This document shows positions 1 to 64,000 of a DNA stretch of 64,000 nt, one piece after another (position 1 is the first letter of the stretch; each line of letters starts with the position of its first letter). This stretch comes from Candidatus Falkowbacteria bacterium (GTDB taxonomy: Bacteria > Patescibacteriota > Patescibacteriia > UBA11705 > JABHMO01). Where the stretch lies: the NCBI GenBank assembly GCA_018674305.1, contig JABHAL010000010.1, positions 25,708 through 89,707 of the forward strand. Direction: 5' to 3'. The translations under genes and the position numbers were made by a program. The notes under the pieces were generated by a model. That model was not told the DNA's origin, made no database searches, and saw only the letters and a program-made list of their open reading frames with translations.

Positions 1-233
1 TCCTCAACTACTTCAACCGGAACATTTAATGATTTGCGAACCTCTTCTGCTGTTTCCCTGGCTCTTATTCTTGGACTGACAAAAATAACTTCAATTCCTT
101 TTCCCTGAAGTTGTTGGGCCAGTTTTTGAGACTGTTTTTTTCCTTTGTCGGTAAGATGATCATCATAATCACCGCCATACCGATCCTCGATGTCACCTGT
201 AGTTTCGCCGTGGCGGATTAGGTAAATTTTCAT
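1..233 (-). CDS. Histidine phosphatase family protein (phosphoglycerate-mutase-like), N-terminal part; gene continues beyond the window start
   Basis: Reverse-strand translation from the ATG at 233 reads MKIYLIRHGETTGDIEDRYGG..., which carries the RHGE(T) catalytic motif of the histidine phosphatase superfamily. It is not in the ORF track because it is truncated by the window edge. Confidence 0.55.
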   Translation of the reverse strand, partial: MKIYLIRHGETTGDIEDRYGGDYDDHLTDKGKKQSQKLAQQLQGKGIEVIFVSPRIRARETAEEVRKSLNVPVEVVE

Positions 234-259
234 ATAATTTAACTTTTCATATTTTAACT

Positions 260-1234
260 TTAGAATCCCACATATTGAACCTCTTCTTCCAGCTGAACAC
301 CAAACTTATCACGTACTTTTGTTTTTACTAAACTAATGAGCTGCATTACGTTATCAGCTGTGGCATTATCGAAATTAACAATAAAATTTGCATGTACATC
401 AGAAATCATAGCTCCGCCGATCTTTTTGCCTTTTAACTCTAGTTCTTCGATAAATTTGGCGGCCGGCAACTTGCCTTTGATTTCCCAATCCTTATATTTT
501 TCCAATTCTGGCGTGTAAAGTAAATTCTTGAATGAACAGCCAGCGCTAGGTAGATTTAACGGTTGCGAACACATTCTTTTGTTCCATTCATCTTCAATTT
601 GCTCTAATTTCTCAGCTGCATTGGTATCAGCAATTAAACGAAAAACCACTTCCGCAATAATCCAATGTTTATTTTTCTTGAAAAGACTTTCTCGATAAGC
701 AAACTCACATTCTTCTTTACTCAAAACTATCAGACTAACCTCTTCGCCTTCGACATCAATAATCTCTACGCGGTCAACATAATCACCAGCTCCCTGACCA
801 TAAGCGCCAGCATTGCCATAAACCGCCCCGCCAACCGTACCAGGAATATTAGCTCCAAATTCTAATCCACCAAGTCCATGTTTCACGCTATCGCGAATAA
901 AACCTGACCAACTATTACCAGCAAATACTTTAGCACTAGAAGTGGAAAACTCTGTTTGCCCTTCGTCAAGCTTAATAACCAACCCGTCATAACCGTTATC
1001 TGAGACTAATACATTACTGCCACCACCCAAAATAAAAAAAGACAGTTTTAACTCACGAGCTGCTTTCACTGCCTTGTACAAATCAATCTTATTATTCACT
1101 TTAACCAAAAATTTGGCGGGTCCGCCAATTTTAAAAGTAGTATATTTTGCCAAAGGCTCATTTTCCAAAACCTCCAGTCCGATTTTTTGAGATAACTGCT
1201 GTTTCATAGTTACATTATAACAAAATCCTTCCAA
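260..1234 (-). CDS. murB: UDP-N-acetylenolpyruvoylglucosamine reductase MurB
   Basis: 324 aa. KYTTFKIGGPAKF and GGGSNVLV match the MurB FAD-binding and C-terminal domain pattern. The track start is a TTG; an internal ATG at 1207 (MKQQL) is an alternative start. Confidence 0.88.
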   Translation of the reverse strand: MEGFCYNVTMKQQLSQKIGLEVLENEPLAKYTTFKIGGPAKFLVKVNNKIDLYKAVKAARELKLSFFILGGGSNVLVSDNGYDGLVIKLDEGQTEFSTSSAKVFAGNSWSGFIRDSVKHGLGGLEFGANIPGTVGGAVYGNAGAYGQGAGDYVDRVEIIDVEGEEVSLIVLSKEECEFAYRESLFKKNKHWIIAEVVFRLIADTNAAEKLEQIEDEWNKRMCSQPLNLPSAGCSFKNLLYTPELEKYKDWEIKGKLPAAKFIEELELKGKKIGGAMISDVHANFIVNFDNATADNVMQLISLVKTKVRDKFGVQLEEEVQYVGF

Positions 1235-1393
1235 TTAATCAAATTTCAACTTAACAGAGGTTTTGCCTGTTTTGGCATAACCCTTCGCTGATTTGGTTCT
1301 GGCTAATTGACCACTCAGTGAACCTGAAGACTTGGCAAATTTCTTCTTTTGTTGCTTTTTTGGCCGTCCCTTTTTACGTATTTGATCATCCAT
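1235..1393 (-). CDS. Possible small lysine-rich basic protein (52 aa), not in the track because it is under 60 aa
   Basis: ATG at 1393 to TAA at 1235 gives MDDQIRKKGRPKKQQKKKFAKSSGSLSGQLARTKSAKGYAKTGKTSVKLKFD. It lies between murC and murB. There is no clear ribosome-binding site, so it could be spurious. Confidence 0.25.
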   Translation of the reverse strand: MDDQIRKKGRPKKQQKKKFAKSSGSLSGQLARTKSAKGYAKTGKTSVKLKFD

Positions 1394-1402
1394 ATATTCG
1401 TA

Positions 1403-2767
1403 TTAAATCTCACTCGCAAGCTTATAAATATCTCCAGCGCCCATCACCAAAACAACATCTTCATCCTGAATTATGGACTTGACCTTTACTCTCGCCTCCA
1501 TTAAATCTTCAGCATATTCAATTTGCTTCTTTGGATCATTTTGCTTAATTTTTTCAACCAAGTCCTTGGAGCTAATACTCTGTCCTTCTTCACGACCCGC
1601 GACATCATAAATTTCCGGAACAATAACAACATCAGCCAGATCAAAACTTTTCACAAAATCATCAAACAACTTTTTAGTTCGATCTCTTTGATGCGGTTGG
1701 AAGACTACAACAACCCTTCGGCCAGGTAAAAATTCACGAACAGCCTTGATTGTTTCCTGAATAGCGGTTGGGTGGTGAGCGTAGTCTGAGATTACTGTAT
1801 ACTTTTCATTCTTTATAACCTCGAACCTACGCCATATCCCCTTGAACTCACTAAGTGCTTGCTTAACTTTTCCAATTGGAACATCCAGAGACAACGCGTA
1901 AGCAATCGCGGCTAAGGCATTATAAATATTATAATCACCAGGAACATTTAACTCAAAATCACCGATATCCTGACTATAATAAACCACATTGAAGACTTGT
2001 TTTCCTGGTAACTTGCGAACATTATCAGCCCACACGTCTGCGCCACCGATTAATCCATATCTAATCAGCTTACATTTTGGTAAAATAAGATCTCGAATAT
2101 TAACATCATCATTATTATAAATTAATACATCATCCTGATCACGCAGACCGCTAATGTATTGCTGAAATGTTTGTTTAATATGATTTATATCTTTGTAAAA
2201 ATCTAAATGATCTTCTTCAATATTATTCAAAATAATTGTTTGCGGTTTCAAAAGCAACATGTGAGCTCGGTATTCACAAGCCTCCATAATTAATAGCTCC
2301 GATTGTCCGCAACGAAAATTCTTATCTAACTTATCAAAACATGACCCTAAAATTACACTAGGATCTTTTTGTGCGTCAATCAGCACTCCGGCCAGCATCG
2401 CAGTAGTTGTTGATTTACCATGTGTGCCAGAAACTGCCACAGTTTTATTTTCACGGCTAAGCTCACCCAAAACTTCGAAATAACTTTTTTGAGTAATACC
2501 CTGTTCTTTTGCTTTAATTCTTTCAGGATTATCATTGGGGACGGCGGATGAATACACAAACAAATCACAAGCATACGTAACATTCTCCGCTTTTTGCTCA
2601 TAATAAATTTTGATGCCCAGCTTTTCCAATGCTTCAGTTATTTCAGACTTTTCTACATCCGAACCAACAACTTCTACTCCATGACAATTAAAATACCGCG
2701 CCACAGCTGAAACGCCAATACCGCCTATTCCTGAAATGTAAACTTTTTTTATATTATCTGAATTCAT
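1403..2767 (-). CDS. murC: UDP-N-acetylmuramate--L-alanine ligase MurC
   Basis: 454 aa. N-terminal GIGGIGVSAVARYF and a GTHGKSTTT P-loop, with Mur ligase domain order. Confidence 0.9.
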   Translation of the reverse strand: MNSDNIKKVYISGIGGIGVSAVARYFNCHGVEVVGSDVEKSEITEALEKLGIKIYYEQKAENVTYACDLFVYSSAVPNDNPERIKAKEQGITQKSYFEVLGELSRENKTVAVSGTHGKSTTTAMLAGVLIDAQKDPSVILGSCFDKLDKNFRCGQSELLIMEACEYRAHMLLLKPQTIILNNIEEDHLDFYKDINHIKQTFQQYISGLRDQDDVLIYNNDDVNIRDLILPKCKLIRYGLIGGADVWADNVRKLPGKQVFNVVYYSQDIGDFELNVPGDYNIYNALAAIAYALSLDVPIGKVKQALSEFKGIWRRFEVIKNEKYTVISDYAHHPTAIQETIKAVREFLPGRRVVVVFQPHQRDRTKKLFDDFVKSFDLADVVIVPEIYDVAGREEGQSISSKDLVEKIKQNDPKKQIEYAEDLMEARVKVKSIIQDEDVVLVMGAGDIYKLASEI

Positions 2768-2768
2768 A

Positions 2769-3422
2769 CTAATTGATTTGTTTTGTATTTTCTTTGAACC
2801 AGGACAGTGACACGTAATTTATGTCAGTTTTGCTATCTACGTTATGAGCAACACACAAGTCTCCAGATGAATCTATAAGAAAACCAGTAACTATCCAAGT
2901 GTCAACTTGAACAGCATCTTCGTATTGATATTTTTCACCAATCACAATACCATCAAATTCATTCTTTGCCAAGTAGTACTCTTTACTATTTTCATAAAAC
3001 GGAACATCCGATTCTTTTAATACAGCACCAGGAGAAGTTATTAATACAGACCCATTCTGTCCTGGAAATTTTATAGCGATCTCGTCACTCTCTAATCTAA
3101 GAATAGTGCACCGAATCCACTTTGTAGCATTCCTATAATAAACAATATCTTCAACTGTAATTTCTTCGTCAAACTTAAGATCTTCTATTTTCACCACCTT
3201 TGTCTCAATAAACTCAACAATCTCCTCTTTCTTGGCGATGTAATCGCGCATAACTTGAAGTGCTTCATTGTCACCGGCCTCAGCTTTCTCTTTCAGTTCA
3301 GCAAATCCAAGACCACCTGAGATTTCTTCCAACTCTGACATTAATTTATCAAAATGCACTTGCTGAACTTCGGTGAAGTTAGCTTTGAGGGATTTCTCGG
3401 TTAGTTGTTCTATGCTTTTCAT
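2769..3422 (-). CDS. Paralog-family protein P1: conserved ~75-aa N-terminal helical domain plus a unique C-terminal domain
   Basis: 217 aa. The N-terminus MKSIEQLTEKSLKANFTEVQQVHFDKLMSELEEISGGLGFAELKEKAEAGDNEALQVMRDYIAKKEEIVEFIETK is shared with six other ORFs in this window; the C-terminus is unrelated to theirs. Confidence 0.7.
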   Translation of the reverse strand: MKSIEQLTEKSLKANFTEVQQVHFDKLMSELEEISGGLGFAELKEKAEAGDNEALQVMRDYIAKKEEIVEFIETKVVKIEDLKFDEEITVEDIVYYRNATKWIRCTILRLESDEIAIKFPGQNGSVLITSPGAVLKESDVPFYENSKEYYLAKNEFDGIVIGEKYQYEDAVQVDTWIVTGFLIDSSGDLCVAHNVDSKTDINYVSLSWFKENTKQIN

Positions 3423-3468
3423 ATTTGATATTTTTTAGTAGGTATTGGTTATTGGGTATTAGAAATTT

Positions 3469-3569
3469 TACTCGTTACTGTTCTCGTCCCGCATAGCGGG
3501 ATCCCGTTTGCGGGAGATTTAACATACTTAGTATTGCTTCTCTGCGTAGCGGAGTCCGCTATGCGGACG
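3469..3569. repeat. REPIN-like composite palindromic repeat (copy 1)
   Basis: The arms cccgcATAgcggg and tcccgTTTGcggga, a central agcggAGTccgct, and overall left-arm/right-arm inverted complementarity (cgtcccgcatagcggga ... gtccgctatgcggacg). About 95% identical to the copy at 4281-4380. Confidence 0.7.
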
Positions 3570-3580
3570 TGATTCATAGA

Positions 3581-4222
3581 CTATTCTACTTTTTTAAATC
3601 TATTATTAAAAGATTGTACATCTTCATTAAAAATATCATTATTTACCTTTATTTCAAAATCAAATACCCACAAAACATGAGCTATTCCAGATTGAATAGT
3701 AAAACCAACAATTTTTACCGGCCGAGCCCTGTCTGACTTCTCTATAAAATTATCACCAATCGAGTGTTCGTATAAATCTCTACTAGCTAACAACTTTGCT
3801 TCTCCAAATTGAAGAGTTTTAACGCTACGACTTGATTCCTTTAGCACAAAGCCTATGGGAGTTGTATGTTTTCCTATTGTCTCAGATAAAAACTCAACAT
3901 TATTCCCATCAATGCTTTCAACTGTACCCTTTTCAAATGTTTTACGTCCATAGGATGGAAACATGTAAACAATATCACCAATTTTTATTTTTATTTTCTT
4001 TGTTTCAATAAACTCAACAATCTCCTCTTTCTTGGCGATATAATCGCGCATAACTTGAAGTGCTTCTTTGTCACCGGCTTCAGCTTTCTCTTTCAGTTCA
4101 GCAAATCCAAGCCCACCTGAGATTTCTTCCAACTCAGACATTAATTTATCAAAATGCGCTTGCTGAACTTCGGTGAAGTTAGCTTTGAGTGAATTTTCAG
4201 TTAGTTGTTCTATGCTTTTCAT
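3581..4222 (-). CDS. Paralog-family protein P2
   Basis: 213 aa. Same N-terminal domain (about 93-96% nucleotide identity to P1 over the first ~230 nt of the CDS) with a different C-terminus. Confidence 0.7.
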   Translation of the reverse strand: MKSIEQLTENSLKANFTEVQQAHFDKLMSELEEISGGLGFAELKEKAEAGDKEALQVMRDYIAKKEEIVEFIETKKIKIKIGDIVYMFPSYGRKTFEKGTVESIDGNNVEFLSETIGKHTTPIGFVLKESSRSVKTLQFGEAKLLASRDLYEHSIGDNFIEKSDRARPVKIVGFTIQSGIAHVLWVFDFEIKVNNDIFNEDVQSFNNRFKKVE

Positions 4223-4253
4223 GAGGATTAACTATTGGTTATTGTGTATTGGT

Positions 4254-4277
4254 TATTGGGTATTGGGTATTGGGTAT
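4254..4277. repeat. Tandem heptamer repeat (TATTGGG)x3 on the plus strand, CCCAATA on the coding strand, immediately upstream of the P2 start
   Basis: tattgggtattgggtattgggtatttt. Related degenerate copies occur at 3441-3463, 56563-56590 and 57358-57393, each just upstream of a minus-strand start codon. Confidence 0.6.
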
Positions 4278-4280
4278 TTT

Positions 4281-4380
4281 ATTCGTTATTGTTCTCGTCC
4301 CGCATAGCGGGATCCCGTTTGCGGGAGATTTAACATACTTAGTATTGCTTCTCCGCGTAGCGGAGTCCGCTGTGCGGACA
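4281..4380. repeat. REPIN-like composite palindromic repeat (copy 2)
   Basis: Near-identical to 3469-3569, including the same small hairpins. Confidence 0.7.
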
Positions 4381-4390
4381 AATTTCATAA

Positions 4391-5155
4391 TTATTCATTG
4401 TCTTTTTCTAATACTTCAAAATATTCTGCAACCTTGTCAGTGTTTACCATAATCATCTTTGCAAATGGAAGGCCTTGACCAACGTTAAACATAATTTTTA
4501 CCAATATTTCAAAACCACTCTTTTGTATTTGATCTCCTCGCGGAACTGCAAATCTTTCTATTTCAACATCTTTCACGTCAATGGCCTCAATATGCCAAGG
4601 TAACTCTGGGCAGAACTCTTTAGCCATCGATTGATCAAGAAACTTTAATTTTTGCCCGACCCACAATCCATAATATTTATTTCTTTCAAACACCTCTACA
4701 AAACCTACATTTTCTACATTTATCTCATTTCCTGAAGTTTTAAAAAGCTGATCTTTGTTAACAGGGAGACTAAATCCTTCTTTCTCACCTTCCAATTTAA
4801 TATGAATTATATCAACGACGTCTGAATCTTTCCGAATGATTTCACATTTTTGCCAGACACTGTCCCTATAAATCTGGGCCTGGTCACCAGGGTGTAATTC
4901 AACTTCTTCAAATTTTCCACCCGGAAATTCCTTCTTCTCAATAAACTCAACTATCTGCTCTTTCTTGGCGATGTAATCACGCATTACTTGTAGTGCTTCT
5001 CGATCACCGTCCTCAGCTTTTTCTTTCAGTTCAGCAAAACCAAGTCCACCTGAAACTTGTTCTAACTCAGACATTAATTTATCAAAACGCGCTTGCTGAA
5101 CTTCGTCGAAGTTAGCTTTCAAAGATTTTGATTGTAGTTCAGAGTCGAAATTCAT
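4391..5155 (-). CDS. Paralog-family protein P3
   Basis: 254 aa. The N-terminus MNFDSELQSKSLKANFDEVQQARFDKLMSELEQVSGGLGFAELKEKAEDGDREALQVMRDYIAKKEQIVEFIEKK matches the family; the C-terminus is unique. Confidence 0.7.
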   Translation of the reverse strand: MNFDSELQSKSLKANFDEVQQARFDKLMSELEQVSGGLGFAELKEKAEDGDREALQVMRDYIAKKEQIVEFIEKKEFPGGKFEEVELHPGDQAQIYRDSVWQKCEIIRKDSDVVDIIHIKLEGEKEGFSLPVNKDQLFKTSGNEINVENVGFVEVFERNKYYGLWVGQKLKFLDQSMAKEFCPELPWHIEAIDVKDVEIERFAVPRGDQIQKSGFEILVKIMFNVGQGLPFAKMIMVNTDKVAEYFEVLEKDNE

Positions 5156-5161
5156 AATAAA

Positions 5162-5899
5162 TTATTTTTTTATAGCTTTTTTCAGTTTCTCAATATCATA
5201 AGAGCAAGCAAAACTCAGTGATCCTCCAGTAACAGTATTGAAATCAAAATGAACGAGAGCTAAAAGCTTATCTGGCAGACTACTATTAAAAAAAACTCTT
5301 AAAATTTTTGCGGTTTTAAGTTCATGCTTCTCAAAATCCTTCCTTACACCCTTATCCAAAACGCCCTGAATATCAAAATCATTAGGATCTATCTGGTATT
5401 TTTGAAGTAATTTTAATCCGAAAATCGACTTCACATCAAAATTATAAACAATATCGCCAACTGACATTTCTTCAGTTTTTTGAACTTTTATCAAGTCTTT
5501 TTTTAAAATCCACGGCTCCGCTACCCCGTTAACCCCTGTTCTTATTTTAATCAAATTACCGTTAGCTTCAATATCAATAACTGGACAAATCTTACCATGA
5601 TGACCAGCCCCTGGTTTCCAAAACATAACTTTGTCAAGCACTTCAATATCACATTCCCATGTTATTGGCACCTCCTTATTTTCAATAAACTCAACAACCT
5701 CCTCTTTCTTGACGATATAATTGCGCATAACTTGCAAGGCATCTTTATCACCGCCCTCAGCTTTCTCTTTCAGTTCAGCAAAACCAAGTCCACCTGAAAC
5801 TTGTTCTAACTCAGACATTAGTTTATCAAAATGTCGCTGTTGGCGTTCATCAAAGTTTGCTTTGAGAGATTTCTCTTGTAATTGTTCTAGAGTTTTCAT
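5162..5899 (-). CDS. Paralog-family protein P4
   Basis: 245 aa. Family N-terminus with a unique C-terminus. It lies 6 bp upstream of P3. Confidence 0.7.
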   Translation of the reverse strand: MKTLEQLQEKSLKANFDERQQRHFDKLMSELEQVSGGLGFAELKEKAEGGDKDALQVMRNYIVKKEEVVEFIENKEVPITWECDIEVLDKVMFWKPGAGHHGKICPVIDIEANGNLIKIRTGVNGVAEPWILKKDLIKVQKTEEMSVGDIVYNFDVKSIFGLKLLQKYQIDPNDFDIQGVLDKGVRKDFEKHELKTAKILRVFFNSSLPDKLLALVHFDFNTVTGGSLSFACSYDIEKLKKAIKK

Positions 5900-5995
5900 A
5901 TTTTAAGTATTCCCACAACCTGAAACTGGGGGAAATGTATTTTGTAGTTGTTACATGTTACATGATTTATGATACATGATTTCCACTTATTTTTC

Positions 5996-6026
5996 AACAA
6001 AAAAATCCTTACTTTGAGTAAGGACT
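5996..6026 (-). terminator. Rho-independent terminator for the 6032-6649 gene
   Basis: Stem tccttac/gtaagga (6006-6024) followed by a U-run on the minus strand (A-run 5997-6005 on plus). Confidence 0.6.
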
Positions 6027-6031
6027 GTGTA

Positions 6032-6649
6032 TTATTTCTCTAAATTACTTAAATCAGTTTTTAATCGCAGAATTTCTGCGCTCATTGCATCACGTAGCTT
6101 TTCAATTACCTTGAGAATGGTTTGATAAACCATATCTTCATCTTGATTACACTTTTTCCTAGCAATCGCCTTGTTCTTCACAGAAGCTGCTTTTATGTGA
6201 ACCATACCGTAAAAAACATCACAGTATTGCACAAAAAATGTCATATCGTTGAGTGCATTTTTCAGAACGGCTTTCTTTTCCTCAACTGATAACTCCTTCT
6301 TACAGACTGGTGCCCAGTCAATATCTGGATACAAGGCCTCCACTGCCCGTTCATTAACTTTGGTTGCCTGTTCAAAATATCGATACAATAAAGTCATCCC
6401 AGCGTTAATCTCGTCATTGGAAGGACTTCTGTTTATACCGATCAGTAACGGATTTTCTTTTGTCGGCTTTTTGATCTGAGCCTGTGCTTCTGGTACAGCT
6501 ACAAACAAAACTGAAATTGCCAAAAACATAAACGCCAGTATTACCAACACAAAGTAGAAAAACGAGAATGAAACTGGCGAGTAATCAACATCCATGGCTC
6601 GGGCAACTCGCGAACTGCGTCGCATTTCAAAACGCTTGTAGTAACTCAT
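6032..6649 (-). CDS. Hypothetical membrane-anchored protein
   Basis: 205 aa with an N-terminal hydrophobic segment (FYFVLVILAFMFLAISVLFVAV). No recognisable family. Confidence 0.55.
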   Translation of the reverse strand: MSYYKRFEMRRSSRVARAMDVDYSPVSFSFFYFVLVILAFMFLAISVLFVAVPEAQAQIKKPTKENPLLIGINRSPSNDEINAGMTLLYRYFEQATKVNERAVEALYPDIDWAPVCKKELSVEEKKAVLKNALNDMTFFVQYCDVFYGMVHIKAASVKNKAIARKKCNQDEDMVYQTILKVIEKLRDAMSAEILRLKTDLSNLEK

Positions 6650-6762
6650 GACTCAACCTCATATTTGAATGAACTAAGGTCTTAATTTAGCATAGGCTTA
6701 TATCTTTGTCAACTGAAACAAGGACCAAAAAAGACCTCAAAATAGAAGTCCTGAATATTTTT

Positions 6763-7479
6763 TTATTTTAACTTCGCAACCGTCACTATATTTAAACCTC
6801 GTAACCACGAGCTCTTCTTTCCTGGCCGATCCGGATCATTCTTCGCGCTGTAATAGTTTTTGGTCACTGTAAATCCGTTTTTCTGAAGTAATCTTTTAAT
6901 TCTTCCTTTTGTAAATGCGTAATAATAGAGTGGAACGTCGACGCCTGTGGTTTTCCAATGAGTTGTAACTCCACGCTCACCAAAAAGAATCATGGCCAGC
7001 GAAACATTTTTCCAGATTGATTTTAAATTATCTCGATTCCAAAGATTCCAGTTTACCATCAACAGTTTTCCACCCGGTTTCAACAATCTTTTCACATTTT
7101 CTATGACAGACTGTTGATTATCCTTTGGAAAATGGTTCAAAGAAGAAACCATGAAGATAACGTCAAATTTCTTAATACCCAATTCACAATCCCCAATATC
7201 CAATACATCACAAACTTCAAATTTCTGATCAGGATATGATTTTTGTGCCTGTTTAATCAACCCTTCACTATTATCAATACCTAAATAACTTATACTTTCA
7301 CCTTTTACCTGTAAACTTTCCACTAGCCGCCCATTTCCACAACCCAAATCAAGAATGTTATCGCCATCCTTGATATTTTTTGCCAAAAAGGAAATATCAC
7401 CCCAAACATAACCACGAGTGCTAGAAAATAATTCCGCAATCTTATTGTAACTTTGCTTATTTTGTTCGATTAGATCCAT
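6763..7479 (-). CDS. Class I SAM-dependent methyltransferase
   Basis: 238 aa. Motif I ILDLGCGNGR and a post-I acidic residue pattern. Confidence 0.75.
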   Translation of the reverse strand: MDLIEQNKQSYNKIAELFSSTRGYVWGDISFLAKNIKDGDNILDLGCGNGRLVESLQVKGESISYLGIDNSEGLIKQAQKSYPDQKFEVCDVLDIGDCELGIKKFDVIFMVSSLNHFPKDNQQSVIENVKRLLKPGGKLLMVNWNLWNRDNLKSIWKNVSLAMILFGERGVTTHWKTTGVDVPLYYYAFTKGRIKRLLQKNGFTVTKNYYSAKNDPDRPGKKSSWLRGLNIVTVAKLK

Positions 7480-7558
7480 ATTGAATAAATATCAAATTTA
7501 AGCTATTATAGTAATGTTACTAAATTCTTAATTCATACTTCATAATTCACAATAGTGT

Positions 7559-8644
7559 ATGTCAAAATCAAAAAAACTTCAAGTACTATGCATCGTTCTA
7601 ATTATGACAGCTTTGCCAATTTTAGCAAGCGCAGCTGGCTTTCATTCAGGAAAAATTTATTTACAAGTAGAATCTAATGGCGAAGCCTGGTACATTAATC
7701 CAACCAGCAACAACCGCTACTATTTAGGTCGACCTGATGATGCCTTTGCAATTATGCGTGGACTTGGCCTAGGAATCACCAATGAAAATCTAAAACAAAT
7801 CCCAATTGGCCTAATCAATATTTCTGGTAATGACAATGATCTTGATGGCCTGGGCAATGATTTGGAAACTGCCATTGGAACAGATTACAACAATCCAGAT
7901 ACCGATGGTGATGACTTTTTAGACAAATCGGAAGTCGAAAGTTGGAATAATCCAAATGGTGAAGGGGCACTACCTGTAAACAATGCTTTGATTAATAACC
8001 TAAAAGGACGCATTCTACTTCAAGTTGAAAACAACGGCGAAGCCTGGTACCTAAACCCAAACGACAACAAGCGTTACTTTCTTGGACGACCGCAAAGTGC
8101 CTTTGAAATAATGCGGCAACTAGGAATTGGCATTACCAATGCTAACCTAAACCAAATTCCATCCAGCTACGTCAAAGCTGAAAAAGAAATTTCAGAACAT
8201 TATAGTATTGATTATCCGAACAGTTGGAATTTCTCACAAAACTTGCAACACTCAGACGCAGTTTATAACAAAATGACAATTGTTCACGATTCTTTATTTG
8301 AATTTTCTACCGGTGCCGGTTATTTGGAAATCCTAACCCTAGAGTCCGGAAAAGATTACACTCTGGGCGATTTCAACGTTTCCGCCAAGACAGGCGCTGA
8401 AAAAATTTACAATGAAGATTTCGTACTTGAAGTAAAGCCAGTAAAAAAACAAAAATTTAAATATCAAACACTTGTAGAATACAAAACCGAAACATTTGAT
8501 AAGGGTGCAAAGCTGTATGCCGATATAATGATCAACACACACAAGTTCATTCATATGCATATGGCAATCTTTAACGAGACTGACGTTAAACTTTACGAAG
8601 ATTATTTTAATGATATTATAAAAGACTTAAAGTTAGTTTATTAA
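7559..8644 (+). CDS. Secreted protein with two ~50-aa internal repeats and an Asp-rich calcium-binding-like segment
   Basis: Signal peptide MSKSKKLQVLCIVLIMTALPILASAAG. GKIYLQVESNGEAWYINP...GITNENLKQIP is duplicated as GRILLQVENNGEAWYLNP...GITNANLNQIP, and DNDLDGLGNDLETAIGTDYNNPDTDGDDFLD lies between the copies. Confidence 0.65.
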   Translation: MSKSKKLQVLCIVLIMTALPILASAAGFHSGKIYLQVESNGEAWYINPTSNNRYYLGRPDDAFAIMRGLGLGITNENLKQIPIGLINISGNDNDLDGLGNDLETAIGTDYNNPDTDGDDFLDKSEVESWNNPNGEGALPVNNALINNLKGRILLQVENNGEAWYLNPNDNKRYFLGRPQSAFEIMRQLGIGITNANLNQIPSSYVKAEKEISEHYSIDYPNSWNFSQNLQHSDAVYNKMTIVHDSLFEFSTGAGYLEILTLESGKDYTLGDFNVSAKTGAEKIYNEDFVLEVKPVKKQKFKYQTLVEYKTETFDKGAKLYADIMINTHKFIHMHMAIFNETDVKLYEDYFNDIIKDLKLVY

Positions 8645-8700
8645 GAAAAAATAAGGCTACACAAGGCTATACGAGGCAACAAGGCTCAACTGTGTAATGT

Positions 8701-9090
8701 ATGAACAAAGCAAACAGTAAAAATTTAGGTGGTCATACTAAGATGGTTGTTTGGCAAAGCATCGAACAACTTGATGACATCGTGCAGGACATTTTAATGT
8801 GTATCCCTAAAAACAAATACAAAATATATAACCAACTAGAAAGCTCAAACGATTCTGTCGCCTCAAACTTTGTTGAGGGATACTATTCCGGTTATCTCGG
8901 TGAATATATTAAATTTCTAAAATACAGTAGACGTTCAGGTGCTGAAGTCTATACTCGTGGAAGAAGAGTTTATAAACACAAATATTTTGGAGACAATCTA
9001 TATAAAAAGTTTGAAGAACGCTGCGTAAAAACCATGTATTTAATTGACAGAACAAGACAATCTCTCGAAAAGAAACGTAATCAATTATAA
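8701..9090 (+). CDS. Four-helix-bundle protein (TIGR02436-like family)
   Basis: MVVWQSIEQL...SVASNFVEGYYSG...LKYSRRSGAEV matches the family pattern (VWQ...NI.EG...S..E). The probable true start is the internal ATG at 8743, which is preceded by GGTGG. Confidence 0.6.
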   Translation: MNKANSKNLGGHTKMVVWQSIEQLDDIVQDILMCIPKNKYKIYNQLESSNDSVASNFVEGYYSGYLGEYIKFLKYSRRSGAEVYTRGRRVYKHKYFGDNLYKKFEERCVKTMYLIDRTRQSLEKKRNQL

Positions 9091-9157
9091 CTTTTGTTGC
9101 CCTCCTATTTCTCTGTCCCCCGTTCCCTTTTCTAGCCCTGTTTAGCCCTGTTGTCCT

Positions 9158-10750
9158 ATGAATATTCACAAACAACTAGTTTTGAAACTAGCTGGCTTGA
9201 AGGTAAAAAATTCTAATCGCCTAAACAAAGTCAAACGCCAGTTTGCCAACAAACACAAGATCGGCATGATAAGCAATGCCGAACTTTTGTATTTATATCG
9301 ACAAATGCTCAAGAAAAAAGCGCTACCTCACAATGAAGACCTAGAAAAATTATTACAAAAAAGAAAAATCCGCACATTGTCAGGTGTAGCCCCTGTTGCA
9401 GTTTTGACAAAACCATACCCCTGCCCAGGAAAATGTGCCTACTGTCCAGACGAAAAATTAATGCCCAAAAGCTACCTATCAAATGAACCGGCAGTTATGA
9501 GGGCAATTTTAACTAAGTTTGATCCGTTTACCCAAGTAAATGTACGAATTCGCGCACTAACTGACAATGGCCACCTGACCGATAAAATTGAATTAATCAT
9601 TATGGGTGGCACCTGGTCATACTTTCCTAAACAATATCAAAGTTGGTTTATAAAAAGATGTTTTGATGCTTGTAATGGAAAAACTGCCAAGAATATAGAA
9701 CAAGCTCACAAGTGGAACGAAAACGCCAAACATCGTATTGTTGCTCTAACTATAGAAACAAGACCTGATTATGTTTCCCAAAAAGAAATTGCCTACTGGC
9801 GAAAACTTGGAGCAACCAAAGTAGAACTTGGTGTACAATCGCTTAATGATAAAGTTTTGCATTTAAATAAAAGAGGTCACTATATCAAGGAAGTAGCTGA
9901 AGCTACAAAATTATTCAAAATGGCTGGTTTCAAAGTGGCCTACCACATGATGCCGAATTTGCCAGGCTCAACCACTGCTAAGGATTTAAAAGATTTTAAA
10001 ACTCTTTTCGGAGACGAAGGATTTCAGCCGGACTTGATTAAAATTTACCCAACGGTTGTAACAAAGAACTCCCTACTTTTTCGTTGGTGGAAACAAGGCA
10101 AATACAAACCTTATTCAGCAAAAAAATTATTCGATTTACTTATCAAAATAAAGTTGTTAGTACCAGCCTATGTAAGAATCATCCGTTTAATTAGAGACAT
10201 TCCACTTGAAAGCATTGAAGCTGGCAATCCTATTTCCAACCTAAGACAAGATCTACAAAAGGAGTTACATAAGCAAGGTAAATTCTGTAAATGTATTCGT
10301 TGTCGCGAAGCGCGTGAAGATTTACAAGGATTAGACAAAGCAAAGCTATCCAAAATTCACTACCAGGCACCTGATGCTGATGAATATTTTTATCAACTAA
10401 CAAATTATAATAAAAAGAAGTTATTTGCATTCCTTCGTTTAAGATTACCACACAAAGACGAGCAAAACTTTATTCCAGAACTTCAAGATTGTGCTATGAT
10501 TCGCGAAATTCACACTTACGGTCGTTTAACTCCCTTAGAAAAAGAAAAAAAGAAAAAGAACATTCAACATTCAGGACTTGGAACAAAACTAACACTGGAA
10601 GCTGAAGAGTTTGCTAAGAAAAAAGGCTTCGCTAAAATGGCCGTGATTTCTGGCGTAGGCGTACGCGGTTTTTACAAAAAACTTGGCTATAAGCAAGTTG
10701 GGACATATATGATTAAAGATTTAAGTTGTAAGACTAAAACAAAGAAATAA
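9158..10750 (+). CDS. Elp3-like radical SAM/GNAT protein (putative tRNA uridine(34) acetyltransferase)
   Basis: 530 aa. CPGKCAYCP is a Cx3CxxC radical-SAM cluster motif, and the C-terminal GNAT region is HSGLGTKLTLEAEEFAKKKGFAKMAVISGVGVRGFYKKLGY. The domain order is that of Elp3. Confidence 0.75.
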   Translation: MNIHKQLVLKLAGLKVKNSNRLNKVKRQFANKHKIGMISNAELLYLYRQMLKKKALPHNEDLEKLLQKRKIRTLSGVAPVAVLTKPYPCPGKCAYCPDEKLMPKSYLSNEPAVMRAILTKFDPFTQVNVRIRALTDNGHLTDKIELIIMGGTWSYFPKQYQSWFIKRCFDACNGKTAKNIEQAHKWNENAKHRIVALTIETRPDYVSQKEIAYWRKLGATKVELGVQSLNDKVLHLNKRGHYIKEVAEATKLFKMAGFKVAYHMMPNLPGSTTAKDLKDFKTLFGDEGFQPDLIKIYPTVVTKNSLLFRWWKQGKYKPYSAKKLFDLLIKIKLLVPAYVRIIRLIRDIPLESIEAGNPISNLRQDLQKELHKQGKFCKCIRCREAREDLQGLDKAKLSKIHYQAPDADEYFYQLTNYNKKKLFAFLRLRLPHKDEQNFIPELQDCAMIREIHTYGRLTPLEKEKKKKNIQHSGLGTKLTLEAEEFAKKKGFAKMAVISGVGVRGFYKKLGYKQVGTYMIKDLSCKTKTKK

Positions 10751-10898
10751 AAACACCGAAACCCTTTCCTGAATTTAATCCACTCAAAATAAAGTACCTT
10801 CAATTAATATACATTAACCTCGACTAGTCTTGGCAAAAACACCAATTTAGTATAAAATAAACTTACTTAAATATCACAACTTTAACCTAAAATCTAAC

Positions 10899-12788
10899 AT
10901 GAAAGTATACTCAGGCTCAAAATATCCTAAACATAAAAGTTACTACAAAAAACCCTTTCTAAAAACAAGAGGCTTTTATTTTTTATTAATAGTAATTATC
11001 GCCGTAAGTAGTTTTATATACTTTTCTATCAAAAACACTTCCCCGGAAGATATTAACGACCAAAAATTTTCTGATCAAAATAATTTGCCTATCAACTCCG
11101 CAAAAGTACTGCTTGCTGACGGCAGCCTCGAAATCAAAGCCCCAAATGAAAACTGGCAAGCCATAGGTCCAGATTTTCAAATTGAAAGCCAAAGCTATAT
11201 CAAAACCGGCTCAGACTCAAAAGCGATCATTGAATTACCTGATAAAAGCTTAATTCGCATGAAGGCCGACACTCAAATCAAACTTGAAGAAATCGGGATG
11301 GCCGATATTATTATTGAGCAACTAAACGGAACCGCCTTTCATCGAGTTAATGATAGTTCCACTGCAATCTACCGCGTCAAAAACGGTTCATCTGAGCTGA
11401 CTGCCCTCGGAACAGCCTTTAATGTTTTTACAACTAGTCAATTAACTAAAGTCACTGTAACGGAAAGCAGAGTCAAGGCTAAAATATATGACAAAGATGA
11501 AAATATTATTAACATGAGAACAATTGATAGTGGCACCACGGCAACAATTAATCCTGATTTAGCTTTAGAAAAAATGATAGAAACTGAAGATGTTTCCAGC
11601 AATGACCTGATTGACGACAATTGGTACGCCTGGAACCTGGAACAAGACCAAAATTATAAATTTTTTACTGGCATCTTTGAACAAACTATAAAATTAGTTA
11701 TAACGAAACCTGAAAAAGCGGAAATGACCGTTGATAATGAGAAAATCACCATCGCTGGTGAAACAGAGCCTGGCGCTGACATCTTTATGTCTGGAAAAGA
11801 ACTGGATAACAACGATGGGCACTTTGAAACTGAATATTTATTAGGTTCAGGTGAAAACGAAATTGAAATTGTTGTCCAAAAAGGCAAAAACAAAAACAAG
11901 AGATTACTTTTAATAACCTCTACGAAAGAAAAATCTATTCTAACATTATCTGGCAAAACTGAAGATAACGCAGTTACTTTATCCTGGGAATCTGAGAACC
12001 TTGATGACTTCACAGATTTCATTGTCCTAAAAGGTGGGACCGAAGATCCAACATATCCAGATGCACCATATCATTCAGTCAAATCAACTCTTTTTTCAGA
12101 CACTTGGTCAAACTTAAGTGATGGTCACTATTTCTTCCGTATTTGTACCTTAAACAGTGAAAATGAGTGCTCTAATTATACAGATAATTATGAAACTTCT
12201 GTTGGTGAAAACAATGTTACCGAGGGGTCAATTGCTTTAGTTGCCACAAAAGAAGACGAAAATATAACGCTAAGTTGGAATTTAAGTAATGACTTGAACC
12301 CAACAGATGGGTTTAAAACCATTATCTCTCAAACTGAAGATCCTGTTTATCCAGGTAATTCCTATCATTCATTAAATAGTAATGAACGTAATGACACTTG
12401 GAAAAAACTTACTCCTGCAACATATTATTTTCGAGTTTGCCTACTCAAAGACAATGTCTGTATTTTGTACAGCAATAATGTAGCTATTGAACTCGAAGAA
12501 TTACAACAAACTGGTAAATTAACTTTAATTGGTGCACAAAATGGAAATAAAATCGACCTAGCCTGGGAAAACTCAGACACTCCAGTTACCAAAGGATTTA
12601 AAGTAATCATGGGTGAAAGTCCTGGAATCACTTTTCCAAGCAAAGACCACCATCTAATAACTTCCAATACCGCAACTAATGACTCCTGGGCAAACCTAGA
12701 AACAGGAAAAACTTACTACTTTCGTATTTGTCAAAACTTAGGTAGTAGTTGTGGCGTTTATAGTAATGAAGTAAAAATCAATTTTTAA
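10899..12788 (+). CDS. Membrane-anchored surface protein with four tandem ~100-aa fibronectin-III-like repeats
   Basis: 629 aa with an N-terminal transmembrane segment (FYFLLIVIIAVSSFIYF). Repeat ends recur: YFFRICTLNSENECSNYT, YYFRVCLLKDNVCILYSNNV and YYFRICQNLGSSCGVYSNEV. Confidence 0.65.
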   Translation: MKVYSGSKYPKHKSYYKKPFLKTRGFYFLLIVIIAVSSFIYFSIKNTSPEDINDQKFSDQNNLPINSAKVLLADGSLEIKAPNENWQAIGPDFQIESQSYIKTGSDSKAIIELPDKSLIRMKADTQIKLEEIGMADIIIEQLNGTAFHRVNDSSTAIYRVKNGSSELTALGTAFNVFTTSQLTKVTVTESRVKAKIYDKDENIINMRTIDSGTTATINPDLALEKMIETEDVSSNDLIDDNWYAWNLEQDQNYKFFTGIFEQTIKLVITKPEKAEMTVDNEKITIAGETEPGADIFMSGKELDNNDGHFETEYLLGSGENEIEIVVQKGKNKNKRLLLITSTKEKSILTLSGKTEDNAVTLSWESENLDDFTDFIVLKGGTEDPTYPDAPYHSVKSTLFSDTWSNLSDGHYFFRICTLNSENECSNYTDNYETSVGENNVTEGSIALVATKEDENITLSWNLSNDLNPTDGFKTIISQTEDPVYPGNSYHSLNSNERNDTWKKLTPATYYFRVCLLKDNVCILYSNNVAIELEELQQTGKLTLIGAQNGNKIDLAWENSDTPVTKGFKVIMGESPGITFPSKDHHLITSNTATNDSWANLETGKTYYFRICQNLGSSCGVYSNEVKINF

Positions 12789-12792
12789 AAAT

Positions 12793-12915
12793 AACCAATT
12801 GACCAATTAACCAAACTCTAAACAAATACGAATATTCAAAATACAAATTATTTTAAATTTAAAGCTTTTGAGTTTTGAATTTTAATTAGGATTTGATAAA
12901 TTGATTAATTGATAA
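12793..12915. repeat. Intergenic repeat family, copy A (CAATTGAYCAATT-ended element)
   Basis: 5' end aaccaattgaccaatt...ccaaactctaaacaaatacgaat, 3' end ttaggatttgataaattgattaattg. It aligns with copies at 15745-15900, 30512-30628 and 53443-53568. Confidence 0.65.
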
Positions 12916-12925
12916 TTAACTTAGT

Positions 12926-14176
12926 ATGCTTACTCACCTATCAAAACAAGATCCTCAAATTGCTGAGGCCATAGAAAAAGAGCTCAAACGACAACAAGAA
13001 GTAATTGAGCTCATTCCTTCAGAAAATTTTGTTTCAGTATCAGTTCTTGAAGCGCTGGGTAGTGTCCTGACTAACAAATATTCAGAAGGTTATCCAGGTA
13101 ATCGTTATTATGGTGGAACCGAAAACGTAGATATTACCGAACAACTGGCGATTGACCGAGCGAAACAACTATTTCAAGCTGAGCATGCTAATGTTCAACC
13201 ATTATCTGGTGCGCCAGCTAATATTGCAGCTTATTTTGCTTTGCTTAAACCAGGCGACACAATTTTGGGGATGGACCTATCACATGGTGGTCATTTAACC
13301 CATGGACATCCAGTTACTTCCATGTCAAAAATATTCAATTTCATAAGATACAAAACTGACAAAGAAACCGGATTGATTGATTATGATAATTTACTAGAGA
13401 TGGCCAAAGAACATCAGCCTAAATTAATTTTAGTTGGCTACTCAGCATATTCCAGAGAGATTGATTACCAAAAAGTTCAACAAATCGCTGATGAAGTTGG
13501 AGCCTTAACCATGGCTGACATTGCGCACATAGCGGGCTTAATTGCAGCTGGGGTAATGAACAATCCTGTACCAATCTTTGATATTGTTACAACTACAACT
13601 CACAAAACTTTAAGAGGCCCTCGCGGAGGCATGATCCTATGCAAAGAAAAATGGGCCGGAAAAGTTGACAAGGCCGTTTTCCCTGGATTGCAAGGTGGCC
13701 CACATGAACATAATATTGCAGGAAAAGCCGTTGCTTTTGGTGAAGCTCTAAAACCTGAGTTTAAAGTTTACGCAGCTCAAATCCTAAAGAATGCCAAAGC
13801 TCTAGAAAACAAACTAAAGGAACATGATTACAAAATAATGTTTGGTACAACCGAAAATCATTTATTATTAATTGATGTTTCAAACAAAAACTTATCTGGC
13901 AAACAGGCTCAAGAACTATTGGATTCAGTTGGCATCACTTGTAATAAAAACATGATCCCCGATGACCCAAGAAGCCCGATGGATCCATCTGGCATCAGGC
14001 TAGGAACCCCAGCCATGACCTCTCGTGGCTTTACTGAACAAGACTTTGAATTAGTTGGTGAACTCATTGCCAAAACTTTAGCTAACCCAGAGGATCAGCA
14101 GGTTCATTCTGAAGTTAAACAACAGATTCAGCAGTTGACCACGAAATACCCGCTCTATCCAGAATTAAATAACTAA
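12926..14176 (+). CDS. glyA: Serine hydroxymethyltransferase
   Basis: 416 aa. It contains the PLP-lysine region TTTTHKTLRGPRGGMI and is SHMT-like throughout. Confidence 0.92.
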   Translation: MLTHLSKQDPQIAEAIEKELKRQQEVIELIPSENFVSVSVLEALGSVLTNKYSEGYPGNRYYGGTENVDITEQLAIDRAKQLFQAEHANVQPLSGAPANIAAYFALLKPGDTILGMDLSHGGHLTHGHPVTSMSKIFNFIRYKTDKETGLIDYDNLLEMAKEHQPKLILVGYSAYSREIDYQKVQQIADEVGALTMADIAHIAGLIAAGVMNNPVPIFDIVTTTTHKTLRGPRGGMILCKEKWAGKVDKAVFPGLQGGPHEHNIAGKAVAFGEALKPEFKVYAAQILKNAKALENKLKEHDYKIMFGTTENHLLLIDVSNKNLSGKQAQELLDSVGITCNKNMIPDDPRSPMDPSGIRLGTPAMTSRGFTEQDFELVGELIAKTLANPEDQQVHSEVKQQIQQLTTKYPLYPELNN

Positions 14177-14236
14177 TTATATACTAATACTAACAAAAAG
14201 TATTAATCATATGATCAAATTATATTCAAATCAACT

Positions 14237-15061
14237 ATGATAGAAAAAATAATAGATGGTAATGATCTAAGCGAAAAATTTATCCAAAAAATTAAAAAGC
14301 AAGTTCGAGAAATGGAAGAAAAACCAAGCTTGGCTGCTATTTTAGTTGGAGATGATCCAAGCTCAAACTTATATGTTAAATTAAAAAAACGAGCTTGTGA
14401 CGAATGCGAAATTGACTTTCATGGTTATACCATCGAAAAAGATTTCTCCGAAGAAGAACTCATCAAAACCATCCACTTTTTAAATTCTGATCCCAGTACT
14501 GACGGGATTTTAGTTCAATTACCTTTACCCCCCCAATATAATACTGACAAAGTTATTGCTGAACTTGATTTCCGGAAGGACATTGACGGTTTTCATCCGA
14601 CTAACCGAGAAAACATGCAGAAATGTGTCTACAAATTAATGCCTCCGCTACCCGGAGCAATTATCGAAATGATCAAATCTACTGGTGAAGTTATTGAGAA
14701 TAAACAAATTTGTGTTCTTTGCAACACCCCAATGTTTGCTGATCCATTTAAATGTGTTTGGCAAGCCAAAAATACAATTGAAGTAATAACGACTAAAGAT
14801 AATTGGTCTGAAGCCACAAAAAAAGCGGACATATTAATAGTCGCTGTAGGAAATCCTAATTTAATTACTAAAGACTCAATAAAACAAGATGCTATCATTA
14901 TTGATGTGGGAATAAACAAAGTTGGCAAACAAATTATAGGTGATGTAGATCTTGATGATGTAATTGAAAAAGTAAAATATATTTCTCCAGTTCCTCGTGG
15001 CGTAGGTCCCATGACCATTGCCATGTTGCTAAAAAACCTTGTTGAACTGAAAACTTTTTAA
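14237..15061 (+). CDS. folD: Bifunctional methylenetetrahydrofolate dehydrogenase/cyclohydrolase
   Basis: 274 aa with PSSNLYVKLKKRACDE, GILVQLPLP and a C-terminal PVPRGVGPMTIAML, which is diagnostic for FolD. Confidence 0.9.
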   Translation: MIEKIIDGNDLSEKFIQKIKKQVREMEEKPSLAAILVGDDPSSNLYVKLKKRACDECEIDFHGYTIEKDFSEEELIKTIHFLNSDPSTDGILVQLPLPPQYNTDKVIAELDFRKDIDGFHPTNRENMQKCVYKLMPPLPGAIIEMIKSTGEVIENKQICVLCNTPMFADPFKCVWQAKNTIEVITTKDNWSEATKKADILIVAVGNPNLITKDSIKQDAIIIDVGINKVGKQIIGDVDLDDVIEKVKYISPVPRGVGPMTIAMLLKNLVELKTF

Positions 15062-15095
15062 AAAAATTTAGGGCCTGCTCCTTAGAGTCAGGCCC
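15058..15095 (-). terminator. Rho-independent terminator on the minus strand
   Basis: Stem gggcctg/caggccc (15071-15095), followed on the minus strand by a U-run (plus A-run 15058-15066). The plus strand has no T-run after the hairpin. Confidence 0.6.
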
Positions 15096-15612
15096 AATAT
15101 TATAACAAGTATTAAACGAACTAGCCCGGTGGCTCTTCAGTCTGCTGCAGAGTCTGCATGCGAACGGCCTCCTTCAAGCTTAACAATTTACAGGGAGGGT
15201 TAAACCGCCCGAATCGAATCACTATTGTTCGATCCTGACTACCTCGACGTTTACGCGATTTTACGCGAAAAGTCTCGATTTTCCAGGTTTTCCAGCCAAG
15301 CTGTTCAGTTAACTGCTCGATGTGTACGTTCACGAGACAAATCCAGGTGGTCGACTTACAAAGTTTCAACATTTCAATTTAATTGCGACCTTTCAAAAAA
15401 CGTACACTATGAGCTCACATCAGCAATCGCCAGTCATTCGTGGTCCCTCCGTTTTTTATTATCAAATTAGCTCTAAAGAACGTCGGACATTTTTCCCCCT
15501 CCGAACTGGGTGCCACGAGCTAGAGGAATCTCTGCTCGCCAACTACGCATGGTGGCATCACCCCCACCTCGGGCTTCACGCTGAATAACTCAAAGGCTCT
15601 CAGCATGAACGT
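15096..15612 (-). ncRNA. Candidate structured ncRNA of about 520-540 nt, identity unresolved (an RNase P RNA or tmRNA class cannot be excluded)
   Basis: A GC-rich (~50%) island in a ~33% GC genome with no credible ORF; the track ORFs here overlap on both strands. It has a consensus promoter on the minus strand upstream and a terminator downstream. It contains long-range complementary segments such as gggtgccac...gtggcatcaccc. Confidence 0.5.
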
Positions 15613-15618
15613 AACTGC

Positions 15619-15647
15619 ATTATAGCATATACTTAACAACTTGTCAA
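15619..15647 (-). promoter_or_regulatory. Sigma70-type promoter on the minus strand (TTGACA-17-TATAAT) driving the candidate ncRNA
   Basis: On the minus strand: TTGACA (plus 15642-15647), a 17-nt spacer, then TATAAT (plus 15619-15624). Both hexamers match the consensus perfectly. Confidence 0.55.
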
Positions 15648-15744
15648 TAGCCAGATTAACTGCAAGCTAATTTTACACAAAATACTTATCCAGAGTCTAT
15701 TCACTTGTGCTTATTACAATACTCTAATAAGATGTAGATAGATA

Positions 15745-15900
15745 ATGATCAATTGACCAATTTGCCAAATCCTAAACAATGTCAAAACTCAAAATGATAA
15801 AATACGAATTTCACTTTTGAATTTGTATTTCTATATTCCTCAACCGACCAACAATTCAACAGTAATTTAGATTTTGATCAATTGATTAATTATAATTTTC
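15745..15900. repeat. Intergenic repeat family, copy B
   Basis: gatcaattgaccaatttgccaaatcctaaacaa...aaatacgaattt...ttttgaattt...ttagattttgatcaattgattaatt, immediately upstream of dnaB. Confidence 0.65.
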
Positions 15901-15907
15901 AATAAAT

Positions 15908-17299
15908 ATGTCCGATCAATTACCTAGCAAAATCCCACCACAAAACCTAGAAGCTGAGCAATCTTTGCTAGGCTCTCTTTTGTTAGATAAACATGCATTA
16001 GACAAAATTGCGGACATTATAGACCCTGATGATTTTTACAAAGAGGCCCACCGCTACATTTATGAAGGCATGGTAGATATATACTCAAGACAAGAACCAA
16101 TTGACTTGTTAACCATAACTAACCTTTTAGAAGAACGAAATCATTTAAAAAAAGTTGGGGGGCGCAGTTATCTGGCGAACCTAGCTAATATTGTGCCTAC
16201 GGCCAGTCATGTTATACAATACGCTCACATTATCAAGAAAAAAGCTACTTTGCGACGATTACAACGTGTGGCAACTGAAATTGTGGGCTTATCCAGCAAT
16301 GAAGATGAGGACATTGATAAATTACTAGACCTATCCGAACAAAAACTGTTTACTGTCTCACAACGTTTTTTGAAACAAAGTTTTACTCCAATTAGCAACA
16401 TTCTGGGCGACACTTTTGACAGGATTGATGATATGCACAAAAACTCTGGTCAAATGCGTGGCTTGGCCAGTGGATTTACTGAACTAGATACTCTTCTAGC
16501 AGGATTCCAAAAATCAGACTTAATTGTTTTAGCGGCCCGGCCATCTGTAGGAAAAACTTCCATAGCATTAGACATGGTTCGAGAAATTGGTATTCGAGGA
16601 AAGGTACCAGTTGGTATTTTCAGCTTGGAAATGTCCAAGGAGCAAGTGGTTGACCGCCTGCTCTGCGCTGAATCAAACGTTGATTTATGGAAACTAAGAA
16701 CCGGTCGCCTATCTGACCGTGAAGATGATGATGATTTTCCTAGATTGGGTCATGCCATGGGATTATTATCTGAATCTCCAATTTTCATTGATGATTCAGC
16801 CACCTTAAATGTAATGGAGATCCGAACCAAAGCACGACGATTAAAATCTGAACATAATTTAGGAATGATAGTAATTGATTATCTTCAGTTGATGGAAGCG
16901 CGCGCCAACTCTGAAAGTCGCGTACAGGCTGTAGCAGAAATCACTCGCGCACTTAAAGGAATTGCTCGTGAATTAGATATTCCGGTGTTAGCATTATCTC
17001 AGTTATCCCGTGCGGTAGAAATGAACAAGCCAGCGATTCCAAAATTAGCGAACTTGCGTGAATCTGGTTCAATTGAGCAGGATGCTGATGTTGTACTCTT
17101 CATTTACCGTAAAGCTTCAGATAGAAATTACCGAGATGAAGAATTGACGGCGCAGGAAAAACATATTGCTGAAGTTCACATTGCCAAACATAGAAACGGG
17201 CCTACTGGCCTAGTAAAACTCTTTTTTGACGGACCTAAGGCCAGTTTTCGTAACCTTGATAAACGATTTTCACAACATGAATCCAGCTTTGATGAATAA
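15908..17299 (+). CDS. dnaB: Replicative DNA helicase DnaB
   Basis: 463 aa with a DnaB N-domain, Walker A ARPSVGKTSIALDM, and a RecA-like C-terminal domain. Confidence 0.92.
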   Translation: MSDQLPSKIPPQNLEAEQSLLGSLLLDKHALDKIADIIDPDDFYKEAHRYIYEGMVDIYSRQEPIDLLTITNLLEERNHLKKVGGRSYLANLANIVPTASHVIQYAHIIKKKATLRRLQRVATEIVGLSSNEDEDIDKLLDLSEQKLFTVSQRFLKQSFTPISNILGDTFDRIDDMHKNSGQMRGLASGFTELDTLLAGFQKSDLIVLAARPSVGKTSIALDMVREIGIRGKVPVGIFSLEMSKEQVVDRLLCAESNVDLWKLRTGRLSDREDDDDFPRLGHAMGLLSESPIFIDDSATLNVMEIRTKARRLKSEHNLGMIVIDYLQLMEARANSESRVQAVAEITRALKGIARELDIPVLALSQLSRAVEMNKPAIPKLANLRESGSIEQDADVVLFIYRKASDRNYRDEELTAQEKHIAEVHIAKHRNGPTGLVKLFFDGPKASFRNLDKRFSQHESSFDE

Positions 17300-17321
17300 T
17301 TTATTATAAAGTATTATTTTT

Positions 17322-17588
17322 ATGTTCGACAAACTAAAAATGCTAAAACAAGCAAAAGACTTACAATCCAAAATGGCCAGCATGAACTTTGATCATGAAG
17401 AAAACGGAATTAAGCTTTCAGTGAATGGCAAACAAGAAGTAATTTCTCTTGAAATTACTAATGATGAATTACTCGAAGATAAAGAAAAATTAGAAAGACT
17501 CTTGAAACAAACTGTAAATAATGCAATCCAAAATTCTCAACGCCAGGCAGCCATGAGCATGCAAGGTGAACTCGGTGGACTGTTTTAA
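17322..17588 (+). CDS. ybaB: YbaB/EbfC nucleoid-associated protein
   Basis: 88 aa with a typical YbaB sequence, lying between dnaB and recR as in the conserved dnaX-ybaB-recR neighbourhood. Confidence 0.8.
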   Translation: MFDKLKMLKQAKDLQSKMASMNFDHEENGIKLSVNGKQEVISLEITNDELLEDKEKLERLLKQTVNNAIQNSQRQAAMSMQGELGGLF

Positions 17589-17640
17589 TTTTACCAGAAA
17601 TGAGGCCTGCACAGTGTACAGGCCCTACCCACCTCGTTTT

Positions 17641-18243
17641 ATGCGTTATCCTGAAACTATCAACAACCTAATCGAATCCTTTTCTCGCCTACCGGGAATT
17701 GGACGCAAAACTGCTGAGCGGTTTGTTTTTTATTTACTAAAGAGACCTGGTGCTGAAATTGAAAAATTTGCCAAAAACCTGTATGAACTGCAAAAACACA
17801 ACTTTACTTGTCCAGATTGTTTTAATTTTTCCGAAAACCAAGGATTATGTTCAATTTGTTCTGATTCAACCAGAAACCAAAATACAATTTGTGTAATTGA
17901 AGAATTCCATGATCTAAATGTTATTGAAGCTACAGGTGAATATAAGGGACTATATCACGTACTTGGTGGCAAAATAGACCCCCCTGAAGGCATCACTCCG
18001 GACAAACTAAAAATAAAGGAGTTATTGAGGAGAATACAACAAAACAATATTCAAGAAATTATTCTAGCCTTGAATCCAGACATTCAGGGTGAAGGAACTA
18101 TTATTTACTTAAAAAACATTCTTAAACCTCTAAACATAAAATTAACTCTACTCGCACGAGGACTTCCAATGGGATCTGACATTGAATATGCGGATGAAAT
18201 TACATTGAGTAATGCTCTGAAAGGGCGACAAGAATTAAAATAA
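17641..18243 (+). CDS. recR: Recombination protein RecR
   Basis: The RecR N-terminal MRYPETINNLIESFSRLPGIGRKTAERF, a C4 zinc finger CPDC...CSIC, and a Toprim region. The track ORF starts earlier (17566) and overlaps ybaB; the MRYP start is preferred. Confidence 0.88.
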   Translation: MRYPETINNLIESFSRLPGIGRKTAERFVFYLLKRPGAEIEKFAKNLYELQKHNFTCPDCFNFSENQGLCSICSDSTRNQNTICVIEEFHDLNVIEATGEYKGLYHVLGGKIDPPEGITPDKLKIKELLRRIQQNNIQEIILALNPDIQGEGTIIYLKNILKPLNIKLTLLARGLPMGSDIEYADEITLSNALKGRQELK

Positions 18244-18420
18244 ACAGTTTATAATCAACACTTTCAGCTTAGCATTCCACGGGGTCTGGGGCGGAGTTCG
18301 CCCTCGCACTTCCCACGAACAAAAATTGTCCCCACGCGAATTCGAAGCTCCAGCGTTTTTTGGTTACTTTTTGACGCCAAAAAGTAACTCACCGAAGGAC
18401 AACTCCTGGCATGATTATTA

Positions 18421-18452
18421 AAAATAAAAAACAGGCCTTATGGCCTGTTTTT
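18421..18452. terminator. Bidirectional rho-independent terminator between recR and rplU
   Basis: caggcc-ttat-ggcctg, flanked by an A-run on the left and a T-run on the right. Confidence 0.7.
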
Positions 18453-18462
18453 ATATTGTAAA

Positions 18463-18777
18463 TTAAACTTTGTTGATCTTAACTTTTGTAAAATGTTGCC
18501 TGTGTCCAGCTTTTCGTCTATACCTTGTCTTTCTTTTATATTTTACAACTATCACTTTTTTATCACGAGCTTGTTCTAATATTTCAGCTTCAACCTTGGC
18601 ATCCTTAAGAAAAGGTTTACCAATTTCTAGCTTTGAACCTTTGTCGTCTGATTTTAGTAAAACTTGGTCAAACTCAATTTTATCACCAACTTCACCTGGT
18701 AATTTCTCAAATTTCATTAATTGTCCTTTGGTAACTTTGTACTGCTTACCACCAGTTTTTATCACTGCTAAACTCAT
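18463..18777 (-). CDS. rplU: 50S ribosomal protein L21
   Basis: 104 aa. MSLAVIKTGGKQYKVTKGQ is the bL21 signature N-terminus. Confidence 0.9.
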   Translation of the reverse strand: MSLAVIKTGGKQYKVTKGQLMKFEKLPGEVGDKIEFDQVLLKSDDKGSKLEIGKPFLKDAKVEAEILEQARDKKVIVVKYKRKTRYRRKAGHRQHFTKVKINKV

Positions 18778-18843
18778 ATTATTGAAGAAAACAAACGGGA
18801 ATGTTCTCTTGTAATTTTAGATGTTAACTAACCATAGGATACA

Positions 18844-19965
18844 CTATTTTATTTCTCCAGTCAATAGACGATCGCGCCTTTTTTTCTTTGTATAAACATA
18901 GGCTAAAATTAGCATAAATACCACCACAACCAAAACAACTGCTGCCATAAAACTTAAACCTTTATCCTGAAAGGAATATGCAATTAGACCAAAAAGTATA
19001 GCAATTAAATACAAAAAATACACAGCCTGTTTAACACTTAGCCCGGCATCCAACAAACGATGATGCAGATGCTTACGGTCAGCAGAAAATAATGGCTTAT
19101 TTTCCATTCTCCGACGAATCAAAGTCCAAATGAAGTCCAGTACTGGAATTGAAAGTAACATTAAAGTTATTCCAACTTTACTACCACTAATTATAGACAA
19201 ACTACCTAATAAAAAACCGGCCATCGTACTACCACCCTCACCTAAAAATATATTAGCAGGATTAAAATTAAATACCAAAAATCCAGCAAACACCCCGGCT
19301 ATTATCACCGCCAGGAGAGCAACATCATATTGAATAATATCGCCCTTATTTAATGCGGTCAAAAATATAAAAACTGAAGCGATTATTGCTATACCAGAAA
19401 CTAAACCATCAAGACCATCCAAAAGTTTAGTTGTATACATCATAGCGATTAGCCAAGCAAAGGTAAACAAGTCCGCAAATAAAGTTACTTTGTACGGAAA
19501 TCCTTCATACCAAAATAAATTAAAACTGTATTTATTCAATTCAAAAAGTCCTTCACCAATCGGATTGGAAATAAATTCAATGCCAATACCGCAAATAATT
19601 ACACTTAAAATTGCGAATACCGGCCAAATGATTTGCCATTTTGGTTTCAGATCAAACTTATCATCAAGAATACCACCGACTGCCAAAAATAAACTACCAA
19701 TGAATATACCCAAAAGGTTTTTCAAAATTATAGTATCACCAATTAAATCCTTGGTGATGATTGAATAAATAAGTATTACTAAATTTATACTTAAAAAAAT
19801 AGCCAATCCACCGAATAGCGGGGTTGGTTTTTTGTGAATCTTTCTTTGACCATCTGGCCTATCAATTGCCTTGGACCTTTTAGCAATCCAAATAACAACT
19901 GGTGTCAAAATCAGACAAGCAAAAAAAGAAAGCATTAGAGCGAAAATGTAATCGTAGCTGTTCAT
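18844..19965 (-). CDS. Glycosyltransferase family 4 polyprenyl-phosphate HexNAc-1-phosphate transferase (WecA/MraY-like)
   Basis: Multi-pass membrane protein with IDRPDGQRKIHKKPTPLFGG and a DGLDGL motif. The track ORF extends to 20025 through a (caagtaaaa)n tandem repeat that encodes LVLLV; the MNSYDY start at 19965 is preferred. Confidence 0.75.
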   Translation of the reverse strand: MNSYDYIFALMLSFFACLILTPVVIWIAKRSKAIDRPDGQRKIHKKPTPLFGGLAIFLSINLVILIYSIITKDLIGDTIILKNLLGIFIGSLFLAVGGILDDKFDLKPKWQIIWPVFAILSVIICGIGIEFISNPIGEGLFELNKYSFNLFWYEGFPYKVTLFADLFTFAWLIAMMYTTKLLDGLDGLVSGIAIIASVFIFLTALNKGDIIQYDVALLAVIIAGVFAGFLVFNFNPANIFLGEGGSTMAGFLLGSLSIISGSKVGITLMLLSIPVLDFIWTLIRRRMENKPLFSADRKHLHHRLLDAGLSVKQAVYFLYLIAILFGLIAYSFQDKGLSFMAAVVLVVVVFMLILAYVYTKKKRRDRLLTGEIK

Positions 19966-20075
19966 AAGTAAAACTAGCAAGAAGAGCAAGACAAGTAAAA
20001 CAAGTAAAACAAGTAAAACTAACAAGACAGTAACTTGTCTCGTTGGTCTCGCTTGTCTAGCTAGTCTTGCTAGTT
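19966..20075. repeat. Short tandem repeats (caagtaaaa x3 and tgtct-containing units) upstream of the GT4 gene
   Basis: caagtaaaacaagtaaaacaagtaaaac followed by cttgtctcgttggtctcgcttgtctagctagtcttgctag. Confidence 0.6.
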
Positions 20076-20175
20076 CAATTCTACACTATTTTACTATTTA
20101 TTTCAACCTTAAACTTGACAATTTTCAAAAACTATAATATACTACTACATTGCACTAAAAACAAGGAGGTGTGCA

Positions 20176-20442
20176 ATGTGGTTCTTGATTGTTTTCCTAC
20201 TTTCAATTAGTCCTCGGTTGATCATGTTCATCCTGTTCGTGGCAACGGACTACTTGGGCAGTGCCTTTGACAGTGTCTTTTGGCCAATCGTAGGTTTTCT
20301 TTTCATGCCCTGGACCACACTGTGGTGCGCTTACGTATGGAACAATGGCGAATTCGGCACATGGCGAATCATTGTTCTGGTACTCTGCGTATTAGCTGAT
20401 CTTGGTGGCGGCAAAACCGTAACCTCGGGCAGCTCTAGCTAA
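20176..20442 (+). CDS. Small hypothetical membrane protein
   Basis: 88 aa with two hydrophobic helices and a strong ribosome-binding site, AAGGAGGTG, 5 nt upstream of the ATG. Confidence 0.65.
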   Translation: MWFLIVFLLSISPRLIMFILFVATDYLGSAFDSVFWPIVGFLFMPWTTLWCAYVWNNGEFGTWRIIVLVLCVLADLGGGKTVTSGSSS

Positions 20443-20448
20443 ATTAAC

Positions 20449-20489
20449 AAAAAAGACTCATGCTTCACTTGCATGGGTCTTTTACTTTT
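20449..20489. terminator. Bidirectional terminator between the small membrane-protein gene and the ClpC-like gene
   Basis: agactcatgc...gcatgggtct hairpin flanked by A-runs and T-runs on both sides. Confidence 0.6.
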
Positions 20490-20521
20490 AAAATATAGTA
20501 TTAAGGAATATAACAATTTAC

Positions 20522-23278
20522 CTAAATTTCCTTGCCCTTCTCAACTCGAAGAGTATTTCCAACTTCAAGGATAACTTTATCGCGTCGACCAACTTCGCCA
20601 GCTAAAATCTTTTTAGCCAATGAATCATCAATCTTTTCTTGAATTGCTCTACGCAGTGGTCGCGCGCCAAACTTCGGATCAAAACCTGCTTCAGCCAATT
20701 CAGCAATAGCTGCTTCAGTAGCAGTAAATTCAATGCCCTTTTCTTTTAATCTTTTAGTTATTTTATTCACCATCAACTTAGCAATCTGAATAACATCCAT
20801 CATTGATAGCGGTTTAAACACAACAACACCATCAAACCGATTTAGAAACTCTGGTCGATAATGTTCTTTTAATTTTTCATTGATTAAGACTTCTTTAATC
20901 TCTTCAACCGATGTGCCTTTATTTATTTCATCCTGAATATATTGAGCCCCTGCATTAGAGGTCATTATTATAATTGTATTAGTAAAGTCAATTGTACGCC
21001 CCTGAGCATCAGTCAATCTTCCATCATCCAAAACTTGCAAAAACAAATTTAAAACATCTGGATGTGCTTTTTCAACTTCATCAAACAAAAGTAAGGCAAA
21101 CGGATTTTTGCGAACTGCCTCAGTTAAAATACCAGTGTTAGAACCAGAACCTATTAAACGATCAATACTGGACCGCTCCTGATACTCAGACATGTCAGTA
21201 CGAATCATAGCATTTTCATTACTAAAATAAACCTCGGCAACGGTTTTGGCTAACTCGGTTTTACCCACACCAGTTGGACCAAGAAACAACATACTGGCAA
21301 TTGGGCGCTTTCCTTCCCGAAGCTCAGCTCTCGCGCGCCGCAAACTGGTAGCGACAATATTTACCGCCTCTACCTGATCGATCATGCGTTCATGAATTCT
21401 ATCCTCCAGATTTAATAATTTTTCACTTTCTTTTTGAGTAACTTGGGTTAATGGAATGCTGGTTAAATTTGAAATAACCGCTGCTACATCCTCACCACCC
21501 ACAACCTTATTTTCCCCTCGTTCTTTTTTTACCTTTATAGCAGACTGTTCTAGTATTTCAATTGCCTTTTCAGGTAAATAACGATCATGAATGTACCTAG
21601 AAGATAAAATTGCAGCTTTCTCAATCGCAGAATAGGAAAAATAAACATGGTTCTGATATTCCATTGGTCCACTTTTGGCTTCCAAAACTTGAATAGCATC
21701 ATTAAGTTCAAGTTCTTCAACTTTTACCGTCTGAAAGGCTGAATCCAAGCTCTTGTTTTCAACTGCTCCAAGATAACCATCTCCAGTAGTAGTGGCTACT
21801 ACATGAAACAAATGCTTAGAAAGTAATTGAGCGAATACTTCAGACAAATCTAAACTCTGTTCACCGCCAGCTGTAATGCCATGTAAATTATGCAAATTCT
21901 CCACTGCTAAAACGATATTTCTGGCTCTCATTGCCTCATTGATAATCAACATCAAGCGCTGTTCCGCTGCAGCCGCATCAGCACCAGCCAGTAAACTTGA
22001 AATATTTAAACTAACTAAACGTTTATCTTGCAAAATTTCGGGTACATCCTCAGCTACCATTTTTTGGGCCAATCCTTGCAAAATTGTAGTTCGCCCAACA
22101 CCTTGATTTCCAACCAACAATACGCCTTGTCGACTACCCTCAATAATACGAAACATTTGCTCAAACTCTTTTTCACGACCAATACAAGGGAAAAACTGTC
22201 CGTATTTAGCCTGTAAAGTTAAATCTTCACTAAATCTATCTAACATTGGTGTAGCGATCGCAGTCATGGCCCTATCCATACCTGACTTAGGTTTATAACG
22301 AGCTTTGCCTTGATATCTTTGCCAATTTTTTCTTAACTGATCCTGAATACGAACCCAGGCTACTACATTCTTCACTTGTTGATAATTCAATCCAAAATCA
22401 ATTAACAATTCTTCGACATCATCCTTTTCCACCTCGGTTTTTTCTGGTGAAGCTAAAGCCAACACAATTTCCGCTAAATCAACTTTTGGCCAATGTCCTT
22501 CATACGCTTCTAAATAAGCAACAATAAGCAAACGATGCATTTCCTCAGACAAAATCGGATTACCCGGTCTTGCAATAATATGTTTAGATAAATATCTACT
22601 TATTTTCTTTTTTAATTTATCAAATGAAACTCCCAATCGTCCCAAAATAATCGCCGACTTGTTGAACTGGAACAAAACACCCAATAAATGAACGCGCAAT
22701 ATTTCATGATGTTCAAAGTGCCCAGCCAATTCCCAACTCGCCTGAAGAGCTTTCTTGGATTCAACTGTAAAAGACTTGGAAATATCAACCAACTTACTCT
22801 TTTTTAATTTCCAGACTTCTTGCCAATCCAAAGAAGGATTAGGAAATTCACTCTTTTTATGAAAATGTTTAGCTAACACATTATATTTAGCTGAACTTTC
22901 CTGATCTAATCGATAATATAAATATAGATCTACTAATAAAGTCAACCAAAAATACATTTTTTCAAAACTTGGAGTTGACCAATATTTCAAAGTAAAAAAT
23001 GAACTAAAGTTATCAAGATAACCAATATAAGCCATAACTATAAATCCAGAAATACCAAAAAGCGCTAATACAGCATTAATAATCAAACGTACTTTGCGAA
23101 TTCCTTTTTCGTAAGCATTATTTACAGGATCATAAAACTGTCCCCAATATAAAACTTTGTCTTCAAGAAAATAGACTACGCCAAGCCCACGACAGGTATT
23201 ACATAACAGCCCATCAGTATATCCGGCTCCATCGCACTCTTGGCAAACTAAAAAATTGTTATCTAATTTCTCACTCAT
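20522..23278 (-). CDS. ClpC/ClpB-family AAA+ ATPase with N-terminal zinc ribbon and transmembrane segments
   Basis: 918 aa. N-terminal CQECDGAGYTDGLLCNTCRGLG (a 4-Cys motif) and hydrophobic helices (LIINAVLALFGISGFIVMAYIGYL), followed by Clp-N-like repeats, AAA-1 (GNQGVGRTTILQGLAQ) and AAA-2 (LGPTGVGKTELAKTVAE). Confidence 0.85.
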   Translation of the reverse strand: MSEKLDNNFLVCQECDGAGYTDGLLCNTCRGLGVVYFLEDKVLYWGQFYDPVNNAYEKGIRKVRLIINAVLALFGISGFIVMAYIGYLDNFSSFFTLKYWSTPSFEKMYFWLTLLVDLYLYYRLDQESSAKYNVLAKHFHKKSEFPNPSLDWQEVWKLKKSKLVDISKSFTVESKKALQASWELAGHFEHHEILRVHLLGVLFQFNKSAIILGRLGVSFDKLKKKISRYLSKHIIARPGNPILSEEMHRLLIVAYLEAYEGHWPKVDLAEIVLALASPEKTEVEKDDVEELLIDFGLNYQQVKNVVAWVRIQDQLRKNWQRYQGKARYKPKSGMDRAMTAIATPMLDRFSEDLTLQAKYGQFFPCIGREKEFEQMFRIIEGSRQGVLLVGNQGVGRTTILQGLAQKMVAEDVPEILQDKRLVSLNISSLLAGADAAAAEQRLMLIINEAMRARNIVLAVENLHNLHGITAGGEQSLDLSEVFAQLLSKHLFHVVATTTGDGYLGAVENKSLDSAFQTVKVEELELNDAIQVLEAKSGPMEYQNHVYFSYSAIEKAAILSSRYIHDRYLPEKAIEILEQSAIKVKKERGENKVVGGEDVAAVISNLTSIPLTQVTQKESEKLLNLEDRIHERMIDQVEAVNIVATSLRRARAELREGKRPIASMLFLGPTGVGKTELAKTVAEVYFSNENAMIRTDMSEYQERSSIDRLIGSGSNTGILTEAVRKNPFALLLFDEVEKAHPDVLNLFLQVLDDGRLTDAQGRTIDFTNTIIIMTSNAGAQYIQDEINKGTSVEEIKEVLINEKLKEHYRPEFLNRFDGVVVFKPLSMMDVIQIAKLMVNKITKRLKEKGIEFTATEAAIAELAEAGFDPKFGARPLRRAIQEKIDDSLAKKILAGEVGRRDKVILEVGNTLRVEKGKEI

Positions 23279-23691
23279 ATAAGTTTTCCAAACACATTAA
23301 GGTTGTACAAAATCATGATAACTAAAAAAATTGGCAAGACCAGCCAAAATATAAAAATAATTAAACTAAATATTAACCAGAATATTAGAGCAAAAGTTCT
23401 AAATATTATATTGAACAAACGCATGAAAAAACTAATGATTCTGCTCTGCCAATCATGTTGCCCAAACATAGGCACGAAAATATTTTTCAGCCAAAGTGTT
23501 ACACCTAATTCAGAGTTACCCTGAGAAATAAAACCCGTCATGCGTTTAAAGGCCTTAATCAGGCCAGCTGAATACCACCAGATAGGCCAATACAAAAAAT
23601 CTAAAACTATATCCTTTACAATAAATTTAAAAGATTTGAGTAAAATGTTTTCCTTCACCATACTTTTTATTTTTGATCTTTGTTTACTCAA
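23275..23691 (-). CDS. Hypothetical small membrane protein, translationally coupled to the ClpC-like gene
   Basis: 138 aa. Its stop overlaps the ClpC start (ATGA), and the C-terminus is poly-hydrophobic. Confidence 0.55.
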   Translation of the reverse strand: MSKQRSKIKSMVKENILLKSFKFIVKDIVLDFLYWPIWWYSAGLIKAFKRMTGFISQGNSELGVTLWLKNIFVPMFGQHDWQSRIISFFMRLFNIIFRTFALIFWLIFSLIIFIFWLVLPIFLVIMILYNLNVFGKLI

Positions 23692-23920
23692 ATATTATAC
23701 CATAAACTGCAATTAACACACAATAAGTAATGCACACACCCTCATATAAACTATTACTAAAGCTCAATCATCCCACCCTCCCTCCCCACTGGAGGCGCCT
23801 GCGGCGGGCCTGGTTCGTCGTCACTATGTTGTTCCTCCTCACCTTTTTCTTCACAGTAATCTAAAGTCTTGTGATCTTGTACACATTGGCCATTAGGCCA
23901 ACAGATCTGTATATCATGTA

Positions 23921-23959
23921 ACAAAAAAAGAGGACTAATTCGCATTGCGAATTAGTCCC
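23921..23959 (-). terminator. Strong rho-independent terminator on the minus strand
   Basis: Perfect 12-bp stem ggactaattcgc/gcgaattagtcc with a 3-nt loop, followed on the minus strand by a 7-U run (plus A-run 23923-23929). Confidence 0.75.
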
Positions 23960-25233
23960 TTTACCATCGTTGAACATTGACTTGTGGGCCAACATCCTCG
24001 TACATTAAAGTTTGATTTTACCATTACAGTTTGTCTTTGAGACACGGTTTGTTCATTTGTGAAGTGCTAGTTTTGAAGCTTGGCTTAACCAATTCTTGAT
24101 TTTTGTTTTGTTCTGACCGAGGTCAGTTTCCAACTATTACAAGTTTGGCGACTTACCGTCCCGAAGGATGGCTAAAGATAGTTTATCACTCTATGATTGC
24201 TCATTGAGTTTCCGCTATCAAGTCTTACTTTTGCTTTTTCTTCTAGTTCTTCTGAACATTCCTTGTGTTCTGTTGTCTTGTCAACACTAGGCTGACATCG
24301 CGTGAAGGTTAATTGTCTGACCGAAGTCAGTGAGGAACATTTCGCTAGCCGAAGCTTTTGATTTGTTCTTACTTTTAACTTTCCAGAATACTTTGCTCTT
24401 TGGACATTAGCTGTTTCGTTTACTTGCTGGATTTTTGTTTTCTTCCTTTCGGAGGATCACTTTGTCCACTGGGGTAAACTACTAGTTCGTTTTCTCTGTC
24501 GTTCTGTAGTCTTGCTAAAGCAGTTTTACCAAGGAGTTTTTCGTTTTTACACAAAATACTTCTTGATTTTTTTGCTTTGATGCAAGTTGCTTGCGTTGAA
24601 GATTGGCTCTTGATCTAGTCTTGGCTAGCTTTTTTCTTCTGTTACCGAAGTAACGTCAGAATCCGGTTAACTTTGATTTTGATCCGTCATAGCTTATCTT
24701 CTGCATGCCCACTGATCGATTTTGATTGCGAATTAGCGACGTTTAACTTACTTGCCTCGAAAGGTTTTCTGTCTTTGTCTACTGCTAATTTACTGTTTAG
24801 CTCCATTTATAATAGTAGTCGTTGGTTTTTCCGAAGAAAATCCTGACTGCTAAATAGAGGCCAAATCTGTCATTGCCTTTTCTGAGTGGGTTGGTTACCA
24901 CTACAGTAAAAGCTCGAGATCTGTGGTGCATGTTAGTGTCAAGGCGCTTTTCACGGCTGTGCCCTTAAGTCAGTTGTCCAAGTTAATTTGGAGTATTGCT
25001 ACTCTTTGGTTAACTTTTTCTCCTGTCTCAGGACTCCACCTCAGAACTTGCATTCTTTGGTTTCCCTTGTCTTTACTTGCTCAATTACTTGTAATGAACT
25101 TTGTTGATGGTAATTCACATTATACTCGTATATCAAAACCTGTCAAGTGCCTAACTGTGGATAACTTTTAACTCTATTTTTTGTTTAATTTTAGAGGAAA
25201 ACTTTACCCCATTGACAAAATTATATATTATTG
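23960..25233 (-). ncRNA. Candidate large (~1.3 kb) structured ncRNA on the minus strand
   Basis: Only one short track ORF (24923-25171). The plus strand is T/G-rich and A-poor, so the minus-strand RNA is A/C-rich. At least five ccgaag sites on plus correspond to C(UUCG)G on minus, each flanked by complementary stems (for example gttac-CGAA-gtaac at 24640 and ctgac-CGAA-gtcag at 24318). It ends at the 23921-23959 terminator. Confidence 0.45.
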
Positions 25234-25240
25234 TTAATCT

Positions 25241-25270
25241 TTTATATCTGCTATAAATTTATAATAGCAA
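25241..25270 (-). promoter_or_regulatory. Possible promoter on the minus strand (TTGCTA-18-TATAAA) for the large ncRNA candidate
   Basis: Reverse complement of 25241-25270: ttgcta, an 18-nt spacer, then tataaa. Moderate match to consensus. Confidence 0.3.
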
Positions 25271-25304
25271 GTGTTTATTAACAATTGACCACTAGAAGGA
25301 GGGA

Positions 25305-25997
25305 ATGATGGAAGCTACGCTAATTGGTGTTTTTGTTTTAAGTGTACTTATCTTCTTGTATTGGACATGGACACTTATGTTTGTACGGAACATAGACACT
25401 GAAGCCTTTATGGCCCAGATTCAAAAACTGATCATGGCCAACAACCTTGACCGAGCAATTAAACTTTGTAATGCTGCCCCAAATGCAGTCATGACTCAGC
25501 TGACTAAAAGCGTTTTGATTTGCGCTAATCAACCACACAGATTATATCTAGCCTATCTACAGACGACTTTCAAGCTGAATCACGAGGCGAAAAACCTAAA
25601 AAAATCTCCAACCCGAATCACAATTATTATTCTCATTTATGGGCTACTAGTAATGGGTTTCGTTGTGCAACCTCTAGGCTGGACGTTGGGTGCGGTTCTA
25701 GGCATCATTGCTTTTGTTTTGCTATCGCTGACCTCTGCGTTCATTTCCGCTCGTCTTGTCAAAACCAAAAAGGACAAGTTATACCTATTCAGGCTGATGG
25801 ACCTCTTGCAATATCGAATGGCTAATTACAACACGGATGAATCCAACGAAGGCCTAACTTTTATGCAAGCCAGGCCACTAACTGAAGACGAACTAGCCAG
25901 GCGCATGTCAACTGGGGCGCCTCCCCCGAAGGTTAGACCTTCGCCAGTGGACGAACTCAAATCAAAATTGCAATCCGAACTATTACCCAAGCTTTAG
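25305..25997 (+). CDS. Hypothetical membrane protein (paralog A of a tandem pair)
   Basis: 230 aa with ribosome-binding site GAAGGAGGG. Topology is TM1, a soluble segment containing NNLDRAIKLCNAAP, a TM2-TM3 hairpin, then a C-terminal tail. GC is elevated (~45-48%). Confidence 0.65.
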   Translation: MMEATLIGVFVLSVLIFLYWTWTLMFVRNIDTEAFMAQIQKLIMANNLDRAIKLCNAAPNAVMTQLTKSVLICANQPHRLYLAYLQTTFKLNHEAKNLKKSPTRITIIILIYGLLVMGFVVQPLGWTLGAVLGIIAFVLLSLTSAFISARLVKTKKDKLYLFRLMDLLQYRMANYNTDESNEGLTFMQARPLTEDELARRMSTGAPPPKVRPSPVDELKSKLQSELLPKL

Positions 25998-26009
25998 GGA
26001 GGACGAATA

Positions 26010-26708
26010 ATGCTATTTGTGATTGGTATAATACTCTGTGTATTTGCAGGTTTAACGATCCTTGGTTCCATAATCGAAATAATGAAAGAAAGTATCGCTA
26101 TTACTGCCTTCATGCATCAGGTAAAAAAGCTGGTTCTGAGCAATAATATTGATCGAGCAATTAAGTTGTGTAACTGCGCGCCCCATTCAACGTTAGCCGT
26201 TGCAGCTAAAAAGCTGTTAACTAGAGCTAACAAGAACAGTGCGCTGTACCAAACATTTTTACAAGCCAAAATGGAACTTGAGATAGAAAGTTGGTCAAAC
26301 AAGTCTGCTACCAAATGGGCTTTGTGGAACCTAACACTTGCAATTGGATTTTTCACTGCTGGCTCTATGTACAACATGTTATTCGAGGGAGCGCTTTTGT
26401 GCGGTATTGCCTATACCAGTTTCTCACTAGCACAGTTTGTGTCCTCATTCAGACACAAACTGCTTTGCAAAGAGATTCCAGCCCTAGAGGACTTACTCCA
26501 AACACTAATGGAGCGCTTAGGGGTAACTGCCCCTGACTTTGCTCTATTAGATAATCCATCTCAGGAACTGCTAGCTAAACAAGAAAAGCTAATGGAAGCC
26601 TTTGAGCGGAGTTACACCAAAGACAAAGATGCTGGTCGAGAAACTCGACCGGTAGAAGCTGTTTTCCTCGAGAAGATAGATCTACGAACCGGTCTTTTCC
26701 CTGCTTAG
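26010..26708 (+). CDS. Hypothetical membrane protein (paralog B of the tandem pair)
   Basis: 232 aa with ribosome-binding site AGGGAGG. It shares NNIDRAIKLCNCAP and the same topology as 25305-25997. Confidence 0.65.
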   Translation: MLFVIGIILCVFAGLTILGSIIEIMKESIAITAFMHQVKKLVLSNNIDRAIKLCNCAPHSTLAVAAKKLLTRANKNSALYQTFLQAKMELEIESWSNKSATKWALWNLTLAIGFFTAGSMYNMLFEGALLCGIAYTSFSLAQFVSSFRHKLLCKEIPALEDLLQTLMERLGVTAPDFALLDNPSQELLAKQEKLMEAFERSYTKDKDAGRETRPVEAVFLEKIDLRTGLFPA

Positions 26709-26770
26709 ACAACCAAAAAGTCGATTGTTCACAACAATCGACTTTTTTATTATTCAATACTAAATGTCTA

Positions 26771-27385
26771 CTAAAGGTATTCTTTTAATACTTCTAAAAA
26801 ATTATCAAAATCAATTGCCCTATTTTTAAAATCTAAATCGTCATAATTAATAATAATCACTTGCGCCAACTTGAAATTGCCAGCCCAGTTGTCATACAGA
26901 TCATTTAAATCTTTAATATATTTACGGTCAATGGTTTTCTCAAAATCCCGCCCGCGCTTTTCAATTCTCTGCATTATTCTATCCACAGAAGCTCGCAGAT
27001 AAATAACCAAGTCAGGTGCGGGTAAAATTTTCGTGCAAACTTTATAGATCTGACGATACGATTTCCAGTCTCGTTTGGAAATATGTTTTCTATTATATAA
27101 ATGCCGGGCAAACACTTCTGCATTTTCATAAATACTACGATCTTGAATTACTGAATGTTTATCCACAGTTAAATCATAATGATCCTGCAATCTCTTGCCC
27201 AAGAAAAACATTTGCGAATGGTATGCCCACTTTTTCATGTCTTTGTAAAAATCTTCCAGGTACGGATTTTCGGTTACCGGTTCTATATATGGCTTCAACT
27301 TAAAATGACCAGCTAACTTTTTAGTTAGAGTTGATTTTCCAATTCCAATGTTGCCTGAGATGGCGATGAATTTCTTATTCTTCAT
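26771..27385 (-). CDS. Deoxynucleoside kinase (dCK/dGK family)
   Basis: 204 aa with P-loop AISGNIGIGKSTLTKKL, plus YIEPV and ERS-like motifs. Confidence 0.8.
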   Translation of the reverse strand: MKNKKFIAISGNIGIGKSTLTKKLAGHFKLKPYIEPVTENPYLEDFYKDMKKWAYHSQMFFLGKRLQDHYDLTVDKHSVIQDRSIYENAEVFARHLYNRKHISKRDWKSYRQIYKVCTKILPAPDLVIYLRASVDRIMQRIEKRGRDFEKTIDRKYIKDLNDLYDNWAGNFKLAQVIIINYDDLDFKNRAIDFDNFLEVLKEYL

Positions 27386-27394
27386 ACAGATTAC

Positions 27395-27908
27395 AGATTT
27401 GTACGGGTGTACGGATTAATTAGGATTTAATTAATATTAACTACTCTTCTAAATTTTACTCCTTCAGGTGAAAACAAGATTAACAAACCAACCTCTAATT
27501 TCAATAGTTTTAAGTATTCATTTATTTGATCAAAGTCTTTTCTAATAAATCTTTTACCCACTTTCAACTCAATCAATATTAAATCAAAAAATAATATATC
27601 CAAACGACTATTACCAATTTTTTCACCTTTATATTTAACTGGCAAATTAATTTGAGAACTTACTGGAATATTTTTACTTTCAGAATCCTTTATTATTGCT
27701 CTTTCATAATATTTTTCTCTGTATCCAGATCCTAATTCATTATAAACATCAAACATTATTCCAATTATAATTTCTGTTTTGTCTTTATGAAGGAGTTCCA
27801 TATATGTCTATTCTATCAAATTTTTCAAGATCCGTACATCCCAACTACCGCGAACAGGCGCACAAATCCGTTAACTGTTTTTGTGAATCCGTACATCCGT
27901 ACAAATCT
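27395..27908. mobile_element. Cassette of about 514 bp bounded by 23-bp terminal inverted repeats and carrying a GxxExxY-family gene
   Basis: The left end 27395-27417, reverse-complemented, reads aatccgtacacccgtacaaatct. The right end 27886-27908 reads aatccgtacatccgtacaaatct, a 22/23 match. Extra TCCGTAC iterons lie at 27830 and 27913. Confidence 0.5.
27427..27801 (-). CDS. GxxExxY protein (PD-(D/E)XK-fold family, TIGR04256-like)
   Basis: 124 aa. ...IIIGIMFDVYNELGSGYREKYYERAI...GNSRLDILFFDLILIELKV fits the GxxExxY family pattern. Confidence 0.7.
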   Translation of the reverse strand: MELLHKDKTEIIIGIMFDVYNELGSGYREKYYERAIIKDSESKNIPVSSQINLPVKYKGEKIGNSRLDILFFDLILIELKVGKRFIRKDFDQINEYLKLLKLEVGLLILFSPEGVKFRRVVNIN

Positions 27909-27923
27909 AAAATCCGTACCTAT

Positions 27924-27961
27924 ATAAAAAAACAGAGCCTGGTTAGAGAACCAAGGCTCTG
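27924..27961 (-). terminator. Rho-independent terminator after lipoprotein 1
   Basis: cagagcctgg...ccaaggctctg hairpin followed on the minus strand by a U-run (plus aaaaaaa 27924-27932). Confidence 0.7.
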
Positions 27962-27972
27962 TTGTGTTATTA

Positions 27973-28515
27973 CTATTTATCTTCGATAACACGTACCATT
28001 GCCGGCGGAGTGGCCAGCTGAAGTGGCTGATCGCACAGCATGTACGTCCCGCTCCACTCTAGGTAAACATCATCCGTAGTAAAGAAGAAAACCGCGTCAC
28101 CATTGGTTCCGTACGAACCATCGAGCTGCGGGCTTTCCACAACCTTACCACCAACACGTCTACGTGCAAAAGGATCATCGACAATCTGTTCACCAGTAGT
28201 TAACTTGGAGTTAACACTGGAGACCTTACCCTTGATAGTATGAAAGGCCATCACCTTACCATAGCTAACCAGGTAAATGTAGCTGATCTTGTTCGGATCA
28301 TTGAAACGGTTAAGCCGCTTTGACAGGTTATCTCGCTCCAAAGAACTCTCGATCTTGGGCGGCGGCGTGGCCTTGATCAGACGACCCTGCTGCTCTTCCG
28401 TGAAATTGGCCTCTGCCTTCTGGGTCTCACCCTGGCCCTCGTAGGACTCATCATCACAACCAACAAAGGCAGTGAACGCGAAAACACACGCAATTGCCAG
28501 CATAATTTTCTTCAT
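27973..28515 (-). CDS. Lipoprotein paralog 1 (unknown family)
   Basis: 180 aa with signal and lipobox AFTAFVGC. Conserved core LIKATPPPKIESSLER...ISYIYLVSYGKVMAFHTIKGKV...VESPQLDGSYG...PLQLATPP. Local GC is about 50-55%. Confidence 0.7.
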   Translation of the reverse strand: MKKIMLAIACVFAFTAFVGCDDESYEGQGETQKAEANFTEEQQGRLIKATPPPKIESSLERDNLSKRLNRFNDPNKISYIYLVSYGKVMAFHTIKGKVSSVNSKLTTGEQIVDDPFARRRVGGKVVESPQLDGSYGTNGDAVFFFTTDDVYLEWSGTYMLCDQPLQLATPPAMVRVIEDK

Positions 28516-29102
28516 TTCGACACCTCCTCGTCGCTCGTATCAGTCTTGGGATTATCCTCAATAATGCGAACCATCTCCGGAGGAGTAGACAGCTGAAGTG
28601 GTTGGTCGCTCAGCATGTATGCACCGTTCCACTCCAAGTAAATATCGTCCGTGGTGAAGAAGAAAACCGCATCGCCATTAGTTCCATATGAACCATCGAG
28701 CTGCGGGCTTTCTACTACCTTACCAGACCTGCCCTCATGATGAGCAAAAGGATCCTTCACGATCTGCTCACCAGTAGTCAACTTTGAATTAACACTAGAA
28801 ACCTTTCCCTTGATTGCATGAAAGGCCATGACCTTACCAAAATCGACCAAGTAGATATAACTGATCTTGTTGGGATCATTGAAACGAACAAGACGCTTGG
28901 CCAAATTCTCACGCTCCAAAGAGCTCTCGATCTTGGGCGGTGGGGTGGACTTGATCAGACGACCCTGCTGCGCTTCCGTGATCTTAGCTTCTTCCTTCTG
29001 GGTCTCACCCTGGCCCTCATAAGTTTGCTTTTCCGTCTTGCAGCCAACAAAGGCAAACGCCAGAATCAAGCTAAACAAAACCAACGTCTTTCCAGTCCTC
29101 AT
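28512..29102 (-). CDS. Lipoprotein paralog 2
   Basis: 196 aa with lipobox AFAFVGC and ribosome-binding site GAGGAGG. It is about 70% identical to paralog 1, and its stop overlaps the paralog 1 start (ATGA). Confidence 0.7.
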   Translation of the reverse strand: MRTGKTLVLFSLILAFAFVGCKTEKQTYEGQGETQKEEAKITEAQQGRLIKSTPPPKIESSLERENLAKRLVRFNDPNKISYIYLVDFGKVMAFHAIKGKVSSVNSKLTTGEQIVKDPFAHHEGRSGKVVESPQLDGSYGTNGDAVFFFTTDDIYLEWNGAYMLSDQPLQLSTPPEMVRIIEDNPKTDTSDEEVSK

Positions 29103-29226
29103 CGCAACCTCCTCAAGGTTATTAAGATGAATACACTAACAGATAGTGTAAACATCCTATAATATCACATATGAAATACTTTGTCAATAGCGACTGTAAT
29201 TTTACCACAAAGTCGCCCCTTTGAGA

Positions 29227-29263
29227 TAAAAAAACAGAGCCTGGTTAGAGAACCAAGGCTCTG
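29227..29263 (-). terminator. Rho-independent terminator after lipoprotein 3 (duplicate of the 27924-27961 module)
   Basis: Same hairpin and A-run. About 60 bp including the gene 3' end is duplicated (aaaaaacagagcctggttagagaaccaaggctctgtYgtgttattactaYttgtcttcgat). Confidence 0.7.
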
Positions 29264-29274
29264 TCGTGTTATTA

Positions 29275-29817
29275 CTACTTGTCTTCGATCATCCGGACCA
29301 TGGCCGGTGGCGTAGACAGTTGCAGTGGCTCAGTAAGCCACATGTAATCACCTCGCCACTGGACCAATACTTCTTCTGTAGTCCAGAAGAAGATCGCGTC
29401 TTCACTCGGACCATAGGATCCGTCCAATCCAGGACTTTCCATCGTATGTCGAGTTCGTCCAGCGCCAGTTGATCCATCGCCGACCTCGACAACCTGATCA
29501 CGCGTAGTCAACTTAGACGAACAATAAGTAACCTTGCCCTTCACCGTATGAAAGGCCATCACCTTGCCATAACTGATCAAGTAAATATAAGAGATTCGAT
29601 CTTCACGATTGATCTCCTTGAGATACTTCACCAGATTCTCCCGCTCTAGAGAATTTTTCATCTCCGGCGGAGGAGTCGACTTGAGTAACCGTTCCTGGTT
29701 CCTCTCTGTCATTTCCATCTCATCGATGGTAGTCTGGCCAGTATCCAGCGCCTTACCGCAACTGATCATACCCATAGCCAGAACACAGAGAGTAACAATC
29801 GTCATAAGCTTCTTCAT
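29275..29817 (-). CDS. Lipoprotein paralog 3 (diverged)
   Basis: 180 aa with lipobox GMISCG. It is about 45% identical to paralogs 1 and 2 and conserves the TPPPEM, ISYIYLISYGKVMAFHTVKGKV and PLQLSTPPAMVRMIEDK blocks. Confidence 0.7.
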   Translation of the reverse strand: MKKLMTIVTLCVLAMGMISCGKALDTGQTTIDEMEMTERNQERLLKSTPPPEMKNSLERENLVKYLKEINREDRISYIYLISYGKVMAFHTVKGKVTYCSSKLTTRDQVVEVGDGSTGAGRTRHTMESPGLDGSYGPSEDAIFFWTTEEVLVQWRGDYMWLTEPLQLSTPPAMVRMIEDK

Positions 29818-29826
29818 GTCAATCTC

Positions 29827-30342
29827 CTACTGGCCGGGGATAGTGAAATCTGCCGGATGCGTCGCCGGAAGATCATCAGTTTTGAACAGCTCACGGTTGG
29901 CCATTTCAGTTCGCGCATTGTACTTGGCCACCACGTCTCGCCGTTGATTCTGCAGACCCAGCACGATCGTGTTGAGTCGAGAATACTCGGTCTTGTCCTC
30001 GAACGTCCAATCCTTGCGCGGACCAGCGTCTTCCTTGAAGCGCTTGAGCGCCGCGTCAGAATTGACGATCTTGGACTCCAGCGACAGGATATCCTGATTC
30101 GTCTGCTTGAACCACTCGTAGTTCTGGATCACGTTGTCCGCGTCCAGAGTCTTCTCCATGATCTTCACAGCCTGCTCGCCGGGATAACACACCACCCGGA
30201 CAACCGTCCCGATGAGTCCCAACACAATCACAACTGCGAGGATCTTGAAGAACATACTCCAAGGTCCACCTTTGGCCAGGTTGTAGGCCGTGTTTTCGTA
30301 CTTTCGCCCAACATCATCCCATCGATCATCATTCCGTGTCAT
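29827..30342 (-). CDS. LemA-like membrane protein (low-confidence family assignment)
   Basis: Ribosome-binding site AAGGAGGTG before the internal ATG (MTRNDDR). One transmembrane helix (FFKILAVVIVLGLIGTVV) then a helical region with YNARTEMANRELFK, loosely LemA-like. The track ORF extends to 30369. Confidence 0.45.
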   Translation of the reverse strand: MTRNDDRWDDVGRKYENTAYNLAKGGPWSMFFKILAVVIVLGLIGTVVRVVCYPGEQAVKIMEKTLDADNVIQNYEWFKQTNQDILSLESKIVNSDAALKRFKEDAGPRKDWTFEDKTEYSRLNTIVLGLQNQRRDVVAKYNARTEMANRELFKTDDLPATHPADFTIPGQ

Positions 30343-30473
30343 CTCCACCTCCTTAAGGTTTAGACACAAAAATACTTCTATTCAGCAACACAGTTTTCAT
30401 AAGAGTATAGCATAAAGATTAAATACTGTCAACCCTATTACCTAAATTTACAACAGAAATACTATTTGAAACA

Positions 30474-30497
30474 AAAAACAGGCAAATAACGCCTGCT
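30474..30497 (-). terminator. Rho-independent terminator after the helicase gene
   Basis: caggc-aaataac-gcctg followed on the minus strand by a U-run (plus aaaaaa 30474-30479). Confidence 0.5.
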
Positions 30498-30511
30498 TAA
30501 TAACAAAGAAA

Positions 30512-30628
30512 CAATTAACCAAATCCTAAATAAACACAAAATATCAATGCTTAAAATATAAAAATAACTTTTGAATTTAAATATTATAATTTGTTTAGAA
30601 TTTAGAGTTTGATTCATTGATCAATTTG
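30512..30628. repeat. Intergenic repeat family, copy C (5'-truncated)
   Basis: acaattaaccaaatcctaaataaac...cttttgaattt...ttagagtttgattcattgatcaattt. Confidence 0.6.
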
Positions 30629-32593
30629 TCAATCTACATAAATAACATCTTCGCCCTCATCATTAAACCCATACGGCTGATGTCCTTGCTTCATATACTT
30701 TGATTCATCTAACTCACGGATGAACATAGACGGTTTGGAAAATACCTCACCGAACTTGTAACTAAACGAACGAACCGGGAACAACATATTCAATTCATCC
30801 TTGGCTCTCGTGGCCGCCACGTAAAACAAACGTCGTTCTTCCTCCAACTCGCGCGGATTGTCAATAGATTTATGGTGAGGAAAATGACCATCGCGTAATC
30901 CGATTATAAAAACTACTGCCCACTCCAAGCCTTTGGCTTGATGAATTGTGGACAAAATCACTGCGTTCTTGTCATGTTCATGCTCATCAGCAAACGACTC
31001 ACTAAGCATCACGTCAGTTAAAAGTTTATCCAAATCATTATACATTGCCACAAAGTTAACCAATTGACCTAAGTCATCCAGGCGGTCACGATAATTCTCA
31101 TAAGCATTTTTCAAATACTCTTCATAACCATGCGCTAAAACATATTCCACTGCCTCGGCAATATAACCTTTTTGATTTTTATCTAAATCTTTCAGAAAAC
31201 TAAAAGTTGAAGAAATCCTTCCCCAGCTAATTGCAGCTTTACCCGTTAACTTTAAATTTCCATCGATTAATTCGCTCAGCTCACCGAATTCCTGAATTTT
31301 TTTCCAAATAACTTCAGCTCTTTTCATTCCAATGCCTTCATACATTAATAAAATTCGTTTCCAGGAGACCTCATCCTGATAGTTAGTTAAAACTTTTAAA
31401 TAGGCCACAACGTCTTTGACGTGAGCTTGCTCAAAATAGCGCATACCACCGCGTACAACGTAAGGAATATTTTGTTTTGATAGTTCCAGTTGAATTTCCG
31501 CTGATTGAAAAGTTGCGCGATACAAAACTGCCATTGATTCATAATTAACACCATCACGATACAGTTGCATTATTCTTTTGATAATCAAACTAGCCTGTTG
31601 TTGCTGATCACGTGCGGCAATCAAAGTTGGTAAAATATTATCTCCTCGGTTTGGTTTTAATGCTTTTTGAAATTGATCCACGTTATGCTCAATACTATTA
31701 TTTGCTAAATCTAATATTTGAGGAGTACTACGATAATTAGTTTCAATTTTGTAAATTTTGGTTTTTGCAAACAGTTTAGGAAAATTTAATATGTTCTTTA
31801 CATCAGCAGCGCGAAATGAATAAATACTTTGTGAATCATCACCAACTACCAGTACATTATTATGAAATGACGACAAATGTCGAATAATTTCCGCTTGGAT
31901 GTAATTTGTATCTTGATATTCGTCAACCAAAATGTATTCAAACTGCTTGGCAAATCTTTCTTTGATATCTGGGAATTGCTCTAACAGTCTCAACCAATTC
32001 ACTAAAAGGTCATCAAAGTCCATCACGTTGGCAACTTTTTTCTTTTTATTATAAATAAAAGCAATCTCTTCACATTTTTCCGCAATAAAATCAGGGTAAG
32101 AATAATACACTTCAACCACCTCACGAATATCTTGATTGGTGTTTCGGGAATAACTAATCATACCTTGAACAATACTGGCCTTAGGAAAATTCTGCCCTTT
32201 AACATTCAACGCCAATTCTTCCATCGCGGCCTTAACCAAACTGATTGAATCAGCTTGATCTAAAATATTGAAGTTTCGATTATAATCTAGCTTGTCAGCG
32301 TATTTACGAAGAACTCTATTGGCAATACGATGAAATGTACCGCCCCACAAATGATCAGGGTTAAATCCTAACAAATTTTCTACTCTGGCTAACATTTCAT
32401 TGGCCGCTCTATTGGTAAACGTAACCAACAATATACTTTCAGGTTTTATCCCACATTCTACTAAATAAGCCACACGAAAAACTAAAGTGCGTGTTTTTCC
32501 TGACCCGGCGCCCGCCAAAACCAAACAAGGGCCGTCCGATTCGGTAACGACTTGATATTGTTCTTTATTTAGTAGTTTTTTATACTCAATCAT
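30629..32593 (-). CDS. UvrD/PcrA/Rep-family ATP-dependent DNA helicase
   Basis: 654 aa. Motif I is LVLAGAGSGKTRTLVFRVAYL, with DEYQDTN-like motif II and the rest of the helicase motifs. Confidence 0.88.
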   Translation of the reverse strand: MIEYKKLLNKEQYQVVTESDGPCLVLAGAGSGKTRTLVFRVAYLVECGIKPESILLVTFTNRAANEMLARVENLLGFNPDHLWGGTFHRIANRVLRKYADKLDYNRNFNILDQADSISLVKAAMEELALNVKGQNFPKASIVQGMISYSRNTNQDIREVVEVYYSYPDFIAEKCEEIAFIYNKKKKVANVMDFDDLLVNWLRLLEQFPDIKERFAKQFEYILVDEYQDTNYIQAEIIRHLSSFHNNVLVVGDDSQSIYSFRAADVKNILNFPKLFAKTKIYKIETNYRSTPQILDLANNSIEHNVDQFQKALKPNRGDNILPTLIAARDQQQQASLIIKRIMQLYRDGVNYESMAVLYRATFQSAEIQLELSKQNIPYVVRGGMRYFEQAHVKDVVAYLKVLTNYQDEVSWKRILLMYEGIGMKRAEVIWKKIQEFGELSELIDGNLKLTGKAAISWGRISSTFSFLKDLDKNQKGYIAEAVEYVLAHGYEEYLKNAYENYRDRLDDLGQLVNFVAMYNDLDKLLTDVMLSESFADEHEHDKNAVILSTIHQAKGLEWAVVFIIGLRDGHFPHHKSIDNPRELEEERRLFYVAATRAKDELNMLFPVRSFSYKFGEVFSKPSMFIRELDESKYMKQGHQPYGFNDEGEDVIYVD

Positions 32594-32598
32594 TTGGA

Positions 32599-33174
32599 TT
32601 ACGAGATTACAAGATTATTCCTGTCACGTTGCCATTTTTGGGGATTGCAACGAATATACCAACGAACTTGCTCTAATTCCTCCTGACTTCGAATTATCCG
32701 ATCGTAAAATCTCCCCTGCCAAAACCTTTCACCAACTGTCCCCCTTATTTTATTAATTTGTTTAGCTGACTGCATTTTAAATCGTCCAATCATTTTGGGC
32801 AATAACATATGGCGACGAATCATTCGACGACACGTTGTGTCGTCTGCATACATTCGTAGAGACAATTCATGAATTGTCTCTACATCACGGTCGTCGCCAT
32901 TAACAATTCTAATTATCCCATGAAAATGATTGGGCATAATTATATATTTATCTATTTCACATTGTGGATAATGCCGAAACGCATCTTGCCAACATTGCTC
33001 AACAATTTCACCAAAGTCATTTAGAAACATCTTTTCATTCCTAACTTTCCCTAGCCACTCAATCATATAAGATGTACACATCGTAACATAATAGAATCCA
33101 TCAGACGAATAATTCCAATACGGCAAACGTGTTGATTTAATTCTATACCTGTTTTTATATAATTCCTCACTCAT
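32599..33174 (-). CDS. IS200-like / REP-associated tyrosine (Y1, HUH) transposase
   Basis: 191 aa. HUH motif PNHFHGIIRI and a C-terminal tyrosine region RFWQGRFYDRII...YIRCNPQKW. It ends 5 bp upstream of the helicase start. Confidence 0.7.
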   Translation of the reverse strand: MSEELYKNRYRIKSTRLPYWNYSSDGFYYVTMCTSYMIEWLGKVRNEKMFLNDFGEIVEQCWQDAFRHYPQCEIDKYIIMPNHFHGIIRIVNGDDRDVETIHELSLRMYADDTTCRRMIRRHMLLPKMIGRFKMQSAKQINKIRGTVGERFWQGRFYDRIIRSQEELEQVRWYIRCNPQKWQRDRNNLVIS

Positions 33175-33205
33175 ATTGGTATTATTTTACCACAAAAATA
33201 GCCAA

Positions 33206-33234
33206 AACAAAAAAAGGGCCTAATGTAGACCCTT
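33206..33234 (-). terminator. Probable terminator after the 33250 gene
   Basis: agggtct...ggccct stem with a G-U pair, followed on the minus strand by a U-run (plus aaaaaaa). Confidence 0.4.
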
Positions 33235-33249
33235 ATAATATTCAACAAC

Positions 33250-33657
33250 CTAAGTACCAAGCTTAGTGGCAATGGCACTCACATAAGTATCGATATTTAC
33301 TTCTCCGAAAACAGTATGCTCAAACAACCGTCCATCAAACAACTTCCGAGTATCATCAGTAACTGAATGTCCGATACAAATCAAGACCTGCCGTTGTTCT
33401 TCAGTCAAAAGATCATAAACACGCCTTGAAAACCCAGGAGTCATCGGGCGCAAACACAGAAAAATCAAGTCAAACTTTTTTCCCCTAAAATGTTGAATCG
33501 CGGCTTCATCAGTTGGCAGTGGCCACAAAAAATCATTTTCAAATTCTATACCATCTCTTGTAAAAAACCCAAACAATGTTGTTATCGCCTGAAAAAAACT
33601 ATCGTCTGGTGCCATTTCACTAGTTGTAAAAAACAAAACCCTCTTTGTTTCTTTCAT
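33250..33657 (-). CDS. Hypothetical protein
   Basis: Ribosome-binding site AAGGAGG before the internal ATG (MKETKRVLFF). The track ORF extends to 33735. No family recognised. Confidence 0.5.
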   Translation of the reverse strand: MKETKRVLFFTTSEMAPDDSFFQAITTLFGFFTRDGIEFENDFLWPLPTDEAAIQHFRGKKFDLIFLCLRPMTPGFSRRVYDLLTEEQRQVLICIGHSVTDDTRKLFDGRLFEHTVFGEVNIDTYVSAIATKLGT

Positions 33658-33802
33658 GGGGGCCTCCTTTGCCTTCCAATAATAGAGATTAACAAAGAAG
33701 TTGAATTTTGTCAATATATAAACAAAGAGTATCAAGCATTGTAAAATAAAAAAATCCCACCATCGGCAAGATTATATCCGCTTTATCCACGTGTAATCCG
33801 TT

Positions 33803-34351
33803 CTATCCGCGCTGACTAAATTCACAACCACAATAGTCCTGCCTGTGGAAATCTTCTTGCGAACTTAATTCACAAGATTTTTTGAAGCCTTCGTTCTTAC
33901 GCCAAATCGTATCAATGAATTTTAGATTATAAAACTCTGCGAACTCCTGGCCGATCTGATTTATCATTTCCGCGGGTTTATGTGGACTAATAGTTAAAGT
34001 TGAAGCAAACGCGTCAAAGCCATCCTCCATCGCTCGTTGCGCCACCTCACCAAGTCGATGCATAAAACATTTGCGACAGCGCTCACCCTTTTCTGGTTCA
34101 TTTTCCAAACCTTTAATTAACTCTAACCATTCATCATGTACGTATTTTCCTTCAATTAATTTAATCCCCAATTTTTCAGTGTAACGCTTAACCTCATCTA
34201 AACGTAGTTTATATTCCTCTTCTGGAAAAATATTTGGATTATAAAAATAAACAGAGACCTCATGTCCCTCTTTTTGCAATTCATTAATAACTTGCCCGCC
34301 GCACGGAGCACAGCAAGAATGGAGTAATATTTTCATAAGATCAAGGATCAA
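33803..34351 (-). CDS. queH: Epoxyqueuosine reductase QueH (DUF208)
   Basis: 182 aa. LLHSCCAPCGG with conserved Cys/His, ...ERCRKCFMHRL and the C-terminal CGCEFS are typical of QueH. Confidence 0.8.
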   Translation of the reverse strand: MILDLMKILLHSCCAPCGGQVINELQKEGHEVSVYFYNPNIFPEEEYKLRLDEVKRYTEKLGIKLIEGKYVHDEWLELIKGLENEPEKGERCRKCFMHRLGEVAQRAMEDGFDAFASTLTISPHKPAEMINQIGQEFAEFYNLKFIDTIWRKNEGFKKSCELSSQEDFHRQDYCGCEFSQRG

Positions 34352-34406
34352 GGGGCAAAGGTCAAAGAAGGATTAAAGCATAAAGATAAAAGAATAAAGA
34401 ATTACA

Positions 34407-34814
34407 CTAATCTTTTTTCTTGATTCTAGTTCCTTCCTTTCCATGAATTATTGAACCTAGGATTTTAGTTAACTCCAAAGCCTCTTGTGCCAACCTTTGT
34501 CTTTCTGCTTCTATTTTTTTATCATCCTCAATTACATACAAAAGACTCAGCCAGTGACGACTTTCTTTTGCTTCTTTCCGACATATTTTTAATCTATGTA
34601 ATTCATCTTTTGGACTTACTGATTCCCAACCTTCAATATAATTTGCGCCAACTGAACCCGAGGACCTAACCAATTGTTTTCCATCTTCAATATTGGCCGT
34701 TGTTTTTTGTAATTGTCTAACTAACGACCTACAATCCTGACCAAACTTTAAACAACGGTCATATAATTGATTTTTTGCTGAAAAATTATTCTGTTCCATA
34801 TGTCCCACGTTCAC
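34407..34814 (-). CDS. Four-helix-bundle protein (TIGR02436-like; the family historically annotated as 23S rRNA intervening-sequence protein)
   Basis: 135 aa with QLVRSSGSVGANYIEGWESVSPKDELHRLKICRKEAKESRHWLSLL, the canonical pattern. Confidence 0.75.
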   Translation of the reverse strand: MNVGHMEQNNFSAKNQLYDRCLKFGQDCRSLVRQLQKTTANIEDGKQLVRSSGSVGANYIEGWESVSPKDELHRLKICRKEAKESRHWLSLLYVIEDDKKIEAERQRLAQEALELTKILGSIIHGKEGTRIKKKD

Positions 34815-34822
34815 TTTAAGCT

Positions 34823-35113
34823 TTATTCTTTACTCTTGGCTCTTTCTTTGCCCTTTACCCCTTGCTCTTTGCTCTTAATCCAAACCTGCTTAAAGATCTG
34901 CAACGTCAAAGTTGATAAGATAAAAGCCAACGCCGGCACAATTGAATTCATAAACGGTTTTGGTAAGCCGGCAAAATAAAAAAACACAACTATAACAACA
35001 TAGGTTAAAATCGCAATCACAATTTTCCGAAACCAACTGGTTTCCCATGCCTTGTCAGCTTCAACTCGGCGGTTACGTTTTTTGATTTGGATTATTTCCT
35101 TTTCCAGATCCAT
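34823..35113 (-). CDS. Small two-transmembrane-helix protein
   Basis: 96 aa with two hydrophobic helices. The C-terminal KGKERAKSKE is encoded by simple AAGG/CAAGG repeats. Confidence 0.5.
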   Translation of the reverse strand: MDLEKEIIQIKKRNRRVEADKAWETSWFRKIVIAILTYVVIVVFFYFAGLPKPFMNSIVPALAFILSTLTLQIFKQVWIKSKEQGVKGKERAKSKE

Positions 35114-35189
35114 AATTATATTTAATTCTTATTCCTGAACCCTAAAACCTTAAAGCTTCCCTAACTCTTGAACCTTGAATCCTAAACCT

Positions 35190-35570
35190 TTAATGCAGAT
35201 AGCTTTCCTTATAAAGCCAAGCGCTAAGGGTAGTTACAATTGTATAAATTGCTGCACCCAAAAAGCCGGCCCACCAAATAGTTATATCAAAGCCTTGGAT
35301 AAAGGTTGCTACAAACCAAAAGACTAAAGCATTAATCACCAAATTGGATAAACCCAAAGTGATAATGTTAATTGGAAAAGTTATCAACTTTAATATCATC
35401 CCCGGAACAAAATTAACCAAACCAATTACCACCACTAATATCATGGCGTAATAAAGGCTGGCCACTTCAATTCCCGGGATAAAATAACCTATGGCCAATA
35501 AACCAACTGCGTTTATAAGCCAACGAAGAATCATGTACATATTAAATAAATCAAGAAAACAAGAAATCAA
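35190..35570 (-). CDS. DUF360 / phage-holin-4_2-like membrane protein
   Basis: 126 aa with four predicted transmembrane helices. ILRWLINAVGLLAIGYFIPGIEV...GFLGAAIYTIV matches the YvlD/DUF360 pattern. Confidence 0.6.
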   Translation of the reverse strand: MISCFLDLFNMYMILRWLINAVGLLAIGYFIPGIEVASLYYAMILVVVIGLVNFVPGMILKLITFPINIITLGLSNLVINALVFWFVATFIQGFDITIWWAGFLGAAIYTIVTTLSAWLYKESYLH

Positions 35571-35597
35571 GAAAACAATTATAAAATACGTCCATAA

Positions 35598-36158
35598 TTA
35601 TTGCTTTTTTGCTTTTTTGCTTTTTTGCTTTTTTACAATTTTTGTTTTAATATAATCTTTCACTAGTCGCTCAACCCAACCGTGCTCATCAAGTAAGTCC
35701 AGGAAATAACGAGCTTCTCTGCTAACTTTGCGACGATTAAATAAATAAACAAGCTTAGCAATCCAATAATATACTATTATTAAAATTATTATTGTGTAAA
35801 GCACCCACCAAAACCAGTTGTTCTTCAAAGACCAAAACTGAATATTCAAGCGAACAGTATCATAACGAACATTTCCGTATTGATCCTCAACTTTTAGCTT
35901 AATGACATGTTCACCTTTATCAAAAAAATAACGAACCTTCTCAGACAAATAAATATCCTTGTTATCGATCGTCCATTCGTAATTTAATCCCTCATGATCA
36001 GGCAGAGTAGACACAACATAAAATTCATAAGTTTGCCAACTCAATTGAGAATATTTAATGTAAGCCTCTTGAAGTGGCTGAACAAAAGTTTGCTGGGCCA
36101 ACCCAACATTAAAACTAAAAATAAACAATATTACAATTACAACAATTTTTTTTGTCAT
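35598..36158 (-). CDS. Surface protein with a PKD-like domain, a C-terminal transmembrane anchor and a basic tail
   Basis: 186 aa with signal peptide MTKKIVVIVILFIFSFNVGLA. YEWTIDNKDIY...KLKVEDQYGNV is PKD-like; then the transmembrane segment WVLYTIIILIIVYYWIA and KK-rich tail. Confidence 0.6.
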   Translation of the reverse strand: MTKKIVVIVILFIFSFNVGLAQQTFVQPLQEAYIKYSQLSWQTYEFYVVSTLPDHEGLNYEWTIDNKDIYLSEKVRYFFDKGEHVIKLKVEDQYGNVRYDTVRLNIQFWSLKNNWFWWVLYTIIILIIVYYWIAKLVYLFNRRKVSREARYFLDLLDEHGWVERLVKDYIKTKIVKKQKSKKAKKQ

Positions 36159-36160
36159 TT

Positions 36161-37345
36161 TTATTCCCTCCTTAACTTCTTAGGTTTTTTTGGTTCACGT
36201 TTTAATTTTCCATTTTTTTTATCGCTTTTTTTCGGTGCATTGTGTCTGAACTCATAAGAATACAGAAAGATTAAAGCAATGAACACTAAAACAATTAACC
36301 ATAACCAATAATTATATACGGACCAAAAAGCTACTACCACAGTAACGTTATCATAAATATAATTTTCAAACGGCCCCTTGACTTTCAAGGTTACAAAATA
36401 ATCACCCGTTCCACGAAATCTGTGATCATCATTAACATTAGCATCACTACCATCACCGTAAAGCCAATGATATTCCAAATTATCAGTACTTAGATCTTGG
36501 ATATTTGTCGAAAAATCAAACTTAAACGTGTTCCAATTTATCTGCTGAACATTAATTTTCACTTCTTGTAACAATTCCACAACTGGAGAATTATAAAATT
36601 CTTCAACTAATTCTGCCTTTTCTGGCTCCGGATCCTTGGGGGTAAAAATTTGGCTAATCAGACTTGGCTTCTTGGGTTCAGGTTCTGGAGCTGGAGCAGG
36701 TACTGGAGTAACTTCAACTACAGGCTCTGGCTCGGGCTCTGGTATCACCGGCTCAGGTTCATCTTTGTATTTATTAGGATCCAGCGGATAAAGATCATCT
36801 GCATCAAGCACACCATCACCGTCAGTATCTCTATTGTCCTTGTCAGTTCCAAGTTGCTCTTCCTGACCATCAAGCAAAGAATCATTATCATCATCAGTAT
36901 CTAAATCGTCCCCAATTCCATCCTGATCATTATCACCTTGAACTATGAACTTTTGAGTAATTATTGAATTGTTAGTTAAATTGTCATCATTAGGAATTAT
37001 CGACAACAAGGTTACCATTACACGAAAATCATTTTTAGGAACAGTAAAATCAACATACACCTCATCATAATATCCATCAGCCAAAACTGAAACTTCTGCG
37101 CTACCAATCATTTGTGATTCATTATTGATATAAAAAGCAATATACCCCAAAGCATCTTGATTACCATTATTATAAACAGAGGCATATACCCTAAGATCTT
37201 CACCAACTAAAAGATTATTGGTGTTTTTAGAAAACCTAATCTCATTGGCATTAAGACCTAAATCAACATCATGATCAGCGGCATGTATCCCAAACAAAGG
37301 ACAAGTCAAAAAAACAATTGTAAAGAAAATGAATAATTTTCGCAT
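36161..37345 (-). CDS. Surface protein with CARDB-like domain, Asp-rich (thrombospondin-3-like) calcium-binding repeats, a PEPEP linker, a PKD domain, a C-terminal transmembrane anchor and a basic tail
   Basis: Start preferred at MRKLFIFF (37345), 1 nt after the upstream stop. Contains DNDQDGIGDDLDTDDDNDSLLDGQ...DTDGDGVLDADD and EPEPVIPEPEPEPVVEVTPVPAPAPEPEP. YHWLYGDGSDAN...GDYFVTLKV is a PKD signature. Confidence 0.7.
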   Translation of the reverse strand: MRKLFIFFTIVFLTCPLFGIHAADHDVDLGLNANEIRFSKNTNNLLVGEDLRVYASVYNNGNQDALGYIAFYINNESQMIGSAEVSVLADGYYDEVYVDFTVPKNDFRVMVTLLSIIPNDDNLTNNSIITQKFIVQGDNDQDGIGDDLDTDDDNDSLLDGQEEQLGTDKDNRDTDGDGVLDADDLYPLDPNKYKDEPEPVIPEPEPEPVVEVTPVPAPAPEPEPKKPSLISQIFTPKDPEPEKAELVEEFYNSPVVELLQEVKINVQQINWNTFKFDFSTNIQDLSTDNLEYHWLYGDGSDANVNDDHRFRGTGDYFVTLKVKGPFENYIYDNVTVVVAFWSVYNYWLWLIVLVFIALIFLYSYEFRHNAPKKSDKKNGKLKREPKKPKKLRRE

Positions 37346-37346
37346 A

Positions 37347-37790
37347 CTAAATAACTTTAAGCTCACTTAGAGCATCTTTGAATAATTTTAAAACCTTACG
37401 TGCCTCTCCATGCTTCAAGTCGTAGCGGACATTATGCACAATCTGATTTCGGACTTTGTGTGCCCACCATACTTTTTTTAATCTTGGAAATTTATAGGAA
37501 GCTAATTTTAATCTTTCTGCCATGGTAGCTCCAGTAAAAAACATTACTTTTAACGCCTCGTCCAACAATTTATCAGCTTCAATTACTGCCAGTTTATAAT
37601 TCATCTCTTTGCCATAACCCATCAATTCTTGTATCTTTCTCCAACGCTCTCGGAAAAACTTACGATCTATTTCACTTGGTAACCTATTCTTTCGAGCAAA
37701 CATTCCGACTACCAAAGCTAACACTAAAATTATCACAATTCCGACAAGAACAGTATAATCAATCACTGTGAATTCCCAAGCAATACTCAT
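37347..37790 (-). CDS. Hypothetical membrane-anchored protein with a C-terminal R-x4-H motif
   Basis: 147 aa with N-terminal transmembrane segment VLVGIVIILVLALVVGMF and C-terminal WWAHKVRNQIVHNVRYD. Confidence 0.5.
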   Translation of the reverse strand: MSIAWEFTVIDYTVLVGIVIILVLALVVGMFARKNRLPSEIDRKFFRERWRKIQELMGYGKEMNYKLAVIEADKLLDEALKVMFFTGATMAERLKLASYKFPRLKKVWWAHKVRNQIVHNVRYDLKHGEARKVLKLFKDALSELKVI

Positions 37791-37841
37791 ATAGCATGTA
37801 GTCTGTAGTATCTTCTGTGACTGTTTAATGATTATAGTTTA

Positions 37842-39266
37842 TTAAATAATTTGCTCAACTTGGTGCGCAACATTTAATAAGGTTTGCTCATCAAAATGCT
37901 TGCCCAAAAACTGTAAGCCAACCGGCAACTTTTTTACTTGGCCACAAGGAATTGAAATTCCAGGCAACCCAGCAACATTAGCAGAAACCGTAAAAACATC
38001 GGACAAATACATAGTCAGCGGATCGTCAAATTTTTCACCAATATTAAAAGCTACTGTCGGTGAAGTTGGAGTAACAATACAATCAACCATTTCAAAAGCT
38101 TGATCAAAATCTTCTTTTATTAAACGTCGAACCTGCTGAGCTTTTTTATAATAAGCATCATAATAACCCGAAGACAAAACATAAGTTCCTAACATAATCC
38201 GTCGACGCGCTTCTTCTCCAAAACCCTTTCGTCGACTTTCCAAATACATTTCTAATAAATTCCCTGCCTCAGCTCGATAACCATAACGCACTCCGTCATA
38301 ACGAGCTAAATTAGAAGATACTTCCGCTGGCATTAAAACATAATATGTAGCTAAGGCGTACTTGGTTCTTGGTAAACTGATGTCAACCAACTCAGCGCCA
38401 AGCTTAGACAATTTACTAATAGCCTTTTTAACAACTTTTTCTACTTCAGGATCCATACCCTTGATAAAATATTCACTTGGGATACCAATTTTTAAACCTT
38501 TGATATCTTTTTCTAAATTGTTAATCACCAGAGGTTGTTTATCCACAGTTGTTGAATCAAACTTATCTAAACCAGCAATTTTTTCGTATACATAAGCAGC
38601 GTCTTTGACCGTCTTCGTCAAAGTTCCAATCTGATCAAAACTAGAAGCCATCGCCATGAGACCATAACGAGAAGTACGTCCATAAGTAGGTTTAAATCCA
38701 ACAACTCCGCACAATGATCCTGGCTGTCGAACAGATCCACCCGTATCCGAACCCAAAGCATAGATTGCCTCATTGGCTGCCACAGCAGCTGCACTACCAC
38801 TAGACGATCCACCGGGAACCTTTTCTAAATTATGTGGGTTTTTGGTTGGCCCGAAATGTGAAGTTTCTCCGGAACCGCCCATTGCAAACTCATCACAATT
38901 AGTTTTTCCTATAATAACCGCGCCTTGATCTTTTAGCTTTCTAATTGCGGTCGCATCATATGTTGCAATGTATGTCGATAAAATTTTCGAACCTGCAGTT
39001 GCTTTTACTCCATCAACCATAATATTATCTTTGATCGCGACTGGAACACCTTCTAGAACATTAAGCTTGCCGTCTTTTTTGAATTTTTTATCAACTTTCT
39101 CAGCCTGTGTATACGCTTGATCTTCTGTTATGGTAATGAACGCATTCAAATCATTATCTTGCTCTCGAATAGAATCAAAACAGGATTTAGCCAATTCCAC
39201 AGCGGAAAACTGTTTTTTGCTAAGTCCTTCGTGAGCATCTGCAATTGTAAGAGTATTGAGTTTCAT
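37842..39266 (-). CDS. gatA: Glutamyl/aspartyl-tRNA amidotransferase subunit A
   Basis: 474 aa with amidase signature GGSSSGSAAAVAA and GSDTGGSVRQP. Confidence 0.92.
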   Translation of the reverse strand: MKLNTLTIADAHEGLSKKQFSAVELAKSCFDSIREQDNDLNAFITITEDQAYTQAEKVDKKFKKDGKLNVLEGVPVAIKDNIMVDGVKATAGSKILSTYIATYDATAIRKLKDQGAVIIGKTNCDEFAMGGSGETSHFGPTKNPHNLEKVPGGSSSGSAAAVAANEAIYALGSDTGGSVRQPGSLCGVVGFKPTYGRTSRYGLMAMASSFDQIGTLTKTVKDAAYVYEKIAGLDKFDSTTVDKQPLVINNLEKDIKGLKIGIPSEYFIKGMDPEVEKVVKKAISKLSKLGAELVDISLPRTKYALATYYVLMPAEVSSNLARYDGVRYGYRAEAGNLLEMYLESRRKGFGEEARRRIMLGTYVLSSGYYDAYYKKAQQVRRLIKEDFDQAFEMVDCIVTPTSPTVAFNIGEKFDDPLTMYLSDVFTVSANVAGLPGISIPCGQVKKLPVGLQFLGKHFDEQTLLNVAHQVEQII

Positions 39267-39286
39267 TATAATAAGTCTAATAATTT

Positions 39287-39580
39287 TTAATCCTTCTCAA
39301 CAAAGACTGCTTTCACCTTGACCTGTTTTTTGCTTAGCTCCGGAGCCTCAGCCAAAACTTTTTCCGGATCACAAATCTGAACAACTTTATCTTCGCGAGT
39401 TATATTATTCAAATCAAAAACGTGGGTAAGTGGTTCCACGTTATCTGTGTTTAATTCCTTGAGTTGTCCAAAATAATCTAAAATAGTAGAAATCTGCTCA
39501 GCATATTTCTCTTTTTCTTCTTCAGTAATACCTAACCGAGCCAAATTGGCTAGGTGCTCAATATGTTCTTTATCTATAGA
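39287..39580 (-). CDS. gatC: Glutamyl/aspartyl-tRNA amidotransferase subunit C
   Basis: GatC-like MSIDKEHIEHLANLARLGITEEEKEKYAEQISTILDYF. The internal ATG is preferred over the track start at 39628. Confidence 0.8.
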   Translation of the reverse strand, partial: SIDKEHIEHLANLARLGITEEEKEKYAEQISTILDYFGQLKELNTDNVEPLTHVFDLNNITREDKVVQICDPEKVLAEAPELSKKQVKVKAVFVEKD

Positions 39581-39661
39581 CATAAATTCACTTAAAATTA
39601 TACCAAGATTATACTCAAAATGCAACAAAAAAATCCTTACTTTTGAAGTAAAGATTTATTA

Positions 39662-39826
39662 TTAATAAAACCCATAATACTTTTTAGCAATCCACAAAAG
39701 GCCTTTAAAAATCCAGACTGAGAAAACAGCACCAAAAAAACCAGCAACTACCATAAGTACAAATTCTTGCCAGTTTTGAATCAAAGCTTCATCAATACAA
39801 CTTTTGAGCTTTTTCCCAATATTCAT
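39662..39826 (-). CDS. Possible 54-aa single-transmembrane peptide, overlapping ATGA with the upstream ORF
   Basis: MNIGKKLKSCIDEALIQNWQEFVLMVVAGFFGAVFSVWIFKGLLWIAKKYYGFY, with AGGAG about 10 nt upstream. Not in the track because it is under 60 aa. Confidence 0.3.
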   Translation of the reverse strand: MNIGKKLKSCIDEALIQNWQEFVLMVVAGFFGAVFSVWIFKGLLWIAKKYYGFY

Positions 39827-40062
39827 GCCTCCTGACTCCTAAAGAACATGCTTATTTGCAACATAACTAAGTTATTTTCAGGCTCTAACAGCAAAGTTCC
39901 AAGAGTAAGACCTGTGCAATCTAGAACAACATTCAACTGCTCAGAGCTTTCTATTAACTGACAACTCTCCCAACGACTTGCCCAACCTCGAGGTGCCCGA
40001 TGCCAAAGTTCAATTCCTTGATCAAGAAACTTCACTGCCCAACGATAGTCCAAAAAGAACAT
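39823..40062 (-). CDS. Hypothetical small protein
   Basis: 79 aa with AAAGGAGG upstream. No family recognised. Confidence 0.4.
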   Translation of the reverse strand: MFFLDYRWAVKFLDQGIELWHRAPRGWASRWESCQLIESSEQLNVVLDCTGLTLGTLLLEPENNLVMLQISMFFRSQEA

Positions 40063-40189
40063 ATTTTCCTCCTTTAGAATAACCGTATTATAGTGATTTA
40101 ATAAGAAATGTCAAATGCTCATACCTTGACAAACTCATAAATTTAGATATAATGTAATGTTCATTAACATTCAACCTATGAGGTGAGAA

Positions 40190-40678
40190 ATGAATTATAA
40201 CAAGAAGAAAGATGAAAATACTAGGTATAACATTGTTAACTTTCTAGACAACTGCTTTTGGCTGAGTTCTTTAGCCTGGGGATTGCTTACAATTTTGTGC
40301 TTTGTCCAGGTTTACTTTTTTGAACTTGATGAAAAATTCTTTGATCACTGGTGCTATGCCTACTATATCTTTGTGGTTTCCTATGCGATTAGCCGCAAAG
40401 CCAAGTACACCCTATATCCGACCAAAACGGAAACTCGCTACAGTGAATACATTGTTGTGGGTTGGTTCATTATAACTGTGGTCTTTGGAGCTTTAACACA
40501 GTTCCATTATCACGGTAAACTTGATTTAATGATTGAACTATTTGAAGTAGATGCGGTTATCGCTAGTGTTCTTGGACTTGGCTCAGCCTATAAACGCTGG
40601 ATCATTCCCATGATGAAACTCAAGCAGTTCAAAGAGAGACTGGAAGGTGAGGAACTCACTGAAGATAAGAATGATTAA
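40190..40678 (+). CDS. Hypothetical membrane protein
   Basis: 162 aa with ribosome-binding site GAGGTGAG and multiple hydrophobic helices. Confidence 0.6.
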   Translation: MNYNKKKDENTRYNIVNFLDNCFWLSSLAWGLLTILCFVQVYFFELDEKFFDHWCYAYYIFVVSYAISRKAKYTLYPTKTETRYSEYIVVGWFIITVVFGALTQFHYHGKLDLMIELFEVDAVIASVLGLGSAYKRWIIPMMKLKQFKERLEGEELTEDKND

Positions 40679-40716
40679 ACACGAAAGCTGCCTACGTAAC
40701 GACGTAAGCAGCTTTT

Positions 40717-41376
40717 TTATTGTAAAATATAGAGATTAGTAATTGAAGAGAAAAAAATCGGCTTATTTTCATCCTCAATTTCTAAATATTCTCGAATACT
40801 AACTACATGGCCTTTAAGAACATGATAGCCATCAGCCATGAAAAACTCTCGACACAAATCATCAAAATCAACAAACGAATAATCAACTACCACTCTTTGA
40901 TGTCTGACGATTTCTAAATCAGATCGATGCATTGCACTAAAAGCTTGAATAATACCTTGCCTTTCTGAAATAAATAACTCAGCAAGCTGACACAAAACAT
41001 TATCCATGGCTGGTTCAATCACTAAGATTTTCCCCTCATCAGTCAACATTCTTCTTGCTTTGTGTAGTGCCTCTATCTTGCGATCTAATCCACCTTTAAA
41101 GTGATGTAAACAACTAGAAAAAACTACTGCATCAAAACTTTCGACCAATTCAACATCAAAGTAATCAGCTCGGATCATTTCAACTTGAGGAAATCTATCC
41201 TTGATTTCCTGATATCGGCGTTGGCGTAATTCGATGCCTGTTAACTGTGTATTCTCACATAGCAAAGCTTGCATCTCCCGGCCGGACCAACAGCCCACTT
41301 GTAAAATTTTCTTTCCGGCCGGCGAAACTAAACTCTGAATTACCTGAGCTTCCAGACTAGAAGGTGAAATTTTCAT
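40717..41376 (-). CDS. Class I SAM-dependent methyltransferase
   Basis: 219 aa with motif I ILQVGCWSGRE and the VVFSSCLHHF region. Confidence 0.7.
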   Translation of the reverse strand: MKISPSSLEAQVIQSLVSPAGKKILQVGCWSGREMQALLCENTQLTGIELRQRRYQEIKDRFPQVEMIRADYFDVELVESFDAVVFSSCLHHFKGGLDRKIEALHKARRMLTDEGKILVIEPAMDNVLCQLAELFISERQGIIQAFSAMHRSDLEIVRHQRVVVDYSFVDFDDLCREFFMADGYHVLKGHVVSIREYLEIEDENKPIFFSSITNLYILQ

Positions 41377-41456
41377 TAGTTACCTCATTTTTAATGGACA
41401 CTTCATTATAATTGAACTCCCAAAGTTTGTCAATGTAGAGACATTTTCACAATAGT

Positions 41457-41527
41457 CATTCCGGACTTGATCCGGAATCCCAGGTCTCCTTATAAAGATT
41501 TTTAAGACTCCGGATCAAGTCCGGAGT
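41457..41527. repeat. REPIN-like pair of inverted REP hairpins
   Basis: H1 cattccggacttgatccggaatc, and H2 ctccggatcaagtccggag whose core is the reverse complement of H1. The H1 25-mer recurs identically at 59525-59549 inside murI. Confidence 0.7.
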
Positions 41528-41599
41528 GACGCTTTGGGGTATATTAGATAAAACAAACAAAAACACCAACTCGAGTTGGCTTTAAATATGAGGATTCTA

Positions 41600-43642
<2,043 letters not shown>

Positions 43643-43684
43643 TCAATATATTAACTAATTTTACCCAAAAGGTCAAGGAAATAC

Positions 43685-43713
43685 TTGACAAAACGCAAAA
43701 TGTATGCTATAAT
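43685..43713 (+). promoter_or_regulatory. Consensus sigma70 promoter TTGACA-17-TATAAT
   Basis: ttgaca (43685-43690), 17-nt spacer aaacgcaaaatgtatgc, tataat (43708-43713). The -35 context atacttgacaaaa is also found at 59941. Confidence 0.65.
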
Positions 43714-43719
43714 GAAACC

Positions 43720-43951
43720 TGTTCGTTGAAAATTGTTACTATAGTTAAATTAATTATAGTAACAGGAGTGCCCGACAAAAGCCTTAGGGTGTCAGGCCAA
43801 GAATGTTCATTAAAAGACTGAAATTAAAGAAACCCCAACAAATGGAGATCGTCATGACCTGGACTTAAATTCATTTAGCCCCATCGGACCACAGTAGGTT
43901 GTTAATTCTTAGGAATAACAACTGAAGGTCACAGAGATGGGGCCTTTTTTT
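43720..43951 (+). ncRNA. Candidate ~230-nt small RNA
   Basis: It starts about 7 nt after the -10 and ends with an intrinsic terminator: stem gccccatc/gatggggc enclosing gttgtta...taacaac, then a 7-T run. Internal hairpin gttactata...tatagtaac. No ORF. The following gene is on the opposite strand, so a riboswitch is unlikely. Confidence 0.55.
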
Positions 43952-44828
43952 ACAAAATAATAAATATCCCACCCGCCACAATCAGACCAATCGCCATGGT
44001 CTTTTTTAGTAACACTTTTCTACTATGTCTTTCCAAAATAATTTTAGGATAAAAAAAGCTCAGGAAAGTAGCTGCAAAAAACACCAACATTGGTTTAGTC
44101 GCCATTAAAGCTGAAACCAATGAAACCGAACCCAAACTAATGGCTTTGGTGAAAAAGATTAGGGCCAATCCAGATAAAATCGCAACAAAGCACAAATGAA
44201 TAATTCCCACTTTTGCCTTTTCCCGAATATGAGGATGATGGACCACTAACAAAACTAAAGGAACAACTATTCCACCAATTCCAAACCAGAATAACATTGG
44301 CCAAAAATCAATACCTGAACTTACATACTTAATTAAAATATTTCTCAATGCAAAAAACATCATTGCAACAAAAGCAAAAACATAGAATTTAAATAATTTA
44401 CTTTTGGCCTCCGATTTTCGATGAGTGATTAAAACCGCCCCAGTGATTATAAGTAAAATCCCAATATAGTTCATAATACTTAAGCGTTCCTGAAAAACAA
44501 AAAACGCAATAGCCGAAATCAACAACGGTTCAGTCGATAACATCGGGGCCAGTCGAGAAACTTCAACCTTTTTCATGGCCATATAGTAAAAACCCAGGCC
44601 CGTAGAATAAATAATTCCTGCCAACATTGCCATAATTACCATCCAAACCGGAATAATTACGCCACCATTCAGAACTGCTACTAAAATGAACAGTAAATAA
44701 ATTGTAAATCCAAAAACCGTAGTAACTAAAATAGGGTCTCGTAGTTCATGCCCAATTATATATTTATCCATGATGTTCACCACAGTCCATAAGAGCATGG
44801 CAATTAGAGTAAAAATGATCCAAAGCAT
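43950..44828 (-). CDS. EamA/DMT-family transporter
   Basis: 292 aa with about 10 transmembrane helices in two EamA-like halves. Confidence 0.7.
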   Translation of the reverse strand: MLWIIFTLIAMLLWTVVNIMDKYIIGHELRDPILVTTVFGFTIYLLFILVAVLNGGVIIPVWMVIMAMLAGIIYSTGLGFYYMAMKKVEVSRLAPMLSTEPLLISAIAFFVFQERLSIMNYIGILLIITGAVLITHRKSEAKSKLFKFYVFAFVAMMFFALRNILIKYVSSGIDFWPMLFWFGIGGIVVPLVLLVVHHPHIREKAKVGIIHLCFVAILSGLALIFFTKAISLGSVSLVSALMATKPMLVFFAATFLSFFYPKIILERHSRKVLLKKTMAIGLIVAGGIFIIL

Positions 44829-44906
44829 ATTATAATTGATTACTGATATTTACTGATGTACTGATAGGATAGCTCAAATCATCAGTAAATCAGTATTATT
44901 CAGTAC

Positions 44907-45707
44907 TCATTTTTTAATCACACTCTCACTAAACAAAACATAATCAAACAAACCAAGCGTTGGCGAATATCGAGGCATATCAACCATTAATCGATGACTA
45001 GCTTGGCCTTGTTTGCCCAAAGCTTCAATACTTAAAGTATTAGGAAAAGCTTTGGATTGGCCTGATGCATTGTCCAATGAATATAATTTTATCGTTAAAT
45101 TATCAGCGGTACTATAAAGCGCCTTGACTCGCACTCTATAATTACCAGAACTGCTAATATAATTATTCAAAGCTGAATTTGAAGGTTGTCCGCCACTATA
45201 AAGAAATTTTTGAACTGCTAAATCTTCCAACTCCCAATCAAGTGGCAGGACTGGCCATTTAAACACAAAATTATTCGGCCATTTAATTATGGAAACCTCC
45301 AACCAAGTGGTTGATCCTTGCCAATCAAAATAAACCGATTCAATCTGACTGGTCTGAGTATTTTTTTCTGGAGTAAACAGGTCAAACTGCACTGTTTGAT
45401 TAGTTGGTAGATCTAATTTTAATTCTTTAACTGCCTCACTATCAACATCCAAATCACAATCAATATCATCCACGTTACAATCCCCAGCCATTGGTAATCT
45501 ATCCAGTTTTCTAATTGAGTATAGTGCTTTTTCGATTCCACTCTCAGCATTATAAAAAGCTGATTGAGCCGTGGTAATCAAGCCGGTCTGAACAATAGAA
45601 CTACGTACCAGATTGGAAAGCACGATCGTGGAACTTAAAATTGCCGCAATGGTTAAAAGCGAATAGATCAATACATTTCCTTGTTGTGATTTAAATTTTT
45701 TTTCCAT
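44907..45707 (-). CDS. PilX-N-like minor pilin / pseudopilin
   Basis: 266 aa. N-terminal QQGNVLIYSLLTIAAILSSTIVL resembles the PilX N-terminal segment. Confidence 0.5.
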   Translation of the reverse strand: MEKKFKSQQGNVLIYSLLTIAAILSSTIVLSNLVRSSIVQTGLITTAQSAFYNAESGIEKALYSIRKLDRLPMAGDCNVDDIDCDLDVDSEAVKELKLDLPTNQTVQFDLFTPEKNTQTSQIESVYFDWQGSTTWLEVSIIKWPNNFVFKWPVLPLDWELEDLAVQKFLYSGGQPSNSALNNYISSSGNYRVRVKALYSTADNLTIKLYSLDNASGQSKAFPNTLSIEALGKQGQASHRLMVDMPRYSPTLGLFDYVLFSESVIKK

Positions 45708-45763
45708 TTTTAACCTTAATAATTTTTCACTTTATGAACTTTACAAACTTTCAACTTTACAAC

Positions 45764-46330
45764 TTATCTCGCATAATAACGTGAACTAATCGTGGTCTGT
45801 AAAGCTAATGGTTTTTGGTCCTCCTCATGTACCGCAACTGGCAAAGCTTTTAAATAAATTGTTATTTGCGGTTGTTTATCACTTTTGTACTGCTTAGTTA
45901 TATTATCAAACTCAAGCGGGTCTTCATTCGGAGCAATTCTAAAACTTAAACTTTGAATATCAAAATTATCCGCTGAAATTATTGATCTCTGATCATCAAT
46001 TGACTGAATTAAGCAAGTTTCTATTCCTAATGCACAACCAACAGTTTCAGTTCCAAATGCAACTTTTTGGTTTTGTGAATTTATCAAATGGAGTTCATCC
46101 TGCAATTCATTTATAGGCAAGTGATATGCTGAATAGTCAATCTGGCTCAAACGAATCTGCTGAGCAATTTGCTCCATATTGTACTGTAAATCAACCATAG
46201 ATTTTTGCATAACCATACTTTTTCTTTGAGAAATAGTTACTGATAAAAAAATATCACTAACCACAAGCATCATGGTCATAAAAACGGCCATTACCACCAA
46301 CATTTCAATTAAGGAAAAACCTTTTTTCAT
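45764..46330 (-). CDS. Type IV pilin-like protein (prepilin N-terminal cleavage/methylation domain)
   Basis: MKKGFSLIEMLVVMAVFMTMMLVV is a class III signal with Gly-Phe and Glu+5. Confidence 0.75.
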   Translation of the reverse strand: MKKGFSLIEMLVVMAVFMTMMLVVSDIFLSVTISQRKSMVMQKSMVDLQYNMEQIAQQIRLSQIDYSAYHLPINELQDELHLINSQNQKVAFGTETVGCALGIETCLIQSIDDQRSIISADNFDIQSLSFRIAPNEDPLEFDNITKQYKSDKQPQITIYLKALPVAVHEEDQKPLALQTTISSRYYAR

Positions 46331-46332
46331 AA

Positions 46333-49300
46333 TTATTTAACTTCCCTCGCGATATAACAACTTTCCGTCAAGTCATACCCCCCGCCTACCTTACCATTAA
46401 ACGCAAACGGCTCTGACAAAGTTACATTTTTGTTTGGTTCTCTAGAATACTTAGTTATGTGAGCAATTGTCATACTGTAATTTGAAATCGTACCTGATAC
46501 ACCTGGAACAATTACCTTTTTAGCACCTCTTTTAACAGCGACTTCTTGCATTTGATCCAAGAATTTCTCAATTAAATAATTGATGTCTAAGTCTGCTTCT
46601 CCAGGCACATCAAAACCCCGAACCAACAAAACCTTATCGCCATTTCTATCTTCTAGTTCAAACATCAAAACTGATCCTATAAATTCAGCATCTCCCAGTT
46701 CATCTTTTACCACAAACTTATAAGGAACAACATTAGGATATGTTTTCAATAAAGGATACTCAGCCGTATAACAAACATCCGCAATATATCCAGCCATTTC
46801 GCCAACAAATCCACGATCAGGAATTAATTTAACATCCAGTGGCGCGCCAGTTTCTACTTTAGAGAAATTAGCTACCTCAGCTCTAAGCGGATCAACCTGA
46901 GACTTGAACAATTTAGAAACATCCACCAGTTTAGAATTATCCTTAGCTCCAGTAATTTGTTTCCAAGCTTCTTCAGTCCAATAACCTTCTTCGTTTTTCT
47001 TTTGCGTATTTATTACATGATCTTTAATAAAGTTATCCACAATATTAATAATATTCAAAACTCCTTGTGCTGTCACTTCCCCTTCTAGTCCACTGATTAA
47101 ATTTTCTAAAGTTTCAGGTGAAAAATTAACTGTGAATAATTTTTTCAGAATAATCTGTCGCAAAACCGGGTATATTTCTGATTTACTAGCAAAGCGTCGA
47201 TCAACCGATAGTAATGGTATCAATAGAGCATCCAAGTCCTGAGCAGCTTGAACATCTGCTAATATTTTTTCATAATTTGAATATTGCATCTTGATATATT
47301 TATTATCCGGTTTCTTGACCAGGATTTCCTGGAGTTCCTTGAGCTTCTCACGAATTCGTACTTCGGCTTTACTTTTCAATCCAGTTATATCTTTTGGATT
47401 TTCTGAGGCCTCAAATATTTCTGCTCGCAAAAGCTCAAAATCTGCCTGTACTTTTTCAACATTAACTTCAAGTCTAATTCTAGGAACAGACACCTCAATA
47501 ACTTCATAACCAGCAGGCAGTTCTGTAATTTCACCAGCACTAAAATCGCTATTCCAATCTTCAATAATTTTTTCCATCCTTGGTCGACCACTATCGAATC
47601 GGTGAGTACTTTTACCAGTCATTAGACGTAAAATCTCCGTTTCAAATGTATTATATTCTTCAAGTTCTCCGATTGTATCTTCAGAATAGAGTAGTTGTTT
47701 TATTTTATCTAACCGTTTCTCCAACTCCTCAACATTGGTTATCCCTTGAGCAACTTGTTCTTCAGGCAAATCAATACCTTTTTGCTCATGCAGAACAATA
47801 TTCCGATAATATTCAAATATTATTTTAGTTTTTGACAATCCAAATCGTTTCACATACTCAATTGAGATGTCAAAACTTTCTTGATCTAGTTCAACAGTTG
47901 GCTCATAACCACCAAATATATTACTCATAAACTGACTTGTTCTATCATAATCATTGTGAGTGAATGCGTTTCTCTTTTCGTTTGATTTCTTAGGTAAAAC
48001 ATCCAAGAACTCCTCTACTTTTTGTTCACCAAAAACTAATTTCCAAACTTCTTTTCCGCCGAAACGAATAAACGAAGTAGAATCTTTTTGAGCGACCTGT
48101 TTCAAACTCTTTTCTATTTTTTTCAATACTTCTGAGTAATCACTTGAATTATATATAGCAGATTCAATCTCAGAAACCGTCCACTCATCTTCCCTACTTC
48201 CATTTTTTGATAAATTATCAGCAAAATTATAATATTCAATAATTTTCCTAACGAAATCAAGCTGACCTTTTTTTTGAAAGTCATATTTTTCTAATAATCC
48301 TTGTATCAGCTTAGCTGGCCAACTTATAATTATACCGAGTAACTCACTTCTGCCTGCCTCATCTTTTAGCACAGCTGGGTCTTGATAAACATTATTTAAA
48401 CTTTCTTCAAGTCCTGGTTCTTCCTCGAAATAATTTTTGTGCGCCATTACCATTTTTGGGAATTCCAGGAAATCTCCATTTTCTGGATTTGCCATTAATT
48501 TCATTAAAACCCCATTTGGTTTATTGCCTGCATCATTAATAATATCAAAAAACAGGTCTTCCCTTCTTAATCCCAGCTCATTACAAATTTTATTAAAAAA
48601 TATTACATGGTCAGCATCATCAGGATCAAAGTCCTCAAACAAGCGCTCAATATGTGCCCTGATTAACTCCGTCTTATCAAGACCAAGCTTTTTTGCAATC
48701 CCCACTAACTTGACTAGAACCTCTTCTTTTCCACCACTCAAATGATAAAAAGCTGACAATTCATCTTTCGTCCAATTATGTTTTTCCTTCAATTCCTCGC
48801 ATATTTCTTCATTATACACAATCGCCTTGGGAAATCGAATCATATTCCGAGGAGAAGCTATCTGATTTAAATAGGAATCCTCATCTACTAATATTTTGAT
48901 AACTTTTTGTTTTTCTTCAGGCAATGTAACTAAATATTTCTGCAATACATCCTCAGGTAGTTCACGGCCCAATAAAGCTATCTGATAAACTGCTGTTGAA
49001 ATTGTATCTCCACGTTTTTCTCTAAATGCATATTGCAAAAACATATCCAGCGCCTCAGGTCGGCCCAATGCTCTCATAGTAGGCATAGCCATTGACGGAT
49101 CACCTCTTTCGTCCATTAAATTTTCATTATTCAAAGAATTAAGGACTAAACCAGTAAATTCGGCAACTTCATCTTCAGCCACTAAGCCAGATTCAACTAA
49201 ACTCGGGGCTAGGGTGTTCCAATGATGACCTCTCTTTCCTCGAACTTCAAATGCCGTTATGTTACCTGGAATCAAATCTCTACGAATTTTCATTTGTTCT

Positions 49301-50418
49301 ACCTTTCGACCAACATCTTCTTTTAATCTATCCCCTTTCAAGGTATCCAGTATTTTGGTACTCAATTGCTCAGCCTTTTTACCAGCACTATAAGTAGCCA
49401 TCAAGTCAAGCCAGTCACTAACAGTAACCTTGGCTCCTCTCGCATAACTCAATGAATTCAGAATTTCTCCTAAATCATAAAGTCCGTGTGTTTGATATAA
49501 ATTGGCGAGTTCTCTTTGTAATTCCTGAAATCTTTTATTTTCTTCAGGTGTTTGCGCATGTACACTCTTTGAAAATGCAAGGTCCATAAACTCACGAACC
49601 CACTCCATAATTTCCGCCTTCTTCTGGTCGGTAAATTTTCCCAAAGTTGGTAAAACAGCGTGCTCTTGCAAACTTTGAGAATACTCTAACCAAGCCCCTT
49701 CAAGTGCATTTTCTATATTTAATTTATGGTCCCTTACGGTTTGGTCAAAATAGGTTACACTAATACTTCTGACAAGTTTTTTTTCATTTTTACCAAGACT
49801 GAGCATGGTGACATTAACTTCCGACAGTTCGCCTCTAGCTTCTTCGATTTGATTTTTCAGTTCCTCAATTTCTAAATTTAACTTTTCAGCTTTCTGACCT
49901 GAACTGGCTAATTCTTTTTTATTTCTGAATTTACCTAGGAACTGAGTCGACAAATCTGCAATTCTCCTCCTAGTTTGCGTTTCTTGCTTTTCCAAATCAA
50001 TTAATCGTTTTCTGTCTTCTGTTAATTCAAGTTTTCTCTTTTCATGCCACTGAACAATCATGAAAGCTTCATCCTGAAACTGCTGTAACATGGTATAAAC
50101 CTCTCCAAGGTCAACCCGTTTTTCCTTTTCTATTTGAGTCATCAATTCATACAGGTCATCTGAATAAGAATTTAACTTGGAAACGACTTCTTCTTGGTCC
50201 ATGTCTATCGCTTCCATACTGGTATCAACCTCCTGTCTCAGATTCATTATTTTCTGAAACATCTGATGATCCAAGCTTTCTCTCAATTCTAAGCCTTCTT
50301 TTACTTTTTTCAAATGATCAACAAGACCACCAGAACCAGTCTCGGCAGTTTGCTCAGGCCTCTCGCTTTTAGCCTCTGGAGAATCTTCTCCAATTTTTTT
50401 AGCACTGTTTTGTGTCAT
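46333..50418 (-). CDS. Very large (1361 aa) hypothetical protein embedded in the pilin operon, with no signal peptide or transmembrane helix
   Basis: Acidic, coiled-coil-rich N-terminus with no Walker motifs recognised. It is tightly packed between pilin genes, with 1-2 nt gaps on both sides. Confidence 0.75.
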   Translation of the reverse strand: MTQNSAKKIGEDSPEAKSERPEQTAETGSGGLVDHLKKVKEGLELRESLDHQMFQKIMNLRQEVDTSMEAIDMDQEEVVSKLNSYSDDLYELMTQIEKEKRVDLGEVYTMLQQFQDEAFMIVQWHEKRKLELTEDRKRLIDLEKQETQTRRRIADLSTQFLGKFRNKKELASSGQKAEKLNLEIEELKNQIEEARGELSEVNVTMLSLGKNEKKLVRSISVTYFDQTVRDHKLNIENALEGAWLEYSQSLQEHAVLPTLGKFTDQKKAEIMEWVREFMDLAFSKSVHAQTPEENKRFQELQRELANLYQTHGLYDLGEILNSLSYARGAKVTVSDWLDLMATYSAGKKAEQLSTKILDTLKGDRLKEDVGRKVEQMKIRRDLIPGNITAFEVRGKRGHHWNTLAPSLVESGLVAEDEVAEFTGLVLNSLNNENLMDERGDPSMAMPTMRALGRPEALDMFLQYAFREKRGDTISTAVYQIALLGRELPEDVLQKYLVTLPEEKQKVIKILVDEDSYLNQIASPRNMIRFPKAIVYNEEICEELKEKHNWTKDELSAFYHLSGGKEEVLVKLVGIAKKLGLDKTELIRAHIERLFEDFDPDDADHVIFFNKICNELGLRREDLFFDIINDAGNKPNGVLMKLMANPENGDFLEFPKMVMAHKNYFEEEPGLEESLNNVYQDPAVLKDEAGRSELLGIIISWPAKLIQGLLEKYDFQKKGQLDFVRKIIEYYNFADNLSKNGSREDEWTVSEIESAIYNSSDYSEVLKKIEKSLKQVAQKDSTSFIRFGGKEVWKLVFGEQKVEEFLDVLPKKSNEKRNAFTHNDYDRTSQFMSNIFGGYEPTVELDQESFDISIEYVKRFGLSKTKIIFEYYRNIVLHEQKGIDLPEEQVAQGITNVEELEKRLDKIKQLLYSEDTIGELEEYNTFETEILRLMTGKSTHRFDSGRPRMEKIIEDWNSDFSAGEITELPAGYEVIEVSVPRIRLEVNVEKVQADFELLRAEIFEASENPKDITGLKSKAEVRIREKLKELQEILVKKPDNKYIKMQYSNYEKILADVQAAQDLDALLIPLLSVDRRFASKSEIYPVLRQIILKKLFTVNFSPETLENLISGLEGEVTAQGVLNIINIVDNFIKDHVINTQKKNEEGYWTEEAWKQITGAKDNSKLVDVSKLFKSQVDPLRAEVANFSKVETGAPLDVKLIPDRGFVGEMAGYIADVCYTAEYPLLKTYPNVVPYKFVVKDELGDAEFIGSVLMFELEDRNGDKVLLVRGFDVPGEADLDINYLIEKFLDQMQEVAVKRGAKKVIVPGVSGTISNYSMTIAHITKYSREPNKNVTLSEPFAFNGKVGGGYDLTESCYIAREVK

Positions 50419-50419
50419 A

Positions 50420-51043
50420 TTATCTCCAATTATATAAGTAATCGACTAAAGAAATATTCCGCCAAGCTGGACCCTGCTTCCAACGAACCATAGAAAAAAC
50501 CTGAATACCTATTTGCTTATTGGGACAGGCTTGACCAGACACACAGATACCATCTCCACCACAAGCAGTTGTTGATTCACAAATTGGACGATTCTCAACC
50601 ATGCGATAATAATTAGTTGGCTCGTCAGATTCAACTGAACTATAAAAACCCTTATCATCAAAATACAGCCGACACATTTCATCTTCCTGACAATCATCGA
50701 AATCCATCCCTGTCGATTTCAGGGTCCATTCACCATCATAAGGACTAATATAAACAATAAATCGATAATCAAGCCCATCCTGTAAAAAAGTATTCCAGTA
50801 AACGCAATTTTCTTCATCATCTGGATCAAAACAACCCTTCAACCAATTAGAATCGCGGGTATTACGAACAACCTCAACTCCTTCGCGAGCTAAATTCAAG
50901 GCTGTATTTCTATTGATTGATTCAGAAATTGCGATAAAACTTTGTGTAGAGCGTGACAAGAAACCAACTAACGCAATCGCAATAATAGCCACTGCGATAA
51001 TGGCTTCAATCAAAGTTTGACCTTGTTTATTTTGGCTTAACAT
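50420..51043 (-). CDS. Pilin-like protein with a Cys-rich C-terminal domain
   Basis: N-terminal GQTLIEAIIAVAIIAIALVGF prepilin-like helix, and a C-terminus with six or more Cys residues. Confidence 0.65.
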   Translation of the reverse strand: MLSQNKQGQTLIEAIIAVAIIAIALVGFLSRSTQSFIAISESINRNTALNLAREGVEVVRNTRDSNWLKGCFDPDDEENCVYWNTFLQDGLDYRFIVYISPYDGEWTLKSTGMDFDDCQEDEMCRLYFDDKGFYSSVESDEPTNYYRMVENRPICESTTACGGDGICVSGQACPNKQIGIQVFSMVRWKQGPAWRNISLVDYLYNWR

Positions 51044-51047
51044 AAAA

Positions 51048-51560
51048 TTAATTTCCCGAAGTTACCAATCCCGACTCTAAATCAACAACTAAATATCGTA
51101 TTTCCTCAGATTTTTTTGATTTTAAATGAAATGTATAACCACCACTCTGTTCACAGTCGCCACCAGCTAAACAAGTATTATGTCCTTGCTGGTCCCAACG
51201 AAAGCAAATTATCTTATTTAGGAAGTTTTGAAACTCTACACCTTCAGTCAAATTAATCACTTGATCAATTTCGTCGCCTGTATTGAAGTTGCAATCTGCA
51301 TTATTATCAAAAAATAAAGTATATGCTTTACCACTAGGTTCTATTTTTAAACCGTACATTTCCGAGCTTTGATGGTTGTTCATCTTTCCAGACAATGCGT
51401 TGATCTTCTGTTCGTTTAATTTTTGCTCCAAAAGATTAACTTCGTTCGCTAGACTTTGCCTTTGACTTTGATTTGAAAAACTCAAAACACCCATAGTTGT
51501 GATTATGGCAACTATAGCAATAGAAACGATCAATTCGATCAAACTAAATCCTTTTTTCAT
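51048..51560 (-). CDS. Type IV pilin-like protein
   Basis: MKKGFSLIELIVSIAIVAIITTMGVL class III signal, with C-terminal Cys pairs. Confidence 0.75.
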   Translation of the reverse strand: MKKGFSLIELIVSIAIVAIITTMGVLSFSNQSQRQSLANEVNLLEQKLNEQKINALSGKMNNHQSSEMYGLKIEPSGKAYTLFFDNNADCNFNTGDEIDQVINLTEGVEFQNFLNKIICFRWDQQGHNTCLAGGDCEQSGGYTFHLKSKKSEEIRYLVVDLESGLVTSGN

Positions 51561-51561
51561 A

Positions 51562-52374
51562 CTACAAACCTAGGTTTGTTAAATACCAAGCTAATAGTTG
51601 TTGTCCCCAAAATAAAGCTACAAAGGTGGAACCCGTCAGAAACACACCAAAAGGCACCGGGCTTTTCATAGTTTTTATTTTGAAAGCTAAAAGTATTACA
51701 CTAATCACAGCACCAGAAACATAAGCTAAAATTAGAGCCACAAAAATTATTGGCCAACCAAGCATAAATCCCATTACTGCGCCTAAACGAATATCACCAC
51801 CGCCAACCCATTTACCCTTGGAAACCCAATACTGCAGAGCAAAAAAACCACCACCAATCAGACCAGCTACTATCAAATTAATTAGAATTGAAAAGTAATT
51901 TCCTGAATGACTTAAAATAAAAAAGTTTACCAAAAAGGCAAACACCATTAACGGTATAGAAACTGCATCAAAAATTAAATAATACCGTAGGTCAGTTGTA
52001 AAAATAATAATTAATCCCGCCACAAAAACTAAATCTCGAAAGAACATAGGATTTGCCATAGCTTGACCCACTTGATGATGATAAGCTAAAAAAACAAACA
52101 GCAAACCCGTCACCAATTCAACACTTGGATATTGCCAAGAAATCTTCTGTTTACAACCACGACACTTAGCCTTTAACCAAATAAAACTAAAAATTGGAAC
52201 TAGATCATAGTTCTTTAATTTTTGGTGACAGTGAGGACAGTTCGACCGCTTTTTCCAGATTGATTTTTTTTCTGGCAAGCGATAAATCACCACATTTAAG
52301 AAGCTTCCAATACAAGCTCCAATTATGAAGATTAAAACGTAAGTTAACATAAATATATAAGTTCCAAGTTTCAA
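51562..52374 (-). CDS. Prepilin peptidase (A24 family, PilD-like)
   Basis: 270 aa with an N-terminal Cys tetrad CPHC...CRGC, a multi-pass membrane region, and a conserved Asp-containing segment GGGDIRLGA. Confidence 0.8.
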   Translation of the reverse strand: MKLGTYIFMLTYVLIFIIGACIGSFLNVVIYRLPEKKSIWKKRSNCPHCHQKLKNYDLVPIFSFIWLKAKCRGCKQKISWQYPSVELVTGLLFVFLAYHHQVGQAMANPMFFRDLVFVAGLIIIFTTDLRYYLIFDAVSIPLMVFAFLVNFFILSHSGNYFSILINLIVAGLIGGGFFALQYWVSKGKWVGGGDIRLGAVMGFMLGWPIIFVALILAYVSGAVISVILLAFKIKTMKSPVPFGVFLTGSTFVALFWGQQLLAWYLTNLGL

Positions 52375-52424
52375 GATCCAAGTACCAAGTTATCACTTGA
52401 AACTTGTTACTTGTCGCTTGTTAT

Positions 52425-53417
52425 TTAGACTTTTTCTACCATTTCAACTAACCGATTCGCATAACCCCATTCATTATCATACCAAGCTAGAACTTTGACT
52501 AAATTACCGTCAACCACTTTTGTAAATTTAAGATCAACAATTGCTGAAGCGGTTGTCCCGATAATGTCACTTGAAACTAATTCATCTTCGCTAACTTCAA
52601 GCACTCCCTTAAAATGAACCATTTTTGAATATTTTTTGAAGGCTTGATTGACCTGCTTTTCAGTAACATTTTTCTTTAACAAGGCCACCACGTCAACTAA
52701 GGACCCAGTAATCATTGGCACTCGGATGGACATACCATCGAATTTGCCTTTTAAATTGGGTAATACTTTACCAGTGGCAATTGCAGCACCAGTAGTAGTT
52801 GGAATAATATTACCAAGAACAGAACGTCCACGACGCCAATCTTTTTCATAAGCCAAATCAACCGTTCTTTGAGATGAAGTAACTGCGTGAATAGTTGAGA
52901 GCATGGCTTTTTCTACACCGAATGCACTTTCCAAAACTGCCATAATTGGTGAAACACAATTTGTAGTACAAGACGCATTTGCAAAAGCTTTTTCTTTTTT
53001 TACATTATTATCATTAATACCCCGCACCACCGTCATTACACCTTCATCTTTTATTGGAGCAGACAAAATTACATTTTTCGCTCCAGCGGTTAAATGCTTT
53101 TTGACCTCGTTGGTTTTGCGAAAGGCACCAGTACACTCCAGGGCGACATTAACCTTATGTTTTTTCCAGGGAAGTTTTGCTGGATCGGCAATTGAATAAA
53201 CTGGAAACTTCCTACCATTAACAACTAAATGCTGACCACTAACACTGATTTTTTTGTCAAACTTTCCGTGAGCGGTGTCATATTTCAAAAGATAAGCTAA
53301 ATTATTTATATCAGCCAAATCATTTATAGCTACAATCCTTAGATTCTTTTTTGTTAACGCAACTTTAAATGCAGCTCGGCCTACCCGGCCAAAGCCATTG
53401 ATTGCTACTTTAGTCAT
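52425..53417 (-). CDS. gap: Type I glyceraldehyde-3-phosphate dehydrogenase
   Basis: 330 aa with VAINGFGRVGR (NAD-binding) and the ASCTTNC active-site region. Confidence 0.92.
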   Translation of the reverse strand: MTKVAINGFGRVGRAAFKVALTKKNLRIVAINDLADINNLAYLLKYDTAHGKFDKKISVSGQHLVVNGRKFPVYSIADPAKLPWKKHKVNVALECTGAFRKTNEVKKHLTAGAKNVILSAPIKDEGVMTVVRGINDNNVKKEKAFANASCTTNCVSPIMAVLESAFGVEKAMLSTIHAVTSSQRTVDLAYEKDWRRGRSVLGNIIPTTTGAAIATGKVLPNLKGKFDGMSIRVPMITGSLVDVVALLKKNVTEKQVNQAFKKYSKMVHFKGVLEVSEDELVSSDIIGTTASAIVDLKFTKVVDGNLVKVLAWYDNEWGYANRLVEMVEKV

Positions 53418-53442
53418 AAAATAAAATATTAATTATTAATTA

Positions 53443-53568
53443 CCAATTGATCAATCACCTAAAATCTAAATAAACCTAAATGAACAAATTCGAAAATAAT
53501 TTCAAACCTTTGGAAATTTTTATTTTAAATTTATCTGGGACTTAGAGTTTTGATCCATTGATTAATTT
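53443..53568. repeat. Intergenic repeat family, copy D
   Basis: taccaattgatcaatcacctaaaatctaaataaacc...ttagagttttgatccattgattaattt. Confidence 0.6.
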
Positions 53569-53605
53569 CATTAGCTTTATTATAACAAATTTTACCCATT
53601 TTGGC

Positions 53606-53634
53606 GAAAAAAACAGAGGTGTGGATACCTCTGC
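53606..53634 (-). terminator. Rho-independent terminator after the 53657 gene
   Basis: cagaggt-gtggata-cctctg hairpin followed on the minus strand by a U-run (plus aaaaaaa 53607-53613). Confidence 0.6.
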
Positions 53635-53656
53635 TTTTATGTAATATTTTGTCTAC

Positions 53657-54415
53657 TTAATCAAGTTGAAATTTTCTTATAAACACCTTAGCAATCTCAC
53701 TCTCTAAATTCTCAGCAAATTCTATTTGCACAAACTGATCAGAAACTGGAATAACAATAGCGGTACTATCTACATAATATTTAAATCCAATCTTGCCAGC
53801 AATAGAGATCAAAGAGGACTCTTCATCAGCGAAATTATTACTGTCCGTAACTGTAACAATAACGTCCCCGACATCCTCGGAATCATCTGGACGAATCTGG
53901 CCGTCAGCAAAAAAATGCACCTGTTTAACATATGGTCTATCAAAATAAGTCCAGGAATTTGGAAAATAAGTAGTCACTCCATACTTAGCAAAACTTAGCC
54001 AATCATCTTCAATCTCTAAAATATCTTCATCAAGTTCTGCCTCTAAATCATCTGCATCTATATTCCCACTCATCCAAGAAAAAGCCTCACTCGACTCTGA
54101 TGGTGTAAATGCACTAGTAAACTGCGCGGGAAGGATATCTTTCAGTGCCTCCTGGAATATCACTCTAGTAATTCTAGTTTCCATATACATGGCACCAAAC
54201 AAGACACCAAAAGCAATGAATACACAGAATATTAAAACTGTGATCATGATCGCAAGACCTTTGAAATAATGAACTTCAGTTTTCAATAATCGAATTCTAA
54301 TCTGATCATCTGTTAATTTTTGCTCTAACTGTTTTTTTGTTTTTTCTACTGGTTTCTTTTTTGTTGTTTTTGTTGTTTTTGTCGTTTTTTTTGTTTTTGC
54401 TGGCATAAAGTACAA
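53657..54415 (-). CDS. Hypothetical membrane-anchored protein with an N-terminal KTTK tandem repeat
   Basis: 252 aa. KTKKTTKTTKTTKKKP is encoded by simple-sequence DNA, followed by one transmembrane helix. Confidence 0.5.
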   Translation of the reverse strand: MYFMPAKTKKTTKTTKTTKKKPVEKTKKQLEQKLTDDQIRIRLLKTEVHYFKGLAIMITVLIFCVFIAFGVLFGAMYMETRITRVIFQEALKDILPAQFTSAFTPSESSEAFSWMSGNIDADDLEAELDEDILEIEDDWLSFAKYGVTTYFPNSWTYFDRPYVKQVHFFADGQIRPDDSEDVGDVIVTVTDSNNFADEESSLISIAGKIGFKYYVDSTAIVIPVSDQFVQIEFAENLESEIAKVFIRKFQLD

Positions 54416-54502
54416 ATATAAAAATTAAAAATAGAAAGCTTAAAGCACTTACTTTCAACTTTCAACATTTAACTTTTAACTGCCATTATTATACCACATT
54501 AT

Positions 54503-55267
54503 TTAATTCAAGAAAACAATACTCTGGATAAAATAATCCACTTCCGGTAATATTTCATCAGGAACAAAGGCCATTACATAAAAATCCTCCCGAGGATAAA
54601 CGATAACCAAATGACTATCTTCCTGGTCGGAACCTTCATTATCTTGAAAATATCGATACAGAATATACTTTTGGTTCAGAATATTTTCCTTAACAAAACA
54701 ATTTCTAACTTCACCCAAATCTAACAATTTCAGTTTTTTGAACAGTTGCCCATCACATTCCCCAGATTGATTTTGGGACAATACTTCTTGAACTGCCAGG
54801 TTAGCATAATCAACTTTCTCAGCCAAAGAAAAATCATAAGTCGCCACCGTCAACTCTAGAGACTCAGTCTCCTCTGCTTTACTAAATTTACCAAAATAGC
54901 GAAAGCCTTCATAATCTTCAACCTGTTTATCGTCCTTATTTTCCAAAGAAAAACTTCCCCAATTTGCAGGGCTTTTGAATTGAAATTTAAAATCACTGTT
55001 TTGATAAATTCGCCACTGCTTAGTAGCCTCTGTAAACTTCAAAGCTTTTTGGGCAGTTTGCTCATCGGAAACTGAGAATTGATCAATCTTATCATTGGTG
55101 GTATTTATCTGCTGAATTAAATTAAAAACACCTTGTTCCACATTTTTCAGATCAGTATAAATATAATTTACAAACATTAGAACAAAAACAAAAAGTACAA
55201 CCAGCACTACAATTAGAACCCCAGACCAAGTAAATTTAATCTTCTTGCTTTTTTTTCGTTTAGGCAT
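54503..55267 (-). CDS. Hypothetical membrane-anchored protein
   Basis: 254 aa with an N-terminal signal-anchor (VLIVVLVVLFVFVLMFV). Confidence 0.5.
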   Translation of the reverse strand: MPKRKKSKKIKFTWSGVLIVVLVVLFVFVLMFVNYIYTDLKNVEQGVFNLIQQINTTNDKIDQFSVSDEQTAQKALKFTEATKQWRIYQNSDFKFQFKSPANWGSFSLENKDDKQVEDYEGFRYFGKFSKAEETESLELTVATYDFSLAEKVDYANLAVQEVLSQNQSGECDGQLFKKLKLLDLGEVRNCFVKENILNQKYILYRYFQDNEGSDQEDSHLVIVYPREDFYVMAFVPDEILPEVDYFIQSIVFLN

Positions 55268-55288
55268 TTATAATCAGAATTAATTTAA

Positions 55289-56482
55289 CTAAGGAGTAAT
55301 TTTCTCCCATAAAGTTATAAAAAAATCTTTGAATCGTAATAAATCTCTACCTGTTACAACCACAACTAACAACATCAGAAAAGCAAAACCAGCTGCATGA
55401 ACTATCTGTTCTGTTTTTTGTTTGATTGGTTTACCTCTCAATTTTTCAACTATTAAAAACAAAACTCTACCGCCATCTAATGCTGGCAAAGGCAAGAAAT
55501 TAATAATCGCTAAATTCAATGATAATAACGCAGTAAATTGCAAAATGTAAACAAAGCCCATACGCGCAACCTGTCCGGTCATGACCGCAATACCTACCGG
55601 CCCTGCTACATCAATTCCCAAAGGCTGACCAACAATTGCATTTTTGATTACTGTATAAAAAGCTACAATAATTTGCACAAACATTATTATCGTGGCCTTG
55701 ATTCCCAACCAGATCGATTGATACCAAGGATACGAAACTGTTCCGGTCTTGGCCAAACCAATACCTACCGCTTTTTCACTCAATTCTTCTATCTCTACTG
55801 CTGAAACTGTAAATTCCATTTCCTCATCAAGTCTTTTAATTGTAAAGTTTAACGGCTCCTCCTCATTCTGATCAATATAATCTTGCACAGCTTGAACTTC
55901 TGTAAATTTTTCTCCATTTATACTAAGAACAACATCACCCATCTTTAAACCGATTTCTTCAGCTGGAGAATCTTCCAAAATCGACATGATCTGTACTTTC
56001 GGATTTTGAATGTGAGCTTGTGCCAAATCACCGTCAATAACTTGCGGTGCGCCAATCATAAAAGCAATGATCAAGCAAACTGCAGCTAAAATCACATTCA
56101 TAGTCACACCAGCACTTAAAATTGTAGCTCGCTTCCAAGCTTTTTTGCCACCGAAACTATCTGGATCGGCCTTACTTTCTCCATCTTCGCCTTTAATTTT
56201 CACAAAACCACCAAGTGGAATCCAGTTCATGGAATAAATTGTATCGTCAGATTTAATTTCTTCAGTGGCTTTATTTCCCCAGAAAAATTTGCGTTTACCA
56301 TTAACTTTGCGCCAGCCAAAAATTCTAGGTGGGAATCCAAAACCAAACTCGTCACATTTAACTCCCAATTTACGGGCAGTCCAAAAGTGGCCCAATTCAT
56401 GGAAAAAGACCATCACTCCTAAGATAATAATGAAAACAATTAACGTGAACATAAACGACATAATATCCAATACACAATACAC
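55289..56482 (-). CDS. RseP-like site-2 protease (M50 zinc metalloprotease with PDZ domain)
   Basis: HELGHF HExxH motif within the first transmembrane segment, a PDZ-like GLKMGDVVLSING, and an LDGG motif near the C-terminus. Confidence 0.85.
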   Translation of the reverse strand: MYCVLDIMSFMFTLIVFIIILGVMVFFHELGHFWTARKLGVKCDEFGFGFPPRIFGWRKVNGKRKFFWGNKATEEIKSDDTIYSMNWIPLGGFVKIKGEDGESKADPDSFGGKKAWKRATILSAGVTMNVILAAVCLIIAFMIGAPQVIDGDLAQAHIQNPKVQIMSILEDSPAEEIGLKMGDVVLSINGEKFTEVQAVQDYIDQNEEEPLNFTIKRLDEEMEFTVSAVEIEELSEKAVGIGLAKTGTVSYPWYQSIWLGIKATIIMFVQIIVAFYTVIKNAIVGQPLGIDVAGPVGIAVMTGQVARMGFVYILQFTALLSLNLAIINFLPLPALDGGRVLFLIVEKLRGKPIKQKTEQIVHAAGFAFLMLLVVVVTGRDLLRFKDFFITLWEKITP

Positions 56483-56588
56483 AATTCATAATAAAACTTG
56501 TTTATTGTTTATTGTTTATGATTTAATTTTTATTAATTTATATTTATTGTTTATTTTATTGGGTATTTGGTATTTGTCACTGGTTATT

Positions 56589-57311
56589 CTAACTAATTTT
56601 ATCAAACCCTATCTTAAACGCGCTCAATGATAAACCAGCTACCTTACGCTTCCCAGATACATCAACAGCACTATGATATTCAAATAATACACATAACTTT
56701 TTGGGGTCTTCAGATAAATCCGTAAAAAAACCTATTACACGAGTTTTGTAATCACTATTTGATGACCTGGACTTAAATTCATCACCAACTTTATATCCTT
56801 TATATTCGTGTAGTTCTAATAAAACCTCCTTAATTTGACCAACATTTTCAGTGTTTTCATATTTGGATTCAACTGGTCCGGCAATTTTAATTAAACTAGC
56901 CATTTCAAAAGTATGCCATGAATTAAAAACATCTAGAAAAACCTTAGCAAGTAGTTTAACAGGTTCCACCGTCTCGATTCGTCCAGGTTGAAAATCTCCT
57001 TCTGGGGTCATAACGACTACCCGATCACCCTCCTTCATTTCTGTAATCTCCACAAATTCATTTTCTGGCGATATCTTCATCTCCTTGGTTTCAATAAACT
57101 CAACTATTTCCTCTTTTTTTGTAATGTAATCGCGCATCACTTGAAGCGCCTCTTTACTTCCAGCTTCGGCCTTTTCTTTCAAGTCAGCAAATCCAAATCC
57201 ACCTGAAATTACTTCTAACTCAGACATTATTTTATCAAAATGCGCTTGCTGAACTTCGTTGAAGTTAGCATGCAAGGATTTTTCGGTTAAAGATTGTTCG
57301 GGATTTAACAT
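56589..57311 (-). CDS. Paralog-family protein P5
   Basis: Family N-terminus SLTEKSLHANFNEVQQAHFDKIMSELEVISGGFGFADLKEKAEAGSKEALQVMRDYITKKEEIVEFIETKEMK. A start at M11 (MLNPEQ) is preferred by homology with P7; the track start is 57341. Confidence 0.65.
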   Translation of the reverse strand: MLNPEQSLTEKSLHANFNEVQQAHFDKIMSELEVISGGFGFADLKEKAEAGSKEALQVMRDYITKKEEIVEFIETKEMKISPENEFVEITEMKEGDRVVVMTPEGDFQPGRIETVEPVKLLAKVFLDVFNSWHTFEMASLIKIAGPVESKYENTENVGQIKEVLLELHEYKGYKVGDEFKSRSSNSDYKTRVIGFFTDLSEDPKKLCVLFEYHSAVDVSGKRKVAGLSLSAFKIGFDKIS

Positions 57312-57391
57312 AATTTTCAGTAAACGGTAAACGTTAAACAATAAACCTTTAATTACTTATTGGATATTAGGTATTGGGCATTTGATATTGG

Positions 57392-58117
57392 TTACTCCTT
57401 GGCGTTAGTATTTATTTTCTTGAAATTTCTAGAAAAATCAGCTATATACCAATGACCGACCTTCCTTTTTCCAGCCTTATCTAAATCATAATCTATAAAC
57501 TCACCTAAAATTTTTAACTTTCCGTGAACAAGCACAAATCCTATCAAACGATTTTTCCAGTTTTGGACCTTTGATTTAAACTCGTCACCAACTTTATACT
57601 GCTCAAACTCATGAAGCTCTAATAAAAGTTCTTTGTCATCAACCTCTTCCTCACCAACAACTGTGTATTTTTCACCAACTGGTCCGGCGATTTTAGCTAA
57701 CCTTGTTATCATATATCCACGAGTAACATCTTCCTCATCCATTTTAACGTTTACGCCCAGAAAAGCATCCGGACTTGAGCAGATTGTCCCTATTTGAAAT
57801 TGTCTTGCTCCATCTAAAATTAACACGCTGTCACCATTTTTAAGTTCTGTTATCTCCACAAATTCATTTTCTGGCGATATATTCATTTCCTTTGTTTCAA
57901 TAAACTCCACAATTTCTTCTTTCTTCGCGATGTAATCTCGCATCACCTGAAGAGCTTCCTTACTTCCAGCCTCAGCTTTTGCTTTTAGCTCAGCAAAGCC
58001 TAACCCACCTGAGATCACTTCTAACTCAGACATTAGTTTATCAAAATGAGCTTGCTGACTTTCATCAAAGTTTGCATGCAAAGATTTTTCGATTAAAGAT
58101 TGTTCTAGCTTAAACAT
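57392..58117 (-). CDS. Paralog-family protein P6
   Basis: 241 aa with the family N-terminus. Its C-terminus shares LAKIAGPVGEKY and LLELHEFEQYKVGDEFKSK with P5 and P7. Confidence 0.7.
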   Translation of the reverse strand: MFKLEQSLIEKSLHANFDESQQAHFDKLMSELEVISGGLGFAELKAKAEAGSKEALQVMRDYIAKKEEIVEFIETKEMNISPENEFVEITELKNGDSVLILDGARQFQIGTICSSPDAFLGVNVKMDEEDVTRGYMITRLAKIAGPVGEKYTVVGEEEVDDKELLLELHEFEQYKVGDEFKSKVQNWKNRLIGFVLVHGKLKILGEFIDYDLDKAGKRKVGHWYIADFSRNFKKINTNAKE

Positions 58118-58123
58118 AGTTAA

Positions 58124-58843
58124 TTATCTAATTTTTTTACACTTTAACAAAAAAGGTTCAGGCTCATTATAGTACACAAAATACTTCCCAGTCGCTTCAT
58201 CAACATTATCAATAGTTTCATATAACAATTTAACCACACCACGGTCCAAAACAAATGCAATCAATCGCACTTTATAGGGAGTATTTTTTACCGCAAACTC
58301 ATCACCAACCTTGAAATCTTCATATTGATGAGTTTCTAACAAAAGAACATCCAACTGTTCTTCAGTTGATACAGGGTTGCCATATTTAAGACCAAATGGA
58401 CCAGCTATTTTTGCTAATGTTAGCAATGGACACCTAGTAATTCTCATTCCATCAAAAGCTACTTTTGCCCTTTTACTATCACCAAAATCAAAAAAATCTT
58501 TTATTTCACCTATCTTTCCATGTCTCCATGAACCCTCCTGTAAAAACGTAACCGTATCATTAACTTTTATTTCAGTAATTTCTACAATCGGATTCGCCTC
58601 GAAATCTGGCATTTTCTTGGTTTCAATAAACTCAACTATCTGTTCTTTCTTGGCAATATAATCCCGCATCACCTGAAGAGCTTCCGTACTTCCAGCCTCA
58701 GCTTTTTCTTTTAGCTCAGCAAACCCTAATCCACCCGAGATTACTTCTAACTCAGACATTAATTTATCAAAATGCATCTGCTGAACTTCGGTGAAGTTAG
58801 CTTTGAGTGCGTTTTCTTGTAATTGTTGTTCTGGGTTAATCAT
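58124..58843 (-). CDS. Paralog-family protein P7
   Basis: 239 aa with the family N-terminus MINPEQQLQENALKANFTEVQQMHFDKLMSELEVISGGLGFAELKEKAEAGSTEALQVMRDYIAKKEQIVEFIETK. Confidence 0.7.
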   Translation of the reverse strand: MINPEQQLQENALKANFTEVQQMHFDKLMSELEVISGGLGFAELKEKAEAGSTEALQVMRDYIAKKEQIVEFIETKKMPDFEANPIVEITEIKVNDTVTFLQEGSWRHGKIGEIKDFFDFGDSKRAKVAFDGMRITRCPLLTLAKIAGPFGLKYGNPVSTEEQLDVLLLETHQYEDFKVGDEFAVKNTPYKVRLIAFVLDRGVVKLLYETIDNVDEATGKYFVYYNEPEPFLLKCKKIR

Positions 58844-58927
58844 ATAATACGAATGAATTAAGATACGAATGCCGCGAATATTCGAATGCCACGAATAGAA
58901 TCCAAAATATTTATTCGCATATTAGCA

Positions 58928-59821
58928 TCATTCGCATGAGAGTATATTCGTATCAATCTTATGTAACTCAATTTTCTCACCAAAAAACTTATCTGCTGTT
59001 TCCTGAAAATTATCGCTTAGATCTGTCACTAAATATTTGGTTTGTGAATTTTTACTTAAATCATTATCAATTTCCGGATGCCTCTTTAAATAATCTTTTA
59101 AACTCTTGGCCACAATCTCACCAGGATTAGGAACCAAGCAATTCGGCCCCATTATTTGTTTAATTTGTTCTATTAATAATGGATAATGAGTACAAGCTAA
59201 AACTAAAACTTGAACCGCTTGCTCTCGCAATGGTTGAATATATTTTTCTAAAATAACTTTGGTTTCAGGTTCATTCATCCAGCCTTCCTCAATCAACGGC
59301 ACCAGCAATGGACAAGCTTGTTGAACTATATTGAGTTCATGAACCTTTGACCCTGAACCTTTACCCCTTCCTTGCCCCTGAATCCTGACTCCTTGACCCT
59401 TTAATTCTACCACATAAATGTTCGAATTAACAGTTCCTCGCGTGCCAATTATTCCAACTTTACTACAACCAAGCCCTGCCACATACTCTGCCATCGGCCG
59501 CACCACTCCCAGTATATTAAATTCGTCATTCCGGACTTGATCCGGAATCTCACGAACAAGGCCGGGTAGCCACTCTTGCTGCAATCGTCTCAACGCTTTC
59601 GCACTGGCAGTATTACAAGCAACTATAATTAATTTGCAACCATTTTTAAATAAATAATCACACGCCTTTCTGGTCAAACCAAAGATAGCCTCATCAGATC
59701 TATTTCCGTAAGGAACATGAAGTGTATCACCCAAATACATATAATCGTATTTCGGCAAACTACGTTTAATTTCTTTTAATACGGTTAATCCACCTAAACC
59801 GCTATCAAAGACACCAATCAT
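58928..59821 (-). CDS. murI: Glutamate racemase MurI, with two repeat-derived in-frame insertions
   Basis: GVFDSGLGGLTV, IVACNTASA, ACTHYP and the rest are MurI-like. ...LVREIPDQVRNDEF... is encoded by the REP-like 25-mer, and GQGVRIQGQGRGKGSGSKV by CAAGG-type simple repeats. Confidence 0.8.
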   Translation of the reverse strand: MIGVFDSGLGGLTVLKEIKRSLPKYDYMYLGDTLHVPYGNRSDEAIFGLTRKACDYLFKNGCKLIIVACNTASAKALRRLQQEWLPGLVREIPDQVRNDEFNILGVVRPMAEYVAGLGCSKVGIIGTRGTVNSNIYVVELKGQGVRIQGQGRGKGSGSKVHELNIVQQACPLLVPLIEEGWMNEPETKVILEKYIQPLREQAVQVLVLACTHYPLLIEQIKQIMGPNCLVPNPGEIVAKSLKDYLKRHPEIDNDLSKNSQTKYLVTDLSDNFQETADKFFGEKIELHKIDTNILSCE

Positions 59822-59944
59822 AGAAAAACAAGATATTAGACAAATATTGACTACTATTAACCTAATATTATAACCTTACTTGCCCAGAGTTCATCGAAGG
59901 GTATTTTACTATTTTAGCAGAAATTACAGTAACAGTAAATATAC

Positions 59945-59973
59945 TTGACAAAAACAACTTTTTGAGTTAAACT
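59945..59973 (+). promoter_or_regulatory. Probable promoter TTGACA-17-TAAACT
   Basis: atacttgacaaaa context identical to the sRNA promoter at 43681. It lies upstream of the 60001 gene. Confidence 0.4.
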
Positions 59974-60000
59974 TGCTTGTAATCACAATGAGGTGTCTAA

Positions 60001-60291
60001 ATGATTGAAATACAAATCGAAGAAAGACCTAGTCCTGAACTAAAAATCGCCTTTGTACAAAAACTGGATAACGGCAACACCGTATTGAAAGTTCTTTTAC
60101 TATCTGAACACTTGGACATTCTTTTTGAAAAAATACTTGAACTCAAACCTGGGTACAGTTTTCACGAATACACTCAGGAAGTAAAAAGAAGAATTGAAGG
60201 AAAGAGTGTAGATGACGCAATCAAAGAGATCCGATTTTTCAATCAATCAAGTCCAACCGTTGTACATCATTTGAGAAAAAGGGAGGAATAA
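60001..60291 (+). CDS. Hypothetical small protein (tandem paralog 1)
   Basis: 96 aa with ribosome-binding site GAGGTG. It shares a P.PE...K.DN...IL.E...PGY pattern with the next ORF. Confidence 0.5.
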   Translation: MIEIQIEERPSPELKIAFVQKLDNGNTVLKVLLLSEHLDILFEKILELKPGYSFHEYTQEVKRRIEGKSVDDAIKEIRFFNQSSPTVVHHLRKREE

Positions 60292-60293
60292 CC

Positions 60294-60581
60294 ATGCTAA
60301 CAGTTATGCTTAAGTCCCCACGACCTGAATGTCAAGTTTACATCCGTGAATTTCACAAGCCTGACAATCCAGCCTTGTTCGTTACCATTCGGGTAATGGA
60401 CCCACAAGATCAAATCTTGCTTGAAAGCCGGGCTACGATTTTACCAGGATACACCTCTGCTGACTTGCGCTATGATATGGAAACTGCCATGAGAGATTTG
60501 CCTCCGCATGACGGCAAAGGTGCTACGATTATAATCAATGATCTTATTCTCAGCATGCCAGAAAAATTACGGGTAGCCTAA
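60294..60581 (+). CDS. Hypothetical small protein (tandem paralog 2)
   Basis: 95 aa with ribosome-binding site AAGGGAGG, starting 2 nt after the previous stop. Confidence 0.5.
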   Translation: MLTVMLKSPRPECQVYIREFHKPDNPALFVTIRVMDPQDQILLESRATILPGYTSADLRYDMETAMRDLPPHDGKGATIIINDLILSMPEKLRVA

Positions 60582-60596
60582 ACTAAAACACCACAA

Positions 60597-60628
60597 CAGC
60601 CCAACGATTTGGGCTGTTTTTCTTTTTT
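60597..60628 (+). terminator. Rho-independent terminator
   Basis: cagcccaa-cgat-ttgggctg followed by tttttctttttt. Confidence 0.7.
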
Positions 60629-60679
60629 AAATATTATGTTAAAATTTTAGTAGACCCATTCATTTAACGGAGACTAAAA

Positions 60680-61144
60680 ATGGCTAACTCAACAAATTCA
60701 GCAGAACAATTGAAGGATGTAGTTTTAGTAGGATCTGATCATGGCGGATTTGAGTTAAAACGGAAAATTCTGGATTTTCTTGAACTTAACTATATTCCTG
60801 TCGAGGATGTTGGCACTTATTTCAGCGAACCTTGCGACTATCCTGATATTGCCAGACTGGTAGCCGAGCCAATCTCTACTGGAACACACACTCGCGGAAT
60901 TTTAGTGTGCGGAACTGGACTGGGTATTTCAATTGCTGCGAACAAATCCCCAGGAGTACAAGCTGCGGTCGGCTACAATGAAATTGCAACTCAAATGGCT
61001 CGCGAACACAATGATGCTCACATCATCTGTTTTGGAGAACGTACTATGGACCATGATGAAGTTTTAAGGTGCGTAAAAATCTTTTTGGAAACGCCCTTTT
61101 CAAATGGAGAGAGACACATTAAAAGACTTCAGAAGCTCGAATAG
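60680..61144 (+). CDS. rpiB: Ribose-5-phosphate isomerase B
   Basis: 154 aa with VLVGSDHGGFELK and ILVCGTGLGISIAANK, the RpiB/LacAB signatures. Confidence 0.85.
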   Translation: MANSTNSAEQLKDVVLVGSDHGGFELKRKILDFLELNYIPVEDVGTYFSEPCDYPDIARLVAEPISTGTHTRGILVCGTGLGISIAANKSPGVQAAVGYNEIATQMAREHNDAHIICFGERTMDHDEVLRCVKIFLETPFSNGERHIKRLQKLE

Positions 61145-61169
61145 TCTTTATGTTTTCCAAACAAAAAAA

Positions 61170-61204
61170 CCACCAACTACATTGTAGTGGTGGGTTTTAT
61201 TTTT
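61170..61204 (+). terminator. Rho-independent terminator after rpiB
   Basis: ccaccaactac...gtagtggtgg hairpin followed by ttttattttt. Confidence 0.6.
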
Positions 61205-61373
61205 CACCGCAAAGGCTTATCAAAAACCTCTGATCTTGTTGATTTCCCTTTCAATCAACAGTTGCGTATCCGTAGCAACTGTTTCTTTTGGCAGCGACTT
61301 CAGCAAAGTAGAATCAGGACTGCGAGTGAAACCCATGAACTTAGTATTCTGTCAGCAATTAGCTAAAATTAAA

Positions 61374-61404
61374 CAAAAAAATGAACCATTAGGTTCATTT
61401 TTTA
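61374..61404. terminator. Bidirectional terminator downstream of the phosphohexomutase gene
   Basis: atgaacc-atta-ggttcat flanked by an A-run and a T-run. Confidence 0.6.
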
Positions 61405-61426
61405 TATTATATTACACCTTAAATCT

Positions 61427-62770
61427 TTAATCTGTCCGTATTATCTCTAAAATCTCATCACGCTTTTCTTTCATCAACTCTTCCGTCTTTGCTTCTAAGT
61501 TTAATCGCAGAAGCGGCTCGGTATTACTTGGACGAACATTGAACCACCAGTCTTCAAATTCAAAAGTTCCACCATCAAACGCCTGAGTCAAATTATCACC
61601 AAATCTTTCTTTTAACTTGGCAATAATCTCATCCTTGTCTTCAACTTCTGAATTAGTCTCTTCAATCCGATAATATGTTTGAAATTCTTTAATTGTTTCT
61701 GAAAATGACTTACCTTCTTCACTTAACATCTGCAAAACAATTACGGTCGCGATAATTCCACTATCCGCTCGATAATTGTCCTTGAAATAATAATGACCTG
61801 AATGCTCACCAGCAAAAACCGCGCCAGTTTCTTTCATGTCCTGTTTAATATATGAGTGTCCAACCTTACTTGTAAAAGCTTTTCCACCCATTTTTTCCAC
61901 AACTTCAGGAACGGCCTTACTCACAACCACATTACGAATTATTGTAGCGCCTGGATTTTTTTCTAATAATTTTTTCGCCACCATAGCCGTTATCCAAGAG
62001 CTGTCAATCATATCCCCTTTTTCATCAACAAAAAACACTCGATCTGCATCACCATCAAAGGCTAAACCAAGATCAGCGTTAGTTTCTTTCACTTTGGCGA
62101 TTAAGTCCAAATTATTTTCAATTTCAATCGGACTGGGCTGATGGTTTGGAAAAGTACCGTCCAACTCAAAATATAGAGGAATAATTTCGCAGGGTAAATC
62201 ATTAAAAATTGCCGGGACAATTTTTCCAGCCATTCCATTTCCAGCGTCAACTACAATTTTTAGAGGTTTTATTTTTTCTTTATCAATAAAAGTGTAAACA
62301 TGCTCGGCGAATTCTTCTAAAATCCCATCTTTTCCTTCAACTTGCCCCAAAACTTCAGAATCAGTAAATTCGTTTTTCAAAACTAATTCTTTCATTTCAG
62401 TTAGTCCGCTTTCCTTTCCAACTGGCTGGGCTCCGGACAAACAAAACTTAATCCCAATATAATCCTTTGGATTGTGCGAGGCTGTGATCATGGCGCCTGC
62501 CATTTGATATTTTCCAGAAGCAAAATAAACTGTATCAGTGCTGACAAGACCAAGAGTTATTACCTTTGCTCCCTGTTTTGTTGCTCCACGAATAAAAGCC
62601 TGACTCATTTGTGGTGAAGAAATTCGCATATCCCAACCCAAAACTAATTCTTTGATTTGAAAATGAAGAACAAAAGCTTGTCCTACTCGTTCCATTATTT
62701 CTTCATTGAATTGGTCAGGATAAATGCCCCGAAAATCGTAGGCTTTAAAAATTAATTGATCAATCTGCAT
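61427..62770 (-). CDS. Phosphoglucomutase/phosphomannomutase (alpha-D-phosphohexomutase family)
   Basis: 447 aa with the active-site TASHNP and metal-binding DGDADR. Confidence 0.85.
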   Translation of the reverse strand: MQIDQLIFKAYDFRGIYPDQFNEEIMERVGQAFVLHFQIKELVLGWDMRISSPQMSQAFIRGATKQGAKVITLGLVSTDTVYFASGKYQMAGAMITASHNPKDYIGIKFCLSGAQPVGKESGLTEMKELVLKNEFTDSEVLGQVEGKDGILEEFAEHVYTFIDKEKIKPLKIVVDAGNGMAGKIVPAIFNDLPCEIIPLYFELDGTFPNHQPSPIEIENNLDLIAKVKETNADLGLAFDGDADRVFFVDEKGDMIDSSWITAMVAKKLLEKNPGATIIRNVVVSKAVPEVVEKMGGKAFTSKVGHSYIKQDMKETGAVFAGEHSGHYYFKDNYRADSGIIATVIVLQMLSEEGKSFSETIKEFQTYYRIEETNSEVEDKDEIIAKLKERFGDNLTQAFDGGTFEFEDWWFNVRPSNTEPLLRLNLEAKTEELMKEKRDEILEIIRTD

Positions 62771-62775
62771 AAAAA

Positions 62776-63924
62776 TTATTTTAATACACCCTTAAATATT
62801 AAATACAATGCCCCAAATCCAGCGGTGCTTATAATTAAATTAATTAAAAATCCAACAAAAGGCAAGGATATTGCCACTACAACAATAAATACTCCGAGTA
62901 TCATTGGCCAAAATAATTTATTATTTTTCACGTCTTCTTTCAAAATCAAGGCACCAATTGCCAAAGCCACAAAAACTTTAACCACATAAAAAGCAATCAA
63001 ATATAGTCCCATAGCAATTAACCCCAATGGCATTCCAACCATAGTCGCCATTAATAATAAACTAACCATCGGAGTAAAAATAAGCCACCAAAAGCCATGA
63101 TTAAAACACTTTAATGGATCTTTGCTAACTGTTGCCGCTAAAAGCATGGTGATTTTTTTCATAACCCTAATCATCACCATTGCCAAAACCAATAATCCAA
63201 AGAAGTAAAATAGTCTCCCAAATATATACAGATAGTCAAAAGTTTTCCTCCAATCAACGCTGACTTGCTGGCTTAATTGCTTAGTTTGCCCAGTAATCTG
63301 CAAAGAATCAAAGTTAACCATTGTTTTTCTGGTTGGAGAATATTCCAAATTACCACCAACACTTAATCCTTCTGCAAACTCTACCGACCCCTTTGGATCA
63401 ATATGCAAAAATAAATTACCACCAATATTTTGATCAAGCTTAGCAGAAACACCAAATAAATTTATATCGCCTTGATGTTCTGACTGTAAATCAAATTTAT
63501 TTGCTCCAACCATAATATCCTGACCAACAGTCCCTGAAACGATAACTGACTCTCCTGCTCCAGTAAAGTTTTTTCGGACCTCTCCCGTAATCACTATTTT
63601 CCCAGCCAAGAATCGCAAATTGCCTTTTACTGTGCCATTAATTGTCAAATTTTCGGCTGCTCCAATCAAATCCCCTTCAATAACACCATCAACTACAACT
63701 GTTTCAGCTAAAATATAAGCATCTTTTTGTAATGTGCCAGAAATATCAACGGTCTCCCCAGTTTTGAAAAAATTATAGCTAATAACTTGTTCTTTTGGAA
63801 TAAATACGTTTTCCATCTCTCCGTAACTAGCTAAAGTCACCGCAGGCAAACATAAAACAATTAGAATTAATATCAGCCAAAACTTTTTCATAAATTTGTA
63901 CTTTTTAATTATTAATTTACCCAC
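62776..63924 (-). CDS. Membrane protein with an N-terminal beta-helical, bactofilin-like repeat domain and a C-terminal multi-transmembrane region
   Basis: 382 aa with a signal sequence, repeated V.G.V.GDL/N units (VVVDGVIEGDLIGAAENLTINGTVKGNLRFLAGKIVITGEV), and four or more C-terminal transmembrane helices. Confidence 0.5.
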   Translation of the reverse strand: MGKLIIKKYKFMKKFWLILILIVLCLPAVTLASYGEMENVFIPKEQVISYNFFKTGETVDISGTLQKDAYILAETVVVDGVIEGDLIGAAENLTINGTVKGNLRFLAGKIVITGEVRKNFTGAGESVIVSGTVGQDIMVGANKFDLQSEHQGDINLFGVSAKLDQNIGGNLFLHIDPKGSVEFAEGLSVGGNLEYSPTRKTMVNFDSLQITGQTKQLSQQVSVDWRKTFDYLYIFGRLFYFFGLLVLAMVMIRVMKKITMLLAATVSKDPLKCFNHGFWWLIFTPMVSLLLMATMVGMPLGLIAMGLYLIAFYVVKVFVALAIGALILKEDVKNNKLFWPMILGVFIVVVAISLPFVGFLINLIISTAGFGALYLIFKGVLK

Positions 63925-64000
63925 TTTTCAACTTTGACGTTTAGGTATAAGTATTATACAATATTAGCAGAAAAATACAAAAATTTAGGAAAGCACGGAA

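Follow-up and report, generated by a model that had tools for sequence, protein, structure and literature searches.

Parcubacteria make do with about 1 Mb of DNA, hardly any of it to spare, and a stretch of more than a kilobase without an evident gene in such a genome raises the question of what it is kept for. The region studied here lies within a 64-kb stretch of Falkowbacteria DNA (the window). A sequence-only reading of this DNA had proposed that the minus strand encodes a large structured non-coding RNA, possibly of a new class, with a degraded gene as the alternative. Our analysis supports the first proposal: sharp boundaries, a non-coding pattern of purifying selection, a family of relatives, covariation and the lack of an Rfam match all argue for a genuine structured non-coding RNA gene of a new family, reading from 25112 to 23921 on the minus strand, and we consider this reading about 85% probable.

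The stretch is indeed free of genes. Between 23692 and 25304 there is no open reading frame of at least 100 amino acids, and the longest one, on the plus strand, has 82. The earlier description of a single short reading frame was loose, as the region holds about a dozen frames of 31-82 amino acids, almost none of which stays open in the sister taxon of the window organism (lineage L011, ClpC 96% identical at the amino acid level). The RNA itself is 92.7% identical in L011 over its whole length. The substitutions that separate the two fall on the three positions of a hypothetical codon as 27/34/26, i. e. without codon periodicity, and the indels (1, 1, 2, 2, 1 and 3 nt) break every frame. Moreover, the RNA has diverged by 7.3% as compared to 26-30% at the third codon positions of clpC and dNK. 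Judged by this pattern of change, the RNA gene is non-coding and under purifying selection. A protein-coding gene that has decayed and lost its frame would fit a gene-sized region that is absent in some relatives of a gene-dense genome. However, the six-frame translations of the region gave no Pfam match (stops masked, E <= 1) and contain 23-33 stop codons per frame, the substitutions lack a 3-nt periodicity, and a rate about fourfold below that of the neighbours' third codon positions is the opposite of what a decaying gene would show. In addition, promoter, terminator and covarying helices are conserved between lineages whose RNA bodies cannot be aligned. We therefore reject the degraded gene, for which we see practically no chance. 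As for the composition, the plus strand from 23921 to 25270 (A 22.7%, C 19.2%, G 18.4%, T 39.7%) is T-rich and A-poor as described, but not G-rich. The reported GC enrichment of the region is real but slight (39.3% vs 36.6% in the remaining window); the GC content of the RNA exceeds that of the flanks in nine of the ten family members, by up to 18 points.

The minus strand carries a series of tetraloop hairpins (Table 1). On the plus strand, CCGAAG is found at 24161, 24321, 24349, 24645 and 24831; the region thus accounts for five of the 12 copies that this strand has over the full 64 kb. The corresponding five copies of CUUCGG on the RNA strand compare to a mean of 0.11 and a maximum of 2 in 5000 dinucleotide shuffles, in agreement with the earlier estimate of less than one, and each of the five is flanked by complementary arms of 3-5 bp, as the sequence-only reading had claimed for positions that are 1-5 nt away from the true ones. 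The sixth hairpin that it had listed, with a CUCG loop, is real as well, and so is a further UUCG hairpin at 24755-24764. UUCG loops on stems of at least 3 bp occur six times on the minus strand of the region and not at all on the plus strand, vs 0.09 in shuffles; the region thus holds six of the 24 minus-strand UUCG hairpins of this kind in the window. The z-score of the minimum free energy (MFE) is about -7 and similar on either strand. Two of the hairpins, at 24317-24330 and 24113-24126, are nearly identical (CUGAC-YUCG-GUCAG).

The unit has well-defined ends. Transcription is predicted to start at 25111-25116 and to end within the U-run at 23923-23929. Promoter and terminator are candidates identified as consensus matches only. 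In the sister taxon, both promoter hexamers are identical to those of the window, and L014, L116, L117, L118, L120, L121 and L004 have a TTGAC -35 element and a -10-like hexamer at the equivalent position. The sequence-only reading had placed the promoter about 125 nt off: its TTGCTA-18-TATAAA (25270-25241) exists, but it fails the criteria of the promoter scan and is located outside of the block conserved in L011, and the real candidate is that at 25146-25119. Because of this position, the discrete minus-strand unit, which as such was correctly recognized, is about 1190 nt long (25112 to 23921) rather than about 1350 nt. The minus-strand terminator with its U7 at 23959-23921 was borne out, with a stem of 13 instead of 12 bp. 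Homology with L011 begins about 80 nt ahead of the transcription start and reaches as far as the U-run of the terminator, and the flanks are unrelated or rearranged. In the terminator stem, the pair 23953/23937 shows a compensatory change from A-U to C-G in L011, and the 3' end of each family member is a GC-rich hairpin, with differing sequences, followed by a U-run.

Upstream of the -35 hexamer is a perfect match to the DnaA-box consensus, TTATCCACA, which is kept throughout the family with the exception of L005, L120 having the variant TTGTCCACA. On metagenome contigs of the Candidate Phyla Radiation (CPR), the composite motif AGTTATCCACAGTT-N5-CTTGAC is common ahead of unrelated genes, and for this reason its distribution marks it as a general promoter-proximal element that is not specific to the RNA gene. 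In a metagenome scan with the promoter motif, none of 100 matches contained the RNA. The perfect DnaA box in a gene-free region that adjoins an insertion of two MotA-like genes could also suggest an element that acts at the DNA level, such as a region resembling a replication origin or the remnant of a mobile element. Yet the box is the only one in the region and part of a promoter motif upstream of many unrelated genes, the GC skew keeps its sign here, and the tetraloop hairpins are strand-specific (six vs none), a bias not expected of DNA palindromes. Flanking repeats are lacking, as are a transposase, an integrase and a reverse transcriptase, and the unit is syntenic even in lineages with a ClpC identity of 64%, so that a DNA-level element deserves hardly any credence. 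An origin of replication was dismissed because of the single DnaA box and the lack of a skew switch, and a phage or plasmid origin because phage records gave no blastn match and viral contigs lack the 5' motif.

Table 1. Features of the RNA gene and its surroundings, in the order of transcription.
Feature	Position	Strand	Basis and remarks
TTATCCACA element	25156..25164	minus	exact match to the DnaA-box consensus; 9 nt separate it from the -35 hexamer downstream
Candidate sigma-70-type promoter TTGACA-16-TATAAT	25119..25146	minus	promoter scan, 12/12 consensus matches
RNA gene, ~1190 nt	23921..25112	minus	bounded by candidate promoter and terminator
P1 5' strand UACCAUC, closing helix	25106..25112	minus	pairs with 23962-23968
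P2 5' strand, within the best-conserved block of the family, AAAGUUCAUUACAAG (25088-25102)	25081..25099	minus	RNAalifold; pairs with 24000-24015
P4 5' strand GCA	25078..25080	minus	pairs with 24928-24930
P3 5' strand CAAGG, within conserved AAAGACAAGG	25065..25069	minus	RNAalifold, six 5' domains; pairs with 24940-24944 (CCUUG)
Conserved block GCCGUGAAAAGCGCCUUGACACUAACAUGCACCAC	24923..24957	minus	contains P3 3' strand 24940-24944, P4 3' strand 24928-24930 and ACCA 24924-24927
Variable middle domain, ~900 nt	24024..24922	minus	A-rich, many tetraloop-capped arms
UUCG or CUCG hairpin	24827-24840	minus	
UUCG hairpin CCU-UUCG-AGG	24755-24764	minus	
UUCG or CUCG hairpin	24641-24654	minus	
GNRA hairpin	24444-24453	minus	
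UUCG or CUCG hairpin	24347-24356	minus	
UUCG or CUCG hairpin	24317-24330	minus	
GNRA hairpin	24193-24204	minus	
UUCG or CUCG hairpin	24156-24171	minus	
CUCG hairpin CUGAC-CUCG-GUCAG	24113-24126	minus	
Conserved 3' block UGUAAUGGUAAAAUC (family consensus UUGGUAAAAU)	24014..24028	minus	family alignments
P2 3' strand UCAAACUUUAAUGUAC	24000..24015	minus	RNAalifold
3' hairpin, stem GGAUGUUGGC / GUCAAUGUUC, loop CCACAA	23972..23997	minus	RNAalifold
P1 3' strand GAUGGUA, separated from the terminator stem by 2 nt	23962..23968	minus	pairs with 25106-25112
Intrinsic terminator, 13-bp stem 23931-23959, U-run (U7) 23923-23929	23921..23959	minus	terminator scan

The search of related genomes revealed that the RNA has relatives at the equivalent site. 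Clear homologs, gene-free units of 1.05-1.3 kb between dNK and the operon of a membrane protein gene and clpC, are present in L014, L116, L117 and L118; the RNAs of L014 and L116 share 65% identity over 1123 nt. L121, L120, L004 and L005 are probable members, judged by what they have in common with the family, namely only the end motifs, helix P1 and the promoter; two of these four are just 650-680 nt long and GC-rich. In total, six clearly homologous sequences (five lineages beyond near-identical copies) and the four probable ones are available. nhmmer profiles of the full RNA and of the 5' domain recover only the clearly homologous group and none of the four probable members. The limits of the family are uncertain since alignment to the distant members fails for the middle of about 900 nt and the 5'-domain profile misses L121 as well as the short GC-rich forms. 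As found so far, the family appears to be confined to part of the Parcubacteria (Falkowbacteria, Kuenenbacteria and relatives). The unit keeps its syntenic position in lineages with as little as 64% ClpC identity, and it is missing from this site in four of 14 lineages, among them the second-closest relative (77% ClpC identity). Thus, in these lineages the RNA is either dispensable or has moved.

What the members share is a set of helices that bring the ends of the RNA together. The closing helix P1 is predicted for the window both by MFE folding and by RNAalifold (window and L011), and an equivalent helix of differing sequence exists in all ten members. Across nine lineages, all eight of its pairs are changed on both sides, and its covariation score of 0.549, against 0.149 in shuffles, was reached in none of 500 shuffles. 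The 7-bp core of P2 covaries at two positions, 88% of its cells are paired, and its score of 0.343 (0.156 in shuffles) was reached once in 500. These values for P1 and P2 come from hand-built constructs, since MAFFT mis-registered the window in permuted end constructs, and the choice of the strands by hand biases them towards pairing. The block AAAGUUCAUUACAAG around the 5' strand of P2 is conserved in the window, L011, L014, L116, L117, L118 and L121. P3 shows two compensatory changes in L117 and a G-U wobble in L011, and in P4 a G-C pair has become A-U in L117 and L118 and a C-G pair U-A in L014. Taken together, P3 and P4 have 94% of their cells paired and five of nine pairs changed on both sides, with a score of 0.43 vs 0.235 in shuffles (none of 500) and at most 0.17 in slid controls. 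All of these covariation statistics rest on few events, drawn from the six clearly homologous and four probable sequences, and the global MAFFT alignment of the ten members is unreliable outside of the terminal blocks. For P5 we see weak indications: ACCA at 24924-24927 can pair with UGGU at 24020-24023 according to RNAalifold and inspection by hand, with one covarying position. The 3' hairpin at 23972-23997 differs from that of L011 by one compensatory change from U-A to C-G and two changes from G-U to A-U, and in relatives a GAGG...CCUC hairpin, the third pair of which covaries as seen by hand, is found in its place. Compensatory changes thus support base pairs of P1, P2, P3/P4, local hairpins and the terminator, within the limits of few sequences and of hand-picked strands for P1 and P2. 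A pairing UUACAAG/CUUG[G]UAA between two conserved blocks was left out of the model; it competes with the extended P2 preferred by RNAalifold and is weak in the window.

The middle domain behaves differently among distant relatives. Its divergence from L011 is 7.6%, similar to that of the core and uniform along the RNA, and compensatory changes between the two are found at 24848/24817, 24764/24755 and 24762/24757; of the five double substitutions within MFE pairs, four are compensatory. With L014, L116 or L118, nhmmer does not align the middle, and its length ranges from about 350 to about 1000 nt among the members. The conservation of the many hairpins of the window is demonstrated only as far as the sister taxon. 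This raises the issue whether the RNA is one folded machine at all, or rather a genuine RNA that serves as the precursor or array of small hairpin RNAs or as a sponge that titrates an RNA-binding protein. Many similar short hairpins separated by A-rich linkers, two of them (24317-24330 and 24113-24126) nearly the same, would be expected from such an RNA, and a fast-evolving middle of about 350 to about 1000 nt fits a need for number and composition over exact shape. But the loops are structural tetraloops (UUCG, GNRA) and no common protein-binding motif, and a repeated unit is lacking: the region contains no tandem repeats and, apart from the hairpins, no substantial direct or inverted repeats. 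Moreover, the conserved features are the end-clamping helices P1-P5, which argue for a single global fold. We therefore regard an array or sponge as unlikely, and keep to the structured RNA.

The neighbourhood of the RNA suggested two further roles. The gene downstream encodes a membrane protein of 128-138 amino acids without a Pfam match; it overlaps clpC and is translationally coupled to it. It is present in all 14 lineages, including the four without the RNA at the site, and in every lineage the operon has its own conserved extended -10 element, TGGTATAAT, downstream of the RNA terminator. A tie between RNA and membrane protein like that of OLE RNA, to which the sequence-only reading had alluded, is therefore not supported: the gene belongs with clpC, has its own promoter, and is found in all four sampled lineages without the RNA at this site. 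The same observations bear on the idea that the RNA serves this operon as a long 5' leader or in another cis-regulatory way, e. g. a giant attenuator. Although the RNA is on the strand of the operon and directly upstream of it in most members, it closes with a strong terminator for which no alternative antiterminator is evident, and the operon has the TGGTATAAT promoter of its own behind this terminator. In L116, a D-Ala-D-Ala ligase gene lies between RNA and operon, in the window a 165-nt insert does so, and the operon is unchanged where the RNA is absent. A leader function is thus very improbable.

If the RNA is a gene of its own, is it a known one? Rfam 15 gave no match at gathering thresholds for the whole window and for six loci. 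At E <= 10, nothing meaningful was found between 23600 and 25400, the best being a chance 17-bit snoRNA match, and the same was true for the relatives; OLE, GOLLD and ROOL were thus matched neither in the window nor in its relatives. ARAGORN detected no tRNA or tmRNA in the 64-kb window, and we found no paper describing this RNA in the literature. We take OLE RNA to be Rfam RF01071, and GOLLD and ROOL to be RF01998 and RF03087, respectively. The RNA resembles OLE as a large structured bacterial RNA that is predicted to be a stable RNA of its own and adjoins a small membrane protein gene. In contrast to OLE, which is about 600 nt long (PMC12054373), it has twice this size and no covariance-model match, it occurs in Parcubacteria/Falkowbacteria rather than in extremophilic or anaerobic Bacillota, and the primary sequence of the family is far less conserved. 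Moreover, its membrane protein neighbour, coupled to clpC and persisting without the RNA, does not indicate a partnership like that with OapA. In GOLLD, as in our RNA, a conserved part is combined with a variable part. With GOLLD and ROOL our RNA shares the very large and ornate architecture of multi-stem junctions and tetraloops as well as the restriction to certain lineages; it differs from both by the lack of a model match, by its location away from tRNA genes and phages (no tRNA in 64 kb; no match to phages or viral contigs), and by forming a chromosomal family that is syntenic across lineages and larger (up to 1.3 kb). GOLLD and ROOL form RNA-only multimeric cages (PMC12286853), and by analogy such a cage is a possible model for the RNA of the window. 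Like raiA motif RNA, it would be a stand-alone structured RNA with its own promoter and terminator and, as predicted here, high expression. The raiA RNA is only about 200 nt long and strongly conserved in sequence; our RNA is long, fast-evolving, narrowly distributed and without a model match. This narrow distribution differs from that of raiA RNA, found in over 2700 species (PMC12968392). RNase P RNA and the rRNAs offer an analogy of design, with ends joined by long-range helices and a small core bearing lineage-variable peripheral helices; their conserved sequence motifs are absent from the RNA, which did not match their Rfam models even at E <= 10.

We suggest the following model. A consensus sigma-70 promoter preceded by TTATCCACA would start the unit, and the strong intrinsic terminator would end it. 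In P1, the initial 7 nt would pair with the 7 nt that directly precede the terminator and so clamp the ends, P2 would extend this clamp, P3 and P4 would close the 5' domain, and P5, a CCA/UGG contact, would connect the conserved block of the 5' part to that of the 3' part. On this core, about 290 nt in size, would sit the fast-evolving A-rich middle of about 900 nt with its arms capped by UUCG and GNRA tetraloops, and the RNA is expected to be abundant and stable and to work through its shape. By analogy to other large ornate bacterial RNAs, it may tentatively be seen as a scaffold on which a ribonucleoprotein or an RNA-only assembly is built; a role as mRNA, leader or base-pairing regulator is less likely than this. 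We lean towards the broader view that the family represents a class of large ornate non-coding RNAs peculiar to the CPR, the first of its kind, with an end-clamped core of about 290 nt and a hypervariable domain that is studded with tetraloops and reaches about 1 kb. Such an RNA would be expressed from a strong promoter in minimal genomes and would act as a ribozyme, a ribonucleoprotein scaffold or a self-assembling RNA particle in a role new to bacteria.

To our knowledge, only a handful of bacterial non-coding RNAs exceed 500 nt and have complex conserved folds: the rRNAs, group II introns, OLE, GOLLD, ROOL and HEARO. Each large ornate RNA that was found has opened new RNA biology, the latest example being the RNA-only nanocages. 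A 1.2-kb RNA that is kept by purifying selection behind a consensus promoter in so compact a genome is therefore likely to be important for the episymbiotic life of these bacteria. The seed sequences from ten lineages and the secondary-structure model of the core (P1-P5) make it a concrete target, and the natural size variants from 650 to 1300 nt define a minimal core. As to the other neighbours of the RNA, a link to the MotA/ExbB-like genes was discarded because their homologs are found in unrelated contexts without such an RNA; the two MotA-like genes beside the region are an insertion peculiar to the genome of the window.

The minus-strand sequence in front of the clpC operon very probably (at about 0.85) represents a genuine structured non-coding RNA gene of an undescribed family. 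The sequence-only reading had proposed a large structured ncRNA, possibly of a new class, and three lines of evidence bear this out, i. e. a discrete unit, selection on non-coding sequence and covarying helices. First, the gene appears to stand alone, with consensus matches for a promoter at its start and a terminator at its end. No ORF in 23692-25304 reaches 100 aa (longest, 82 aa), which confirms the lack of a gene-sized reading frame. The terminator described before was recovered by a terminator scan as a 13-bp stem followed by U7. The promoter formerly placed at 25270-25241 exists as a sequence and fails the promoter scan, which detected a perfect TTGACA-16-TATAAT at another position; this corrects the promoter and shortens the unit to about 1190 nt. 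Over 23921-25270, the plus strand is rich in T (39.7%) and poor in A (22.7%) as stated, and not rich in G. The reported enrichment of CUUCGG on the minus strand is strong: it is found five times, and 5000 shuffles that preserve dinucleotides average 0.11 copies and never exceed 2. On the plus strand, as CCGAAG, these five are among 12 copies in the 64 kb. UUCG loops with a closing stem of at least 3 bp occur six times on the minus strand, never on the plus strand and 0.09 times in shuffles; the window has 24 such hairpins on its minus strand, six of them in the 1.2-kb unit. A CUCG-loop hairpin is the seventh, six more have GNRA loops, and the predicted folding energy lies 7 SD below that of shuffles.

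Second, the sister taxon (L011/L012; L-numbers denote the loci or lineages compared), with a ClpC protein 96% identical to that of the window, has the order dNK, a 1.48-kb gene-free gap, small membrane protein, clpC. This gap is about 92% identical to the window's minus strand across 1276 nt. Since the homology, which runs to the terminator U-run, sets in about 80 nt ahead of the predicted start, both promoter hexamers are identical; beyond either end, the two sequences are unrelated or rearranged. Of 1184 aligned positions in the RNAs, 87 (7.3%) are substituted, with a 27/34/26 split by position modulo 3 and an even spread over the length of the RNA (3-12% in each 100 nt), as compared to 30% and 26% divergence at the third codon positions of clpC and dNK in the same pair. 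The indels measure 1, 1, 2, 2, 1 and 3 nt, no Pfam family was matched by six-frame translations of the unit, and of its 15 ORFs with 25 aa or more, 12 are broken in the sister taxon by stops, frameshifts or loss of the start codon. This slow divergence without codon periodicity, the frame-breaking indels, the lack of Pfam matches and the broken ORFs therefore exclude both a decaying pseudogene and a protein-coding gene. As judged from the alignment, purifying selection acts on non-coding sequence. Other origins were rejected as well: the RNA has no match in phage records or viral contigs, tandem or dispersed repeats indicative of a repeat array were not found in its region, and a single DnaA box and a skew without a switch speak against a replication origin.

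Chromosomal neighbourhoods were retrieved for ClpC homologs at increasing distance, and 14 lineages, including the window, were sampled. The conserved order is UvrD - dNK - gap - 128-aa membrane protein - ClpC, and in 10 of the 14 lineages the gap consists of a unit that has no genes or only spurious annotation. The RNAs of L014 and L116 are 65% identical over 1123 nt, and L118 has several long blocks in common with both. The promoter and the first ~100 transcribed nucleotides of the window and L011 are common to all these lineages, as are a block at about RNA 156-190 and the 3' block. A -10, an A-rich 5' motif and an individual GC-rich terminator occur in every unit, and a TTATCCACA-type element directly precedes the TTGAC -35 in all units except that of L005 (-35 only). 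The 5' motif reads AAAAG(U/C)UC(A/U)UU(A/C)CAA in the clearly homologous group and L121, and CGAAAA(G/U)GUUCG in the short GC-rich forms. The RNA exceeds the rest of its locus in GC content in nine of ten members (by 10-18 points in L121, L120, L004 and L005), as is usual for structured RNA genes when the genome is AT-rich. These four lineages are probable members, placed by synteny, promoter, end motifs and P1 only; a 5'-domain profile search did not detect them, and the borders of the family are uncertain. A ~75-nt module (GGAGGA...GGAGCAAUCCAAAAGGAAUAUCC.GUGAAAC...UUCGGA.GAAAGAA) is duplicated in the middle domain of L014 and also L118, indicating growth of the variable domain by local duplication.

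Third, the helices predicted to clamp the ends of the RNA covary, and structural tetraloops are many. All helix tests comprise few sequences, and those of P1 and P2 used hand-built constructs with hand-curated strands. P1 is present in every member with differing sequences, interrupted in L014, L117, L004 and L005; 88% of its cells are paired, all eight pairs are changed on both sides, and the covariation score is 0.549 versus 0.149 shuffled (0/500) and at most 0.15 in slid controls. The 7-bp core of P2 has two covarying positions, U-A/C-G and A-U/U-A (0.343 versus 0.156 shuffled, 1/500). P3 and P4, which were predicted independently, have 94% of cells paired, compensatory changes in five of nine pairs and a score of 0.43 versus 0.235 shuffled (0/500) and at most 0.17 in slid controls. 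P5 is tentative, with a single covarying position (L117 versus L014). Between the window and L011, compensatory changes affect the terminator (A-U to C-G), two pairs of a CCU-UUCG-AGG hairpin, the arm 24848/24817 and the 3' hairpin 23972-23997; four of five double substitutions in the window's MFE pairs keep pairing, as compared to a mean of 0.7 (maximum 4) for random canonical pairs. In the picture suggested by this model, the two ends would form a ~290-nt core from which a ~900-nt middle domain (190-1089) projects. This domain is constrained among close relatives, and unalignable and very length-variable among distant ones. The conserved 5' strand GUUC(A/U)UU has a second perfect partner upstream of the UGGUAAAA block; such a helix would cross P5, would not be nested with it, and could be an alternative conformer, a pseudoknot or chance.

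Positions of the probable RNA gene, its predicted helices, family members and neighbouring features (RNA position n = window coordinate 25113-n)
Feature	Position or length	Detail	Basis
RNA gene	25112 to 23921, minus		
Promoter	25146-25119, minus	TTGACA-16-TATAAT	promoter scan
Composite element	25141-25164, minus	AGTTATCCACAGTT-N5-CTTGAC	
Terminator stem	23959-23931		terminator scan
CCGAAG	24161, 24321, 24349, 24645, 24831		
P1	RNA 1-7 with 1145-1151	first nt with nt directly before terminator	MFE fold, RNAalifold
P1 strands (5' / 3'), window		UACCAUC / GAUGGUA	
P1 strands, L116		AGUCGC / GCGACU	
P1 strands, L118		ACAGUCGC / GCGACUGU	
P1 strands, L121		UGCAGUCG / CGACUGCA	
P1 strands, L120		GCGAUCGA / UCGAUCGC	
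P2	RNA 14-32 with 1098-1113	most conserved 5' block with segment flanked by UGGUAAAAUC and GAGG	RNAalifold
P3	RNA 44-48 with 169-173	CAAGG with CCUUG	RNAalifold, six 5' domains
P4	RNA 33-35 with 183-185		RNAalifold, six 5' domains
P5 (tentative)	RNA 186-189 with 1090-1093	ACCA with UGGU; links both conserved blocks	RNAalifold, hand inspection
Second partner, window	24051-24057 (RNA 1056-1062)	AAUGAAC	
Second partner, L014	RNA 1157-1163	AAAGAAC	
Duplicated module, L014	RNA about 920-995 and 1019-1090 (L014 about 5974-6144)		
Clearly homologous RNAs	1055-1298 nt	window, L011, L014, L116, L117, L118	
Probable RNA	1296 nt	L121	
Probable RNA	800 nt	L120	
Probable RNAs	about 650-680 nt	L004, L005	
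No gap at site		L002, L003, L119, L122	
Membrane-protein gene	23275-23691, minus	128-138 aa	
Extended -10	about 23701-23709	TGGTATAAT	
GC-rich insert	23757-23920	~165 nt	
ORF over insert	23757-23945	62 aa	public gene calls
Cys-rich ORF, L004	L004 4339-4467	42 aa	
MotA/TolQ/ExbB-like pair	25305-25997, 26010-26708		
PDDEXK_3 gene	27427-27801		
Tandem paralogs	27973-29817, minus	180-196 aa	

We rate the RNA as a new class because no known family matches; as a category, large ornate RNAs of bacteria are not without precedent. The Rfam scan suggested by the sequence-only reading gave no Rfam 15 match in the window, in the region (E <= 10) or in the relatives, OLE, GOLLD, ROOL, RNase P, tmRNA, SRP, 6S and group I/II introns included, and no family reaches its gathering threshold anywhere in the 64 kb. 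An exact-word keyword search of open-access papers found no description of an RNA of this kind from Patescibacteria. The RNA would be strongly transcribed and nuclease-resistant and would function through its three-dimensional form. By analogy with large ornate RNAs, it might be a scaffold (for a ribonucleoprotein or an RNA-only assembly) or a ribozyme; a scaffold function is a tentative suggestion, and that the RNA acts as a sponge or precursor seems improbable.

A leader of the clpC operon was rejected: the operon has its own conserved TGGTATAAT promoter downstream of the RNA terminator, a ddl gene separates the RNA from the operon in L116, and the operon is unchanged in lineages without the RNA. 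These observations also undercut the OLE-like partnership with the neighbouring membrane protein, and we have set this analogy aside; an interaction of the two is still conceivable. The membrane-protein gene, which is preceded by the extended -10 and overlaps the clpC start codon, is present in 14 of 14 sampled lineages. Its product, with a hydrophobic C-terminal half in the window and relatives and no Pfam match, may be a membrane adaptor of ClpC.

In the composite promoter element, TTATCCACA matches the DnaA-box consensus perfectly and lies 9 nt before the -35. The composite was found in at least 100 metagenome-contig stretches (L016-L115); among the matches listed, the downstream genes are diverse (small proteins, HTH regulators, Mur ligase), and several of these promoters have a LexA-type GAAC-N4-GTTC palindrome between -35 and -10. 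[quoted passage not shown]

The genes near the RNA (ClpC, DnaB, RecR, glycosyltransferase, dNK, UvrD) and the closest ClpC relatives, which come from Parcubacteria MAGs, together with the organism's name in public records, Candidatus Falkowbacteria, indicate that the window is part of a gene-dense CPR chromosome; no tRNA genes were found in the 64 kb. In the window genome alone, dNK and the RNA gene are separated by an insertion of two paralogous genes (32% identical), very divergent MotA/TolQ/ExbB family members; one of the homologs closest to the first gene is on a phage-looking contig (L010) with many small co-oriented genes. Between UvrD and dNK, the relatives lack both the PDDEXK_3 gene and the block of three tandem paralogs (49-78% identical), which have lipoprotein-like N-termini; one tested member has no Pfam match. 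The GC-rich insert between the RNA terminator and the membrane-protein gene promoter is missing in L011, and the ORF called over it starts within the terminator hairpin. At the equivalent position, L004 has the Cys-rich ORF with its own terminator.

Follow-up and report, generated by a model that had tools for sequence, protein, structure and literature searches.

Proteins of the GxxExxY type (PF13366) and the four-helix-bundle proteins of PF05635 form large families of unknown function, whose genes are scattered through operons, cas loci and rRNA genes, and GxxExxY genes may also occur within rRNA intervening sequences (IVSs). Searches of the literature on GxxExxY, PF13366, TIGR04256 and PF05635 brought up no account of flanking repeat arrays. 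The closest described systems are the ORF-containing 23S rRNA IVSs of Coxiella burnetii and Leptospira (S23p). That of Coxiella is closed by a 28-bp terminal stem, which is cut by RNase III in vitro, and contains tandem GACAGAT heptamers that vary in number between strains, from two to three (PMC4990558). IVSs are known to contain PF05635 ORFs (PMC4990558, PMC11270868); how IVSs originate and move was still called unclear in 2016 (PMC4990558). As a survey of insertions in the rRNA of CPR bacteria lists PF05635 among the ORFs, and not PF13366, it is architecture and the four-helix-bundle family that connect GxxExxY genes with true IVSs.

The window analysed here is a 64-kb stretch of DNA from a Candidatus Falkowbacteria genome, in which a 124-aa GxxExxY gene (27427-27801, minus strand) is bounded by an inverted pair of the 23-mer AATCCGTACAYCCGTACAAATCT. 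The two copies, at 27395-27417 (-) and 27886-27908 (+), are identical at 22 of 23 positions, with a single base differing, which confirms the pair reported in an earlier note on this DNA. They are the only occurrences in the window, and none would be expected by chance (0 of 100 dinucleotide-preserving shuffles contained a match at three or fewer mismatches). Complementarity between the arms reaches 33 nt at 88% (29/33; 27385-27417 against 27886-27918). Each arm is an array of direct repeats of 8-10 nt, with the unit TGTACGGAT(T) and ACAGATT variants, and the two arrays are mutually inverted. The downstream (3') arm (27386-27417, minus strand; sense AATCCGTACACCCGTACAAATCTGTAATCTGT) comprises four units, two of the GTACGG type and two of the ACAGATT type, and the order of these variants is mirrored in the upstream (5') arm (27886-27921, minus strand; sense GGTACGGATTTTAGATTTGTACGGATGTACGGATT). 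TCCGTAC occurs ten times in the window, against 2.36 expected; five of these copies are inside the cassette (27409, 27831, 27888, 27896 and 27913), and one is in the coding sequence of the neighbouring deoxynucleoside kinase gene, dNK (27260). The whole cassette, arms and ORF together, occupies approximately 27386-27921, and because its sequence is identical in three independent assemblies it is no assembly artefact.

The previous description of the repeats as bracketing the ORF exactly needs qualifying. The 3' arm starts 9 nt past the GxxExxY stop codon (spacer 27418-27426, minus strand) and touches the dNK start codon (27383-27385) with a spacer of zero, the host gene itself (26771-27385, minus strand) lying directly downstream of the cassette. 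The 5' arm, by contrast, is 84 nt before the GxxExxY ATG. The intervening sequence contains degenerate units oriented as in the 5' arm (27829-27875, minus strand), of which one, GTACGGATC at 27829-27837, is intact, and a promoter-like segment (27802-27828, minus strand; sense TTGAAAAATT-TGATAGAAT-AGACATAT-ATG), in which the extended -10 TGATAGAAT (27810-27818) is 8 nt from the ATG. The outer boundary of the cassette is the intrinsic terminator of the upstream lipoprotein gene (27924-27965, minus strand), consisting of a hairpin and a T-run.

Several features are shared with the ORF-containing 23S rRNA IVSs, namely a size of approximately 0.4-0.75 kb, a small ORF in the sense orientation, short tandem repeats in the 5' part (as in the two or three Coxiella heptamers), and a sporadic distribution in which horizontal transfer is suspected. 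The long stem that complementary termini make in IVSs has its counterpart too, as the arms (22/23, or 29/33 over the longer extent) pair in the predicted RNA fold into a 32-bp long-range stem enclosing the ORF, in MFE and centroid structures alike (z = -4.1). On this analogy the arms are comparable to the stem at the termini of an rRNA IVS. The differences are that the cassette is positioned between a terminator and a protein-coding gene, rather than in a helix of 23S or 16S rRNA; that its ORF encodes a PD-(D/E)XK nuclease rather than a four-helix bundle, although the window also contains two PF05635 genes of the same build; that a promoter-like site is present within the arms; and that RNase III cleavage, observed for the Coxiella stem, is here a prediction. 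No Rfam family reached the gathering score in the window, where the cassette is outside rRNA genes. Judged by cross-phylum conservation, no rRNA-like sequence is shared between any two of the 77 GxxExxY loci sampled, so none of these appears to be within an rRNA gene. The reading favoured here, with a probability of roughly 0.6, is that this is an IVS-type selfish gene cassette residing outside any rRNA gene.

The product of the ORF matches PF13366 (PDDEXK_3) at 98.2 bits, against a cut-off of 22, and TIGR04256 at 96.7 bits, against a cut-off of 35, in agreement with its earlier assignment to the GxxExxY proteins of the PD-(D/E)XK fold. All of the motif residues are present: G26-x-x-E29-x-x-Y32, in the form G26-Y-R-E29-K-Y-Y32, followed by D68, E78-L-K80, Q92 and Y96, with D68 and E78-L-K80 constituting the superfamily signature D...(D/E)-x-K. 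Among 63 family members E29, D68, K80, Q92 and Y96 are invariant and E78 is conserved in 62, while G26 and Y32 are each found in 57, the other six having F in place of the latter. Such near-invariance of the active site implies that the protein is under selection. The AF2 model (pLDDT 90.9) has an alpha-alpha-beta3-alpha-beta2 fold, with secondary structures in the order expected for a PD-(D/E)XK core. Its Foldseek neighbours (Cas4 SSO0001, Hjc resolvase, lambda-exonuclease-like enzymes and the tRNA-splicing endonucleases, EndA) indicate a generic PD-(D/E)XK relationship only. Searching PDB sequences with the protein identified no relative, and scanning viral contigs with a GxxExxY profile gave no match. 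From its motif and modelled fold, the ORF is predicted to encode an intact minimal PD-(D/E)XK nuclease.

The empty sites that the earlier note proposed seeking in relatives do exist, and they are clean. Orthologues of dNK at 83% (L008-L010) and 81% (L011-L013) identity lack both the GxxExxY gene and any repeat; at these loci a terminator of the same type precedes the dNK promoter, and is followed by TGCTAAAAT or TGTTAGAAT, 8 nt and the ATG. In a further relative (L006; dNK 78%, GxxExxY 70% identity) the cassette occupies the same site as in the window, and alignment with the empty sites shows the inserted segment to start and stop at the repeat arrays, such that deleting GTACGGATT...TAATCCGC brings back the 8-nt spacing between the -10 and the ATG. 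This cassette-carrying dNK is less similar to that of the window than are the empty-site genes (78%, against 83% and 81%). The occurrence of the GxxExxY gene at this locus without its repeats, which would have spoken against the repeats as part of the unit, was not observed, because L006 has both. No presence/absence polymorphism at the population level was seen among contigs with identical dNK. The arms and the ORF have been gained or lost as one unit, and the arms are, on this sequence comparison, the apparent ends of the inserted unit. The idea of a repeat-bounded mobile unit of approximately 0.5 kb therefore gains from the empty sites, from the boundaries in L006 and from the homologues found elsewhere, and a mobile unit bounded by its arms seems probable.

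The cassette takes up the stretch from promoter to ATG of a dNK gene of the leaderless type, so that dNK is now read after it. The segment at 27802-27828 is homologous to the empty-site dNK promoter (L006, L008 and L011 compared), which has the same 8-nt spacing to the dNK ATG, and from this homology we infer that it is a promoter. A scan for consensus promoters returned no more sites than in shuffles and missed the extended -10. Since the 41-nt gap between the GxxExxY stop codon and dNK is nearly all arm, no separate promoter is evident for dNK, which judging from this layout is probably co-transcribed with the cassette.

The same type of cassette is found in other contexts. The three closest GxxExxY homologues with readable DNA (76, 70 and 67% identity) all have TACGGAT-type arrays, and two of them are beside other genes. 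The first of these (P0002, 76%) is upstream of a glycosyltransferase gene, with TACGGATGTACGGATTGCA in at least four copies on its upstream side and ATCCGTA units in inverted orientation on its downstream side, and the other (P0004, 67%) is upstream of a peptidase M16 gene, with the units TACGGATT/TACAGATT. The earlier suggestion that GxxExxY copies be compared for matching repeats is thus answered by close homologues carrying TACGGAT arrays beside unrelated genes (L007, L105/L106). The contigs of L105 and L106 end within repeat arrays. A further GxxExxY gene (P0005) adjoins a DJ-1/PfpI gene.

Across the family, inverted flanking arrays of 8-10-nt units were called at 31 of 64 GxxExxY genes, from many phyla, and at none of 321 controls; a call was an alignment score of at least 27 between the upstream flank and the reverse-complemented downstream flank, and the controls were shifted positions. 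The flank scores of the two sets differ accordingly (Mann-Whitney p = 2e-17), and about half of the family sample (n = 64) is without detectable arms. Units upstream of the gene point one way and those downstream the other; the median arm has three units, and 8-10 nt is the modal distance between them. Perfectly complementary arms are present at L069 (32 nt), L015 (19 nt), L014 (17 nt) and L022 (19 nt), and those of L033 are nearly complementary over approximately 107 nt. Syntenic copies, which are presumably older, have arms less often (4/20) than the others do (25/41; p = 0.003). This argues that the arms are dispensable for the host and the protein once the cassette has been fixed, and in annotation they would provide a signature by which recent insertions could be told from fixed copies. 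In 49 of 55 GxxExxY cases the upstream neighbour has the same orientation, compared with a baseline of 122/180.

Both of the four-helix-bundle genes named in the earlier note (8701-9090, plus strand, and 34407-34799, minus strand) are members of PF05635. When the 68 genes of the window were ranked by the inverted repeat in their flanks, the top two were a four-helix-bundle gene, scoring 53, and the GxxExxY gene, scoring 46, against a median of 17. Other long inverted pairs in the window (54363/55183 and 59552/60356) represent low-complexity coding sequence or are weak, and were set aside. Of five four-helix-bundle genes examined in CPR, Chlorobi and Planctomycetes, four have the same arms (z = 7.7-10.9), and the same build recurs at GxxExxY and four-helix-bundle (23S_rRNA_IVP) genes across phyla. 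Miniature versions lacking an ORF are also present, both at L093 and in the window itself (19972-20075).

Similarities to known mobile elements are partial. As in TIR transposons and MITEs, a segment that some relatives have and others lack is terminated precisely by inverted repeats, the boundaries coinciding in L006, and ORF-less miniature versions exist. Unlike these elements, the cassette has no DDE, serine or tyrosine transposase, each of its arms is made up of several 8-10-nt units in place of a single TIR, and there is one pair in 64 kb. The suggested check for target-site duplications found no direct repeat at the flanks, either in the window (ATATAG | arm...arm | ATGAAG) or in L006 (ATAGAG | ... 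| AATTATG). Eight proteins scanned around the cassette gave no match to transposase, recombinase or integrase families, and gene tables of the loci within 10 kb on either side contained no recombinase or integrase, except for a faint Y1_Tnp match next to UvrD; this gene is approximately 5 kb away and occurs also in the empty-site relatives. With neither a target-site duplication nor a transposase found, the repeats are not established as the TIRs of a transposon. A REP/RAYT system likewise has one gene flanked on both sides by cognate short inverted repeats, but REPs are palindromes of approximately 20-40 nt in hundreds of dispersed copies, whereas the cassette units cluster almost wholly at the cassette, and the RAYT (REP-associated tyrosine transposase) is a Y1 HUH enzyme rather than a PD-(D/E)XK one. 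Free-standing homing endonuclease genes are also small, selfish nuclease genes inserted sporadically between host genes, with clean empty sites, but they lack flanking inverted arrays and have one cognate site, whereas this cassette type is found at unrelated sites and in one version has a non-nuclease ORF. An integron gene cassette was considered and rejected, given the arms on both sides of the ORF, where such a cassette has a single attC site 3' of it, and no integrase among the eight proteins or in the 10-kb gene tables.

Under the IVS-type reading, a transcript spanning both arms would form a 32-bp duplex around the ORF, which RNase III might cut as it does the stem of the Coxiella 23S rRNA IVS, and the cut would separate the RNA of the cassette from that of the host, the dNK message then having only a short 5' end. 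By analogy and on the modelled fold the arm stem is a likely RNase III substrate; whether the arms are in fact processed in this way is roughly an even chance. Mismatches between the arms give no RNA-specific G·U signal in favour of this step, and, as the putative promoter lies between the 5' arm and the ORF, transcription of this arm would depend on read-through at the lipoprotein terminator or on some promoter that went unrecognised. Single-unit slippage may lengthen and shorten the arrays. For DNA movement the obvious candidate is the strictly conserved nuclease, but the four-helix-bundle cassettes encode none; mobility driven by the intact GxxExxY enzyme is put forward only tentatively.

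Two of the alternatives retain a small share of the probability. In the first, the GxxExxY protein binds the arrays on either side of its gene, for autoregulation or DNA looping, and the unit is immobile. The units are short and approximately one helical turn apart (8-10 nt), the mismatches between arms are mostly transversions in spacers, with the unit cores kept, and the type of unit tracks the protein clade, being TACGGAT at 67-76% identity, TACAGAT at 50-54% and TACGAAT at approximately 40%, all of which would suit such sites. In many loci, however, the arms are complementary in their spacers as well and have their unit variants in mirrored order, neither of which is required of an array of sites. 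The unrelated four-helix-bundle family has the same architecture, the empty sites and the several genomic contexts indicate that the unit relocates, and syntenic copies lose their arms yet keep an intact protein. Self-binding without mobility is consequently regarded as improbable.

An equally improbable alternative is that the arms are an RNA structure only, for instance a panhandle that stabilises or processes a small mRNA, evolved in place by slippage and with no DNA mobility. Slippage of single units is seen directly, both between Coxiella strains and in a pair of MAGs that are 99.95% identical over 20.6 kb and differ at only two places, one a base within the GxxExxY ORF and the other an indel of one 9-nt unit in a sister repeat hairpin. 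A strong stem is predicted, and in two lineages ORF-less repeat hairpins with differing units are found at the same position 5' of an MraY-like gene. Against this, the inserted segment in L006 is bounded by the arms at their outer ends, the same unit type accompanies closely related proteins at unrelated loci, and the 5' arm in the window is upstream of the promoter-like site. Furthermore, of 189 mismatches between arms, 120 of them transversions, 35 are G·U-compatible in the sense and 34 in the antisense direction, and with no excess of G·U, pairing as RNA is not singled out over pairing as DNA or binding by protein.

That the 23-bp repeats enclose an invertible switch, with promoter and gene (27418-27885) flipped by site-specific recombination, is very unlikely: the segment is of typical switch size and has inverted repeats around a promoter-like element, but all five copies from three assemblies have one orientation, the eight scanned proteins include no recombinase family match and the 10-kb tables only the faint Y1_Tnp, whole ORFs within operons are enclosed family-wide, and the dNK-type promoter, between the 5' arm and the ORF in the window, is upstream of the arm in both L006 and L007. 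The alternative in the earlier note, that the arrays are operators through which a host regulator controls the dNK or lipoprotein genes, could draw on the arm abutting the dNK start codon and the TCCGTAC in the dNK coding sequence, but can be discounted almost entirely, as dNK orthologues without GxxExxY have no such repeats and the same repeats accompany GxxExxY homologues beside peptidase M16 and glycosyltransferase genes, the arrays travelling with the GxxExxY gene and not with its neighbours.

More speculatively, and doubtful at present, GxxExxY and four-helix-bundle genes may be the cargo of one widespread and so far undescribed class of mobile hairpin cassettes, defined by inverted, slippage-prone arrays of 7-10-nt units and inserting at the 5' ends of genes, in operons and in rRNA helices. 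The rRNA IVSs would then be the rRNA-resident subset, and the PD-(D/E)XK nuclease would move cassettes in a structure-specific manner, possibly acting in trans on versions without a nuclease or without an ORF. If both families do ride in the same repeat-armed cassette, the testable unit is the arms plus the ORF, and the presence of PF13366 and PF05635 genes as apparent passengers in unrelated operons would be accounted for. Cultivable carriers and a candidate enzyme would also be on hand: Pedobacter polaris RP-3-22 (L026) and Pontibacter rufus 172403-2 (L068) are cultivable and have armed cassettes, and in Flammeovirga sp. EKP202 (L058) the GxxExxY gene is present with arms undetected. A scan of a genome-contig collection, in which the species of the window was not among the matches, gave a best match of 54% identity. 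Scanning metagenomes for TTGTACGGRTGTACGGATT, in a collection without the window's own population, gave eight matches. One (L095) is a GC-rich cluster of that motif; another, at L093, is a hairpin related to the cassette but lacking an ORF, on a contig of 302 kb whose genes are CPR-like; and the remaining matches look like chance.

The inverted repeat proposed to bracket the GxxExxY gene is present as originally described, with 23 nt at 27395-27417 (-) and 27886-27908 (+) that differ at a single base between the copies; no match to this sequence arose in 100 dinucleotide-preserving shuffles, even at three mismatches. Inverted complementarity between the arms reaches 33 nt (88%), and TCCGTAC occurs ten times in the window (2.4 expected), five of these copies lying within the element. 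The cassette sequence, identical across three independent assemblies, comes from a Candidatus Falkowbacteria MAG within the Patescibacteria/CPR (GCA_018670895.1, GCA_018665965.1). On the minus (coding) strand, 5' to 3', the upstream lipoprotein gene's terminator (27965-27924) and ATATAG are followed by the 5' arm GGTACGGATTTTAGATTTGTACGGATGTACGGATT (27921-27886), degenerate repeat units (27875-27829), TTGAAAAATT-TGATAGAAT with a -10 at 27818-27810, 8 nt before the GxxExxY ATG, the ORF (27427-27801; ATG at 27801, stop ending at 27427), a 9 nt gap and the 3' arm AATCCGTACACCCGTACAAATCTGTAATCTGT (27417-27386), directly after which comes the ATG of the deoxynucleoside kinase gene, dNK (27385, -). 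Each arm array consists of four units of 7-10 nt, and the order of unit variants, ACAGATT-like and then GTACGG-like, is mirrored in the opposite arm. In the predicted fold of the 556-nt sense-strand RNA, a 32-bp long-range stem encloses the ORF in both the MFE and centroid structures (z = -4.1).

The ORF product is a GxxExxY/PDDEXK_3 protein, scoring well over both curated cut-offs. All 63 members compared, from many phyla, share E29, D68, K80, Q92 and Y96, and 62 of them also have E78. A sequence search found no relatives in the PDB; the AF2 model is confident (pLDDT 90.9), and its fold neighbours there are minimal or Cas4-like PD-(D/E)XK enzymes, namely Cas4 SSO0001, the Hjc resolvase ST1444, lambda-exonuclease-like enzymes, MGME1 and tRNA-splicing endonucleases (query-normalised TM-score up to 0.59). 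From the conserved residues and modelled fold, the protein is under selection, and it is probably an active nuclease.

Relatives were examined for empty sites, and clean examples were found. The dNK orthologues nearest to that of the window (83%, L008-L010; 81%, L011-L013) have neither the GxxExxY gene nor the repeats, and at these loci a terminator T-run leads into an extended -10 (TGCTAAAAT or TGTTAGAAT) lying 8 nt from the dNK ATG, which is a leaderless-type start. The cassette is present in a more distant relative, L006 (dNK 78%, GxxExxY 70%), in the order promoter TGATAGAAT, GTACGGATTACGGATTTGTACGGATGGTACGGAATACGGATTTGTAC, ORF, TAATCCGTATCATCCGTACAAATACGTAATCCGC and AATT-ATG of dNK. Removing the stretch from the first to the last unit in L006 regains the 8-nt spacing between -10 and ATG, which implies that the arrays are the ends of the inserted DNA. 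The target-site duplication also sought was not found when empty and filled sites were compared. In L006 and a further comparison locus, L007, the promoter is upstream of the arm, but in the window a dNK-type promoter follows the 5' arm and precedes the ORF, so that it is the GxxExxY ATG that occupies the leaderless position. Either this lineage has seen the array move with respect to the promoter, or read-through of the lipoprotein terminator accounts for transcription of the 5' arm. An 18-nt stretch of the dNK coding sequence (27258-27275; AGGTACGGATTTTCGGTT) and the outer end of the 5' arm (27904-27921) are 89% complementary, and the TCCGTAC within this dNK stretch is absent from the dNK genes of empty-site relatives; the match could be a coincidence or a vestige of some interaction with the cassette.

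Related arrays were also sought, and found, at other GxxExxY copies. The closest homologue, P0002 (76%), has a glycosyltransferase gene downstream, with at least four copies of TACGGATGTACGGATTGCA before the GxxExxY gene and inverted ATCCGTA units after it; for P0004 (67%) the downstream gene encodes a peptidase M16 and the units are TACGGATT/TACAGATT, and P0005 (61%) adjoins a DJ-1/PfpI gene. As the arrays recur at P0002 and P0004, the repeats accompany the GxxExxY gene, which rules out the earlier note's alternative of a protein-binding array regulating the neighbouring dNK or lipoprotein genes. Both contigs carrying P0002 end inside an array of 19-nt super-repeats (L105 1-102, four copies visible; L106 1-83, three copies), which suggests that arrays of this type disrupt short-read assembly.

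Scanning one genome per species with a profile gave 77 GxxExxY loci, spanning CPR, Bacteroidota, Chloroflexota, Cyanobacteria, Desulfobacterales, Myxococcota and others. For the 64 genes with complete flanks, the 150 nt upstream were aligned to the reverse complement of the 150 nt downstream, with 321 pseudo-genes offset by 1.2-2.4 kb within the same loci as controls. Scores of at least 27 were reached by 31 of the 64 genes and by none of the 321 controls (Mann-Whitney p = 2e-17). The arms are arrays of short units (e.g. TACAGAT, TACGAAT, AGGATT, CACGAAT, GGGATT, CCGATT) oriented one way upstream of the gene and the opposite way downstream, with a median of three units per arm and a modal spacing of 8-10 nt (67 of 129 spacings). 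In several loci complementarity continues even through the spacers, being perfect in L069 (32 nt), L015, L014, L022 and L054 and near-perfect across ~107 nt in L033. The filled and empty sites, the other contexts and these family-wide arms support and generalise the original proposal of a repeat-bounded mobile cassette: the arms together with the ORF are present or absent as one discrete unit.

Both four-helix-bundle genes named in the earlier note do belong to PF05635, the '23S rRNA IVS protein' family. Among the window's 68 genes (median flank score 17), the top two flank inverted repeats are those of the four-helix-bundle gene 34407-34814 (53) and the GxxExxY gene (46). This PF05635 gene, also placed at 34407-34799 (-; region 34336-34877), has 64-nt arms of xAAAG units, 77% complementary; the 5' arm codes for the lysine-rich end of ORF 34823-35113, which lies upstream, the QueH ATG marks the end of the 3' arm, and a relative, L100, has this cassette at the corresponding locus (protein 77% identical). 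The second, at 8701-9090 (+; region 8650-9160), has weaker arms (score 22), with AAGGCT units upstream and TAGCCCTG units downstream. Five further PF05635 genes were considered, at a relative's QueH locus, in a CPR type IV secretion operon (two), at a leucine-biosynthesis-type locus in Chlorobi and at an ABC-transporter locus in Planctomycetes, and four of them have arms of the same build abutting the ORF directly (z = 7.7-10.9). The two secretion-operon cassettes (L101 2001-3591) have differing units (CTAAAT; CAATT) and sit between consecutive PrgI, TraC-like and TraG-like genes of this type IV secretion/conjugation operon.

ORF-less versions also exist. In L093, a 302-kb metagenome contig with CPR-like genes, an intergenic hairpin following a terminator (3577-3660) consists of GGATTACGGATTTGTACGGATGTACGGATT, a short loop and TTCGTACAAATCAGTAATCCGTCC (-42 kcal/mol, z = -7.7), with TACGGAT units like those of the window cassette. 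In the window, an MraY-like glycosyltransferase gene (18844-19965, -) has a 104-nt hairpin of xCAAG(T/A) units (19972-20075) separating its -10 (TGTAGAAT) from its ATG; at this gene the site is empty in L008 (TGCTAAAAT-TTAGGCAT-ATG) and holds a different repeat hairpin in L011. Across a 20.6-kb stretch at 99.95% identity, two MAGs have only two differences, a single base within the GxxExxY ORF and a 9-nt single-unit indel in this hairpin (20011-20019; unit absent in GCA_018665965.1), the latter providing direct evidence of unit slippage. Arms are kept in 4 of 20 GxxExxY copies syntenic with another sampled species, as against 25 of 41 in unique contexts (Fisher p = 0.003), a distribution which argues that arms are a sign of recent insertion and degenerate with time. 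The gene upstream is co-oriented with the GxxExxY gene in 49 of 55 cases, compared to 122 of 180 adjacent pairs as the baseline.

[quoted passage not shown] This is the build of the GxxExxY cassette, and GACAGAT is nearly the TACAGAT unit of L014, L015 and L007. Insertions in CPR 16S and 23S genes also carry PF05635 ORFs (PMC11270868). The same build is thus common to two protein families and a true rRNA IVS; the origin and mobility of IVSs were still termed unclear in 2016 (PMC4990558), and a literature search found no general description of arrays flanking GxxExxY or four-helix-bundle genes. With a probability of around one half, we infer that arms within one transcript must pair, and that the resulting 20-60-bp duplex would be an RNase III substrate. 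Cutting would part the cassette RNA from the host message. At dNK and QueH the 3' arm stops 0-4 nt short of the host ATG, and there the remaining downstream message would be near-leaderless, as in the empty sites. It is a more doubtful suggestion that the nuclease drives movement of the DNA. Two findings speak against the arms being an RNA-only structure: arm mismatches have no G·U bias (35 vs 34; 120/189 transversions), and fixed copies lose their arms. A TIR transposon is rejected, there being neither a target-site duplication nor a transposase. As these two features are lacking, and an rRNA IVS is defined by its location in an rRNA gene, where the window cassette does not lie, the element is best filed as an IVS-type repeat-armed cassette in a protein-coding context, with a PD-(D/E)XK nuclease as cargo.

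Other repeats occur in the window. The first of three tandem ~240-aa paralogues, at 56589-57341 (-; region 56500-57346) and with no Pfam match, has GTTTAxx units upstream and xxTAAAC downstream (flank score 32), a cassette-like build around a gene outside the IVS families. A 213-aa gene at 3581-4222, also with no Pfam match, lies between palindromic TCCCGCAAACGGGATCCCGC-type units (flank score 34), and a 25-nt hairpin at 41455-41530 is 92% complementary with nested TCCGGA palindromes; both look like a different repeat type. Between UvrD and dNK, three paralogous lipoprotein genes and a 180-aa gene (27973-30369) have a GC content of 0.48-0.49, against ~0.35 elsewhere, and the terminator segments of two of these genes are 87% identical (27924-28028, 29226-29330). 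The stretch is variable, with one 617-aa gene in L008 and two other genes in L011, and is probably an acquired island or insertion hotspot. Directly upstream of UvrD, a small gene (~32600-33100; L001 4736-5203) with faint similarity to Y1_Tnp (IS200/RAYT-like) is kept at this position in relatives with empty dNK sites (L008).

Follow-up and report, generated by a model that had tools for sequence, protein, structure and literature searches.

The best described relatives of the repeat reported here are the CGTC-tagged REPs, a superfamily defined by Di Nocera, De Gregorio and Rocco (2013, BMC Genomics 14:522; PMC3733652). Its members carry a CGTC or TGTC tag (with CCTC allowed as a variant), an 8- to 9-bp stem with A and T as its first two positions, a loop of 4 to 5 nt, and a CCA tail. 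They are multicopy, mostly intergenic, frequently paired as inverted heterodimers, and without a dedicated transposase, and the 2013 study assigned no mobilizing enzyme to them. The superfamily takes in dRS3 of Neisseria as well as RPE-4 (CGTC-4) and RPE-6 (CGTC-1) of Rickettsia and was found in five phyla, mainly in Alphaproteobacteria. In-frame intragenic copies were also documented, with peptides in the supplement that read VIPAKAGI, DSRFRGND, and CHSRESGNP in R. conorii (PMC3733652).

Literature searches by DNA strings and by encoded peptides returned no match to the element described below, and a search of the paper library joining REP with CPR terms found none. The concept of the RPE as selfish DNA within protein-coding genes reportedly goes back to Ogata and coworkers in 2000. 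RPE-1 is far longer than the present unit, about 100 to 150 bp, and expression of an RPE-decorated protein has been shown in Rickettsia. Heterocystous cyanobacteria harbor another class of short repeat, the heptameric short tandemly repeated repetitive (STRR) sequences.

Here we analyze a hairpin repeat that lies both between genes and within murI. The window, by which we mean the whole 64,000-nt stretch of DNA, is unremarkable for a CPR chromosome in the genes it carries (murB, a Mur ligase, a glycosyltransferase of family 4 of the MraY type, a glmM-like gene, rpiB, an RseP-like gene, GAPDH, and pilin genes) and is syntenic with the contigs of relatives. The best explanation of the data as a whole, which we regard as very probable, is that the repeat is one CGTC-tagged REP unit in frame in a surface loop of murI, beside an independent 16-residue insert built of heptamers, and that both are tolerated passengers and not adaptations.

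Three copies of a tagged hairpin at two loci

An earlier reading made from the sequence only had pointed to a 25-mer present identically at two distant places, and this was borne out: across the whole window, GTCATTCCGGACTTGATCCGGAATC is exact on the plus strand at 41455-41479 and 59525-59549, and shuffles give an expectation of 0.00 matches. A third, inverted copy at 41506-41530 on the minus strand has two mismatches to the 25-mer, and a 17-nt core, TCCGGACTTGATCCGGA, for which shuffles predict 0.04 matches, is exact at all three sites. Because both mismatches are compensatory, changing ATTCCGGA/TCCGGAAT to ACTCCGGA/TCCGGAGT, the 8-bp stem is kept in the inverted copy. With tag and tail included, the match between the copy in murI and its inverted intergenic counterpart extends to 27 nt (CGTCAyTCCGGACTTGATCCGGArTCT). 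The window total is three copies at two loci (Table 1); tagged hairpins numbered 0 to 3 in shuffles.

The unit consists of an 8-bp stem beginning with A-T and a 5-nt loop, preceded by an unpaired tetranucleotide, and it fits the CGTC-tagged REP family as a candidate member closest to CGTC-2, which has the same stem and loop lengths. Common to the published CGTC REPs (PMC3733652) and the present hairpin are the tag, the A-T stem start, the 5-nt loop, rare in-frame copies, and the lack of a flanking transposase; in the wider set of instances described below, a short tail that is mostly CCA, inverted dimers that are often heterodimers, and a mostly intergenic location are seen as well. The three window tails, CCC(A), CTT, and CTC, deviate from the consensus CCA. 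The present set further differs from the published one in its CPR/Patescibacteria host, its many more phyla, murI as the host gene, and the recurrent use of one loop. The unit is stop-free in four of six reading frames, yielding the peptides VIPDLIRNP, IPDQVRND, and HSGLDPES; these frames are, in this order, those of the three R. conorii peptides cited above. As with RPE-4 and RPE-6, the palindromes lie in frame in genes, are tolerated in surface regions, and use the same translation frames, whereas the stem and loop sequences and the host phylum are different.

Other classes of element were also considered. A MITE was rejected, since the unit of 27 nt is far below typical MITE size and lacks a flanking target-site duplication; by inspection, no direct repeats were seen flanking either the murI copy or the intergenic copies. 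A Pfam scan that took in about 50 of the 68 ORFs of the window revealed no insertion sequence with ends matching the hairpin, and Rfam gave no match at gathering thresholds anywhere in the window.

Table 1. Repeat units, inserts, and neighboring features in the 64,000-nt window
Feature	Position	Strand	Description
RayT-like HUH/Y1 gene	32599-33174	-	191 aa; just upstream of a UvrD-like helicase gene
Intergenic heptamer spacer	34339-34402	+	GATCAAG GATCAAG GGGCAAA GGTCAAA GAAGGAT ...; lag-7 autocorrelation 0.68
Intergenic spacer with AAGG-type repeats	35114-35192	-	7-nt period; lag-7 autocorrelation 0.56
Sigma-70 consensus	41405-41433	-	TTGACA-17-TATAAT, 12/12; upstream of methyltransferase gene 40717-41376 (-)
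Intergenic REP copy 1	41455-41479	+	Tag variant AGTC; tail CCCA
Spacer between the two inverted REP units	41480-41504	none	About 26 nt; tails facing inward, tags outward
Intergenic REP copy 2, inverted	41505-41531	-	CGTC tag; ACTCCGGA/TCCGGAGT stem with compensatory change; CT tail
Terminator-like hairpin with T-run	41565-41580	-	Directly past the stop of ligase-like ORF 41600-43639 (-); precedes the doublet in the direction of transcription
murI, glutamate racemase	58928-59821	-	297 aa, intact; ACNTA (C69) and CTHYP (C210) catalytic Cys motifs conserved
Second murI insert	59342-59389 (boundaries approximate)	-	About 16 aa, VRIQGQGRGKGSGSKV; heptamer units
REP unit inside murI	59524-59550	+	CGTC tag, ATTCCGGA stem, CTTGA loop, TCCGGAAT stem, CT tail; exact 25-mer and 27-nt match

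The murI copy lengthens a loop of a predicted glutamate racemase

By its Cys motifs and its modeled fold, the ORF at the second REP locus is a predicted glutamate racemase, MurI. It is assigned to PF01177 (precomputed) and matches PDB sequences down to an E value of 1e-38, and C69 and C210 are invariant in an alignment of 30 MurI. Mean pLDDT in the AlphaFold2 (AF2) model is 88.8, low values being confined to about residues 91 to 100 and 145 to 160, and Foldseek matched the model to B. anthracis MurI (2gzm) with a TM score of 0.90, normalized to target length, and an rmsd of 2.4 Å.

The translation contains ...LPGLVREIPDQVRNDEFNILGV..., in which the REP unit (tag of 4 nt, stem of 8, loop of 5, stem of 8, and tail of 2, or 27 nt) makes up nine codons. 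The minus-strand murI frame reads these as E91-IPDQVRN-D99 (EIPDQVRND), nine extra residues. In silico excision of AGATTCCGGATCAAGTCCGGAATGACG leaves ...LPGLVR-E-FN..., a 21-residue loop, and 21 residues is also the length of this loop (loop 1, from ACNTA to (I/V)LGV) in 56 of 71 more distant CPR MurI among the matches listed, against 30 in the window MurI. A second loop (loop 2) measures 18 residues in 45 of these 71, against 34 here. This baseline comes from a metagenome scan with a MurI alignment, which brought up relatives of 40 to 50% identity among the matches listed; a metagenome scan with the single window MurI protein found no relative. Both segments are gaps in alignments to solved MurI sequences from the PDB, and in the 30 aligned MurI the residues separating LQQEYLP from NILGV are hypervariable.

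The sequence-only reading had described the murI copy as an in-frame insertion after the ACNTA motif, encoding ...REIPDQVRNDE..., and had taken murI as a coding sequence invaded by repeats with its frame kept. The alignments agree, with both segments absent from PDB MurI and exceeding the modal CPR loop lengths, and the two inserts are lineage specific in a gene that is otherwise intact. The structure model that the reading had proposed keeps the MurI fold and loses confidence at the two inserts only; their surface position is suggested by pLDDT together with the alignment gaps. On the same basis, we infer that the variable loop which holds the REP unit, and which joins the active-site helix of ACNTA to the strand of NILGV, lies at the surface. 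In the model, the enzyme core of the predicted racemase is undisturbed, EIPDQVRND doing no more than lengthening the loop.

A protein 100% identical to the window MurI, annotated in Candidatus Falkowbacteria, is found on 25 contigs from several sources, which makes an assembly artifact unlikely. In close relatives, both loops are variable, with other inserts or the basal length. No empty-site allele was found among the three members of the 90% cluster of the window MurI, all three of which have the insert.

Immediately downstream of murI lies one of two tandem arrays (56589-58843, minus strand; the other at 2769-5899) that together comprise seven paralogous ORFs of about 215 to 255 aa. They form a repeat family, D1, with 65 to 84% DNA identity and without a Pfam match, and similar unannotated ORFs follow murI in contig L001. 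Another block, at 27973-30369 (minus strand), holds tandem paralogous ORFs of 180 to 196 aa (repeat families D2 to D4) and has a G+C content of 0.48, compared with about 0.36 in the rest of the window; Pfam gave no match for the one ORF of this block that was searched.

A second murI insert made of heptamers

The additional residues of loop 2 are encoded by heptamers, which read on the coding strand GGTCAAG GAGTCAG GATTCAG GGGCAAG GAAGGGG TAAAGGT TCAGGGT CAAAGGT. The base autocorrelation of this insert reaches 0.52 at lag 7 and 0.51 at lag 14 but 0.15 at lag 3, compared with 0.29 ± 0.06 in shuffles, and TRF reports periods of 14 and 25 at 59340-59394. A second insert encoded by simple repeats had been anticipated by the sequence-only reading; the lag-7 value and a loop of 34 residues against a modal 18 are in line with it. 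Within this insert, residues 151 to 159 of the AF2 model have a pLDDT below 50.

The same reading had placed one CAAGG/AAAGG-type repeat in both murI and the intergenic spacers. Periodicity and motif style are indeed common to them, as the murI repeats resemble the GGKCAAR-type simple repeats of nearby spacers, but there is no common element sequence. Local alignments of the second insert with the two spacers of Table 1 scored 22 and 19, with shuffle means of about 13. A single discrete element common to insert and spacers was thus ruled out, the likeness being one of short motifs, composition, and period.

The relative P0002 has the same second insert as the window MurI. GGKCAAR heptamer tracts are also present in P0005 and P0008, where they differ by 7 aa, or three heptamers, and in P0013, whose identity to P0005 is 91.6%, loop 2 has the basal 18 residues. 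Replication slippage is the probable origin of the second insert. Under such a mechanism, heptamers would expand by slippage, and in a coding frame only changes by multiples of three units would survive. Window and cyanobacterial STRR repeats are alike in that heptamers in tandem fill intergenic spacers and undergo slippage-type changes in copy number. They differ in phylum and in the heptamers themselves, and here a tract lies inside an enzyme-coding sequence, where the length difference between relatives (P0008 versus P0005) is a multiple of three units. Coding microsatellites in general are a further parallel.

Tandem repeats with a 7-nt period were found by TRF in many window spacers, each with its own heptamer (for example, 4233-4291, 7174-7206, 34339-34402, 34834-34876, 35114-35192, 52359-52391, 54358-54399, and 56498-56576). 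The ORF at 34823-35113 (minus strand, 96 aa) has a C-terminal tail from AAGG-type heptamers at about 34826-34880, with a lag-7 autocorrelation of 0.60, and would be another case of a spacer-type repeat read as protein.

The intergenic doublet and a RayT-like gene

The two intergenic units can fold as two separate hairpins or as one long hairpin, the long form having a free energy of -49.6 kcal/mol (z = -9.3). With a terminator-like hairpin on one side and a perfect promoter consensus on the other (Table 1), the doublet occupies the gap between two transcription units. The ORF at 41600-43639 is called ligase-like, as a putative DNA ligase, from a reading of its translation.

The sequence-only reading had called this arrangement a REPIN. 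The inverted copy is there, but REPIN implies the GTAG-tagged class mobilized by a single-copy RAYT, and the tag here is CGTC. If the doublet were a REPIN, it and the murI copy could have been mobilized in trans by a RayT-like HUH/Y1 transposase encoded in the same window. A candidate gene is present: its product matches Pfam Y1_Tnp at an E value of 1.9e-6, carries the HUH motif PNHFHG and the tyrosine motif YIRCNP, has TnpA-REP (4er8) as its best PDB match, and has homologues named RayT by JGI. The inverted doublet, able to fold into one long hairpin, and the presence of a RayT-family gene in the window are what the locus has in common with REPIN/RAYT systems. However, the hairpins are tagged (C/A)GTC and not GTAG as are RAYT substrates (PMC3733652), and GTAG was not found at either end of the window copies. 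Nor do the flanks of the RayT-like gene hold a CGTC hairpin, the REP loci being 8 kb and 26 kb away. A RayT HMM run against about 0.9 Mb around 120 listed CGTC REP loci gave one weak match only, and RayT homologues in contigs L211 to L213 have no CGTC hairpins within 10 kb on either side but GTAG...CTAC palindromes instead, with matching extragenic copies in L212. Mobilization in trans by this transposase is accordingly very improbable, and the RayT-like gene is probably not responsible for moving the murI-type REP.

The RayT-like gene has a palindrome of its own. At 32856-32883 it contains, in frame, a perfect 28-nt palindrome, GTAGAGACAATTCATGAATTGTCTCTAC, which encodes the family-conserved VETIHELSL. 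The palindrome is identical at 28 of 28 nucleotides in homologues whose protein identity is no more than about 50% (L211, 10313-10340; L213, 10310-10337). At the same position in RayT of L212 there is a different GTAG...CTAC palindrome (10310-10337), with near-identical copies outside the gene at 10736-10763 and 17892-17919. To judge by these matches, the 28-nt palindrome looks like a GTAG REP embedded in its own RAYT gene and conserved at the nucleic acid level.

The hairpin recurs across bacterial phyla

A scan for AYTCCGGNCTTGANCCGGART in one genome per species returned at least 120 loci, with about 17 expected by our estimate under uniform base composition. The loci listed span Patescibacteria, Dehalococcoidia (Chloroflexota), Bacteroidota, Nitrospirota, all proteobacterial classes, Rickettsiales, Spirochaetes, Armatimonadota, and others, so that a near-identical hairpin, (Y)GTC-ATTCCGGn-CTTGA-nCCGGAAT-CCA, is spread over at least 120 species-level genomes, far past the five phyla of 2013. 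Among the matches listed, 137 instances could be compared, of which 60 have CGTC and 58 have TGTC as the tag; the tail is CCA in 91, CTA in 16, and CTC in 12; and in 126 the variable pair at the top of the stem is complementary. In 46 of these instances, from the 120 loci listed, there is a GAC-tagged partner in inverted orientation, usually of a different stem, no more than 130 nt away. Most copies at these loci are intergenic.

The exact 25-mer of the window is found in 39 of 120 unrelated loci among the matches listed. Since the same 25-mer occurs in dozens of unrelated phyla, the identity of the two window copies reflects a family consensus and dates nothing. Bare identity is also all that speaks for coincidence, or for copying in the reverse direction, from an ancestral murI coding segment to the intergenic site. 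No chance matches are expected, and the element is absent from most MurI while being a mostly intergenic repeat in dozens of phyla; the probability that either account is correct is negligible. That the hairpin is so nearly identical across bacteria hints that some constraint or function is at work which the term "selfish DNA" would by itself leave unexplained.

Further in-frame copies, with Pfam domains intact on both sides, were found in a UvrD/PcrA helicase, a MiaB-like enzyme, a radical-SAM enzyme of Nitrospirota, and an HrpB helicase. The UvrD/PcrA helicase, from Moraniibacteria, uses the same EIPDQVRND frame, and its copy is part of a dimer. This gene (L122, 833-4228, plus strand) holds an intein (Hint/Intein_splicing) as well as the in-frame REP heterodimer HPELVSKSNE-EIPDQVRND. 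CGTC hairpins also occur in tandem: an Armatimonadota MAG has five of them spaced 47 nt apart from start to start (L078, 5496-5704), and a Treponema MAG has an array with a period of 36 nt (L121, 2359-2415).

Turnover at the MurI loops

The protein loops of the best 120 MurI relatives show many different inserts at one place. In five lineages (the window, P0002, P0004, P0008, and P0028), a (C/T)GTC tag lies 5 to 6 nt from a conserved Asn codon. P0014 has a clean ATTCCGGC-TCAAG-GCCGGAAT hairpin in another frame, and P0018 has nested duplicates at the loop. P0013 and P0014, which are 87.6% identical, have homologous flanks with swapped 27-nt cores. Together with the loop 2 differences described above, these patterns indicate that both MurI loops are insertion hot spots with rapid turnover.

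At loop 1, the window, P0002, and P0004 have element ends in common, AGA[TC]T[TC]C ... CG[GA]A[AG]TGAC, at the same site but with different interiors. P0002 MurI is 87.6% identical to that of the window outside the loops, and its loop peptide is completely different. A stable hairpin in P0002 was not supported, as its loop has no significant fold (z = +0.55); homology of the P0002 element rests on the shared ends and a 5-bp covarying stem. A loop-masked neighbor-joining tree of this single short protein gave ((window,P0002),P0004). From the shared ends, the different interiors, and the tree, the interior of the P0002/P0004 type looks ancestral and the window REP a later replacement. We infer, on a one-gene tree and short motifs, that the consensus REP in the window lineage replaced an older tagged element.

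This turnover bears on whether the insert could have been exapted, either as an RNA structure in murI mRNA acting in pausing, stability, or processing, or as a 9-residue loop with a role in the protein. On the murI mRNA strand, the hairpin with its flanks is stable (-16.9 kcal/mol, z = -4.4), its stem is kept by compensatory changes both between the window copies and across the 126 of 137 listed instances, and its sequence is extremely conserved across phyla. Stem conservation, though, is a trait of the repeat family everywhere, intergenic copies included; the peptide is wholly different in the nearest relative, P0002; and rapid replacement and loss at the site among MurI that are 88 to 92% identical argue against a conserved role in murI. 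Exaptation is thus very improbable, and a tolerated passenger is the reading we retain.

A stronger version of the hot-spot reading is tentative and rather doubtful: in the MurI of this CPR clade, the loop from ACNTA to NILGV may serve as a genuine site of homing, into which CGTC-type hairpins have been repeatedly inserted, nested, and exchanged like cassettes, as the same-site tags, the swapped cores, and the replaced element might suggest. Were it so, CGTC REPs would be currently active in Patescibacteria and would target preexisting REP remnants, and near-isogenic alleles from before and after an event could reveal how the hairpin family is mobilized.

Implications

In the mechanism that we propose, both inserts would be DNA of selfish or slippage origin, able to persist by being in frame, free of stops, and placed in tolerant loops. 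The REP site would be a hot spot that already held an older tagged element before the window lineage split from its nearest relatives; in the window lineage, this element would have been replaced by the consensus REP, through either conversion from another copy or reinsertion. CGTC-type REPs in frame in coding sequence are known, the Rickettsia RPEs being examples, so the present case is not a new kind of element; what is new is the CPR host and murI as the gene.

With these observations, selfish palindromes of the Rickettsia type within protein-coding genes are now seen in the Candidate Phyla Radiation, and in the gene of a cell wall enzyme, and heptamer microsatellites constitute a second route from noncoding repeat DNA to protein sequence. 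Inserts of this kind inflate the apparent novelty of proteins in CPR genomes and can mislead alignment, domain annotation, and structure prediction. Two aspects deserve specialist attention, namely, that one MurI loop is used recurrently and turns over, and that the hairpin is nearly identical across bacteria. The exact hairpin is common to dozens of phyla, with no known transposase of its own, and the MurI hot spot provides a natural allelic series from which its target rules might be read.

Follow-up and report, generated by a model that had tools for sequence, protein, structure and literature searches.

A candidate lineage-specific small RNA between ligA and an EamA-family gene in Falkowbacteria, with a 21-nt antisense match to the coding region of a distant paralogue

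In a 64,000-nt stretch of Candidatus Falkowbacteria DNA, referred to here in its full length as the window, the spacer between ligA and an EamA-family transporter gene carries a candidate small RNA, one segment of which matches, base for base and in antisense orientation, part of the coding region of a remote gene. This match, which was absent from the initial annotation of the locus, is its most informative feature. Our favoured reading is that the locus encodes a recently born, lineage-specific trans-antisense small RNA that silences one paralogue of a Falkowbacteria-only protein family. We put this reading forward tentatively, on the strength of sequence analysis, and would give it somewhat less than an even chance of being correct.

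Results

A promoter-to-terminator unit in the ligA–EamA spacer

The candidate occupies most of a 310-nt spacer, whose surroundings are as follows.

43685–43951, plus strand: candidate RNA unit, running from a promoter through ∼230 nt to a terminator
41600–43639, minus strand: ligA, identified from its Pfam domains and the source name
43950–44828, minus strand: EamA-family transporter gene
43648–43676, minus strand: candidate ligA promoter, weak; TTGACC, 17-nt spacer, TAATAT, with 9/12 matches, which is chance level

Both flanking genes are on the strand opposite to the RNA, as had been reported, so that the unit is divergent from ligA and convergent with EamA. Because of this arrangement, and with no gene on the same strand 3′ of the terminator, the earlier conclusion that the unit is neither a leader nor a riboswitch is upheld. 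The weak candidate ligA promoter would, if used, stand back-to-back with that of the RNA and leave the ligA mRNA almost leaderless. An assembly artefact at the RNA locus is ruled out, because a second, independent MEGAHIT k141 assembly from another sample (L015) carries the identical sequence, with 0 mismatches in 6.8 kb. This population is therefore essentially clonal across samples.

The unit itself is made up of five parts.

43685–43713, plus strand: sigma-70-type promoter; TTGACA at 43685–43690, 17-nt spacer, TATAAT at 43708–43713, 12/12 matches
43733–43765, plus strand: 5′ stem-loop (inverted repeat I1) of 14–15 AU-rich bp, from ∼+14; −13.3 kcal/mol, z −5.6
43768–43798, plus strand: small GC-rich hairpin with an AAAA bulge and a C(UUAG)G cap; −9.8 kcal/mol, z −1.3
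43799–43877, plus strand: A-rich linker of 79 nt, containing a 21-aa ORF, a CCCC run, GGAG (43843–43846) and the 21-nt antisense segment
43878–43951, plus strand: intrinsic terminator, consisting of a 66-nt compound hairpin (43878–43943), one C and T7 (43945–43951)

The promoter is as originally described, agreeing with the consensus at all 12 positions, and has an extended −10 TG (43705–43706) besides. Transcription would start at ∼43720–43721, giving a candidate transcript of ∼230 nt from ∼43720 to 43951. Exact 12/12 promoters occur six times in the window as against 0.10 expected from composition-preserving shuffles, an enrichment of ∼60-fold, and all six are intergenic, three preceding protein genes and three preceding long ORF-free stretches. 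On account of this enrichment and this placement, a perfect promoter in this genome is very likely to be functional. The initial annotation had also drawn attention to the −35 context ATACTTGACAAAA, which is found again at 59941. The recurrence is real, being exact over 13 nt, but no better than chance (BLAST E 0.7), and the −35 hexamer itself accounts for six of its bases; as judged from the sequence, it carries no weight.

In the minimum-energy fold, the RNA forms four separate hairpins, arranged as a chain of independent elements and not as a rod. The 5′ stem-loop may protect the 5′ end, or the palindrome may act in the DNA as an operator; its half-site does not recur elsewhere beyond chance. 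Taken alone, the z score of the small hairpin falls short of significance; its C(UUAG)G cap is found again at the apex of the terminator. At the base of the terminator, GCCCCATC (43878–43885) pairs with GATGGGGC (43936–43943) to form an 8-bp GC-rich stem that encloses GTTGTTA/TAACAAC, and the last two T of T7 overlap the EamA stop codon. The 66-nt hairpin has a predicted energy of −28.0 kcal/mol (z = −6.57), and 0/200 shuffles fold as well, in full agreement with the compound terminator and T7 recorded previously. A simple terminator scan did not list 43878–43951, because such a scan demands a loop of 3–8 nt; the compound shape is atypical. As far as sequence analysis can tell, therefore, the view that this is a self-contained unit with its own promoter and terminator stands.

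A 21-nt antisense match to one of a family of paralogues

Comparison of the window with itself revealed the match and the gene that it points to.

43854–43874, plus strand: antisense segment ATGACCTGGACTTAAATTCAT, identical to the plus strand at 56762–56782
56589–57341, minus strand: predicted target gene, the last of three tandem paralogues, encoding a protein of 240–250 aa
56762–56782, minus strand (the gene strand): predicted target site, within CDS 56589–57341 at codons D-E-F-K-S-R-S

Because the identical site falls in a minus-strand gene, an RNA read from the plus strand is antisense to the mRNA of that gene; the two are perfectly complementary over 21 nt, extended by one G-U pair, and the sites are 12.9 kb apart. 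The match is not, by the following measures, a product of chance. In 3000 dinucleotide shuffles of the RNA, the longest match was 20 nt, seen once, and the composition-aware expectation for a 21-nt match is ∼3e-5 for the RNA against the window and ∼0.004 for the window against itself. The edges of the match are abrupt: over 80 bases on each side, identity in register is 21/80 (26%) and 24/80 (30%), as expected at random, and in local alignment the flanks score the same as shuffles. Because flank identity is random, the 21-mer is neither a decayed gene fragment nor part of a longer homology. It is also confined to the one paralogue, with the other six copies matching at ≤14/21 positions, and the longest match in a further 60 kb of the genome around other family members being 14 nt.

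The segment lies just before the terminator, in the linker, which alone among the parts of the RNA has less structure than shuffled versions of itself (z +1.41; 185/200 shuffles fold as well or better). An accessible linker beside the terminator is where base-pairing sRNAs carry their seeds. The mean unpaired probability of the segment is 0.62, and opening is predicted to cost the RNA 4.5 kcal/mol and the mRNA 8.3 kcal/mol, as compared with −31.8 kcal/mol for the duplex. For none of the 63 translation-initiation regions of the window does pairing with the linker exceed that of shuffled controls; a whole-window RNAduplex scan was uninformative, as unbounded interior loops inflate its energies. 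The sequence inspected amounts to ∼124 kb (∼12%) of a genome of >1 Mb, and other, better targets may therefore exist.

The predicted target belongs to a family with seven copies in the window (2769–5899 and 56589–58843) and further copies elsewhere in the genome. The family has been found only in Falkowbacteria and has no match in Pfam or NCBIfam. Its members share a nearly invariant N-terminal module of ∼80 aa, followed by variable C-termini that include WD40 in some of them. In an AlphaFold model of the target (pLDDT 86), four N-terminal helices are followed by two small beta-barrels, which bear a weak likeness (Foldseek E ∼1e-3) to tandem Tudor, KOW or Agenet domains. According to this model, the 21-nt site corresponds to the start of the second beta-barrel domain, in the variable half of the protein.

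A lineage-specific insertion at a variable junction

Conservation was assessed on the ligA loci of 12 GTDB genomes, together with those of 3 additional relatives; in these loci EamA stays beside ligA and the RNA is missing. The GTDB loci retrieved with LigA all come from Patescibacteria/CPR. The LigA protein of the window is 100% identical to one listed at NCBI as LigA of Candidatus Falkowbacteria bacterium, and the closest other proteins in a collection of 5.8 billion sequences are only 74% identical. In six relatives, with LigA proteins 64–74% identical, EamA is kept immediately upstream of ligA and the spacer differs in each. It measures 0 nt (L002), 75 nt (L001) or 134 nt (L016); elsewhere the junction holds an ORF of 177–186 aa (L003 and the P0006 contigs) or two unrelated ORFs (L017). 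No counterpart of the RNA was detected at the ligA–EamA junction of these six relatives by nhmmer --max or blastn. Because the spacers of the relatives differ and none resembles the RNA, the 310-nt spacer is, on this comparison, a lineage-specific insertion at a variable junction.

Searches further afield returned no relative of the unit. In viral collections, neither the 21-mer nor hairpin 2 gave any match, and distant blastn searches against phages and plasmids gave only noise at E ∼1. A metagenome scan with the hairpin-2 pattern also gave 0 matches, this species included; since the species itself went unmatched, the collection probably lacks the population.

Other readings of the spacer and its 21-mer were considered and set aside. 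It is not a pseudogene of the ORF found in L003, having no protein-level similarity to that 186-aa ORF, nor to the paralogue family beyond the 21-mer. More generally, the spacer is not a decayed copy of the ORFs that occupy the junction in relatives, or of any gene in the window. Nor are the two 21-mers att sites, in the sense of direct repeats around an island of 12.9 kb, because the genes lying immediately within them, EamA, a 266-aa gene and a 188-aa gene among these, are syntenic in relatives.

A proposed mode of action

In the mechanism that we propose, the strongly promoted RNA of ∼230 nt would expose an unstructured 21-nt segment at the 3′ end of its linker, and this segment would pair in trans with the coding region of the 56589–57341 mRNA. 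The resulting duplex of 21–22 bp might block elongating ribosomes or, more probably, be cleaved by a putative RNase III. Two helical turns of perfect double-stranded RNA suffice for RNase III, and the 19–21 nt duplexes formed by trans-acting type I antitoxins such as IstR-1 act in this way. The outcome would be post-transcriptional silencing of that one paralogue alone. We infer from the sequence that the RNA is made, that it pairs in vivo and that repression is the consequence. A recent birth of the regulator, perhaps by capture of a short antisense copy of its target, is suggested by the sharp boundaries of the match in combination with the lineage specificity of the insertion.

Alternative explanations

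The match could instead be a neutral relic, such as a short templated patch, within a real stand-alone sRNA that acts otherwise: its two CUUAGG-capped hairpins might bind or sequester a protein, for example, or it might have other targets elsewhere in the genome, of which ∼12% was seen. The promoter–terminator anatomy would be the same, and the 21-mer shows no conservation from which selection could be read. Both hairpin apices are C(UUAG)G, and CTTAGG is a rare sequence, found 14 times in 128 kb (both strands), so that ∼0.025 are expected in 232 nt; the shared caps are suggestive, although the observation is post hoc. A longer copy, however, should have left similarity in the flanks, and there is none, while the position of the 21-mer, exactly in the accessible linker beside the terminator, is that of an sRNA seed. 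We consider this explanation unlikely, if deserving of serious attention.

The locus had been described as ORF-free. This holds approximately, with the exception of two small ORFs inside the transcript; a third lies on the opposite strand.

43803–43868, plus strand: 21-aa ORF, encoding the basic peptide MFIKRLKLKKPQQMEIVMTWT and lying wholly within the transcript
43854–43868, plus strand: 4-codon ORF AUG-ACC-UGG-ACU-UAA, with GGAG 6 nt upstream of the AUG
43784–43855, minus strand: 23-aa hydrophobic ORF, without a promoter of its own

The RNA might thus be a small mRNA, or a dual-function RNA, for the 21-aa peptide, with the two hairpins as its 5′ UTR. The ORF occupies the unstructured, A-rich part of the transcript and the terminator follows 10 nt after its stop codon; its lack of a Shine–Dalgarno motif is no argument against it, because only 13/50 genes of the window have such a motif. 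Nevertheless, a similar peptide is found neither in the window nor in a further 60 kb of the genome nor in the loci of relatives, and 21 codons are within what chance allows in AT-rich sequence. The 21-nt match, which begins at codon 18 and extends past the stop codon, would also be left without an explanation. A peptide product appears distinctly improbable. As for the 23-aa ORF, no minus-strand promoter was found between it and EamA, and T-rich antisense frames give hydrophobic peptides of this kind by chance.

Of much the same low probability is the possibility that the spacer has no dedicated product, serving to terminate EamA and to supply the ligA promoter, with a plus-strand promoter that is fortuitous or acts only through divergent-promoter interference. 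Such a spacer would sit comfortably with an RNA that is not conserved and with an EamA–ligA junction that is variably filled among relatives. The terminator hairpin, moreover, folds on the minus strand too (−25.9 kcal/mol). Its T7, however, is on the plus-strand side, the minus-strand side having only a mixed A/T tail. A 12/12 promoter is in addition expected only ∼0.1 times per window by chance, and the other five precede genes or long ORF-free units.

We regard it as very unlikely that the unit is a translation-coupled attenuator, in which a ribosome on the mini-ORF at 43854–43868 would modulate read-through and the read-through RNA would be antisense to EamA. It is brought to mind by a GGAG placed 6 nt before the AUG, by a stop codon that leaves 10 nt to the base of the stem and by the convergent EamA gene directly beyond the terminator. 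The case is purely architectural, though: no alternative antiterminator structure is predicted, most genes here do without Shine–Dalgarno sequences, and the 21-nt match would again go unexplained.

An exact match of guide length with abrupt edges, flanked on both sides by structured modules, also recalls a free-standing, self-targeting guide RNA, with scaffold, 21-nt guide and 3′ structured module, that would direct a putative protein of the Cas12/TnpB/TldR or Cas9/IscB kind to 56762–56782 for self-regulation, turning off a single member of the variable gene family. TldR guide RNAs have reportedly been described by Wiegand and colleagues in 2024. The candidate shares with CRISPR-type, TnpB and TldR guides and with tigRNAs an exact genomic match of ∼20 nt in a structured RNA. 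On the plus strand, TTTG stands directly 5′ of the protospacer-like site, where the RNA gene has CGTC; TTTV precedes 2.9% of all positions, which makes this flank weak, and post hoc, evidence. The candidate differs from CRISPR-type, TnpB and TldR guides in that the sequence inspected yielded no effector gene, repeats, array or second scaffold. Among the large ORFs of the window covered by the domain scan, none has a Cas, TnpB, IscB, Argonaute or RT domain; the RNA region has no segment bordered by repeats, the window contains no CRISPR-like or tandem arrays, and there is no second copy of the scaffold in 124 kb of the genome (the window and 60 kb). TIGR-Tas tigRNAs and IS110 bridge RNAs are excluded: their guides are split dual spacers, two segments of 8–12 nt that read opposite DNA strands, with box C/D-like flanks and usually in tandem units beside a Nop-domain or recombinase gene (PMC12045711), whereas the match here is one contiguous stretch of 21 nt on one strand, with no tandem units. 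The probability of a guide RNA is very small; if it were one, the choice of paralogue would be programmed by an RNA whose gene lies apart from that of its effector.

Tests against described RNA families were negative. In a search of the whole 64 kb with Rfam 15, no family reached its gathering score, and at E ≤ 10 the region 43600–44000 gave only noise, from eukaryotic lncRNA, miRNA and snoRNA models. The suggestion in the initial annotation that the RNA might be 6S or SRP RNA is accordingly unsupported. There is no covariance-model match to 6S RNA (RF00013), and the fold, a set of separate hairpins, does not contain a 6S-like rod with a central bubble and paired 5′ and 3′ ends; for bacterial SRP RNA (RF00169/RF01854), there is likewise no covariance-model match and no domain IV motif with its GNRA tetraloop, the loops being UUAG and AAU. 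ARAGORN finds no tRNA or tmRNA in the window, and neither tmRNA nor RNase P RNA is recognisable in the candidate (no Rfam match). A highly divergent housekeeping RNA, of the 6S or SRP type or similar, that the Rfam models miss is hardly credible, for all that the unit stands alone behind a strong promoter and that CPR RNAs are often divergent, because on top of these negative results the insertion is lineage-specific and absent from the junction in relatives, and relatives of such an RNA should be detectable somewhere.

Discussion

We return to the reading of the locus as a trans-antisense sRNA. The RNA has its own promoter, a Rho-independent terminator and an accessible region complementary to an mRNA, which are the marks of trans-encoded base-pairing sRNAs. 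Judged by its sequence, it is an orphan that belongs to no described family, and its assignment to the trans-sRNAs is to a functional class and not to a sequence family. In kind, it would be an ordinary intergenic promoter-to-terminator small RNA, an orphan within a known class.

Among characterised systems, RoxS/RsaE and SR1 of Gram-positive bacteria are trans-encoded base-pairing sRNAs with their own promoter and an intrinsic terminator. The candidate resembles them in standing alone, in having a 5′ stem-loop and an unstructured interaction region before a U-tract terminator, and in its complementarity to a remote mRNA. It differs from them in that its 21 contiguous perfect bases lie in a coding region, in having no sequence or Rfam relation to them and in not being conserved in its nearest known relatives. 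In most known trans-acting sRNAs the seed is short, imperfect and placed at a ribosome-binding site, as opposed to the 21 perfect bases in a CDS that are found here, and this counts against the trans-antisense reading.

In the length and perfection of the predicted duplex, the candidate is closer to IstR-1/tisB and OhsC/shoB, type I antitoxin sRNAs that combine ∼18–21 nt of perfect complementarity with RNase III. By analogy, duplex-dependent cleavage or a translational block would be expected here too. The likeness does not extend to the target: the protein of 240–250 aa, helical and with Tudor-like barrels, is encoded 12.9 kb away and is not a small hydrophobic toxin. A type I antitoxin RNA was itself considered for this locus and rejected, as the 23-aa hydrophobic ORF is promoterless and the 21-nt match goes to the 250-aa gene instead. 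With 6S and SRP RNA, the candidate shares only the character of a stand-alone, strongly promoted, putatively non-coding unit of 100–250 nt; it has no covariance-model match, another architecture and no conservation.

Our literature search found no characterised regulatory sRNA in Patescibacteria (CPR), and we know of none. If the RNA is transcribed and acts via the 21-nt match, it would provide a clean, testable first case in the CPR. It would also represent a very recent birth of an sRNA, inserted into an otherwise conserved gene junction together with a precise 21-nt antisense copy, and would amount to RNA-level control, in a reduced genome, of one member of a lineage-specific, multi-copy and C-terminally variable family. 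The interest of the locus thus rests on its CPR host, on the youth of the RNA and on an unusually long perfect trans complementarity to one paralogue; pending proof of expression, its practical value is modest. Two larger orphan RNAs, of ∼0.56 kb and ∼1.2 kb, are also present in this window and may prove more interesting.

Further units headed by perfect promoters

The promoter of the RNA gene, the small RNA gene predicted between ligA and EamA, matches TTGACA-17-TATAAT at 12 of 12 positions, and two others among the six such promoters of the window each head an ORF-poor unit:

15055-15647, minus strand: ORF-poor unit with the second perfect promoter
23925-25146, minus strand: ORF-poor unit with the third perfect promoter

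The longer unit, of ∼1.2 kb, starts with the promoter at 25146..25119, lacks any ORF of at least 90 aa, is A-rich and includes at least six hairpins with CUUCGG/UUCG-type tetraloops. It ends in a 16-bp hairpin followed by T7, near 23955-23925. A search against Rfam matched nothing meaningful, and the fold z-score was −4.1 (976 nt folded). The unit is a candidate for a large structured RNA of unknown class.

The shorter unit, of ∼560 nt, is headed by a promoter of the extended −10 type (15647..15619) and consists of GC-richer sequence, again with no ORF of at least 90 aa. A GGGCCTG...CAGGCCC hairpin and T7 mark its 3′ end, near 15095-15060; its fold z-score was −2.5, and Rfam gave zero matches, even at E ≤ 1.

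The EamA–ligA junction and translation initiation

Across relatives (L001, L002, L003, L016, L017 and L018), the EamA–ligA junction is an insertion hot spot, which holds nothing, an unrelated ORF of 151–186 aa, or a 100-aa ORF on the opposite strand; in the genome of the window it is occupied by the predicted RNA gene.

The sole candidate promoter for ligA, which starts at 43639, lies at 43676..43648 (9 of 12 matches) and would leave a leader of 0–3 nt. Window-wide, a Shine-Dalgarno-like motif was present within 20 nt upstream of only 13 of 50 likely genes. Together, this count and the predicted ligA leader suggest that Shine-Dalgarno-independent or leaderless initiation may be widespread in this Falkowbacteria organism.

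The paralogue family and intergenic repeats

The family that includes the predicted antisense target of the RNA gene was found in Falkowbacteria only, with seven copies in the window and further copies elsewhere:

2769-5899 and 56589-58843, minus strand: paralogue family clusters (also at loci L019–L021)

Pfam and NCBIfam gave zero matches to the family. Its helical N-terminal module of 80 aa is nearly invariant and contains MSELEVISGG, which resembles a double-glycine leader. The C-termini vary, with WD40 in some members and, in the member modelled, predicted tandem Tudor/KOW-like barrels. Intergenic heptamer tandem repeats (TATTGGG/TATTGGT, 7–9 units, and TTGTTTA, 8 units) adjoin both clusters, at 4233-4291 and 56498-56555.

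The 25-nt exact repeat GTCATTCCGGACTTGATCCGGAATC (41455-41479, 41509-41525 and 59525-59549, partial copy included) encloses the palindrome TCCGGA..TCCGGA. It occurs in two intergenic regions, one downstream of ligA and the other around 59.5 kb, and appears to be an element of the REP-like or terminator kind; a partial copy in inverted orientation lies close by. A 39-nt exact repeat (27924-27962 and 29226-29264) forms a terminator-like hairpin, AAAAAACAGAGCCTGG...CCAAGGCTCTGT, and its copies lie downstream of two paralogous 180-aa genes, which are among the four similar genes clustered at 27973-30369.
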